Position numbers and translations under genes: made by a program | Source: PVC group bacterium | GTDB taxonomy: Bacteria; Auribacterota; Erginobacteria; Erginobacterales; Erginobacteraceae | Direction: 5' to 3' | NCBI GenBank assembly: GCA_043804695.1 | Contig: JAZDIV010000062.1 | Location: 1 to 23,883, forward strand | Length of the DNA: 23,883 nt | Shown: positions 1-23,883 of the stretch, in pieces | Position numbering within the stretch: position 1 is the stretch's first letter | Layout of the letters: each line of letters opens with the position of its first letter | The notes under the pieces: model-generated | Told to the model about the DNA's origin: nothing | What the model saw: only the letters and a program-made list of their open reading frames with translations | Databases searched by the model: none

Positions 1-56
1 ACAATGACAAAAATATTCAAGACATTTCTGAGACGTGACACTAGCCCGGATTATTC

Positions 57-1958
57 TTACTTCAAACTATTCTGATCGAGAATTTCACAGACAAGATTAG
101 GGCCATCCCTGAAGAGTGGATTTATTCCCTTCCGGAAAAAATCTGTGAGTAGATACTGCTTATCCGGCGGCAGAACCGAATAAAGCCCCGTCTCGGTGAG
201 CTGTGTATTAATCAATATATGGGTTATCCCTTTATCCCTAAGTCCATCAATGACCCCGGAAAGAGAATCGCTGTTATTAATAATTTTCCCGAGTGTATGC
301 TCCTGAAAAATACTATCCACTACTATCTCCCGCCGGCAGTAATACCAGGCATTACCCCCGTAAACAAACATGACCCGGGCGTCATCCGACAGGTTTTCAT
401 TGATAAACCTGACAGCGGGATAGTTATACACCCGCCGGGAGAGAAAGGCTTCCTTTGATTCCCGGCCTGAAACAACCGGCCAGGGATCAAGAATTCTCCA
501 ACTGGAATAGATAGAGTCAAGATTGAAGATTAAAACACCCGCCAAGGCCAGGCTGAGGCACCCCCTTAATAGAAGAGTGTATTTTCCCCAGAGAGCCGCA
601 ATAGTTGCGGCGGCCAGAAGTGAGGCAAAGGGGATTATCGGGACCAGGATTCTTATCTGCTGGGAGAATAATGCCCATGTGCAAAAGTACACCAGGCAGT
701 AATATCCCAGGAATTTAAACCAGCGGGATTTTTTTCCTGTGAAGATCATTAAGGGAAGAAAAAGTAAAAAGACCGGGCCGATCACTCCGTCAAAACCATA
801 ATAGGTATATGAAGCCCTGGCGCTCAAGTTCCAGGGGAGGAGAAGATAGTCGACCGGGCTTTTGCCCATGCCGTATCTCAGTAATATTGTCCGGTAATCC
901 GCCGCCCGGATAGCGTCCCATCCCGTCCCCCCGAAGAATGAATAAAGGAAGGGATAAAATGGATTGCCGGTAAAAATTAAATTTTTCAGGTACCAGGGAA
1001 GAGCCAGAATCATACTGCCCAGTGCCGCTAACAGGATCCAGCGTAAGCTTTTTTGGTTTTCCCGGCTGATAAACCATTCCCCTACTGCCAGCAGGAAAAG
1101 GATAGACGAAAAGATGAGGCCGGTATACTTGGCGGACATCACCAGACCCGAGAAGACGGATACCAGGACAAGCCCCTTGATATTCCCATCGCTTCTCCAT
1201 CTCGGGTAACAACACACGGCCAGGACCAGCCAGAAACTCAGCCCCAGATCGATATACTCCCACGATGAGATCAGGGCGACCGAGGGAATGGTATAAAATA
1301 TCAGCGCTCCCAGCGCCGCAGCCGGGCGCCCGAAATACCTCAACCCGATAAAATACAGTCCTGTCGTGACAAGAACACCAAAGACACAGTGGAGAAGTTT
1401 CGGATAAAACACACCTCCCCCGGCGAACCCGATCACATAGAGCATATCGATTCCGGCCGGTTGATTGGCAAGTACATTGCCCTCCAGCCGGACCAACTGA
1501 TGAGTAAAGAGATATTCCCGGATCGACGGAAGGTGATAGCCGAGGGCGTCACCGGCATAAGGAGGGGTAAGAGAAGCGATTATATTAAGGATAAAGACAA
1601 AAAGCAGGATGCCGCAGGATAGAACCTCTAAGCGGGTAAAAGAGCGCGCCCCGGCCCTCCCGGCTAAAGGCAAACCATTTTCTCCGGTTCGCTTTCTCCA
1701 CCGGATCCCGAACCAGACGAAGGGGAGAAAGAGGATAATAAATATGACCGGGCGATAGAGGAAGCCGCCCAGGCTGAGAAAAAAGATCAGGTAGGAGATA
1801 ATACCGAATCCCAGCCCGGCCTGGAGCAGTACCTTCTCTCCTCGTGACCACCCCATGTTCAACAGCCGGGAGAAGAGCACCTTTCCCCATAACACGGCCG
1901 AGAGAAGGGTCAGGAGAAGGAGTCCCAATGAGATAATGATTTCCACCACGCAATCCAT
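57..1958 (-). CDS. GT-C-fold polytopic membrane glycosyltransferase (ArnT/GT39-like)
   Basis: 633 aa, many hydrophobic segments; motifs DALGYHL, YIDLG, KYTG, PWYLKNLIFTGNPFYP typical of bacterial GT39/ArnT-like proteins; soluble C-terminal domain. Confidence 0.75.
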   Translation of the reverse strand: MDCVVEIIISLGLLLLTLLSAVLWGKVLFSRLLNMGWSRGEKVLLQAGLGFGIISYLIFFLSLGGFLYRPVIFIILFLPFVWFGIRWRKRTGENGLPLAGRAGARSFTRLEVLSCGILLFVFILNIIASLTPPYAGDALGYHLPSIREYLFTHQLVRLEGNVLANQPAGIDMLYVIGFAGGGVFYPKLLHCVFGVLVTTGLYFIGLRYFGRPAAALGALIFYTIPSVALISSWEYIDLGLSFWLVLAVCCYPRWRSDGNIKGLVLVSVFSGLVMSAKYTGLIFSSILFLLAVGEWFISRENQKSLRWILLAALGSMILALPWYLKNLIFTGNPFYPFLYSFFGGTGWDAIRAADYRTILLRYGMGKSPVDYLLLPWNLSARASYTYYGFDGVIGPVFLLFLPLMIFTGKKSRWFKFLGYYCLVYFCTWALFSQQIRILVPIIPFASLLAAATIAALWGKYTLLLRGCLSLALAGVLIFNLDSIYSSWRILDPWPVVSGRESKEAFLSRRVYNYPAVRFINENLSDDARVMFVYGGNAWYYCRREIVVDSIFQEHTLGKIINNSDSLSGVIDGLRDKGITHILINTQLTETGLYSVLPPDKQYLLTDFFRKGINPLFRDGPNLVCEILDQNSLK

Positions 1959-1981
1959 TTTGCCTGATTTTTATTCGCCCC

Positions 1982-2025
1982 ATCCCGGATTATTCATCCC
2001 GTACACGGGATGAATAATCCGGGAT
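1982..2025. repeat. Perfect inverted repeat, 21-bp arms, 2-nt centre
   Basis: ATCCCGGATTATTCATCCCGT-AC-ACGGGATGAATAATCCGGGAT; the 12-mer CCCGGATTATTC recurs at 45-56. Confidence 0.9.
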
Positions 2026-2092
2026 ATCAATTGTCGTTCAAAACGTTACACTTGGCAATCCCGGTCATGCGACTACCGCAGACTGTTCTTCC

Positions 2093-4021
2093 CTACCCGT
2101 TTTCCTCCGCTTTCCTCCTCAAAAGCTCAATCAATTCCGGGTCGCCAATCATCTTTTCAATTATTTCCATCTCACTCCGAGCCCGGTCTTCCTGGCCCAA
2201 ACGCCGGTAGAGGAGAACCAGCCGGTAACGCGCGGAAATATGATTCCGATCGACCCGGAGCGACTCCCGGTAAACATCTTCGGCTTCCTCCCACCTCTCT
2301 AAGACCTCGTATACCTTCCCCAGTTCGTCATAGCTGTCGATCAGATAGGGCGCCAGACGAATCGCCGTCCGGAGTTCATCCCCGGCCTTCCCGGATGCTC
2401 CCTGCCGCTGATAGAGCCTGCCCAGGAGAAAATGCGGGCGGGCCAGACCCGGCTGGAGTTCGAGCGCCGCCAGGAGTTCTTTTTCCGCCTCCCCGGTCGC
2501 TCCCCGCTCAATCAGGGTCAGGGCCAGGGCCTGGCGGGCCCCGGCATCCCGGGGGAAGAGGTCCGCCATCCGGCGGGCGACTTCTTCGGCCTCGCTATAA
2601 CGGCCCAGGTTATGATAGGCCGCCCAGAGGTTGTGATGGGCGTTAAAGCCGGGGTCGAGCTCGAAGGCTTTCCGGCTCTCCCGGACGGCCGCGCCATATT
2701 CCCCCCTTTCAATATACACGGTAGCCATGGCGTCGTGAAGAGAAGCGAGGTGGGGAGCTTTGCGCAGCGCGTCTCGCCAGAGGGTAAACGGGGTCAACCA
2801 GACCAGGTTCCGGGCATAGGTCAGCAGAACCAGGCAGAGAACGATCAGGGCGCCCGCGATCCCGAACCATCTGCCGGGGAGAATGCGCCCCAGAATGACC
2901 GGGAATGCCCAGGCGAAGCCGGCCAGCGCCAGGTAAAGGTGATGCTCGGAAACCAGGGGAAGAAGGACAATCACCGAGGAGGTGGGGAGCAGGGAGATCA
3001 GGAAGAAGAAGATACCGAAGGAGACAATCCGGGCGGAGCGCAGCAGCCGGACGGCGGCGATGATGACCGACAGCAATGCCAGGAATGAGACCGGAACGGC
3101 ATTCTGGAAGACGAATTGCGAGACGGGAAAATCATAGTAGACGGTTTGACGGACGGGGAGAAAGAGGAGCCGCAGGTAAGTGAGCAAAACGCGGACCTGG
3201 GTGACGGCGTAGACCCAGCGCGAGAAGATCCGGGCCGCGCTGTCGGCCAGCCCCACCGAGGGGAGGCTGCTTTGCAGGTTGAGGGCGTAATAAAAGCCGG
3301 AGTTCCCGGTCCCCGCCGTCCGCCAGATGACGGCCGCGATGATGAGGGGGAGAGCGGCGAAGGGCAGCCACGCTTTCAGCTTCCGGCGCCACCCCTCCCC
3401 CGGCCCGAATAACAATTCCCAGAGGCCGAGCAGAAGCGGAAGCGCCGCCGCCCCTTCCTTGCTGAAGACCCCGAAAAGCCCGGCCAGCCAGGCTCCCCCG
3501 TAATTGAAGGGGGAGCCGCCCTGCCGCCCCCGGCAATAGAGATAGAGAGAGAGGAGGCAGGAGAAACCGCTCAGCCCGGCCCCCCGCTGAATGATATAGG
3601 TTACCGCCTGGGTCTGAATCGGGTGAGCTACGAATAATAACCCCGCCAGTACAGCCAGACGATTATCCGGAAGATAGACAGTTGAATTAACCTCTATTTT
3701 TTTCCGCCGCAGGCGAAAAAAAATAAGGTAGATGAGGCAGGCGGAAAGAATGTGCAGAAGGGCGTTGAACAGGTGATATCCGAAGGGGGCAAGACCGCCC
3801 GCCCGGTAATTGAGGGCCAGGGTCCAGAAGAGGAAGAAGCGGCTCGGCCAATAGCGGAAGATGGGACCGAAGTCCGTCCAGTCATAGAGGGCGGGATTGC
3901 GGGTGATATGGGGGACGTCGTCCCACTGGAAGGAGGCGGCCAGGCTGTTGAGGTAGATCACTCCTCCCAGGAGTAGGATGAGGAGAAAGGCGCCCCAGTG
4001 GTCTCGTGGTATGGCTCTCAT
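2093..4021 (-). CDS. TMTC-like GT-C glycosyltransferase with C-terminal TPR repeats
   Basis: 642 aa; FQWDD, YHLFNALLH, AHPIQTQAVTYI, SKE, EHHLYL motifs; several TPRs (ALELQPG, AIRLAPY); ATGA overlap with upstream gene at 4018-4021. Confidence 0.85.
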   Translation of the reverse strand: MRAIPRDHWGAFLLILLLGGVIYLNSLAASFQWDDVPHITRNPALYDWTDFGPIFRYWPSRFFLFWTLALNYRAGGLAPFGYHLFNALLHILSACLIYLIFFRLRRKKIEVNSTVYLPDNRLAVLAGLLFVAHPIQTQAVTYIIQRGAGLSGFSCLLSLYLYCRGRQGGSPFNYGGAWLAGLFGVFSKEGAAALPLLLGLWELLFGPGEGWRRKLKAWLPFAALPLIIAAVIWRTAGTGNSGFYYALNLQSSLPSVGLADSAARIFSRWVYAVTQVRVLLTYLRLLFLPVRQTVYYDFPVSQFVFQNAVPVSFLALLSVIIAAVRLLRSARIVSFGIFFFLISLLPTSSVIVLLPLVSEHHLYLALAGFAWAFPVILGRILPGRWFGIAGALIVLCLVLLTYARNLVWLTPFTLWRDALRKAPHLASLHDAMATVYIERGEYGAAVRESRKAFELDPGFNAHHNLWAAYHNLGRYSEAEEVARRMADLFPRDAGARQALALTLIERGATGEAEKELLAALELQPGLARPHFLLGRLYQRQGASGKAGDELRTAIRLAPYLIDSYDELGKVYEVLERWEEAEDVYRESLRVDRNHISARYRLVLLYRRLGQEDRARSEMEIIEKMIGDPELIELLRRKAEENG

Positions 4022-5562
4022 TTCTTTTTCCGGCAGGATGCTGCTTCTTCGGAATCAGACCGATCGGTCGGATCAGTCGGATCGGTCGTATTATAGTTCT
4101 TTCCCATCCCTAATTTTTTCAACACCTCGAAATACAGCGCGCCGGTCTCGGCGGCAGCTTTCTCTTCCCCCAGCGCTCTCTGCGCGCGGGCTTTCAGGAG
4201 GTAGGAGTACGCCATGGCCGGATTTAAAGCTATCGCCCGGTCGCAGAGAGAGACTGTTTCAGGGTATCGCCCGGAACGGAAGGCGTGGTCGGCCAGCATG
4301 TGGTAGATCAGGTCGCTCCCGCCCTGCTGACGGAGAGCCTCGTTCCAGAGCGTTCCGCCATCACGCCAGAACCGGCAGCGATACCCGGTGCCGACAGCCA
4401 GGAAGACGGCGATCATAAAGCCGGAAAGGATAATCACCGCCTTGAGGCGTTTCACTTCCCCTGCCCGGGACAACAGGCCGCTGAAACCTCCGCTTATCAG
4501 GTAACCGGCCGCGGCCAGGGGAAGATACATAAACCGGTTGGCGGCAACCTCGATCCCGGCGAAGGGGATGAGGCGGAGGACGGGCAGGAGAGTGACTATA
4601 AAAAAACCGGTGCCGAAGAGAATATCACGGTTCTTTCCCCGGTTAGCGGAGAGCCAGACGGCCAGTAAACAAACCAGGAGCACGGAACCCGCGACCGAAA
4701 CATCAAAGAAGGCTACTCTCGCCGGGAAAAGATAAACCGGGGAGAGCTGAACCGGCAGCAGGACCCGGATAACGTAAAATCCCAGGTTCCGGAAAAAGAG
4801 GAGCACGTTTTCACCGGACAGGCCGAGATGAGCGGCGCTTCCCGGATAGCGGGCGGTCTGCATCATCAGCGCGGGAACCCCAACGGCCAGAGCGAGGATG
4901 AAGAACGGAAGCAGGACGATCCAGTCTTTCTTCAATAATCGCCGGCGGAAGCAGGAGAGCCAAAGCAGTATTACCGGCGGCAGGGTCACCGCGGTGGTCT
5001 TGCAGAAAAGAGAAAGGATGAAAAAGATGATCGAGATGAGATAGAAGCGGGCCGATTGCCGGTTATGATAAAAGATGAAGGTTATTAAAGCGAGGAGGTA
5101 GAAAAACGCGAAGAGAAGATCTTTCCGGGCCGATATCCAGGCCACCGCCTGGACCTGGAGAGGATTGATCTCAAAGAACAGCGCCCCCGCCAGGGCCGCC
5201 GGGAGGTTTCTCCCGAGCAGGAACAGCAGAAAGAATACCAGCAGGGTGTTCGCCAGGTGCAGGAAGAGGCTATGAAGGTGATAAACGGCGGGCTGCAGGC
5301 CGAAAAGCCCGTATTCAACCGAGAAGAGCGCCGTCACCAAAGGGTGGTATTCACTGACCACCCGGGAGCGGAATATCTCCACCGTGTTCCGGAAAGACAC
5401 CTCCCGGACCAGGGGGTTCGCGAGAAGCTGGGCGGGGTCGTCCCAGTTGGTGAACCCGTTCCGGAGCACGGGGAAAAAAGCCGACGCTCCCGCCGCCAGC
5501 AGAACGAACACACCGGCCCAGATATAACATCTTTTATTCCGGGCTGTATTTTTCAAGCTCAT
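4018..5562 (-). CDS. TMTC-like GT-C glycosyltransferase with short TPR region
   Basis: FTNWDD, YHPL, YHLHSLFLH, AVAWISARKD, NRFMYLP, AIALNP; start moved to ATG at 5562 (MSLKN...) because the track's longer start runs through REPs and overlaps the RAYT. Confidence 0.8.
   Translation of the reverse strand: MSLKNTARNKRCYIWAGVFVLLAAGASAFFPVLRNGFTNWDDPAQLLANPLVREVSFRNTVEIFRSRVVSEYHPLVTALFSVEYGLFGLQPAVYHLHSLFLHLANTLLVFFLLFLLGRNLPAALAGALFFEINPLQVQAVAWISARKDLLFAFFYLLALITFIFYHNRQSARFYLISIIFFILSLFCKTTAVTLPPVILLWLSCFRRRLLKKDWIVLLPFFILALAVGVPALMMQTARYPGSAAHLGLSGENVLLFFRNLGFYVIRVLLPVQLSPVYLFPARVAFFDVSVAGSVLLVCLLAVWLSANRGKNRDILFGTGFFIVTLLPVLRLIPFAGIEVAANRFMYLPLAAAGYLISGGFSGLLSRAGEVKRLKAVIILSGFMIAVFLAVGTGYRCRFWRDGGTLWNEALRQQGGSDLIYHMLADHAFRSGRYPETVSLCDRAIALNPAMAYSYLLKARAQRALGEEKAAAETGALYFEVLKKLGMGKNYNTTDPTDPTDRSDSEEAASCRKKK
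4062..4088. repeat. Three tandem 9-mers GATC(G/A)GTCG in the gene's 3' end
   Basis: gatcggtcg gatcagtcg gatcggtcg; read as TDPTDPTD in the C-terminal tail. Confidence 0.75.
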
Positions 5563-5566
5563 TGCT

Positions 5567-5669
5567 GTGGGAGGGTTTTTTAAGCCCGATCCCACGGCCC
5601 GGCCAGATCGGGGTTGAAAACCCCTCCCACAAGGCCGGGCCACTGTGGGAGGGCTTTTTAAGCCCGATC
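5567..5669. repeat. REP cluster (BIME-like) downstream of RAYT, 3 REPs
   Basis: 5567-5591(+) and 5645-5669(+) GTGGGAGGG(C/T)TTTTTAAGCCCGATC; 5606-5630(-) GTGGGAGGGGTTTTCAACCCCGATC. Confidence 0.9.
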
Positions 5670-6157
5670 TATTCGAGATTAAATTTGCATCTCCAGTAAG
5701 GATACTCAGATGGCTTTTCAACCAACCCTTTTCTAACCGGGTTATAATAGCAATATAAGATTATCTGACGCAGAGATTCTTCTTTTCTAATACAATGGTC
5801 ATAATAACCTTCCTGCCATAATGCGCCTTCCCGGTTCCATAATTTATTTATCTCTCTCGACGAATATCTTTTCCAAGAGTGCATTAATTGCTCAAGTGTA
5901 TTTATTCCTTTAAGTGCAGCTACAAGATGCACATGATCGGGCATTATCATCACGCAAAATAAATCCCATTTATCATTATCTTCCAGCCATTGAATTGAAT
6001 TAAATATAATTTCACAGCTGGCGCTGTCTTTAAATATGCTCTGTTGATCCCTGGTACGCGTTGTTAAAAAATACGCGTGGCCACTGCCAGACCATCGACC
6101 CTGGCGAAGCCAGCTTGAACCTTTCTCCGGATGGCGTTTTTGATTATTATTGTTCAT
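5669..6157 (-). CDS. rayT: REP-associated tyrosine transposase (RAYT, Y1 HUH family)
   Basis: 162 aa; YFLTTRT, HuH motif MPDHVH, WQEGYYDHCIR, YCYYNPVRKGLV; REP clusters on both sides; visibly AT-rich versus neighbours. Confidence 0.92.
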   Translation of the reverse strand: MNNNNQKRHPEKGSSWLRQGRWSGSGHAYFLTTRTRDQQSIFKDSASCEIIFNSIQWLEDNDKWDLFCVMIMPDHVHLVAALKGINTLEQLMHSWKRYSSREINKLWNREGALWQEGYYDHCIRKEESLRQIILYCYYNPVRKGLVEKPSEYPYWRCKFNLE

Positions 6158-6176
6158 TGATTAGATTCTCTTTCTA

Positions 6177-6344
6177 ATCGGGGTTGGAAACCCCTCCCAC
6201 AATCGCCCCTCGCTAATCGGGGTTTGGAAACCCCTCCCACAAGGCCGGACCACTGTGGGAGGGCTTTTTAAGCCCGATCCCAGGGCCCGGCCAGATCGGG
6301 GTTGGAAACCCCTCCCACAATCACCCAGTAAAAACCCCTCCCAC
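6177..6344. repeat. REP cluster upstream of RAYT, 4 REPs plus a partial
   Basis: 6177-6200(-), 6216-6240(-), 6255-6279(+), 6294-6318(-), partial 6331-6344; two variants with stems GGGGTT/AACCCC (A) and GGGCTT/AAGCCC (B). Confidence 0.9.
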
Positions 6345-6371
6345 GGATATGGCACTTAAAATTAAGGACGA

Positions 6372-8153
6372 TTACTTGGCGGCGGACAGGTTTTGCCGGG
6401 CGGATTCCAGGTTCTGGTCCAGTTCCAGCGCTTTACGCCAGCAGCGGCGGGCGTCCTCTCCCCTGCCCCGGTTGGCGTAGATTACTCCCAGGTGGTCGTA
6501 GCCGATCGCGAAATCGGGATTAAGATAAACGGCTTTCCGGGCGTACTCTTCCGCTTCCTTCCACTGCCCCTGAGAGGCGTGGAAGCCCGCCAGATGATCG
6601 TAGATGACATGATCGTAGGGGGTGAGTTCAAGCGCCCGGCGGAATGCATCCAGGGCCACGTCGTACTTCCGTTGGAAAACATATATCTTTCCCAGTTCAT
6701 AGGCGGCGGGAGCATAATCAGGGTTGGCCCCGGCCGCGAGCAGAAGGGTTTTCACCGATTCCTCCTCCATCCCCCGTTCCCAGAGGGCGAGCCCCAGGTT
6801 GGTGAGGATAACCGCCCGGTACTCATCCGGAGGTCGGCTTTCCAAGGCCTTCCTGAACTCCGCTTCGGCCACGGCTGGTTTGCGGCCGGACAGGTGAAGG
6901 CTGCCCAGGTTATTGAGGGCGGTAGCGCTGAGGGGTGATGTCCGGAGGACATCCTCCCAGAAAAGGCGGGGATCGCTCCAGAGGAAATTTTCCATCCGGA
7001 TCAGCACCCCCCAGCAGACAAAGAGCAGAACCAGGCAGATGACCGATATGATTCGGGCGGATGCGTTTTTAAACCATCCCCAGGTTTTGATGATGAGAAC
7101 AGCCGCAGCCAAACTGAAACCGGCCAGGGGCAGGTAGAGATACCGGTCGGCCGCCAGGCGGGGCTGGTTGATGGCATTGGCTACCGGGAAGAGGGCGAGG
7201 ATGAACCATCCCCAGCCAAGCAGCAGAAGCCGCGACCGCCGGACGCAGCTGAGGATGATCATCGCCCCGGCCAGGGCGAGGGGAAAAAGAAAATTCTCCG
7301 GAAGGGCGAAGACCCCGTGAGAGAGGGGATACACGTAATCAAGGCAGAGGTTGACGGGAAGAACGGCCACCCGGAGATAATGGAGATAGGTGGCGGCAAC
7401 GGCATTCACCGGGCCCAGCTCTTTTCCGGTTGAAATCATCATCCAGCCTTCCTTCTCCAGGAGGAAGAACCGGACAATCACCCAGGCCAGGCTGATGGCG
7501 ATAAACCCCAGATAGAATCCCCTCCGGCGAGTGACCCCGGGAAAGCGCTCGACCAGAAACTGCAGGGCCAGCCAGAGGGGCAGTACCAGGGCCGGTTCCT
7601 TGCTGGCCAGGGCCAGCAGGTAGAAGACAAGTGAAAGAACGGTCCAGGCCCAGGGCCGCCGGGGGGACCGGGCCGCCCGGGTGGCGGCGATCAGGCTGAG
7701 CATAAACCAGAAGAACATCAGCGGGTCGTCCAGGAACGATACACAAGTGATGGTCTCAACGTGCGCCGGGTGGAGTGCGAAGAGGGCCGATGCCAGGAGG
7801 GAAACGGCGGAGCCGGCGTTCAGCAAACGCAGGTAGCAGAACAGGAGGATGACATTAACCAGATGGAGAAGCAGCTTGAAGAGGTGGTAGCCCCAGGGGT
7901 TGAGCCGCCAGAATGCGTACTGGATAAAATAAAAGAGAACGGTGACCGGTCGGAACCGCTTGGGTGAAAGCTTGTAATATTCGGACGTGAAGAGGCGGGG
8001 GATATAGGCGGGGTTCTTGATCAGGGCGCTCTCAACGATCTGATTGGCGTCATCGTAAATAAAAGGGACTTGAAAGGAGTTGCCGTAGGCGGCGACAGTC
8101 GCCAGGCCGATCAGCCCCAGACAGATCCATTCTTTTTTAAGATACCGGATCAT
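6372..8153 (-). CDS. TMTC-like GT-C glycosyltransferase with TPR repeats
   Basis: 593 aa; FIYDD, FRP, YHLFKLLLH, ALHPAHVE, SKE, ADRYLYLP; about five TPRs at the C-terminus. Confidence 0.85.
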   Translation of the reverse strand: MIRYLKKEWICLGLIGLATVAAYGNSFQVPFIYDDANQIVESALIKNPAYIPRLFTSEYYKLSPKRFRPVTVLFYFIQYAFWRLNPWGYHLFKLLLHLVNVILLFCYLRLLNAGSAVSLLASALFALHPAHVETITCVSFLDDPLMFFWFMLSLIAATRAARSPRRPWAWTVLSLVFYLLALASKEPALVLPLWLALQFLVERFPGVTRRRGFYLGFIAISLAWVIVRFFLLEKEGWMMISTGKELGPVNAVAATYLHYLRVAVLPVNLCLDYVYPLSHGVFALPENFLFPLALAGAMIILSCVRRSRLLLLGWGWFILALFPVANAINQPRLAADRYLYLPLAGFSLAAAVLIIKTWGWFKNASARIISVICLVLLFVCWGVLIRMENFLWSDPRLFWEDVLRTSPLSATALNNLGSLHLSGRKPAVAEAEFRKALESRPPDEYRAVILTNLGLALWERGMEEESVKTLLLAAGANPDYAPAAYELGKIYVFQRKYDVALDAFRRALELTPYDHVIYDHLAGFHASQGQWKEAEEYARKAVYLNPDFAIGYDHLGVIYANRGRGEDARRCWRKALELDQNLESARQNLSAAK

Positions 8154-8180
8154 CGGTTGCCGTTATCCCCCATCAGCCGA

Positions 8181-8246
8181 ATCGCGGCCCGACAGAGTCG
8201 GGCAAGCCGGATGTTTACCCCGATATTTTTTCGGGGCCGCTCCCCC
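8181..8246 (-). repeat. Expanded branched REP-like element
   Basis: GGGGGA-GCGG-[two hairpins]-CCGC-GAT; homologous to 14265-14336. Confidence 0.7.
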
Positions 8247-8311
8247 GGACCCGGAGATTTTACCGGGGGAGGCTTTCCAGGCCCGCTTTACCTGACTTCC
8301 GGCTTCTGACT

Positions 8312-10063
8312 CTACTTCTTCACCGATTCCAACCCCCGCCGCGCCCGGCGGGAACCGGGGTTCAGTTCCAGGGCTTTTCTGAAGGCATCCCCGGCCTCCG
8401 TCCAACGGCCCTGTTTCATGGCCGTCAGCCCCTTCCACTCCTGGAGGAAGGCGGGGCGGTTGACCTCCCGGTCCCGCCGCATATCGGGCGTCTTGATATT
8501 GACCAGGATCGCCAGCGCCAGTAGAAGCAGGAGATCGCGGCCCAGGACCGCCCATCGCCTCTCCCGGGCCCGGCGGCAGAGCTGCCGGACGGCGGCGGCG
8601 GCAAAGATCAAGAGCACGGGAGCGACGGCCAGGCGAAACCGCGGGATGACGTAGATCAGGAGAGACGAGATCAGGTACGAGGCCAGGTAGAGGTAGAGGA
8701 TCGGACCCGCGGCCCGCGGCCGGGCGATGATGACCCCCAGCAGGGCGATGGGCATGAGAATCGCCGGGGCGATGAAAGGGAAGATCCGGGCGTGATTCGC
8801 CCTCTCCATCACTTCCGGGACATCGTGCGGCTCGTACCCGTTCGCCAGCGCCAAAAGCTTCTTCCCCAGAAGCCGCAGATAGCGCCCGGGGTGTTGACGG
8901 ATGAAAAGGAGCCCCTCCTGGAACCAGAAAGCCGAACCTTCCCCATGTTTCAGGTCCCGGCCGGTTCTCTCCCGGGCGATCTCCAGACTGAAGAGATGCT
9001 CCAGGTAACTGAGCTTCCCGTCCCCCGGGCGGGCGTAATAGGCGATGGTCCGCTCCTCCAGTTCGGGGGGAGGGCTGAAGTCAAATCCCATCGCGCGCGG
9101 GTTGTTGCCGCTGTAAAAGACCCAGCCCCCGCTGGCCGTCACCGGGATAAATTCGCCGCTGTTGGCGTAATTGAAAAGCGTTACAGGAAGGACAACCAGG
9201 GCAACCGGAATCAGGAGAAGGAAGATTCGTCGGATCCTGGTTCCCCATTTTCCGCCGATCGGTTGGCCTGCCACAACCCTGTGGGAGGGCTTTATAAGCC
9301 CGATTTCCCAGCCACTGTGGGAGGGGTTTCCAACCCCGATTCTCAGCCTGGCCGAATCGGGGTTAGAAACCCCTCCCACAATTCGCTTCGCCGAATCGGG
9401 GTTGGAAACCCCTCCCACAATTTGCCCGGCGGGATCGGGGTTGGAAACCCCTCCCACATTTCGCCGCCGCGAAACCCCCGGCATCAAAGATATAGGGGCC
9501 CCGGAATTCACTACCAAATATGGAATCACAAGGAGAAGGAAGATAACGGCATTGGGCCGCGAGATGATGCTTAAACCAATAAAGAGACCGGCGCCGGCAA
9601 TCCAGGATGCCTTTCCCCCGCTCCCGGCCGGGACGAGGCAGATGAGCGCCGCCAGGTTAAAGGTTACCACCCAGATCGCCGGGAGAAAGCTCGTTCCGTA
9701 GATGACAAACGGCCCATAGAAAACCGCGGCCAGGGCGGCGATATAACCGACCTGGCAATTGAAGCAGAGCCGCCCCAGCCGATAAATAAGCCAGCAGTTG
9801 AACGCCCCCAGGAACGCCTGCAGGATCTGCAGATCAAGAATATTACGGCCCGTCCATTGCCCTGCTGCCAGGAAAACGATGTAGAAAGGACTGGAATAAA
9901 ACACCTCAATCTGAGGAGTGATCACGCCCTGGAGTCTGAGCGCCAGTTCCCAGTACTTGAAAAAATATACCAATGGATCAAAAATATAAAAAAGCGCCGA
10001 CAGCTGTACAGCCAGCGCCAGGAGGAATATCAACAAGGGATATAAATTTTTATGCGCGTTCAT
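8312..10063 (-). CDS. GT39/ArnT-like membrane glycosyltransferase with C-terminal TPR and in-frame REP insertion
   Basis: 583 aa; FYSSPFY, SRPN, GGWVFYSGNNP, PRFRL, ALELNPG; contains VGGVSNPD x3 translated from REPs. Confidence 0.78.
   Translation of the reverse strand: MNAHKNLYPLLIFLLALAVQLSALFYIFDPLVYFFKYWELALRLQGVITPQIEVFYSSPFYIVFLAAGQWTGRNILDLQILQAFLGAFNCWLIYRLGRLCFNCQVGYIAALAAVFYGPFVIYGTSFLPAIWVVTFNLAALICLVPAGSGGKASWIAGAGLFIGLSIISRPNAVIFLLLVIPYLVVNSGAPISLMPGVSRRRNVGGVSNPDPAGQIVGGVSNPDSAKRIVGGVSNPDSARLRIGVGNPSHSGWEIGLIKPSHRVVAGQPIGGKWGTRIRRIFLLLIPVALVVLPVTLFNYANSGEFIPVTASGGWVFYSGNNPRAMGFDFSPPPELEERTIAYYARPGDGKLSYLEHLFSLEIARERTGRDLKHGEGSAFWFQEGLLFIRQHPGRYLRLLGKKLLALANGYEPHDVPEVMERANHARIFPFIAPAILMPIALLGVIIARPRAAGPILYLYLASYLISSLLIYVIPRFRLAVAPVLLIFAAAAVRQLCRRARERRWAVLGRDLLLLLALAILVNIKTPDMRRDREVNRPAFLQEWKGLTAMKQGRWTEAGDAFRKALELNPGSRRARRGLESVKK
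9281..9457. repeat. Five REPs inside a coding sequence
   Basis: 9281-9304(+,B), 9317-9340(+,A), 9356-9379, 9395-9418, 9434-9457(-,A); spacings 36, 39, 39, 39 bp. Confidence 0.92.
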
Positions 10064-10066
10064 ACA

Positions 10067-11644
10067 TTAAAATATCTCCTCCTCCCCGTTGAAATGGGGA
10101 GGAGGAGATATTTTACGGTAGATGAATTGCGGGCGCCAGGGATATCCGGTCACCGGGTAAAATACCGGGGCATCTCCGAAGATCGTTCCCGTCCTTGCGT
10201 AGCGGCTCTTCAGCAGCCCCGGGAACCAGTCCTCCCGATCGAGGATGATATAGTCATATCTGCCTTCCCGGATCGCCCTTTCAAACTCTTTCAGCCAGAG
10301 CCGGGCGGGGTCCCCTTCCCGGTCTTTCATGGCCAGCAATAGATCGAGGACCGCGGTCCAGTGGGCGGACGATTCCTTCCCGGCCAGTCGCGGCAGGTAT
10401 CCGTGAAAAGGGAGCAAAACATCTCCCTCCACGCTTTTTATATATGCGATCAGGATGTCACCGGCCTGCCGGTCGGTATCCCGGGGGATACGGGCGGCCG
10501 GAAGATAGCCAAGCATGATGAATTGAACCGCCAGGCAGAGGCCCACCGCCGGCCCGGCGATGACCGATCCCCTACCCTTCCCGGCGGATACTCTCCCCCA
10601 CGTCCACCCGCAAAGGAGCGCAAAGGCGAACGCCGCGGGAAGCAGTGTGTTGACATAGCTGTTTACGTTACCCCTTCCCACCAGGCTGACCAGGAATAGA
10701 CTCGCCCCCAGGAGATAATAGAGCATCCCCGGGACTCCCTCCCGGAGCGGCCGGCGGTCTTTCAGGAGAAGCAGCGGTGAGACCAGGCTGAGCCCGAACA
10801 TCACGGGGAACGTTCCGATGATATCCCCGTACAGAAAATCACGGACCTGGTCCATCCGGATGGCATGCCGGGAGGAGAGGAGGAAAACGTAATAGACATA
10901 CCAGCCTCCGTAACACGCATTCAGGAGAAGGGTACCGCCGCCCGCGAAGAGCGCCAGGGCTCCCAGGTAGAGGAGAAACCGTTTCCATCCGGCAGAGATA
11001 TAGTAGACCCCGATCGCCAGGGCCGGGGCCAGCGCCACCTGCTTGGTAAAAAAGGCGGCGGAGAGCAGCACCGCGGTTAGAATGGGCGCCCAGAGGCCGG
11101 AATCGCGTCGACCGGCAACAAAAGCTCCGAGCGCGATCCAGAAGATGAAAAGGCTGTCCACCCGGGCGATATCCATCCAGGAGCCGGTCGCCCGGTAGGC
11201 GGCCGCGAATAACCCGGCGGAAAGAACCCCCGCCGAAACCAGGTTTGTCTCCCGCTTAATAATAGCGTAGAGGAGAACCATGGTTCCGAAAGAAGCCAGA
11301 AGAGAGACCAGGCGGGGCGCTAAAAACCCCAGGCCGAAGATGCGCATCGCCGCGGCGCTCAGCAGAAAATAGAGCGGCGGGTAAATAAAGGGGACGTACT
11401 GGAGATCCGGCTCACGATAAAGGGGGCTGCCGTTCAACAGCTGCCCGCATTCATCGACAATCGCCCCTTCCATCCATTCCAGTTCATAGGGATAGGCAAT
11501 CCGGTGAAGAGCGGTCCAGAGGTAGGCGGCGATGGCCAGGGCGGAGAGAAGAATGAGGATGTGACTGAGGATGGAAAGGAGACGGGAAAAAAATTTGGGG
11601 CGAAGGCTGTATTGGTTATAGAATGGTTGTGGCTTGGTAGCCAT
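10067..11644 (-). CDS. ArnT/GT39-like GT-C glycosyltransferase
   Basis: 525 aa polytopic; YPYELEWMEG, YPPLY, ARVD, FFTKQ; first ~16 codons resemble the neighbouring transposase N-terminus. Confidence 0.78.
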   Translation of the reverse strand: MATKPQPFYNQYSLRPKFFSRLLSILSHILILLSALAIAAYLWTALHRIAYPYELEWMEGAIVDECGQLLNGSPLYREPDLQYVPFIYPPLYFLLSAAAMRIFGLGFLAPRLVSLLASFGTMVLLYAIIKRETNLVSAGVLSAGLFAAAYRATGSWMDIARVDSLFIFWIALGAFVAGRRDSGLWAPILTAVLLSAAFFTKQVALAPALAIGVYYISAGWKRFLLYLGALALFAGGGTLLLNACYGGWYVYYVFLLSSRHAIRMDQVRDFLYGDIIGTFPVMFGLSLVSPLLLLKDRRPLREGVPGMLYYLLGASLFLVSLVGRGNVNSYVNTLLPAAFAFALLCGWTWGRVSAGKGRGSVIAGPAVGLCLAVQFIMLGYLPAARIPRDTDRQAGDILIAYIKSVEGDVLLPFHGYLPRLAGKESSAHWTAVLDLLLAMKDREGDPARLWLKEFERAIREGRYDYIILDREDWFPGLLKSRYARTGTIFGDAPVFYPVTGYPWRPQFIYRKISPPPHFNGEEEIF

Positions 11645-11646
11645 TG

Positions 11647-11822
11647 AACTTTCTCCCCTGCCGCGTAAGGCGGCAGGGGCCGTTTGTTATTTTTAGTGCT
11701 TGGTGGTAGCTTTTAAACTTTCTCCCCTGCCGCGCAAGGCGGCAGGGGCCGTTTGTTATTTTTAGTGCTTGGTGGTAGCTTTTAAACTTTCTCCCCTGCC
11801 GCGCAAGGCGGCAGGGGCCGTT
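11647..11822. repeat. 69-bp-period tandem repeat with three 38-bp palindromic cores
   Basis: AACTTTCTCCCCTGCCGCGYAAGGCGGCAGGGGCCGTT at 11647, 11716, 11785 with identical 31-bp linkers; a near-identical fourth core at 12833-12870. Confidence 0.92.
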
Positions 11823-11827
11823 GTTTA

Positions 11828-12033
11828 GACCCCCGTGGACTTGTGCCACGGGTGAATCAGTTCAGCAGCTGCCAGCCCTGCTCCCGGCCAGACCCCTGCC
11901 GGCTTGTCCGGCAGGTGAATCAGTTCACATGCTAAAAGCCCGTCCCCCCTCATAAGACCTCCGTGGCCTTGGCCCCCCCCGAGACTGCGAAGCAGTTTTT
12001 CGGGGTGCCACGGGTGAATCAGTTCAGCAGCTA
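11828..12033. repeat. Second-family palindromic repeats in opposite orientation, left flank of Y1 transposase
   Basis: CCCGTGG..TTG.GCCACGGGTGAATCAGTTCAGCAGCT and CCCCTGCCGGCTTGTCCGGCAGGTGAATCAGTTC; 11893-12033 is directly repeated at 12938-13045. Confidence 0.85.
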
Positions 12034-12830
12034 CCTTCTGACAGCCCCCATTGTATATTCCCCGAACGTCCCAACGTAGTAATTATATTCCCAGATACGA
12101 CGTTGCCCCATTAAATAGGCCAGATTATTTTGAAATGCCAGCGCAATATCTTCCGGGGACTGCTCCACGTTGCCCCGGATCGCGATATGCAGATGATCCG
12201 GCATGGCGGAAAGAGTAGAGATTGTATACCCTTTCTTCTCCGCGGTCCGCCGACAGGCAGTGACTAAATCAGCACCTCTTCTGCCCCACCCCATCCGATA
12301 GCGTTCGGCAACAACCAGGACCAGGTGAAGGTTATACCAGTAACTGCCGCTTCCGGTCTGTACAGGTTGAGAAAGATCAACGGATGGATCGTTTATGGCC
12401 TCATTTTTCAGCTATTTTCGTAACGCATATCGGCCAATTTCTCCCGAACCAGTTGTTTCCCGATGTAAGCTTCGACAACCTCCCGGGTATTCCGTCCGAT
12501 ACTTCGAACCGCAAGTTTACGGCTGAACTGGACGGGTTTCCCGACCAGGCGAAAAGCGTGCTGGAGACGGCCCTTGACCCGGGTTGCCAGCAGGAGAGGT
12601 GAGATTTGCGGCGTGGCGCTGAATGTTAATAAGATCCGCCGATCATCCCAGAGATGCTCAAGGAGACGGAGACCGTCTTTTTCCCAGTGTCCGGTCAATT
12701 CCTCCAGGAAAGGATGCGATGGTTGCGGGGGGAAAGTGTCCCGGGAAGGCCATCCGGTCCAGCCGTAACGAAGGTGGTAGGCAGGATGGAGATTATGGGG
12801 GGTATAAAGTGGTTGCGGTTTTATAGCCAT
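12031..12830 (-). pseudogene. tnpA: Tandem two-domain IS200/IS605-like Y1 transposase with one frameshift near 12411
   Basis: Frame 1 (12830-12408) ends FSRKLAVRSIGRNTREVVEAYIGKQ...; second frame open 12411-12031 with YWYNLHLVLV, MPDHLH, WEYNYYVGTFG; adding one base gives ~266 aa. Confidence 0.8.
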
Positions 12831-12832
12831 TG

Positions 12833-13045
12833 AACTTTCTCCCCTGCCGCGTAAAGCGGCAGGGGCCGTTATGTTTGGTGCTATGTGTTAGCTGCTGAAC
12901 TTTCGCTCCCCGACGATAAACGTCGGGGGGGCGTAAACCCCTGCCGGCTTGTCCGGCAGGTGAATGAGTTCTTACGCTAAAGTCCCGTCCCCCCACCACA
13001 AGACCCCCGTGGCCTTGCGCCACGGGTGAATCAGTTCAGCAGCTA
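12833..13045. repeat. Right-flank palindromic repeat block of the Y1 transposase
   Basis: Same units, order and orientation as the block at 11647-12033. Confidence 0.85.
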
Positions 13046-13089
13046 TCAAGAGCCCCCCGGACACCTGCCGGCAAACCCCATCACTTTTA

Positions 13090-13144
13090 CCCGCCGAAGC
13101 TTCAGCGAAGGCGGGCCATTATTCCACCACTCCATCACTCCATT
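13090..13144. repeat. Short palindrome plus degenerate 8-mer array overlapping a stop codon
   Basis: CCCGCCGAAGCTTCAGCGAAGGCGGG at 13090-13115, then cattattc caccactc catcactc. Confidence 0.6.
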
Positions 13145-15287
13145 GTATTTCATACACCACCATCTTGGGGAAGGTGTTGGCGACCTCCCGGTAATGGACG
13201 CGGTAGATCTCCGGGCGCTGCATCATGCCGAACAAGGGCCGGAGCCCGAGCCGCGGGTCGCCGAGTATCCCGAGGTTCTCGAAGATCCAGCCGGGGGTGG
13301 TCTGGAGTTCGACCATCGCCAGGTAGGCGGCCCCCCGTTCTTTCAGGTAGTCGACCACCCGTCCTTCCCGGAGGTAGCCGGCGAAATCACGATCCACCAG
13401 CCCCCCCAGGTCGATAACCTCGGTCCGGGGGGAGAAATATTTCAAGGCCCCGATATCAAAGGCGGCCAGGCGGCTCTGTTCGGGGAGCTCCCGGTCGATC
13501 CGGCGGGCCACGGCGACATGGACATCGTTGATGTGCCGGACGGAAGATGAATACACTTTTCTCCACTTCAGGGTGGAACCGAGATCGAGGAGAATGATCG
13601 CGGCCAGAAGAACAGTCGGCAAAACTCCGGGCCGGGCTCTGATCCGGCCCCCGCCGGGACCGGCGGCCCGGACCAGCCAGCAGGCGGCCGGAAGGAAGAG
13701 CATAATCCAGAAGAGGAGAAAGTTGATCGCCTGGTAACGGCCGGCCTGGCTCGGGCTGGGGAGCATGACGATATACACCAGGTTGTGCCCGGCCGCCCAG
13801 AGCAAGAGGAGGAACAGACCCGAGATGCGTCTTCTTCCCTTCCGGGCATTCTGAAGGATAAGCCGGAGCGAGCAGAGCGCCAGCAGACCGGCCCCGCCCC
13901 AGAAGACAGCCAGCAAAGGCCCCTGCTGAAAAGCGGGCGGGAGGAGGCTGATGGTCAGTCCGTACCCCCAGAGTCTGAGATAGGCGAGCGGCCCCCTCCC
14001 CCCGGCCGGGACCGAGAGCCACTTCCTTCCGGAAAAGGTGGTCGGGAGAAGAGACCCGCTTACGCAAAGGTTCTTCAGCAGCTCGAGAATTAAAAAAAGA
14101 GCCGGGATGAGGAGAAGGGGAAGGATGGGGCGCAGAGCGCAGAGCGCAGAGCGCAGAGCGCCTGGCGCAGAGCGCAGAGCGCCTGGCGCAGAGCGCCCGG
14201 GGCCGGTTTTCTGACCGCTGTGGGAGGGCTTTTCAAGCCCGATTCCCCCGACATGCTGTCGGGGATCGGGGCCCCGACAGATACTGTCGGGGCAAGTTAA
14301 AAATTTACCCCGAAATATTTTCGGGGCCCCTCCCACATCCGGCCTTCCCGCCTCCCCGGATGCGTCCCGCCGGGACTCGATAATCGCGGCATAGACCAGG
14401 GCTATCCCCCAGAGGACGATGCCCTCAATCCGGGTAATCAGCAAAAAGCCGAGCGCCCCCCCCGCCCACCGGTATCGGCCCCGGCTCAAACAGAAAATGG
14501 CGAAGACTCCGATCGCCAGAAAGGCGGTTGTCTCCATCCCCGAGAGGCTGTACCAGATCAGCGGGCCGCAGAGGAGAACGAGGAGCGATATAAAAAAAGC
14601 CAGCAGGTGGGGGAGCATGGCGTAAGGCGCATAGGGCATAGAGCATGGCGCATAGGGCATAGAGCATAGAGCATAGCGCCCTAGCCCGATTCCCGGCTTC
14701 CCCCGGATCGAGGTTACAAACCTCTCCCACAATCGGCCGGCACCGAGGGAGGACAGCCCTGGCCCAATTCCCGGCCCCGCTGGATCGGGGTTGGAAACCC
14801 CTCCCACAATTACCCCTCGCTGATCGGGGTTGGAAACCCCTCCTACAATCGCCCCTCGCTGATCGGGGTAAAAAACCTCTCCCGCGGATAACAGAAATCG
14901 GTAGACAAGGAGCCCCGTCATTGCCGCGAGGGAGAACTGGGCGGCGCACCCTAAAAAGATGCTCCAGCCGACAACGGAAAAACCAAAGGACCGGCCCAGG
15001 CTGAGGAGAAGGAACCAGAGGGTGCTGGTAAAGCCGATCGAGGGCCGGCCGGGGTTAAAAGCGGTCTCCCCGCCGGAGACAAAATTCCGGGCAAAAACGG
15101 CATAGATCCAGCTGTCGTCGAGGGGGAAACCGGGGGCATTGCCGGCCAGAAACGGGAAGGCACCGGGGAGGAGCGGCGCGATAAAGGACCAGATAATCGC
15201 AAATTCAACCAGGAGGAGCAAAAAGATCCGGAATCGCTTTTTTCCCGCAGTCCCCACTTCTCTGACTTGCGCAAGCAGTCCTCTCAC
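13119..15287 (-). CDS. GT-C-like membrane glycosyltransferase (AftB-like motifs) with two in-frame repeat-derived insertions
   Basis: 722 aa; LDDSWIYAVFARN, FNPG, GFTSTLW, SGMET, RIEG, DIGALKYFS, DLGGLVD; GTGA overlap with upstream gene. Confidence 0.72.
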   Translation of the reverse strand: MRGLLAQVREVGTAGKKRFRIFLLLLVEFAIIWSFIAPLLPGAFPFLAGNAPGFPLDDSWIYAVFARNFVSGGETAFNPGRPSIGFTSTLWFLLLSLGRSFGFSVVGWSIFLGCAAQFSLAAMTGLLVYRFLLSAGEVFYPDQRGAIVGGVSNPDQRGVIVGGVSNPDPAGPGIGPGLSSLGAGRLWERFVTSIRGKPGIGLGRYALCSMPYAPCSMPYAPYAMLPHLLAFFISLLVLLCGPLIWYSLSGMETTAFLAIGVFAIFCLSRGRYRWAGGALGFLLITRIEGIVLWGIALVYAAIIESRRDASGEAGRPDVGGAPKIFRGKFLTCPDSICRGPDPRQHVGGIGLEKPSHSGQKTGPGRSAPGALRSAPGALRSALCALRPILPLLLIPALFLILELLKNLCVSGSLLPTTFSGRKWLSVPAGGRGPLAYLRLWGYGLTISLLPPAFQQGPLLAVFWGGAGLLALCSLRLILQNARKGRRRISGLFLLLLWAAGHNLVYIVMLPSPSQAGRYQAINFLLFWIMLFLPAACWLVRAAGPGGGRIRARPGVLPTVLLAAIILLDLGSTLKWRKVYSSSVRHINDVHVAVARRIDRELPEQSRLAAFDIGALKYFSPRTEVIDLGGLVDRDFAGYLREGRVVDYLKERGAAYLAMVELQTTPGWIFENLGILGDPRLGLRPLFGMMQRPEIYRVHYREVANTFPKMVVYEIQWSDGVVE
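14130..14192. repeat. Heptamer array, 9 units GCGCAGA/GCGCCTG
   Basis: 9 x 7 = 63 bp read directly, plus a degenerate tenth unit. Confidence 0.9.
14220..14336. repeat. Intragenic REP-B, micro-hairpin and expanded REP
   Basis: 14220-14243 GTGGGAGGGCTTTTCAAGCCCGAT; hairpin 14246-14264; branched REP 14265-14336. Confidence 0.85.
14613..14675. repeat. Heptamer array, 9 units G(A/C/G)GCAT(A/G)
   Basis: gagcatg gcgtaag gcgcata gggcata gagcatg gcgcata gggcata gagcata gagcata; encodes YALCSMPYAPCSMPYAP. Confidence 0.85.
14707..14885 (-). repeat. Intragenic cluster of four REP-A copies
   Basis: 14707-14730 variant, 14784-14807, 14823-14846 (GTAG), 14862-14885 degenerate; last three at 39-bp period. 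Confidence 0.88.
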
Positions 15288-15505
15288 ATCCCCCAGTGAT
15301 TGTATATGTAATAGGCCATGAACAGGAAAAAGAGCCCGACTGTGGTCAGGATCACTCCCACCGAAATCCGGTACTTCAACGTCTTGTGGTCGGTTGAGAC
15401 AATCTGGTTAAGCAGCGAGCTCAATTTCACCAGCGCCCCGGGCGCGATCAGAAACATGACCCCCGAGCTCAGGGCGACAAAACCGACCAGTATAAAAGCA
15501 GTCAT
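15284..15505 (-). CDS. Small two-TM membrane protein
   Basis: 73 aa, two hydrophobic helices; stop/start overlaps with both neighbours. Confidence 0.75.
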   Translation of the reverse strand: MTAFILVGFVALSSGVMFLIAPGALVKLSSLLNQIVSTDHKTLKYRISVGVILTTVGLFFLFMAYYIYNHWGM

Positions 15506-17808
15506 CTCCGGCTCCTTTTCATCGCTTTGGTAAGCACCCTGCCTCCGAAATCACCCTTGTTCCCTTCCTTCTCCTCCATCGTACTCCCGTCTTCTTCTCC
15601 CTCCGCTTCCGGCTGGGGAGGTTCCGGCTCCTTAGCGCTCTTGTAAAGATACGACCGCACCTGGTCGTCCTCGACATAGCGGACGTCCTCGAGCGCGTCG
15701 GGAGGAGACTTCTCCAGCATGAGCTTCTCGTAAGGGGAGATCTCGAAGTCTTCCGTAACGATCCGGGCGGTGATGAAGATCAATATGTTTGTTTTTTCCA
15801 GCTTGGTATGTTCTTCCTTGAAGAAGTAACCCAGGATCGGGATATCTCCCAGGAGGGGGATCTTGTCCTCCTCATCAACAGAACGGCTATCGATCAAGCC
15901 TCCAATAACGATGGTATCTCCGTCCGGAACGGTCACATTGGAATCGGTACCCCTGGTGTTGATGACGGGATAGGCGGAATCTACGAACCCTTGACCGTAA
16001 ACAAATGCCGGGGCCCACCCGTCCTGGATGCTGACCTCGGGGTGGATGATCATATTGATTCCCAGCGTTCCGTCCCCCATTCTTCTTACCTGCGGTATTA
16101 CCGCGAGAAGGATGCCGATCTCCTTCCATTCCTCGAGCGAGGTCCCCCCCACCCCGTATTCGCCGACCTCCGTCTTGAGGATCGGGAATTCCTTGCCGAT
16201 GAATATCTTCGCCCGGTAGTTCTCATGGACGAGAATCCGGGGATTGGAGAGGAGGACGATATTCGAATCCGTCTTCATCGCGGAGAGCATCAGGTTGAAG
16301 TCGGCCGCGTTCAGTATCGCGCTGTAGGTCTCGCTGGCGGTTGAAAGCTTGGTCAGGGTATCGGAGATGCCGTAGAGATAATCATCGAAATTGCGCTTGG
16401 TCTCGGAATCTTCGATCCGGGTGTAGAATTCATCGGCCCAGCCGGATGTCCGGACGTCGTTGCCGACATTCGCCCGCCAGGCGACGTTCTGCTGGAAGGG
16501 GCCGCCGGTTTCACTGTCTGGTATGGTGTAATCATACAGGTCGGGGATCTTGATCGATCCCCCCCCGCTTGTGGGATAGCCGCTCCCGGAGTAACTCATC
16601 CGGCCGGACGTATCACCATCTTTCGCCTCTCCCCGGTCATATTCCTTGGTATCCTCGCCCTCCACCCAGGTTCTTTCCTTCTCGTATCCACTCCCCCAGT
16701 CATGGGTGTCTTTATCGGTAGAGTCCGATGTCCGCCGATAGCTCTTCCCCAGTATCGCCTGCATGTCATTTGCGCCGACGTTCCACTGGTTAAGCGCCTC
16801 CGTCCAGTTGATCCCGAGGCGGAACTCATGTTTGACCGGGACCTCCAGAATCTTGGCGTCGATCAGGATCTGACAGGGTTTCTTGTCGATCTCCTTGATT
16901 ACGGGGTCGAGCCGGTTGAGAACGGTGGCAATGTCCTGAATAATTAATGTCTTGGAGCGGCTAAATTCCTCTGCTTCCTCTCCCTGCATGGCAGCGATTT
17001 TGTCGGCCAGGCTCCATTTAAACCCCTTGAATTGCTGGGTTTTTAACACCATAACCTTCCCACGGGGTGAAAGCAGTGTCTGGATCGCCTCTTTGGCGTC
17101 GGTGGCATCGATATGCTGCAATTCGAAGACTTTTACCACCAGCGGCTCCGCCTGCTCCTCGGCCTGCCGCTTCTTCGCTTCCTCCATCGCCTTCTGGGCG
17201 CCGGCGGCCTCCCGGGCGGCGTCGGCCGTCGTCTCCGCCTGGATCTTCTCCAGCGAGGTCACCCGGAGGATATTCCCGCTTATCCGGTACCCCAATTCCA
17301 GATCCACCAGTATCGTCTGGAGCGCGTCGATGATCTTCACATCGGTAAAATCAACCGTGACCTTCCCCTGCACTTCCGGGGCCAGGGTCACGTTGAAGCC
17401 GTAGGCTTTGGCCAGGCTCCTCAGGACCACCCGGATGTCCTCATCAACGAATTTCAGGCTCCCCCGCTTCTCTAACTGCTCTTGCAGCGATAAACCGGCC
17501 GCGGCGGTCGGGGGAGCGATCGGCAGCTCTTCTTTCAGCGGGACGGGAGCTTCCACCGCGGGCGGTTCCGGGGTGATTTCTCCTTCGGGAGAGCCGGGGA
17601 TGAGATCGGCCGGAGGGAGATCGAGCCCGGCGGCCGGAGACTCCCCGGCCGGGGCCCCGTTCTCCCGCATCTCTTTTTTGATCTCCTCCATGGCCAGGAT
17701 CAACTCGTTGTCCATCGTCGCGGCGCCGTAAAGGAACGGGGGCGGAACCAGCATCATCGCCATCGAGAAGACCACCAGCAATATCGGCAGATCGGTTATC
17801 TTTTTCAT
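15502..17808 (-). CDS. pilQ: Outer-membrane secretin (PilQ/GspD family)
   Basis: Signal peptide, N0 (SLKFVDEDIRVVL...GKVTVDF), N3 (KVFELQHIDA), QILIDAKILEV, LSNPRI, GDTIVIGGLI, KIPLLGDIPILGYFF. Confidence 0.9.
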   Translation of the reverse strand: MKKITDLPILLVVFSMAMMLVPPPFLYGAATMDNELILAMEEIKKEMRENGAPAGESPAAGLDLPPADLIPGSPEGEITPEPPAVEAPVPLKEELPIAPPTAAAGLSLQEQLEKRGSLKFVDEDIRVVLRSLAKAYGFNVTLAPEVQGKVTVDFTDVKIIDALQTILVDLELGYRISGNILRVTSLEKIQAETTADAAREAAGAQKAMEEAKKRQAEEQAEPLVVKVFELQHIDATDAKEAIQTLLSPRGKVMVLKTQQFKGFKWSLADKIAAMQGEEAEEFSRSKTLIIQDIATVLNRLDPVIKEIDKKPCQILIDAKILEVPVKHEFRLGINWTEALNQWNVGANDMQAILGKSYRRTSDSTDKDTHDWGSGYEKERTWVEGEDTKEYDRGEAKDGDTSGRMSYSGSGYPTSGGGSIKIPDLYDYTIPDSETGGPFQQNVAWRANVGNDVRTSGWADEFYTRIEDSETKRNFDDYLYGISDTLTKLSTASETYSAILNAADFNLMLSAMKTDSNIVLLSNPRILVHENYRAKIFIGKEFPILKTEVGEYGVGGTSLEEWKEIGILLAVIPQVRRMGDGTLGINMIIHPEVSIQDGWAPAFVYGQGFVDSAYPVINTRGTDSNVTVPDGDTIVIGGLIDSRSVDEEDKIPLLGDIPILGYFFKEEHTKLEKTNILIFITARIVTEDFEISPYEKLMLEKSPPDALEDVRYVEDDQVRSYLYKSAKEPEPPQPEAEGEEDGSTMEEKEGNKGDFGGRVLTKAMKRSRR

Positions 17809-18284
17809 TTAAAATCCTCAGGCAGGGCGAGTATATAGGTTTGGCCGTCTTTTTCCAGCATAATCCGGTAAGTTTCCACATTTTTCAATAGATAACCTTC
17901 AAACTCCTCTCCCACCCCCACCGGCTCGCTGTTGATGATGGCGGCCCGGCCGGGGATGATCCCGGTCAGCTTGAAATCTTTCCAATCCTCCGGGCCCCGT
18001 TTGTTTTCCTTGACCGGCGGGGGGCGAAAGGGGTCCCTTTCCCAGGGCCCCTCGGCGATGGTCCGCTGTATCCCGAGCAGATTCTCGTCAAGAGGAGGAA
18101 GTTCACCGGGGGCCGATCCGGTAACATTCACTTTAACCGGAGCCTTAACCGGCGCCTCCTCCGTCGTTCCCCGGGGGGGCGCTTTCTTTTTTTTGGCGAC
18201 GGTGCTGAGGCTATTGTAAAGAATGAAACCCAGAACCGGGATCAGGATGCCAATAATGATGATCTCTTTCTTCTTCTTGTCCAC
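17805..18284 (-). CDS. PilP/GspC-like accessory protein
   Basis: N-terminal TM, WERDPF, FKLTGII, AAIIN...VGVGEEFEG; lies between pilO and secretin; GTG start at 18284 with GGAGG upstream preferred over track start 18368. Confidence 0.6.
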   Translation of the reverse strand: MDKKKKEIIIIGILIPVLGFILYNSLSTVAKKKKAPPRGTTEEAPVKAPVKVNVTGSAPGELPPLDENLLGIQRTIAEGPWERDPFRPPPVKENKRGPEDWKDFKLTGIIPGRAAIINSEPVGVGEEFEGYLLKNVETYRIMLEKDGQTYILALPEDFK

Positions 18285-18510
18285 TATTTTTTCCTCCGGA
18301 AAAAATAGATTATCGTTAATCAGAATGATGCTTGCACTTACATCGCCCAATAAAAAGTTATGCAACAATTCTGAGTTAATAAACCGGCGGCCAAACTGCC
18401 GGAAAAACTAAACCTTGGTCCCGGCTATTTTTTCCCTCCGGGAAAAAATAGATTTGAACTAATCCTATAACCGCGATCAATTTATGTTCGTTACAGCCAA
18501 CTGTTCTTAC

Positions 18511-18543
18511 CATAAACGAAGCAGTTTCACCGCTTCGTTTATG
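18511..18543 (-). terminator. Hairpin overlapping the pilO stop codon
   Basis: CATAAACGAAGC...GCTTCGTTTATG 12-bp arms; terminator function not established. Confidence 0.4.
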
Positions 18544-19099
18544 AGCCGTTGATCCGGCTCAGATATGTCGTCAGCTGCATCTCCACCCGGAGGTCGGAGC
18601 TGCCTTCTTTCCTGACCGCCGCGTTCTGGTCTTCGGTGATGGTCAGGCCGGTGATAAAGATAAACATCGGGGAAGTGGCAATGCTGTTCAGAAACTCCCC
18701 CAGCACTCGATAGGGGCAATACGCGATAATATCGATTTCATATACCCGCAAAGCGCTCAGTTCGTCTTCAACCTTTTTCTCGGCGGTGTCTCTCTTCGAG
18801 ATCTTTAGCTCCGCCTTCCGGGCGGCATCGGTAATCGTCTGGTAGACCAGCTCGATCGTTCGCGGGTACTGAACCTCCAGCCGCTCCAGCTTTTCGCGGG
18901 CGGCCGAGATCTCGGCCTGGACTCCGGGGAGGGCGGCCTGTTTCCCCTGGATTTCGGCGATCTGCCGGTCGAGCGCCTTCGCTTCCTCCTGCAGTCTCTC
19001 CAGCTTTCCCGAGACCGGGTCGTAGAAAGCAAACCGGAAGAGGACCAGGAGGAGGATAACCCCGAACAAAATGCTCAACACTTTCTGGGTGTAATTCAT
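18539..19099 (-). CDS. pilO: Type IV pilus PilO-like protein
   Basis: TM, coiled coil, then YRVLGEFLNSIATSPMFIFITGLTI ferredoxin-like pattern; ATG at 19099 preferred. Confidence 0.75.
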   Translation of the reverse strand: MNYTQKVLSILFGVILLLVLFRFAFYDPVSGKLERLQEEAKALDRQIAEIQGKQAALPGVQAEISAAREKLERLEVQYPRTIELVYQTITDAARKAELKISKRDTAEKKVEDELSALRVYEIDIIAYCPYRVLGEFLNSIATSPMFIFITGLTITEDQNAAVRKEGSSDLRVEMQLTTYLSRINGS

Positions 19100-19282
19100 T
19101 TTAAATTTGCTCGCTGGGCTCGCAAATTTATTGGACCATTGGATCAATCTTGCTCACAATAAAAAAAGATTGCTAACGTTTCTCGAATTAGTTTGTAGTC
19201 AACTATTCTTAACAAAACGGTAATCCCTTGTTGTCATCAAGCGCAGGCTGCGCATTTCGTTTTGGTTATTTTCCTTCGATAA

Positions 19283-19315
19283 TTTACTGACCGCAACTTC
19301 GTTGCGGTCAGTAAA
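19283..19315 (-). terminator. 15-bp perfect hairpin overlapping the pilMN stop codon
   Basis: TTTACTGACCGCAAC-GAA-GTTGCGGTCAGTAAA on the minus strand. Confidence 0.45.
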
Positions 19316-21179
19316 CTAAAGTACAGCTGAAACTGAACGTCCCCCGCTCGATATCCTCGGAGATCTTCTGCACCTCCTTGAAAAAAATTGAGTTCTCCAC
19401 CTGGACGATAAACTGGGTCACCCCCGAATGGAGGGACGACTCCGGGTCAAGCACCCGGCCGCTGCAAAGAATGCGCTGCGGTACCGCGTCCTTCACGGTC
19501 ATAATCCCGGAGATGACCATGGAGGGGGGCGTGATCCGGCTGAACTCCTTCAGGATGCCTCTCCAGTTCGGCTGGCGAAGGGAGGAGGAGAGGCCGACCT
19601 GCTCCCGGGCGTTCAGCTGCTTCTGCAAGCCGGCCAGGACGTTGTAGGGGGCCAGGTCTTCTTTCATCCCGTTCAGCTGCTTCTGTTTCAGCGCGACGAC
19701 CTGCTCCTGCCGGGGGATCAGGGCGGTTTTGGAGCGATAAAAAATATAACTGGTCACGAAAAGGGCGGCGACCGGGATGATGATCAGGATCTTCCGGCGG
19801 AGAATCTTCTGGAGGATCTTGTCCAGGGGCGGGATGAAATTTATCTCCCACCTCCGGCTCGCGGAGAGCGCGGCCGCCCGGGCCAAACGCGGGAAAAGAT
19901 CGCGGATCTCCTGCTCGGAAGCGATCGAGCCGTGAAGCCTGATCCGTTCCCGCAGCCCCAGCACTTCCACCGGCGGGCGGAGGCGCTCCTGGAAGAACCG
20001 CGCGAAGCCGGGCATCAGCGCCCCGCCGCCGCAGAGGAAAATCCGCCCTACCTCTTCTTTCCGGTATAACTGATGGTAATAATCGAGCGACCGCTTGCTC
20101 TCCTGGACGATCTTTTCCACCACCGGCCGGACCATCCCCCCGACCTGCAGGATCGTCAGGTTGTCTTTCAGGGACTGGGCGCCGGCGGCCTGAAAGAGGT
20201 CCCTGGTCTTCTTGATCTCTTCCGCTTCCTCCCAGGAAAGGTTGTTTATGGTTCTGAAGGTCTTGCCGGCCTGGATGACAGCCTCCGTGATCTGCCTTCC
20301 CCCCGTATCGAACTCCCGGCTGAAATAAAGCTGGGATCCCTTATAGATGGAGACGAGGGTGTAGGATGAGCCAACATCGACAATCGCCGCGGCAGCCGTT
20401 TCATCGCATTCGAGGGCGGAGCGCAGGAAATCTTTCCAGGCAAAAGGGAGAGGAAGAAGGGCGGCGATTTGCAGGCCGGCCTGCTGCAAAACGCTGAGGA
20501 CGCGGCTGACGGTCTCCCGGGTGGCCGCGGTGACGATATAATTCAGCTTCCCCCCCGGTCGGTCAGTCTCTTTTTCCACGGCCGACTGCTGAATCAGCGC
20601 CCGGTCGATTGTGAAGGTCACCCGCCTTCCCGTTTCCAGGCGGCAGGCGCTCTCCAGTTCCGACTTCGGCATCCGGGCCAGCTGGATCAAGCCGGTGCTC
20701 ACCTGATCGCCCCGGAGCGAACAGATCACCCCGTTCCGGGAGGCTCCGGTTTCGGCGAAAAGTTCTTTCAGCCGCCGGGCGAAGAATTCATTCTCAAAGA
20801 GATTCTTCCCGCCCGCTCCCGCCTGGAACTCCTGGACGGCGTAACCGCCCACCTCCCATCCTCCCACAACCGGGTAGAGCTGAACCATCTTGATCGAGGA
20901 GGAGCCGACATCCAGGCCGATAAAAGCGTTCCGGCGGTTCGGGAAATCCCCTCCCGAGATCAGGCGGGCGACATTCGGCGCAAGGGGGGAGATGGGAGGA
21001 GGCGGTTTATCACTCTGATCGCCGGCGGCGGACCGGGGGAGCGGCTCTTCAGCCGGCGGGGAAACCGGTTCCCGGCCGGCGGCCGGCTGATCCTCCCGCC
21101 CGTTGTCGATATCCTCCAATCCGGCAAAGATGGAAGAGATGTCTTTCTGCAGCCCCGATTTTTTCTTTTCTTCAGCCAT
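19308..21179 (-). CDS. pilM: PilM-PilN fusion with N-terminal extension
   Basis: IGLDVGSSSIKMV, VDVGSS, EAEEIK, RSLDYY, LCGGGA actin-fold motifs; then INFIP (PilN INLLP-like), TM, coiled coil and WRGILKEFSRITP PilN domain. Confidence 0.85.
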   Translation of the reverse strand: MAEEKKKSGLQKDISSIFAGLEDIDNGREDQPAAGREPVSPPAEEPLPRSAAGDQSDKPPPPISPLAPNVARLISGGDFPNRRNAFIGLDVGSSSIKMVQLYPVVGGWEVGGYAVQEFQAGAGGKNLFENEFFARRLKELFAETGASRNGVICSLRGDQVSTGLIQLARMPKSELESACRLETGRRVTFTIDRALIQQSAVEKETDRPGGKLNYIVTAATRETVSRVLSVLQQAGLQIAALLPLPFAWKDFLRSALECDETAAAAIVDVGSSYTLVSIYKGSQLYFSREFDTGGRQITEAVIQAGKTFRTINNLSWEEAEEIKKTRDLFQAAGAQSLKDNLTILQVGGMVRPVVEKIVQESKRSLDYYHQLYRKEEVGRIFLCGGGALMPGFARFFQERLRPPVEVLGLRERIRLHGSIASEQEIRDLFPRLARAAALSASRRWEINFIPPLDKILQKILRRKILIIIPVAALFVTSYIFYRSKTALIPRQEQVVALKQKQLNGMKEDLAPYNVLAGLQKQLNAREQVGLSSSLRQPNWRGILKEFSRITPPSMVISGIMTVKDAVPQRILCSGRVLDPESSLHSGVTQFIVQVENSIFFKEVQKISEDIERGTFSFSCTLVY

Positions 21180-21390
21180 TATTCAAACCGCCCGCCCGGA
21201 TATAAATTAGCGCCTGCGGCGCTACTTGGTTACGGTTACGGTGACGAGGCCCGTTTCGTCTGCCGGTTACGGTTACGTGCGCCCAGCGAGGCGGCCGTTA
21301 CCATTACCCTCACCGATACGGGCATCGTTACCGTTGCCGTTACCATTTTTAAAATTCCCAAGCAGGAACTTAGCGCTTCGCGCTAACTTC

Positions 21391-21614
21391 GTAGCGGCGA
21401 CCTTCAGGTCGCCACTATCTGGCAGCCTAAAGAGGCTGTCCGACAATTCAGATTTTAGGCATTTTAGAGGTCATTGCGAGGAGCGAAGCGACGAAGCAAT
21501 CTCATCATTTTGGATAAGAGGTGGTTATGAATGAAAAAATAGATTGCTTCGCCCCTCCGGGGCTCGCGATGACATTTCAGGGGTTGTCGGACAGCCTCTA
21601 AAGGCTGCCGCTAC
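21391..21614. repeat. Inverted GTAG REP doublet (third REP family), second copy split by a MITE
   Basis: GTAGCGGCGACCTTCAGGTCGCC at 21391-21413; GGCAGCC-TAAA-GGCTGCCGCTAC split between 21421-21431 and 21599-21614. Confidence 0.85.
21432..21598. mobile_element. 167-bp MITE with 15-bp TIRs and TAAA target duplication
   Basis: GAGGCTGTCCGACAA (21432-21446) / TTGTCGGACAGCCTC (21584-21598); TAAA at 21428-21431 and 21599-21602. Confidence 0.88.
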
Positions 21615-22442
21615 GACATTTATTGAAATTCCGGAATCTGATTTTAATAATGTCGGCGCGCCCTCGGCGTCTTCCGGGTGCCGGCCGGCTATCATCTCCC
21701 GGATTTCATCGGCCAGGTTTTTGTAATCTTTCGCCCCCCGGGAACCGGGGGCGTAGATATGGATCGGCTCATTGGCGCTGGGGGCTTCCGCCAGCTTGGA
21801 GTTCACCCGGATCACCGTCTTGAAGACCCGGGAGCCGAAATAATCTCTCACCCCCTGAAGGACATCCCGGCAGATGGCGGTCCGTCCATCGGAGAAAGTC
21901 GGCAGGATCCCCAGGATCGCCAGGCGAAAATTAAGACGGCTCTTTACGATGTTGATGGTCTGAAAGAGCAGCTTCATCCCTTCCAGGGCATAATAATGGG
22001 CCTGGATCGGGATCAGAACCTCGTCCGCCGCCGCCAGGGCGTTGACGGTCAGGAGGCTTAACGAAGGCGCGCAGTCGATTATTATATACCGATACCTCTC
22101 GATGATGGAAGCGATTTTGTTCTTCAAGACAATCTCTCTCCCCAGCATATTCGCCAGGTCGAGGTCAGCGCCGGAGAGGAGGATGGTGGCGGGAATGATT
22201 TCGAGATCGAAGACTCCGGTCGGGTAGACCGCCCCGGCGGCCTCGAACTTGTCGTCAATCAAAACCCGGTGGATAGTCCTTTCCGGGTCGGCCTCGATGC
22301 CGAGGCCCAGGGTGGCGTTGGACTGGGGGTCGAGATCGATCAGCAGGGTTCTGGCCCGGCCCGCGGCCAGGCAGGCGCTCAGGTTGACGGCCGTGGTGGT
22401 CTTGCCGCACCCGCCTTTTTGATTGACGATGGCAATGATCAT
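21525..22442 (-). CDS. parA: ParA/Soj family ATPase
   Basis: NQKGGCGKTTT deviant Walker A, IDLDPQSNAT, IIDCAPSL, LAEAPS; stop codon lies inside the MITE. Confidence 0.92.
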   Translation of the reverse strand: MIIAIVNQKGGCGKTTTAVNLSACLAAGRARTLLIDLDPQSNATLGLGIEADPERTIHRVLIDDKFEAAGAVYPTGVFDLEIIPATILLSGADLDLANMLGREIVLKNKIASIIERYRYIIIDCAPSLSLLTVNALAAADEVLIPIQAHYYALEGMKLLFQTINIVKSRLNFRLAILGILPTFSDGRTAICRDVLQGVRDYFGSRVFKTVIRVNSKLAEAPSANEPIHIYAPGSRGAKDYKNLADEIREMIAGRHPEDAEGAPTLLKSDSGISINVVAAAFRGCPTTPEMSSRAPEGRSNLFFHS

Positions 22443-22471
22443 TTTAAAATTTTTCTTCGAAAAATTTTAGT

Positions 22472-22500
22472 GGACCACCGACTGATTCAGTCGGTGGTCC
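22472..22500. repeat. Perfect palindrome with 14-bp arms upstream of parA
   Basis: GGACCACCGACTGA-T-TCAGTCGGTGGTCC. Confidence 0.8.
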
Positions 22501-22630
22501 GCTGGTTAAGCTAAACTAAATTGCACATCAATAATGATCAATTACCGCTACGTCGTGATATGTTGGACTCAAACTGATTCTCTAACCTTCATCAATCTGT
22601 CTTTATGACAAACAAAATAATACTATAACA

Positions 22631-22664
22631 ATAAATTTGCCCCGTTTTTGCGGGGCAAATTTAT
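22631..22664 (-). terminator. Probable intrinsic terminator after pilT
   Basis: ATAAATTTGCCCCG / CGGGGCAAATTTAT 14-bp arms immediately after the stop; T-rich tail on the minus strand. Confidence 0.6.
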
Positions 22665-22665
22665 A

Positions 22666-23733
22666 TTAGTCTTCCATCAGGTTATCCGGGATGTCCTTGA
22701 AACTGTCCGCGTTCTTGACGTAGATGAGGGCGTCGGCGTAGCGGACCTTTCCGCTCAGGACCAGCTCCTTCAATGACTGGTCCATGCTCTGCATCCCGTA
22801 CTGGGCGCCGGTCTGGATCTGGGTGGGGATCTGATGAGTCTTGTGCTCGCGAATCACGTTCCTGACCCCGGCGGTCCCGATCATGACCTCGGTCGCCACC
22901 ACCCGGCCCTTTTCATCCTTCAGGGGAAGAAGAATCTGGGCCATGACCCCCTGGAGGCACCCGGCCAGCTGGACCATAACCTGCTTCTGCTGCCCGGGGG
23001 GGAAGACGTCGATCAGGCGGTCGATCGTCTGGGCGGCGTCCGGGGTGTGGAGGCTTGAAATAACCAGGTGGCCGGTCTCCGCCGCGGTCAGGGTGGTGGA
23101 GATGGTCTCCAGGTCCCGCATCTCCCCGACCAGGAGGACGTCCGGGTCCTGGCGGAGGACGTGCTTGAGGGCGGAGGCAAAGGAATGAGTGTCGGAGCCG
23201 ACTTCCCGCTGCTTGATGATGCTCTCCTTGTTGACGTGGAGGTACTCGATCGGGTCTTCCGTGCTGATAATCAGGCAGCGACGCTCCCGGTTGATCAGAT
23301 CGACCATCGCCGCCATGGTGGTGCTCTTCCCGGTCCCGGTCGGGCCGGTGATCAGGACCAGCCCGTTCGGCTTGCGGGCCAGCGTCCAGGCCGCCTGGGG
23401 CAGTCCCAGGGTGTCGATATGGGGCACCTCCATCGGGATGACGCGGAAGGCCGCCTCCACGCACCCTTTCTGCATGTGAACGTTGACCCGGAACCGGCTG
23501 ATCCCGGGGATATAGAGGGAGATGTCCAGCTCGAGGTCTTTTTCGAAGCGCACCTTCTGGCTGTCATTCAGGATCCCGTAGATGAGGGACTTGGTGCCAT
23601 CCGCGGAAAGGGTGGGGAAATCGGTGTGGATCAGGTCCCCGTCGATCCGGATAATGGGCGGTTCGCCGGTGGTGATGTGCAGGTCGGAGGCTTTCTTGTT
23701 GACAACGAGTTCTAAGATTTCCTTCAAGTGCAT
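22666..23733 (-). CDS. pilT: Type IV pilus retraction ATPase PilT
   Basis: ASDLHI, GPTGTGKSTT, EDPIEY, QREVG, LRQDPDVLLVGEMRDLET, AAETGHLV, GMQSMDQ. Confidence 0.95.
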   Translation of the reverse strand: MHLKEILELVVNKKASDLHITTGEPPIIRIDGDLIHTDFPTLSADGTKSLIYGILNDSQKVRFEKDLELDISLYIPGISRFRVNVHMQKGCVEAAFRVIPMEVPHIDTLGLPQAAWTLARKPNGLVLITGPTGTGKSTTMAAMVDLINRERRCLIISTEDPIEYLHVNKESIIKQREVGSDTHSFASALKHVLRQDPDVLLVGEMRDLETISTTLTAAETGHLVISSLHTPDAAQTIDRLIDVFPPGQQKQVMVQLAGCLQGVMAQILLPLKDEKGRVVATEVMIGTAGVRNVIREHKTHQIPTQIQTGAQYGMQSMDQSLKELVLSGKVRYADALIYVKNADSFKDIPDNLMED

Positions 23734-23883
23734 AAAATTTTTCTCCGAAAAATTTTATTAAAATGTAACGCCTCCGGCGCGCAATAAAGACTATAGTATG
23801 TTGTTAGATTCAGCAGATTGCGCAACTTTTGCCGGACTATATAGCGGCATTCAGAACAGGGGTGCGATGCTTAATATCAAGAA

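Follow-up and report, generated by a model that had tools for sequence, protein, structure and literature searches.

The locus described here raises the question of how a host gene might come to begin with the translation start and first codons of a transposase gene. In the window, by which we mean the whole stretch of 23,883 nucleotides that was analysed, the ORF for a membrane glycosyltransferase (GT) and that for a transposase both open behind the same repeat. The original prediction held that the host gene had been fused to the 5′ end of a transposase copy, such that a mobile repeat supplies its translation start. This fusion is supported from the sequence, and we infer that the start is used by the cell. 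We put the probability at roughly 0.7 that the start site and N-terminal peptide of the GT were donated by a mobile element, through in-frame fusion to the left end of a gene for a REP-associated tyrosine transposase (RAYT). The ‘transposase’ can be given the more exact name of RAYT, and the ‘repeat’ belongs to the RAYT’s own REP family. The coordinates of the relevant features are collected in Table 1.

Table 1. Features of the GT–RAYT locus, in window coordinates
Feature	Position	Strand	Basis or remarks
GT-C type membrane glycosyltransferase ORF, 525 aa	10067-11644	minus	ORF listing, translation; weak PMT_2 match
First 16 GT codons, homologous to RAYT codons 1-16	11597-11644	minus	In-register identity, RAYT N-terminal HMM
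GT-adjoining REP-B	11645-11679	minus	10-bp hairpin 11655-11679, GGAG 11653-11656, 8-nt spacer 11645-11652
69-bp tandem array of REP-B units, 2.7 copies	11635-11822	minus	TRF score 348, 96% matches; family D1
RAYT right flank: three REP units (~11829-11873, 11892-11936, 11961-12035)	11829-12035	plus	Families D2, D4, D5
RAYT/Y1 (HUH) transposase gene, single copy	12031-12830	minus	One frameshift near 12408-12414
RAYT left flank: REP-A (~12889-12930), linker, REP-B (hairpin 12841-12865)	12831-12930	minus	REP-B with GGAG and ATG context
Doublet of inverted REP units 5′ of RAYT	12937-13047	plus	Paralogous to 11892-12035; family D2

The glycosyltransferase gene and its start codon

The GT ORF begins with MATKPQPFYNQYSLRP, which would encode the N-terminal peptide (M)ATKPQPFYNQYSLR. 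The match of the window GT to PF13231 (E = 4e-5, 24.3 bits) lies below the cut-off of 26.1 bits, and an NCBIfam search with the GT gave no match. Of the 430 homologues recovered at E ≤ 1e-20, many carry a precomputed PF13231 assignment, and some are named GT39 by their source. No stop interrupts the frame of 525 codons, and orthologues align over its full length at up to 68% identity.

Several characteristics of the 5′ end bear on which codon serves as the start. An in-frame TAA lies 15 codons 5′ of the ATG. A start at a codon further downstream would have refuted the prediction, but no canonical start precedes the first hydrophobic (transmembrane) helix at residues about 22-40: in-frame ATG, GTG and TTG are absent between codons 1 and 58, and codon 58 is already beyond this helix. 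The distance of 8 nt from GGAG to ATG is the commonest spacing genome-wide, and motifs resembling a Shine-Dalgarno (SD) sequence are enriched at starts in this genome (28.8% versus 11.6%). From the sequence, we infer that ribosomes would initiate at the ATG at position 11644. A scan of positions 11400-13300 for sigma-70 promoters found no sites where 0.9 were expected. Given that the genes neighbouring the GT are all on the same strand, and that terminator-like sites in 11400-13300, formed by REP hairpins, occur only on the plus strand, antisense to the genes, read-through transcription is possible.

The REP adjoining the GT is predicted to form a 10-bp stem, and the 76-nt region that contains it has a predicted folding energy of −31.5 kcal/mol (z = −5.6). 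The predicted pairing takes the GGGG of GGGGAG, and thus the first two G nucleotides of GGAG, or about half of the SD motif, are within the stem. Because the SD is partly enclosed in this manner, initiation at the GT is probably damped by the REP hairpin, by analogy with IS200 tnpA. For the same reason, the start site could be poorly used.

A RAYT gene among its own REP elements

The source genome is represented by a fragmented, metagenome-type assembly of 2.97 Mb in 155 contigs, which is 88% complete. Behind GC-rich hairpins on many of these contigs we find 114 copies of the REP tail motif AGTT[CT]ANNNGCTA, against an expectation of about 3 from base frequencies. The conserved REP element is AGTTCANNNGCTA, located 6-8 nt 3′ of the stem, and its reverse complement contains TAGC. 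Start codons occupy the NNN of the tail in eight of the 114 REP tails, and an ORF of 100 codons or more follows in only two of these, at the RAYT and at the GT. An Rfam search over 11300-13300 at E ≤ 1 returned no matches.

Within the 69-bp array, the GT-proximal unit has ATG and TTC at the sites where the two distal units have AAA and TTT, in agreement with the prediction that the two upstream tandem copies read AAA at the position of the ATG. Phase switching by recombination between these tandem units (ATG versus AAA) was judged unlikely, by reasoning, because only 7 nt are shared 3′ of the ATG and because loss of a unit leaves an ATG-bearing copy beside the gene. The three units of the RAYT right flank are opposite in orientation to the array, and a small hairpin element sits inside the loop of the last one. 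By blastn, 11892-12035 is paralogous to the doublet 5′ of the RAYT (13021-12937 and 11974-11892 are 87% identical over 85 nt). At other loci of the genome, the entire unit of left plus right flank is present without the RAYT, and there are internally deleted copies.

The transposase ORF, read from 12830, begins with MAIKPQPLYTPHNLHP. Its ATG is within the left REP tail, and its TAG is within the GCTA of the right REP tail. The two frames correspond to residues 1-140 and 142-267 of an intact homologue (P0129), and tblastn searches with both halves found the window copy as the sole match in the assembly. The C-terminal part (12031-12411) matches PF01797 (Y1_Tnp; E = 7e-10), the protein carries an HLH motif in PDHLHIAIRG and a conserved C-terminal EYT, and it weakly matches ISDra2 TnpA chains (E = 1e-5). 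Many of its 679 homologues at E ≤ 1e-10 are named ‘REP element-mobilizing transposase RayT’ by JGI. An N-terminal alignment of 121 RAYT sequences (the query and 120 listed homologues), of which 114 could be anchored, yielded from these 114 the consensus M-K-P-Q-P-L-Y-x-x-H-N-L-R/H-P-A-Y-Q-L-R-Y-G-W. In two relatives (G007 and G008), the RAYT ATG is positioned directly behind a hairpin and GAAAGTTCA, and the RAYT of G007 starts MATNPQ. Given that this N-terminus is conserved across the homologues examined, the RAYT is the donor. As judged from these sequences, the direction of transfer is settled as RAYT to GT, the motif being the conserved N-terminus of a transposase family.

Origin of the glycosyltransferase N-terminus

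Upstream of both start codons are GGCCCCTGCCGC-loop-GCGGCAGGGG and AGAAAGTTCA, followed by ATGGCTA, so that the common hairpin, the GGAG at SD distance and the start context that had been predicted for the GT (11644) and the transposase (12830) are all found in the sequence. Counted from the start of the hairpin up to the ATG, an alignment of the two 5′ regions shows identity at 36 of 37 nt. The likeness extends in register over codons 1-16, with 31 of the 48 nt matching, together with 9 of the 16 encoded amino acids. The 17 mismatches comprise 13 transitions and 4 transversions, distributed as 2, 5 and 10 over codon positions 1, 2 and 3. The expectation that several differences would be synonymous is borne out by four purely synonymous codon pairs (AAG/AAA, CCA/CCG, CTT/CTC and CCC/CCT). 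The stretch of GT–RAYT homology is short, at 48 nt, which is a point against the fusion.

Beyond GCTA, 24 of 41 nt (59%) match in register. Aligned to the transposase in that register, the 112 other genomic REP copies reach a mean of 11.8 and a maximum of 20. The likelihood of a chance match of 24 is P = 5e-6 when judged by 200,000 random genomic 41-mers and P = 2.9e-4 by composition-preserving DNA shuffles, and comparable shuffles give P = 1.3e-4 for 7 identical residues of 14. A gapped alignment test with free ends is weaker (P = 0.024), and both sequences are A/C-rich. Residues 3-16 of the GT score 9.7 bits with an HMM of the RAYT N-terminus. This is the highest score for any of the 4,798 non-RAYT N-termini in the genome, and also the highest when the GT is ranked with its 119 listed homologues, the next of which reaches 3.9 bits. 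The genome-wide runner-up (C31:37827, 9.1 bits) has no REP nearby, and was set aside as a chance match. When all 63,815 ORFs were searched with the same HMM without constraint, the GT ORF is absent from the 116 rows at E ≤ 100, and therefore the significance of the likeness depends on its fixed position behind the shared REP. Two GT residues, T3 and R15, match a variant seen in the RAYT homologues P0124 (T3 and R15) and P0125 (R15), and not the neighbouring RAYT copy. Given that the REP portion is identical at 36 of 37 positions and the coding portion at only 59%, a common origin requires either concerted evolution of the REPs or later replacement of the REP.

The prediction would have been refuted by orthologues that lack the repeat and share the same N-terminus. 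None of the ten closest GT homologues (P0002-P0011, 49-68% identity) has a MATKPQP-type start, including P0007, which is a truncated gene call and thus uninformative for the N-terminus. The GT matches its orthologues from K17 onward (KFFSRLLSILS versus KFFKYSSSILS in P0011). In an orthologue from the same genus (G001), the GT begins differently, with MMKTQHFITPLL, and has no REP upstream; this genome keeps the flanking 722-aa gene, and neither RAYT nor REP lies between that gene and the GT. A further orthologue (G003) was set aside, since its 5′ end enters unrelated, artefact-like sequence near a contig end.

On the basis of these comparisons, the window contains a REPtron, in which a single-copy RAYT between its own REP hairpins was inserted between the 722-aa gene and the GT. 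The left REP of this RAYT family bears the translation signals itself, with the ATG at the variable NNN of the conserved tail AGTTCA-NNN-GCTA. Another copy of the left end, consisting of the REP-B hairpin, GGAG, ATG and 16 RAYT codons, was probably joined in frame at approximately GT codon 17, replacing the original short cytoplasmic tail of the GT with one of nearly equal length. The junction probably arose by deletion inside a tandem or a second copy of the element.

Three other explanations merit consideration. A REP unit alone might have been inserted 5′ of the GT, providing GGAG, ATG and GCTACCA, in which case codons 4-16 would be ancestral and their likeness to the RAYT would be due to chance or to a junction guided by K-x-Q microhomology. 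When the N-termini are compared without gaps, the G001 orthologue (MMKTQHF) does have K, Q and F at the positions of GT residues K4, Q6 and F8, and P0009 (MKSQHS) has the K and Q, and thus part of the GT motif could be ancestral; for the 3 matches of 15 with G001, the chance probability is estimated at about 0.06. The cytoplasmic tail is also nearly unchanged in length (16 residues in the GT, 14-16 in orthologues), and REP tails elsewhere often run on as GCTA(A)CCACCA, so that at least ATGGCTACCA may be pure REP. However, codons 4-16 of the GT share 7 of 13 residues with the RAYT compared to 3 with G001 and 2 with P0009, and the conserved P, P, Y, L and P of the RAYT are all present in the GT and missing from the orthologues. 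The N-termini of these orthologues score below 0.6 bits with the RAYT HMM, as opposed to 9.7 bits for the GT, and the excess of transitions points to divergence from a common sequence. We consequently regard insertion of a REP alone as unlikely. The converse idea, that the MK[TS]QH N-termini of orthologues are themselves RAYT-derived, was rejected on the same scores, and their resemblance was taken as coincidence.

Another source of the shared 48 nt might be a longer form of the REP, whose trailing sequence is read by both genes, instead of copied transposase codons. REP-B units do have a conserved linker beside them, A-rich and some 25 nt long, and the tandem units run on as GCTACCACCAAGCAC, which loosely resembles the GCTACCAAGCCAC of the GT. 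Yet such a trailer is absent from all 112 other REP copies, whose best matches over 41 nt are 20 to the RAYT and 18 to the GT, and the REP-B linkers tried as the origin of these codons bear no resemblance to the 5′ codons of GT and RAYT (P = 0.19, 0.44, 0.93 and 0.50). The peptide is moreover kept where the genome lacks the REP tail, as in G023 (2 tails versus 6 in the control), whose RAYT begins with MPQPLYIAHNLHP. These observations make a shared trailer very improbable. It also seems improbable, to a somewhat lesser degree, that the annotated start is unused, either with the GT silent or in decay once REP and RAYT had disrupted its 5′ end, or with the junction being an assembly artefact at a repeat. 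The frameshift in the RAYT, the partial sequestration of the SD in a very stable hairpin, the lack of sigma-70-like promoters and the fragmented assembly are all consistent with disuse or artefact. Against this stand the open GT frame and its full-length alignment with orthologues, as well as the possibility of read-through noted above. Given that 17 of 48 positions differ from the RAYT, and that the sequence continues unbroken into unique GT sequence, a chimera from repeat collapse cannot be the source of the RAYT-like codons.

Relation to known systems and biological meaning

Gene fusions mediated by IS elements are known, as are IS-borne expression signals, such as outward and hybrid promoters, that act on adjacent host genes. 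Fusion of the GT to a RAYT left end would likewise provide a host gene with a mobile-element signal, except that it consists of an initiation region and N-terminal codons, with no promoter.

In REPtrons, RAYT (TnpA-REP) genes are flanked by cognate REPs (Corneloup et al. 2021, PMC8266576; Bertels & Rainey 2011, PMC3116915). The locus resembles these in having a single-copy Y1/HUH transposase between inverted GC-rich hairpin repeats, and in that its REPs are dispersed over the genome in about 100 copies, often as doublets. It departs from the REPtrons described there in the length of its RAYT (~265 aa), which includes a conserved extra N-terminal half without a Pfam match; in its tail AGTTCA-NNN-GCTA, conserved 6-8 nt 3′ of the hairpin in place of GTAG (or CGTC) at the hairpin foot, where the GTAG would be immediately 5′ of the hairpin; in the location of the RAYT start and stop codons inside REP tails; and in the presence elsewhere of left and right flank units without a RAYT, as well as a left-end fragment that now appears to be the 5′ end of a host gene.

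REP-derived N-termini have already been described, and Di Nocera et al. place REP/RPE repeats within coding regions, ORF N-termini included. Here too a host ORF has a palindromic repeat across its 5′ end, in a segment missing from homologues elsewhere. Relative to those cases, the hairpin of the GT remains 5′ UTR, the predicted translated part derives mostly from a transposase gene (16 codons of it), and there is no start further downstream from which a shorter GT protein could be made. In IS200, according to a 2015 report (PMC4513863), the left-end hairpin of an element with a Y1 transposase overlaps the transposase SD, and the predicted stem of the window is similarly placed. What differs from the IS200 arrangement described there is that a non-transposase gene would have inherited it. 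Unlike IS200/IS605 elements, the RAYT exists as one full copy only, and the score with NF033573 (IS200-family transposase), taken on the intact homologue P0121, is 52.8 bits, below the cut-off of 55.

REP-A/REP-B, the RAYT and the inverted REP doublet could together be an IS-like element that is, or recently was, mobile, and not a fixed, domesticated RAYT, with its left end (hairpin-gated SD, ATG and conserved leader peptide) acting as a portable initiation cassette, an idea that we consider unlikely. If it were true, the GT would be under translational gating in the style of IS200, and production of a surface-glycan enzyme would be adjusted or switched by changes in copy number of the 69-bp REP-B array, or by the RAYT acting on the REP next to the GT.

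The effect of the fusion on the organism is probably small, amounting to an exchanged cytoplasmic tail and perhaps lower translation. For annotation, the REP at this ORF 5′ end is not one to be dismissed as a mis-called start. The locus would offer a single clean, datable case in which a REP/RAYT system gave a host gene both its translation start and an N-terminal peptide, and a RAYT family with start and stop codons in its REP tails, together with copies that lack the RAYT, bears on the origin of REP doublets from IS200-like ancestors.

The shared start region and its surroundings

The gene for the GT-C type membrane glycosyltransferase (GT) and the gene for the REP-associated tyrosine transposase (RAYT) are both preceded by GGCCCCTGCCGC-loop-GCGGCAGGGG AGAAAGTTCA ATGGCTA, as stated in the original prediction, with 36 of 37 nucleotides identical between the beginning of the hairpin and the ATG. 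When the two start regions are aligned, the ORFs continue in one register as MATKPQPFYNQYSLRP and MAIKPQPLYTPHNLHP, respectively, and 31 of 48 nucleotides and nine of 16 residues match. Upstream of GT, the hairpin, its tail and an A-rich linker form a 69-bp unit present in 2.7 tandem copies (11635-11822). The AAA noted at the ATG position of the two upstream copies is indeed there, with TTTAAAA in these units vs TTCAATG in the GT-proximal unit. The observation of a shared start is therefore confirmed. The accompanying proposal, that a host gene was fused to the 5′ end of a transposase copy, is supported at the sequence level by the likeness in register, the N-termini of GT orthologues and a survey of start codons, and we judge its probability to be roughly 0.7.

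The window is the entire contig C62 of an assembly of 2.97 Mb (155 contigs, 57.8% G+C), and all of its large genes are on the minus strand. The Pfam match of GT is to PMT_2 (E = 4e-5, slightly below the gathering score), and numerous homologues have PF13231 or the name GT39 in their source records. The pilus/secretin genes are followed by a run of five or six large membrane proteins that match PMT_2 and/or TPR weakly (57-11644, minus strand), which suggests that they are paralogous GT-C enzymes, perhaps glycosylating pilin or the surface. The second Y1_Tnp gene of the contig is flanked on both sides (5560-5700 and 6140-6380) by a different REP family of the TTGTGGGAGGGGTTTCCAACCCCGAT type. This repeat, with ~19-20 copies in the genome and seven on this contig, also occurs as in-frame tandem units of 36-39 nt within the ORFs at 8312-10063 and 13119-15287 (at 9279-9470 and 14778-14883), where it encodes peptide repeats of the IVGGVSNPD type.

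Features of the contig, and copies of the element that lack RAYT on other contigs (prefix C)
Feature	Position	Strand	Remark
Pilus/secretion-type gene set		-	First in minus-strand order
722-aa ORF	13119-15287	-	Second in minus-strand order
Spacer of 1.47 kb packed with hairpin repeats, containing a Y1 transposase gene (RAYT)	12031-12830 (gene)		Third in minus-strand order
GT-C-like membrane protein series, led by the 525-aa ORF (GT)	10067-11644 (525-aa ORF)	-	Fourth in minus-strand order
Second Y1_Tnp gene, 162 aa	5669-6157	-	PF01797, E = 4e-11
RAYT-less element copy	C31:26176-26403
RAYT-less element copy	C50:2126-2412
RAYT-less element copy	C103:5115-5347
RAYT-less element copy	C154:5391-5624

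A REP family and its cognate transposase

The hairpin and tail constitute a REP family. Its tail motif, AGTT[CT]ANNNGCTA, is found in 114 copies genome-wide (~3 expected from base frequencies), nearly all of them 6-8 nt past a GC-rich hairpin with a stem of 9-10 bp. There are three or four stem types, both orientations are present, and doublets are common. The variable triplet (NNN) of the tail is ATG in six of the 114 copies and ATG, GTG or TTG in eight, and only two of these eight tails, those of RAYT and GT, open an ORF of at least 100 codons. A small second hairpin element of the CCCCCGAGACTGCGAAGCAGTTTTTCGGGG type is nested within a REP hairpin loop at ~11972-12005 (plus strand), and similar elements also stand before REP tails on contigs C118, C129, C149 and C24.

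RAYT, which is present in one copy, is the cognate transposase of this family. The protein matches Y1_Tnp over its C-terminal half (E = 7e-10) and no Pfam family over its N-terminal half, and numerous members of its 679 homologues (E <= 1e-10, typically 262-275 aa) bear the JGI name ‘REP element-mobilizing transposase RayT’. The ATG of the gene is the NNN triplet of the left REP tail, and the stop codon (12031-12035) is the TAG within TAGC, the reverse complement of the GCTA of the right, inverted REP, so both ORF ends are set by repeats. A repeat-borne start or stop was found in two to three of the six related genomes that have a homologue, among 60 relatives searched: in G007 and G008 the ATG directly follows the hairpin and GAAAGTTCA, as in the window, and an inverted TGAACT supplies the stop, TGA, in these two and in G023 (loci L022-L024). 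One frame change, near 12408-12414, breaks the gene, with the two frames corresponding to residues 1-140 and 142-267 of the intact homologue P0129. Intact homologues (263-290 aa) continue past this point without a break, and the window copy could be a real pseudogene or reflect a consensus error.

RAYT genes flanked by their own REPs, or REPtrons, are well described (PMC8266576; PMC3116915). The present family differs in having no canonical GTAG next to the hairpin and, in its place, a spaced tail that holds the start and stop codons of RAYT.

Transposase-like N-terminus of the glycosyltransferase

The N-terminus ranks with the most strongly conserved regions of RAYT proteins. In an alignment of the query and 120 homologues among the matches listed (of 679), 114 of the 121 sequences could be anchored, and these have an invariant Y (114/114) that is preceded by P-x-P (87 and 101 of 114) and followed by N-L and then P-A-Y-Q-L-R-Y-G-W, with L or I in 103 of the 114. 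The genome of G023, which belongs to another family within the phylum, is almost without the REP tail (two copies vs six in the control), and its RAYT still has MPQPLYIAHNLHPAY. This conservation, and the presence of the peptide where the repeat is nearly missing, show that the peptide belongs to the transposase.

Comparison of GT orthologues, proposed as a check on the fusion, came out in its favour. A RAYT-type start is found in none of the 10 closest homologues of GT (49-68% identity), with P0007, a truncated call, being uninformative. In the same-genus genome G001, the orthologue adjoins the same 722-aa gene and begins MMKTQHFITPLLQHSR, and the 370-bp spacer between the two contains no REP and no RAYT. 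GT aligns with orthologues from K17 (KFFSRLLSILS..., compared with KFFKYSSSILS in P0011), which places the junction at approximately codon 16/17. In the G001 spacer, a short repeat of another kind, CGCACAGACAGGAATGTCCGTGTCACC, is present three times upstream of the orthologue (locus L002, 1120-1260), and thus the same intergenic site has gathered unrelated repeats in this sister genome. In another relative (locus L003, G003:C10, ~2450-2534), the 5′ end of the orthologue leads into FFFSSRRRHTRYISVTGVQTCALPIF, which resembles a peptide that often arises from sequencing or assembly artefacts; this contig end is probably chimeric.

With the register fixed after GCTA, GT and RAYT agree at 24 of 41 nucleotides, whereas the 112 other REP copies match RAYT at a mean of 11.8 (s.d. 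3.2, maximum 20). Random genomic 41-mers attain 24 matches at P = 5e-6, and composition-preserving shuffles give P = 2.9e-4 for the DNA and P = 1.3e-4 for the peptide (7/14 residues). Transitions account for 13 of the 17 mismatches, and 10 lie at third codon positions, which points to divergence from a common sequence rather than to unrelated DNA. Positions 1-14 of an HMM of the RAYT N-terminus align to GT residues 3-16; at 9.7 bits, GT stands next below RAYT itself among 4,799 genomic N-termini compared as 25-mers, and first against its 119 homologues among the matches listed (next, 3.9 bits). Against a fusion, however, the genomic runner-up reaches 9.1 bits by chance, an unconstrained HMM search of all ORFs does not recover GT at E <= 100, and a gapped, free-end DNA test gives a weaker P of 0.024.

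Residues K4, Q6 and F8 of GT also match the G001 orthologue, as would be expected had a REP inserted alone, leaving the remainder of the N-terminus ancestral. We consider such an insertion unlikely, given that matches at five more of the conserved RAYT positions (P, P, Y, L, P) would then need an explanation. A longer REP trailer read by both genes was rejected as an explanation, since this trailer occurs in none of the other REP copies and REP linkers are unlike the 5′ coding sequence of either gene. When GT residues 4-8 are compared without gaps, N-termini of the ancestral GT type (MMKTQHF in P0002, MKSQHS in P0009) have K-x-Q, and P0002 also F, in common with the GT of the window as well as the RAYT leader. 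This likeness is probably a coincidence, and K-x-Q microhomology could have guided the junction.

Translation start and possible route to the fusion

The ATG at 11644 is the sole canonical start that retains the first membrane helix (residues ~22-40), and its frame is closed by a TAA 15 codons before the ATG. A downstream start, named in the original prediction as a refuting outcome, would have to use codon 58, the next in-frame ATG, GTG or TTG, which is beyond this helix. GGAG precedes the ATG by 8 nt, the commonest such spacing in the genome, where SD-like motifs occur before 684 of 2,374 starts (276 of 2,374 in a control window). No comparable purine-rich motif is present upstream of the ATG of the G001 orthologue. 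The 10-bp stem takes in the first two G nucleotides of GGAG (four of the six bases of GGGGAG), and the predicted minimum-energy fold (-31.5 kcal/mol, z = -5.6) also pairs the following AGAA. An SD-sequestering left-end stem-loop of IS200 strongly represses tnpA translation (PMC4513863), and by analogy GT has probably acquired a gated start of low output. The REP hairpins resemble terminators in the antisense direction alone, lacking a U-tract on the gene strand, so transcription from the genes upstream could read through.

The spacer has a mosaic structure, in which the inverted REP doublet on the upstream side of RAYT (12937-13047) is present again downstream at 11892-12035 (87% identity over 85 nt), beyond which lie one further inverted REP, three REP-B units and then the RAYT-like codons. 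Two element copies may have stood in tandem, with the second one cut down to its left end and joined to GT. REP-A and REP-B of the left flank, together with the inverted doublet of the right flank but without RAYT, are found on at least C31, C50, C101, C103, C117, C154 and C35, and three copies (C35:7591, C101:2894 and C117:10971) keep ATGGCT fused to the final 25-35 nt of the RAYT gene. The unit was thus copied as a whole and has often undergone internal deletion, so that a deletion extending from codon 17 of RAYT to within the original 5′ end of GT is a plausible route. These copies look like products of MITE-style internal deletion of an element that was once multi-copy, and they bear on the origin of REP doublets. 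T3 and R15 of GT match the variant of homologues P0124 (T3 and R15) and P0125 (R15), not the neighbouring RAYT copy. Identity is far lower in the coding part (59%) than in the REP part (36/37), which suggests that the fusion is not recent and that homogenisation or replacement of the REPs followed it.

REPs within ORFs, including N-termini, have been catalogued, with many N-terminal cases being mis-called starts, and N-terminal RPE-1 insertions of Rickettsia are expressed (PMC3733652). GT would differ from these cases in that its translated segment derives from the transposase gene itself, its hairpin remains untranslated, and it has no usable downstream start. A host gene joined to the 5′ end of a RAYT gene did not come up in a literature search that was not aimed at such fusions, which is weak evidence of novelty. 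The fusion would represent one event in one uncultured genome, and GT would be a case of a host gene with a 5′ end derived from a mobile repeat.

Follow-up and report, generated by a model that had tools for sequence, protein, structure and literature searches.

A Two-Domain Y1 Transposase-Like Protein with Complementary Halves, Associated with REP-Like Hairpins in PVC Bacteria: A Candidate Single-Chain RAYT-Like Enzyme

The window, meaning the whole stretch of 23,883 nucleotides that was analysed, carries on its minus strand a gene for two IS200-type Y1 transposase domains joined head to tail. The first domain possesses the helix with the tyrosine and has no HuH motif, and the second possesses HuH and ends just before the position of its own tyrosine. 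The TnpA transposases of the IS200/IS605 group are obligate dimers with domain-swapped active sites, in which the tyrosine helix swaps from a trans to a cis configuration. We consider it likely that the protein encoded here is a single-chain pseudo-dimer, similar in its way of life to the RAYTs and having one composite active site. The local copy of the gene is interrupted by a frame break.

Organization and Distribution of the Two-Domain Gene

The features of the gene and of its surroundings are collected in Table 1. The initial annotation placed a frameshifted gene at positions 12031-12830. These limits fitted exactly a pair of neighbouring minus-strand frames, between which the reading is broken by one base. 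The upstream frame stops at a TGA and the downstream frame contains a TAG, so that the change of frame must fall in the short interval between them. Since exactly one residue spans the break in the alignment to intact homologues, the simplest cause is a single missing base. When both pieces were aligned to the homologues, the latter were continuous across the position of the break. In the C-half frame, the first ATG, which is also the first canonical start, is located at 12294 on the minus strand.

Table 1. Features of the window (positions counted from its first letter)
Feature	Position	Strand	Remarks
N-half ORF	12408..12830	-	140 aa, ATG start, stop TGA 12408-12410; IS200-type Y1 domain without HuH, with Y-x-x-x-Q helix
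C-half reading frame	12031..12411	-	Stop 12031-12033; IS200-type Y1 domain with HuH, ending before the Tyr position
Frame break	12411..12413	-	A single base absent compared with intact homologues; between TGA 12408-12410 and TAG 12412-12414
Tyr122 codon	12465..12467	-	Proposed nucleophile (Y123 in P0002 numbering); Y in 149/150; aligns to the ISDra2 TnpA Tyr helix
Gln126 (Y+4) codon	12453..12455	-	Candidate metal ligand on the Tyr helix; Q in 150/150
R65-I66-L67 codons	12630..12638	-	Degenerate HuH-equivalent triplet of the N-half; opposite H-L-H in the in-register hhalign alignment
H-L-H (HuH) codons of the C-half	12187..12195	-	His in 146 and 148 of 150
GEY tyrosine codon of the C-half	12055..12057	-	Y in 146/150; rival nucleophile
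REP-like array downstream of the gene	11635..12030	.	Repeat families D1-D4
Downstream units	11656, 11725, 11794	-	Pattern search
Downstream units	11831, 11894	+	Pattern search
Downstream covariance-model matches	11700-11754, 11769-11823, 11887-11941		
REP-like array upstream of the gene	12831..13060	.	
Upstream units	12842, 12907	-	
Upstream units	12939, 13005	+	
Upstream covariance-model matches	12932-12986, 12998-13052		
Canonical RAYT P0271	5669-6157	-	NF047646 (REP_Tyr_transpos), 134 bits; HuH and Y-x-x-NP motif

The same layout was widespread in databases. Among 562 longer candidates, 149 proteins of at least 246 aa matched the N-half at E ≤ 0.001. The 120 matches listed were 262-320 aa long, covered 88-100% of the N-half with an identity of 49-76%, and carried a precomputed Y1_Tnp domain; many bore the name “REP element-mobilizing transposase RayT” (JGI), or “transposase” (NCBI). 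A HMMER search over 1.84 billion cluster representatives returned 340 sequences at E ≤ 0.001, with a full-length size of approximately 265 aa and many short fragments. In a species-level scan (185,579 species, one genome each), 295 of 329 pattern matches encoded a relative. Recurrence in 149 longer database proteins and in 295 genomic loci indicates that the two-half layout is not due to chance.

Most of the 80 loci that were kept bore the label of Planctomycetota or of another phylum of the PVC group (Verrucomicrobiota, Lentisphaerae/Victivallales, Kiritimatiellia and Auribacterota). Outside PVC, these 80 loci included two from Myxococcales and one each from Deltaproteobacteria, Thermodesulfobacteriota, Bradymonadales and Armatimonadetes. 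The matched frame was free of stops in 76 of them and contained one stop in the other four, so the fused form is the norm and the local copy a broken version of it.

The gene was present once in its 2.97-Mb genome and in one or two copies in other genomes. Seven assemblies possessed two copies on different contigs (L011/L027, L034/L065, L032/L062, L035/L042, L061/L067, L051/L060 and L013/L046), sometimes with different hairpin stems. This suggests that a single genome can harbour paralogous pairs of enzyme and REP.

State of the Local Copy

A programmed frameshift was considered and rejected: no slippery site precedes the TGA, and the gene is uninterrupted in all five relatives that carry it, as well as in the 76 loci mentioned above. 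The break is therefore a mutation or an assembly error. We lean towards the first, a real and recent pseudogene. If the break is real, the REPs of this genome are now orphaned, or they are served in trans by two separate polypeptides. An assembly error, with an intact two-domain gene in the organism itself, is a lesser but substantial possibility: the genome is a MAG of 155 contigs, and the two halves contain no other stops and share 73-76% identity with intact homologues. Against it, the break precedes the TGA and lies outside the nearby A5 run, an atypical site for a homopolymer error.

The neighbouring genes of the 12031-12830 segment were glycosyltransferase-like. On one side, PMT_2-type glycosyltransferase paralogues and TPR membrane proteins were aligned in a row, and on the other side was a type IV pilus/secretin cluster (secretin, PilO, PilM, ParA-like ATPase and T2SSE ATPase), all on the minus strand (57-11644 and 15502-23733). 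A 722-aa ORF at 13119-15287, also on the minus strand, matched no Pfam family and contained short internal peptide repeats.

Active-Site Residues Are Split between the Two Halves

The distribution of the active-site residues was determined in an alignment of 150 family members with a mean column identity of approximately 41%. The strand and helix of the N-half end with Y122-I-G-K-Q126. As the initial annotation had claimed, this half possesses the Tyr helix and no HuH: the tyrosine was conserved in 149 members and the glutamine at Y+4 in all 150, and not one of the 150 had both HuH histidines in its N-half. At the equivalent position the family showed Q, L or R followed by a hydrophobic residue and a final Q (126 of 150). 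The ligand corresponding to the Y+4 residue in IS608 TnpA is, we presume, Gln131. The C-half presented the opposite situation. Its two HuH histidines were found in 146 and 148 of the 150 members, and its end falls one residue before the canonical Tyr position, again in agreement with what had been described from the local copy. Beyond the last strand, only about 10 residues form the tail of the C-half, and a tyrosine, unaligned, was present anywhere in this tail in six members out of 150. The N-half Tyr and Gln together with the two C-half histidines were found in 145 of the 150 members.

In the IS200/IS605 transposases, HuH and the catalytic Tyr are situated in the same domain of about 150 aa; in the two-domain family they are not. 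As the N-domain is devoid of HuH and the C-domain ends before its own Tyr, only one complete site per chain is possible. We propose that the site is a composite one, in which the tyrosine of the N-half would dock at HuH of the C-half.

Another tyrosine has to be considered, that of the GEY motif in the C-half, which could act as nucleophile, being nearly as conserved (146 of 150) as that of the N-half. The C-half would then be the whole enzyme, with HuH and the GEY Tyr in cis, and the N-half would be a degenerate scaffold or a DNA-binding domain which kept Y-x-x-x-Q for other reasons. Cis sites do exist in TnpAREP (PMC3479197), and the cis sites of IS608 TnpA can rejoin (PMC3597680). The position of the GEY Tyr speaks against this reading: it stands approximately seven residues short of the canonical place, in a loop that is followed by a helix stub of five residues; in the local sequence, the C-half ends seven residues past this tyrosine. 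In addition, near-invariance of the N-half Tyr and Gln in a family where the HuH of that half has gone from all 150 members is hard to reconcile with a purely structural helix. We therefore regard a C-half acting alone as improbable and retain the composite site.

Both Halves Adopt the Fold of IS200-Type Transposases

Two Pfam Y1_Tnp matches had been expected in the repaired gene, and two such stretches were indeed found in seven of seven full-length homologues. In the local sequence the C-half alone was matched (E 5e-7), and the N-half searched alone gave no Pfam family at E ≤ 1, so that its homology had to be established with profiles and folds. Alignment of the two halves with each other by hhalign was in register but weak (probability 16.5%, E 0.0015); they may have arisen by internal duplication or by the joining of two diverged genes. 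In a profile search of the PDB, the C-half matched residues 5-119 of the Sulfolobus IS200 transposase 2f4f, the helix of the N-half was aligned with the Tyr helix of ISDra2 TnpA, and IS608 TnpA was matched only weakly by the N-half taken as a whole (E 0.055).

The AlphaFold2 model of an intact close homologue, P0002 (267 aa, alignment of 150 rows), was obtained with a pLDDT of 96.3 and a pTM of 0.93, and showed the order b-a-b-b-a-b-a common to both halves. Its C-half (155-267) superposed on residues 9-131 of ISDra2 TnpA (2xm3) with Z 10.2 and an rmsd of 1.5 A over 112 residues, and on residues 5-126 of IS608 TnpA (Foldseek, VIA-align). Because the superpositions end at 131 and 126, the C-half stops one residue before Y132 of ISDra2 and Y127 of IS608, respectively. 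The local N-half modelled alone with AF2 reached a pLDDT of 87.5. Compared with 48,161 representative chains, it gave only two matches with Z ≥ 8, both to transposases of the IS200 family: 2ec2 of Sulfolobus tokodaii (Z 11.4, 99 residues) and IS608 TnpA 2vhg (Z 10.3), the latter over 113 residues that extend across the Tyr helix. The N-half thus adopts a Y1 fold, a point on which the pseudo-dimer reading depended. Neither half resembled E. coli TnpAREP (4er8) nearly as closely (Z 5.3 and 6.2). The region of the Tyr helix was modelled with a pLDDT of 68-77 in the local N-half alone against 97-98 in the full chain of P0002, two different sequences. Such a contrast between models would be expected if the Tyr helix packs on the C-half, and may be taken as an indirect hint in this direction.

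The two members tested against the NCBIfam models, P0002 and P0017, scored 53.2 and 49.7 bits with NF033573 (transpos_IS200), below the cut-off of 55, and neither gave a match to NF047646 at E ≤ 0.01.

With two Y1 folds and complementary residues in 145 of 150 members, the idea of a fused TnpA dimer with reciprocal loss was borne out in its architecture, and a single composite site is what this architecture would produce.

The Gene Is Surrounded by Dispersed REP-Like Hairpins

On both sides of the gene, arrays of REP-like units were observed (Table 1). The unit consists of an 8-bp stem starting with CC and a loop of five nucleotides (CTYGY or TTYAY), followed by a conserved 3' tail. In this tail, G stands at +2, AG at +7/+8 and T at +10/+11, and GCTA is frequently seen some 17-20 nt out. 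A simple pattern search found 233 units genome-wide against 10 in the block-shuffled genome, and 138 against none when the tail signature was included. A covariance model was built from 122 units, and 139 candidates were scored per genome; in the source genome, at least 127 of the 139 candidates matched. The units occur in hundreds without the gene and are spread over the contigs. A spacing of 65-69 nt was measured for 57 of 101 neighbouring pairs, and periodic arrays exist without any gene. Singleton REP units were sought in the source genome for the definition of element ends and target; 24 were usable, some of them false.

Within 1.5 kb of the two-domain gene there were nine units, against none in the vicinity of the four other Y1_Tnp genes checked among the six Pfam Y1_Tnp matches of the genome. 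The association was reproduced in the related loci: 75 of the 80 had a unit within 400 nt, a 51-fold enrichment, and units were present on both sides in 56 of the 63 loci having at least 300 nt on each side. Over the 80 loci, the density was 5.9 units per kilobase near the gene compared to 0.12 per kilobase beyond 800 nt. The orientation was mostly inverted around the gene, with 150 (+) and 40 (-) units upstream, and 125 (-) and 41 (+) units downstream. RAYTs are single- or low-copy Y1 genes flanked by REPs that are typically inverted and that are also scattered in many copies over the genome, and both aspects were observed here.

The stems varied between genomes with pairing kept, for example CCTGCCGG, CCGGCGGG, CCATCCGG and CCCACTGG. 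Positions outside the search filter were also conserved (-1 C in 118 of 122 units, -2 C in 109, +8 G in 105 and +10 T in 100). Several structural classes could be distinguished among the REP units of loci L003-L088 and of the local arrays (11635-13060). One was flanked by GACC...TGAA, another had three further co-varying pairs across an internal loop, (-3,+2), (-4,+3) and (-5,+4), and a third had a perfect stem of 10 bp. The GACC...TGAA class and the class with the extra pairs were seen side by side around the gene. In the REP unit by the stop codon of the gene (approximately 11944-12030), a second small hairpin seemed to be nested in the loop.

The distribution of gene and repeats was also compared in 41 relatives, which are related MAGs, so that the counts are descriptive only. 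Six of the six gene-positive genomes had matches to the REP model (from 12 to at least 127 each), and so did nine of the 35 gene-negative genomes, including all six gene-negative members of the same family. The gene was found in none of the 26 genomes without REP matches. The six members of the same family (G001-G006) showed 9-72 REP-model matches and no match to the two-domain gene. In such REP-positive, gene-negative relatives, which are MAGs with a completeness of 87-97%, either assembly or binning could have missed the repeat-flanked gene, or the REPs could outlive the enzyme.

The presence of hairpins on both sides raises the question of whether the gene is the transposase of an autonomous IS of the IS200/IS605 type, the hairpins being its left and right ends. 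The Y1_Tnp homology, the Y---Q motif of class 1 type and the subterminal position of the hairpins fit such an element. The copy numbers do not: one gene in 2.97 Mb stands against 233 units found by pattern, or at least 127 matched by the covariance model, the 65-69-nt arrays are periodic without any gene, and other genomes have only one or two copies of the gene, whose local neighbours are glycosyltransferase-like. An autonomous IS is consequently very unlikely, and the initial preference for a RAYT-like role, suggested from the local sequence, is reinforced by a single-copy gene flanked by dispersed hairpin repeats. A non-catalytic REP-binding pseudo-enzyme, for instance a regulator or a nucleoid factor, would explain why each of the ancestral active sites lacks one half. 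It is equally hard to credit, since 145 of 150 members retain all four residues needed for one full site, at approximately 41% mean column identity.

A Canonical RAYT in the Same Window

The window contains another Y1 gene, the canonical RAYT P0271, which served as a control. It is flanked on both sides, at 5566-5670 and 6177-6340, by a different family of palindromic repeats, whose 14-nt core was found in 28 exact copies and in 81 copies with at most one mismatch, over 38 contigs. One copy of this core is located inside the 722-aa ORF, near 14218. Since the repeats of P0271 differ from those of the two-domain gene, each Y1 gene sits in its own repeat family, and there are therefore two independent REP-enzyme systems 6 kb apart.

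Proposed Mechanism and Significance

We propose the following model for the intact protein. Two IS200-type domains are fused head to tail. The N-domain has lost HuH while keeping the mobile helix with the Tyr proposed as nucleophile and with Gln at Y+4, and the C-domain keeps HuH, ending one residue before its own Tyr position. A single site of the trans type would result, with the Tyr helix of one body placed over HuH of the other, as in TnpA dimers. The enzyme would bind the hairpin with the 8-bp stem of its cognate REP unit, approximately 67 nt long, on single-stranded DNA, and would nick near the hairpin via a 5'-phosphotyrosine intermediate. Rejoining to another 3'-OH could take place in the same site. 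New REP copies and tandem arrays may be seeded in this way, as proposed for monomeric TnpAREP.

On a wider scale, we slightly favour the view that the family is a widespread PVC class of REP-mobilising enzymes which arose from IS200-type TnpA by fusion and reciprocal loss, independently of the classical RAYTs, and which would generate arrays with a period of approximately 67 nt by nicking and rejoining in one site. REP enzymes with one site would then have been reached a second time, by a separate route, which bears on the origins of REP/RAYT systems. To our knowledge, REP biology in PVC bacteria is almost unstudied, and these bacteria would gain a defined enzyme-repeat pair. The hairpin stems that co-vary between genomes are useful for deriving recognition rules.

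Comparison with Known Systems

No two-domain Y1 protein with complementary halves was found in the openly accessible full texts searched, in PMC3733652, or in PMC6006769 and its Table 1. The systems closest to it are the IS200/IS605 transposases, an engineered heterodimer of one of them, the RAYTs and the class 3 Y1 transposases.

With the TnpA of IS608, ISDra2 and the Sulfolobus IS200, the protein shares the fold of each half (Z 10-11), the Y---Q helix motif, which is the signature of subclass 1.1 (PMC6006769, Table 1), and DHxH. It would also share the logic of the trans site, predicted from the arrangement of the halves, and presumably the recognition of subterminal hairpins on single-stranded DNA. 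In the IS608 TnpA dimer, HuH and the tyrosine of each site come from different monomers, the tyrosine being Tyr127 on helix D (PMC3597680). Here, by contrast, two domains are carried by one chain of approximately 266 aa, with one predicted site instead of two, and the helix swap from trans to cis that IS608 uses for strand transfer would bring the tyrosine to a domain without HuH. The gene is single-copy and is not a multi-copy IS. The two-domain protein thus departs from IS200-type TnpA both in its defining one-domain site and in the IS life style.

A laboratory version of this arrangement exists. In the IS608 TnpA H64A/Y127F heterodimer of He et al. 2013 (PMC3597680), one part has Tyr without HuH and the other HuH without Tyr, which leaves one trans site; the heterodimer cleaves DNA and does not rejoin it. 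A single site therefore does not guarantee strand transfer. The heterodimer was a two-chain construct, whereas the two-domain protein is a natural single chain, widespread and conserved, and such persistence would imply a complete and useful reaction. The natural protein poses the question of whether a single trans site can both cleave and rejoin.

E. coli TnpAREP is monomeric. Besides Y115 and HuH it has two more ligands on helix D, among them N119 at Y+4, which coordinates the metal, and the paper describing it considers strand transfer inside a single site, into which another 3'-OH would enter (PMC3479197). Like the RAYTs (PDB 4ER8; NF047646), the two-domain family combines a single- or low-copy Y1 gene, inverted and dispersed REPs, and one predicted site per polypeptide. 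It differs from them in falling outside their clade, as judged from the absence of an NF047646 match in the two members tested compared to the 134 bits of P0271, in the motif (Y-x-x-x-Q, or Y-I-x-x-Q, instead of Y-x-x-x-NP), and in a fold match to 4er8 that is far weaker than that to IS200-type TnpA. The single site of TnpAREP corresponds to the monomerisation of one domain, and that of the two-domain family would correspond to duplication or fusion followed by reciprocal loss.

The class 3 TnpAY1 described by Quentin et al. 2018 (PMC6006769) are found mainly in Planctomycetes, and resemble the two-domain family in this respect as well as by their Q-type Y motif and atypical flanking secondary structures. 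They differ in being single domains of 178 aa in which NHVH and YV..EQ are present together, and the two-domain layout appears in no subclass of Table 1 of that work. Our interpretation is that the two-domain protein works like a RAYT while standing outside that clade, and that it descends from an IS200-type TnpA.

Follow-up and report, generated by a model that had tools for sequence, protein, structure and literature searches.

Both in-frame inserts of a predicted GT-C-like gene of an Auribacterota bacterium are, with a probability that we put at roughly 70%, examples of this genome's BIME-like mosaic cassette lodged in permissive, disordered loops of the encoded protein, where they would be passengers and not a dedicated switch. 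In this cassette, REP hairpins belonging to the family around a RAYT gene are followed by a spacer and then by a module of TMTGCNC heptamers. The repeats would have arrived and turned over by the same mechanism that disperses them among intergenic sites, either RAYT-mediated or recombinational copying, and slippage may account for turnover of the heptamers. Selection would act only as a filter that passes outcomes which have no in-frame stop, add a multiple of three nucleotides and encode a peptide tolerable in a loop; since it would merely filter what the repeats produce, the inserts are best read as passengers. The window, i.e. the whole stretch of DNA analysed (23,883 nt), contains the following features.

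5669..6157, minus strand: RAYT (REP-associated tyrosine transposase) gene (NCBIfam NF047646; Pfam Y1_Tnp)
9280..9458, minus strand: third in-frame REP cluster, five copies, inside the neighbouring GT39/PMT_2 gene 8312..10063 (REP searches, Pfam)
13119..15287, minus strand: GT-C-like host gene, predicted remote relative of GT39/PMT_2 (ORF and translation)
~14124..14372, minus strand: insert 2, hypervariable loop 2, residues ~306-388 (orthologue alignment A1)
14130..14196, minus strand: heptamer array 2, TCTGCGC/CAGGCGC units (TRF and unit parse)
14219..14243, minus strand: clear REP copy of insert 2, 3 mismatches (REP search)
~14604..14888, minus strand: insert 1, hypervariable loop 1, residues ~134-228 (orthologue alignment A1)
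14613..14679, minus strand: heptamer array 1, TATGCNC-type units (TRF and unit parse)
14707..14886, minus strand: four REP copies in a single orientation (REP searches, TRF)
15284..15505, minus strand: small membrane ORF of 73 aa, between the secretin and host genes (sequence)
15502..17808, minus strand: secretin (PilQ-like) gene, directly upstream (Pfam Secretin at 2.1e-39)

The host ORF encodes 722 aa and is not interrupted across either insert. About 11 hydrophobic helices are followed by a C-terminal alpha/beta domain (residues 601-716), and the first outer loop, which comes after helix 1, contains the acidic motif GFPLDDSW, in which two residues (D57 and D58) are invariant in the orthologue alignment; this polytopic N-terminal membrane domain, acidic outer-loop motif and C-terminal soluble domain make up the GT-C layout. 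The protein had no match in Pfam (E≤1) or NCBIfam (E≤0.1), and its profile had none among PDB sequences (E≤1). When the AF2 model was submitted to Foldseek, the top 20 matches were all GT-C enzymes, led by ArnT, AglB, DPY19, ALG9 and AftA/B with E-values from 1.3e-4 to 1e-2; these matches are weak (best E 1.3e-4, TM 0.37/0.46) and the mean pLDDT of the model is 62. With hhalign, the family alignment of the GT39 neighbour was matched with a probability of 91.9% and an E-value of 6.9e-7. The fold matches and the hhalign result suggest that the host protein may be a remote member of the GT-C group. It and all 11 of its orthologues fall into protein clusters of one member each. In the model both inserts have pLDDT <50 (residues 139-220 and 311-378) and are bounded by helices predicted with confidence. 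The positive-inside rule puts loop 2 probably in the cytoplasm, whichever of the two helix counts considered is used; loop 1 is ambiguous from hydropathy.

The host gene is the last after the secretin gene and the small ORF, for which Pfam gave weak hints only, and its GTG start overlaps the stop of that ORF. The same order of secretin, 73-aa ORF and host-gene orthologue is found in G001, a genome of the same genus. The coupling of the GT to the pilus cluster that had been proposed from the window is modestly supported by this start/stop overlap behind the secretin gene and by the conserved order.

Insert 1 reads, in gene direction, as REPs, a REP stub and then heptamers, which is the order of the mosaic cassette. 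The REP copies are spaced by 39 bp (13 codons) and translate as ..VGGVSNPD.., and TRF reports the 39-bp period at 2.7 copies over 14778-14883. Three of the four lie within 5 substitutions of the REP 25-mer and form the cluster 14707-14847, including an exact copy at 14784-14808; the fourth is degenerate (~14858-14886, 72% identity). The 9-nt stub at 14683-14691 separates the REPs from array 1, which translates as CSMPYAP CSMPYAP YAMLP and abuts the next transmembrane helix. Insert 2 consists, in gene direction, of three small hairpins framed by a degenerate REP pair, a spacer and then heptamers. A half REP lies at ~14323-14337, and the clear copy at 14219..14243 is followed by a spacer of ~20 nt, GGGCGC and the heptamers of array 2, an order that matches the intergenic cassettes of contig C22 described below. 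Array 2 translates as SAPGALR SAPGALR SALCALR and likewise abuts the next transmembrane helix.

The original prediction of two in-frame inserts inside an open 722-aa frame, in each of which REP hairpins precede, in gene direction, an array of some nine 7-bp units, was therefore borne out. Its finer claim, that each array holds nine units and 63 bp, is a fair count that hinges on where the boundaries are drawn, since the unit parse gave seven clean and two degenerate units for array 1 (nine in all) and nine clean units (63 nt) plus a degenerate tenth for array 2. In the gene's frame, neither insert contains a stop; of the other two sense frames, one has 4 stops and one has none in insert 1, and in insert 2 they have 1 and 2. 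Two features speak against the passenger reading: each array stops exactly at a transmembrane helix, and the count of nine is the same in both.

Neither array is a long, near-perfect heptamer tract. TRF reported period 7 at 6.9 copies with 85% matches for array 1 (14629-14676), with periods 21/28 across 14613-14679, and period 7 at 9.6 copies with 80% matches for array 2, against 93% for period 21 (3.2 copies). Perfect periodicity extends over 42 nt at period 21 versus 20 nt (2.9 units) at period 7 in array 1, and over 53 nt versus 32 nt (4.6 units) in array 2. Since perfect periodicity reaches further at 21 bp than at 7 bp in both arrays, their last expansions were in frame. The most recent growth steps were thus 39 bp for the REP unit (13 codons) and 21 bp, i.e. 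three heptamers (7 codons).

The components of the inserts recur across the genome. The REP 25-mer has 52 matches at ≤3 mismatches versus none for the reversed control; at ≤5 substitutions there are 87 matches in 48 clusters versus none in the control, and 5 of the 48 clusters lie deep within 4 long ORFs. Among TRF periods, 7 is the most frequent, with 217 of 1292 rows, and the heptamer-family pattern has 27 matches in the genome versus 1 in the control. By these counts the REP and heptamer matches in the inserts are not due to chance. Merged heptamer arrays lie within stop-to-stop ORFs in 38 of 210 cases, though such ORFs span 88.6% of the genome. Perfect arrays reach 19.6 units (C26:5554-5690). 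An array of 15 units at C24:19102-19206 was considered as intragenic and rejected, a plausible gene on the opposite strand ending near 19195.

The joining of the two components is specific to one heptamer family: 7 of 27 TMTGCNC arrays have a REP cluster no more than 40 nt away, as against 1 of 202 other heptamer arrays (Fisher p 1.1e-6), and in 2000 trials that placed arrays at random in non-ORF space, 0.23 on average and never more than 3 fell that near to REPs. Without the two arrays of the host gene, the figure is 5 of 25. A general association of heptamers with REPs was rejected on the same 1 of 202 count. Two intergenic cassettes, C22:13996-14109 and C22:19087-19193, read REP, REP, ~20 nt, CCGGCGC and then 4-5 heptamers. 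The architecture of the inserts is hence not special to the host gene but is that of the genome's mosaic cassette, in which a pair of REPs, a spacer and a module of TMTGCNC heptamers follow one another.

Read from the sequence, the REP comprises a tetranucleotide, GA, a 6-bp stem, a 3-nt loop, the second stem strand and a 3-nt tail, and its stem variants are compensatory (GGGGTT/AACCCC, GAGGTT/AACCTC and GGGCTT/AAGCCC). The conserved GTAG (or CGTC) tag is absent from the REP end, which reads GTGG and then GA. Compared with the layouts given in Table 1 of PMC3733652, GTGG is a variant tag on an otherwise GTAG-type REP. The RAYT protein scored 134 bits (3.2e-39) against the curated model NF047646, whose cut-off is 80, and its gene is flanked by inverted REP clusters of the insert family (5566-5668 and 6177-6319). 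A many-copy, mostly extragenic imperfect palindrome with a RAYT gene between inverted copies is what characterizes a REP/RAYT (REPIN) system. The RAYT gene lies 8 kb from the host gene.

Other genes carry the same material. The REP-bearing loop of the GT39 neighbour is hypervariable in its own orthologue alignment (A2), and hhalign pairs it with loop 2 of the host protein. An ABC_tran_2 gene carries 3 REPs and a miaA-like housekeeping gene carries three in-frame heptamer modules; in both genes, the repeats fall within a single Pfam match that exceeds its profile by ~40 residues. PMT_2 matches number 56 in the 3 Mb of this genome, and inverted heptamer pairs lie directly upstream of two PMT_2 start codons. 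TMTGCNC arrays of at least 7 units were found inside or within 150 nt upstream of 3 of 56 GT-C-type ORFs versus 1 of 1259 others (p 2.8e-4; comparison ORFs of at least 300 aa, host gene included; 2 of 55 without it), and REP clusters deep inside ORFs show the same 3 of 56 versus 1 of 1259. The concentration of long arrays at GT-C genes could reflect a functional tie rather than mere tolerance.

Comparison with orthologues points to turnover at both sites. The host protein has 11 full-length orthologues of 552-679 aa. Across 12 aligned orthologues, loop 1 spans 25-127 residues between the invariant L132 and C240, and loop 2 spans 18-90 residues between Y299 and P390, the host gene having the longest; both loops vary in length in all 12, and P0013 nearly lacks loop 1 and P0012 loop 2. 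Scans of genome and metagenome contigs yielded orthologous genes in G001 and G003, a broken copy in G004, one full-length metagenome orthologue (L107) and fragments, the remaining loci being distant Chloroflexota-type homologues without inserts that match over ~414 codons. In G001, loop 1 reads REP-REP-spacer-6 heptamers and loop 2 holds an inverted heptamer pair, and loop 2 of G003 has about 4 heptamers. Loop 1 of L107 contains one REP in the orientation of the window and four in the opposite one, two of them exact 25-mers; its loops have no heptamers and its loop 2 has a different palindrome. Exact or near-exact REPs thus occupy loops whose flanking codons differ at dS ~1 or more, which points to turnover rather than to one ancient insertion.

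The frame is under selection. Relative to the orthologue of the same genus, the nearest genome for comparison at dS ~1, dN/dS is 0.20 in the core, 0.16 in the segment that separates the inserts and 0.19 beyond insert 2. Both loops are open in all three complete orthologous genes read as DNA (G001, G003 and L107), and the G004 copy is broken within the REP cluster, not in the heptamers. The dN/dS values and the open loops agree with the earlier suggestion that selection keeps the frame. Taken as a candidate intragenic in-frame palindromic insertion, the host gene combines a conserved ORF, read-through of the repeats, differing contents in orthologues and, according to the structural model, a position in loops.

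The original prediction went further and proposed a phase-variation switch, in which slipped-strand gain or loss of a single heptamer would turn a pilus-linked GT-C enzyme on or off. The arithmetic behind it is correct: a unit length of 7 bp is not divisible by three and both arrays are in the 5' half of the ORF, so that gain or loss of one unit would frameshift the gene, with stops 17 or 61 codons past array 1 and 12 or 223 codons past array 2, i.e. early in three of the four shifted frames. Array 2 also retains a perfect 32-nt run that could slip, unit numbers differ between this gene and its orthologues (9 versus 6 in loop 1, 9 versus ~4 in loop 2), the perfect arrays elsewhere indicate that heptamer expansion is active in the genome, and the clustering of long TMTGCNC arrays at GT-C genes, together with the many PMT_2 matches, would suit variable surface chemistry. 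We nevertheless consider a contingency locus unlikely. The arrays are imperfect, their period-21 signal exceeds their period-7 signal and their latest growth was in 21-bp steps; none of the complete orthologous genes is out of frame, and the sole broken copy does not break in the heptamers. The module is moreover an ordinary intergenic block that occurs also within the miaA-like gene, and some orthologues (L107) lack heptamers at these sites. Less likely still is a broader contingency system that would comprise the heptamer modules and the long arrays of the same family directly upstream of two other PMT_2 genes, with REP/RAYT supplying and renewing its switch cassettes inside genes; if true, changes in unit number would switch, or else tune, individual enzymes of the very large GT-C family, among them the one of the pilus operon.

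The repeat peptides (SAPGALR, VGGVSNPD) might instead have been exapted as functional linkers or interaction surfaces, with loop length tuning the enzyme or its link to the pilus. Occupation of the sites since before the genus split, occupation of the homologous loop in the GT39 paralogue and the enrichment of intragenic REPs in GT-C genes would be in line with this, but loop sequence and length vary freely among orthologues (18-127 residues), REPs are translated in both orientations in different species, P0013 and P0012 do with almost no loop at one site, and both inserts are disordered in the model; we regard exaptation as improbable. A role at the level of nucleic acid, with translation incidental and the hairpins or arrays serving as a protein-binding site, a translation pause before a membrane helix or an mRNA stabilizer, is more doubtful again, given that the type of element at these sites is not conserved across orthologues. 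The stop of both arrays right where a transmembrane helix starts would fit it, as would the inverted heptamer pairs upstream of the two PMT_2 start codons and the Geobacter metallireducens heptanucleotide arrays, including intragenic ones, that are proposed in the part of PMC2700814 considered here to be regulator-binding or RNA elements. Finally, a dead or mis-called gene, i.e. a long ORF open by chance over stop-free repeats, might be suspected from the lack of stops in the REPs and in either heptamer array in all three sense frames, and from the lack of a sequence-family match. This is very improbable in view of a dN/dS of ~0.2 in one frame before, between and after the inserts, the 11 full-length orthologues and the fact that in insert 2 the gene's frame is the only stop-free one.

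If the inserts are passenger cassettes, several consequences follow. Judging from the sequence, a whole mosaic intergenic cassette can reside in a gene, and even twice in one gene, where it would be translated along with it. Occupancy of the loops persists while their contents turn over between species separated by dS ~1 or more, and the GT-C loops would form a natural record both of the tolerance of a polytopic membrane enzyme and of the renewal of a RAYT/REP population. For annotation, length-variable low-complexity loops in Auribacterota GT-C genes would be repeat DNA and should not be taken for domain features. Where 7-bp tracts abound genome-wide, the presence of one in an ORF is by itself no evidence of phase variation.

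The cassette resembles several known systems. BIMEs of enterobacteria combine REPs with other short non-REP motifs in a fixed order into composite intergenic cassettes; they lie outside genes and are not known to include tandem heptamers among their additional motifs, whereas the inserts described here are intragenic and contain heptamers. Contingency loci of Haemophilus, Neisseria and Campylobacter have a tandem unit that is not a multiple of three in the 5' part of a gene of the surface-glycosylation type, and their tracts are long, perfect and polymorphic within populations. The tracts found here are in contrast imperfect and have a 21-bp super-period. Cyanobacterial STRR heptamers form genome-wide families of tandem heptanucleotides. 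In Geobacter metallireducens, the portion of PMC2700814 used here describes genome-wide families of 4-5 tandem heptanucleotides, often as facing pairs, of which one occurs both within and between genes. The units of the Geobacter and STRR heptamers differ in sequence from those reported here, and neither group is known to be linked to REPs or a RAYT.

Rickettsia palindromic elements (RPEs) are selfish palindromes found in frame in many unrelated genes (Ogata et al. 2000, 2002, as summarised in the consulted part of PMC10969869), kept across species and compatible with protein folding. According to the same summary, they are units of ~150 bp that encode a conserved peptide and have no transposase linked to them; the inserts of the host gene are instead built from REPs of 25-39 bp and tandem heptamers, with a RAYT in the genome and a peptide that depends on orientation. 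The closest parallel is with the GTAG/CGTC-tagged REP superfamilies (Di Nocera, De Gregorio and Rocco 2013, PMC3733652). The sections of that paper considered here describe REPs lying wholly within ORFs of known proteins and read through, as singles, dimers or groups and sometimes twice per gene; suggest that intragenic copies are neutral in flexible linkers or loops; report that REPs flank RAYT genes; and give the highest intragenic count for Opitutus terrae, which like the present bacterium belongs to the PVC group. Layout and intragenic read-through are shared with our REPs. The differences from those sections are a GTGG tag in place of GTAG, a heptamer module joined to the REPs as one mosaic cassette, inserts of ~95 and ~83 residues as compared with 20-30 for dimers or groups, and orthologous loops that share occupancy with differing contents. 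Relative to that account, in which intragenic REPs are already published, what is new is that a heptamer module is read in frame as well and that the contents of one orthologous site turn over.

The gene that carries the two in-frame inserts lies on contig C62 of a 2.97-Mb assembly (155 contigs, 57.8% G+C). Its GTG start overlaps the stop codon of a small membrane ORF that follows a secretin gene, and PilO-, PilM- and T2SSE-type genes are located farther upstream (Pfam).

Features of the window (forward-strand coordinates)
15287 to 13119, minus strand: host ORF, 722 aa (ORF call and translation)
14604 to 14888: insert 1 (loop 1), with heptamer array 1 at 14613-14679
14124 to 14372: insert 2 (loop 2), with heptamer array 2 at 14130-14196
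15284 to 15505: 73-aa membrane ORF between the secretin gene and the host gene
15502 to 17808: secretin gene upstream of the host gene (Pfam Secretin, 2.1e-39)
8312 to 10063: neighbouring GT39/PMT_2+TPR gene, five in-frame REPs at 9280-9458
5669 to 6157: RAYT (REP-associated tyrosine transposase) gene (curated model, 134 bits against a cut-off of 80)

Searches of Pfam, NCBIfam and PDB sequences with the host protein returned no match. The top Foldseek matches were all enzymes of the GT-C glycosyltransferase fold (ArnT, AglB, DPY19, ALG9/12, AftA/B and STT3), with weak scores (best E 1.3e-4, TM 0.37/0.46), and a profile-profile alignment to the GT39/PMT_2 family of the neighbouring gene gave 91.9% probability (E 6.9e-7, 197 columns). 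In the AlphaFold model (mean pLDDT 62, pTM 0.67), residues 139-220 and 311-378 had predicted pLDDT values below 50 and were flanked by well-modelled helices. The positive-inside rule would place loop 2 in the cytoplasm under both helix counts considered, and is ambiguous as to the side of the membrane on which loop 1 lies. Just downstream of the gene, a second repeat system occupies 11635-13060. In it, a 69-nt unit is repeated in tandem (2.7 copies, 96%) and recurs at 12821-12889, and hairpin modules of 58 nt are located at 11829-11949 and at 12937-13060; together these enclose a short Y1_Tnp ORF (12031..12336) and a family-less 140-aa ORF.

The architecture proposed in the original prediction, REPs (25-mer hairpin repeats) plus heptamers in both inserts, proved to be real. 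TRF reported array 2 (14130-14196) at period 7 (9.6 copies, 80% matches) and period 21 (3.2 copies, 93% matches), and array 1 at period 7 over 14629-14676 (6.9 copies, 85% matches), extending over 14613-14679 at periods 21 and 28, together with a 39-bp REP tandem at 14778-14883. A repeat search found the REPs of insert 1, one in insert 2, and 69-77% likeness between the arrays. On the gene strand both inserts run from REPs to heptamers, and each array stops at the start of the next hydrophobic helix. The claim that selection holds the frame was supported. Against the same-genus genome G001, dN/dS was 0.20 for 485 core codons, 0.16 between the inserts (73 codons) and 0.19 after insert 2 (329 codons); it was 0.17 against genome G003 and 0.12 against the metagenome locus L107. 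Neither insert contains a stop in the gene's frame; the stop counts for the other two sense frames are 4 and 0 in insert 1, and 1 and 2 in insert 2.

The REPs are genuine members of a REP/RAYT family. Searched across the genome, the 25-mer of 14784-14808 gave 52 matches at up to 3 mismatches and, at up to 5 substitutions, 87 matches in 48 clusters; the reversed control gave 0 in both cases. The RAYT gene has clusters of 3 and 4 REPs on its two sides, so that 5566-6319 is a complete REPtron of the family found inside genes. This family is common to the taxonomic family, with 21 matches in G003, 6 in G004 and 2 in G001; none were found in two other genomes, G002 and G010.

Period 7 is the commonest TRF period in the genome (217 of 1292 rows). 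Merging gave 210 heptamer arrays of many unit types, frequently as facing pairs, and only 38 of them lie within stop-to-stop ORFs, mostly at ORF edges, although such ORFs make up 88.6% of the genome. The units of arrays 1 and 2 form one family, TMTGCNC on the gene strand; with three or more units required, this pattern picks out 27 arrays, and its reversed control 1. Seven of these 27 arrays have a REP cluster no more than 40 nt away, compared with 1 of 202 in the other heptamer families (Fisher p 1.1e-6), and 5 of 25 do so when the host gene's two arrays are left out; random placement in non-ORF space put on average 0.23 arrays near REPs, with a maximum of 3 in 2000 trials. Two intergenic copies on contig C22 display the canonical order, in which a pair of facing REPs is followed by about 20 nt, CCGGCGC and then four or five heptamers. 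Insert 2 follows this order, as does insert 1, where one REP has been amplified at 39-bp intervals and its facing partner is reduced to a 9-nt stub. The architecture of the inserts is explained as the genome's own cassette, a composite building block that is present twice in the host gene and is not specific to it.

Repeat copies elsewhere in the same genome (G000)
C22:13996-14109 and C22:19087-19193: intergenic cassette copies, canonical order
G000:C114:18560-18760 (locus L016): miaA-like gene (IPPT, 1.1e-81), three different in-frame heptamer modules
G000:C124:11807-11909 (locus L013): ABC_tran_2 gene (9.9e-124), three REPs at 39-bp spacing
G000:C114:41902-42025: facing TMTGCNC arrays (11+3 units) immediately upstream of a PMT_2 start codon
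G000:C149:29916-30010: facing TMTGCNC arrays (8+5 units) immediately upstream of a PMT_2 start codon

With 56 PMT_2 matches in about 3 Mb, the GT-C family of this genome is unusually large. Long TMTGCNC arrays inside or up to 150 nt upstream were found for 3 of 56 GT-C-type ORFs and 1 of 1259 others of at least 300 aa (p 2.8e-4), and REP clusters separated from either ORF end by 300 nt or more gave the same counts and p value; both tests include the host gene, without which the GT-C fraction is 2/55. The REP-bearing loop of the neighbouring GT39 gene corresponds to host loop 2 (hhalign) and is hypervariable among 11 aligned orthologues. The inserts of the miaA-like and ABC_tran_2 genes each fall within one continuous Pfam match that exceeds the length of its profile by about 40 residues, and the REPs of the latter are translated in frame as RIEVGNLSHNLPG-type repeats.

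Eleven orthologues of the host protein (552-679 aa) align well except in two stretches, loop 1 (25 to 127 residues from the invariant L132 to C240) and loop 2 (18 to 90 residues from Y299 to P390, the host gene being the longest). In G001, the DNA of loop 1 reads REP-REP-spacer-six heptamers and that of loop 2 is a facing pair of heptamer arrays, while loop 2 of G003 has about four heptamers without a REP. Loop 1 of L107 contains one REP in the orientation of the window and four in the opposite one, two of them exact 25-mer matches, with no heptamers found; its loop 2 holds an unrelated palindrome. A palindrome of this type, with 33-nt arms (21470-21502 and 21541-21573), is present in the window among nested inverted repeats at 21421-21609, between a ParA-like gene and the PilM gene. 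In several further orthologues, peptides at equivalent places are translated REPs or heptamers. The copy in G004 (L029, G004:C2 of the Candidatus Euphemobacter frigidus MAG, about 1850-2000) retains the first ~140 conserved codons; its frame ends in the loop-1 REP cluster, which is followed by another, PMT-like gene, and the truncation may be a REP-mediated deletion. Because the flanking codons have reached a dS of about 1 or more while loop REPs remain exact or nearly so, the contents of the loops would have been renewed, and plain inheritance would be insufficient. Both sites are permissive loops, occupied persistently while their contents change.

The original prediction also regarded the arrays as a possible phase-variation switch. 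Its premise is correct: a change of a single heptamer would shift the frame, with the next stop 17 or 61 codons on for array 1 and 12 or 223 codons on for array 2, and the perfect 4.6-unit run of array 2 could slip. Elsewhere in the genome, heptamer expansion appears active, with perfect arrays (100% matches) of 19.6 units at G000:C26:5554-5690 and 14 units at G000:C111:1-98, the latter at a contig end; such expansion may be breaking assemblies. The concentration of long arrays at GT-C genes and the facing arrays that adjoin two PMT_2 genes at their start codons also speak for a switch. In the host gene, however, the arrays are imperfect, with longest perfect 7-bp runs of 32 and 20 nt, whereas 21-bp periodicity is perfect over 53 and 42 nt, so they last grew by three units at a time, without a change of frame. 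Of the three complete orthologous genes examined as DNA, none was out of frame, the TMTGCNC module is an ordinary intergenic block, and repeats are also carried in frame by the miaA-like (heptamers) and ABC_tran_2 (REPs) genes. A switch in the host gene is unsupported by the sequences compared, and we favour, with a probability of roughly 0.7, the reading that the inserts are copies of a RAYT-linked mosaic repeat cassette tolerated in frame within permissive loops.

Comparable elements have been described. Intragenic REPs occur in frame as singles, dimers or groups, at times twice per gene; their presence in loops has been proposed to be neutral, and they reach their highest numbers in Opitutus terrae and Rickettsia conorii (PMC3733652). 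RPEs are the classic in-frame palindromic insertions (PMC10969869), and Geobacter metallireducens has heptanucleotide families with four or five units in tandem, some of which occur within genes (PMC2700814). A limited literature search (RAYT/REPIN with intragenic ORFs; Auribacterota) found no description of the REP-heptamer composite. Like the published intragenic REPs, those of the host gene are read through in frame; new are a cassette in which a translated heptamer module is joined to REPs, its presence twice within a single gene, inserts as long as about 95 and 83 residues, loops at orthologous and paralogous sites that stay filled while their contents turn over, and the bias towards GT-C genes.
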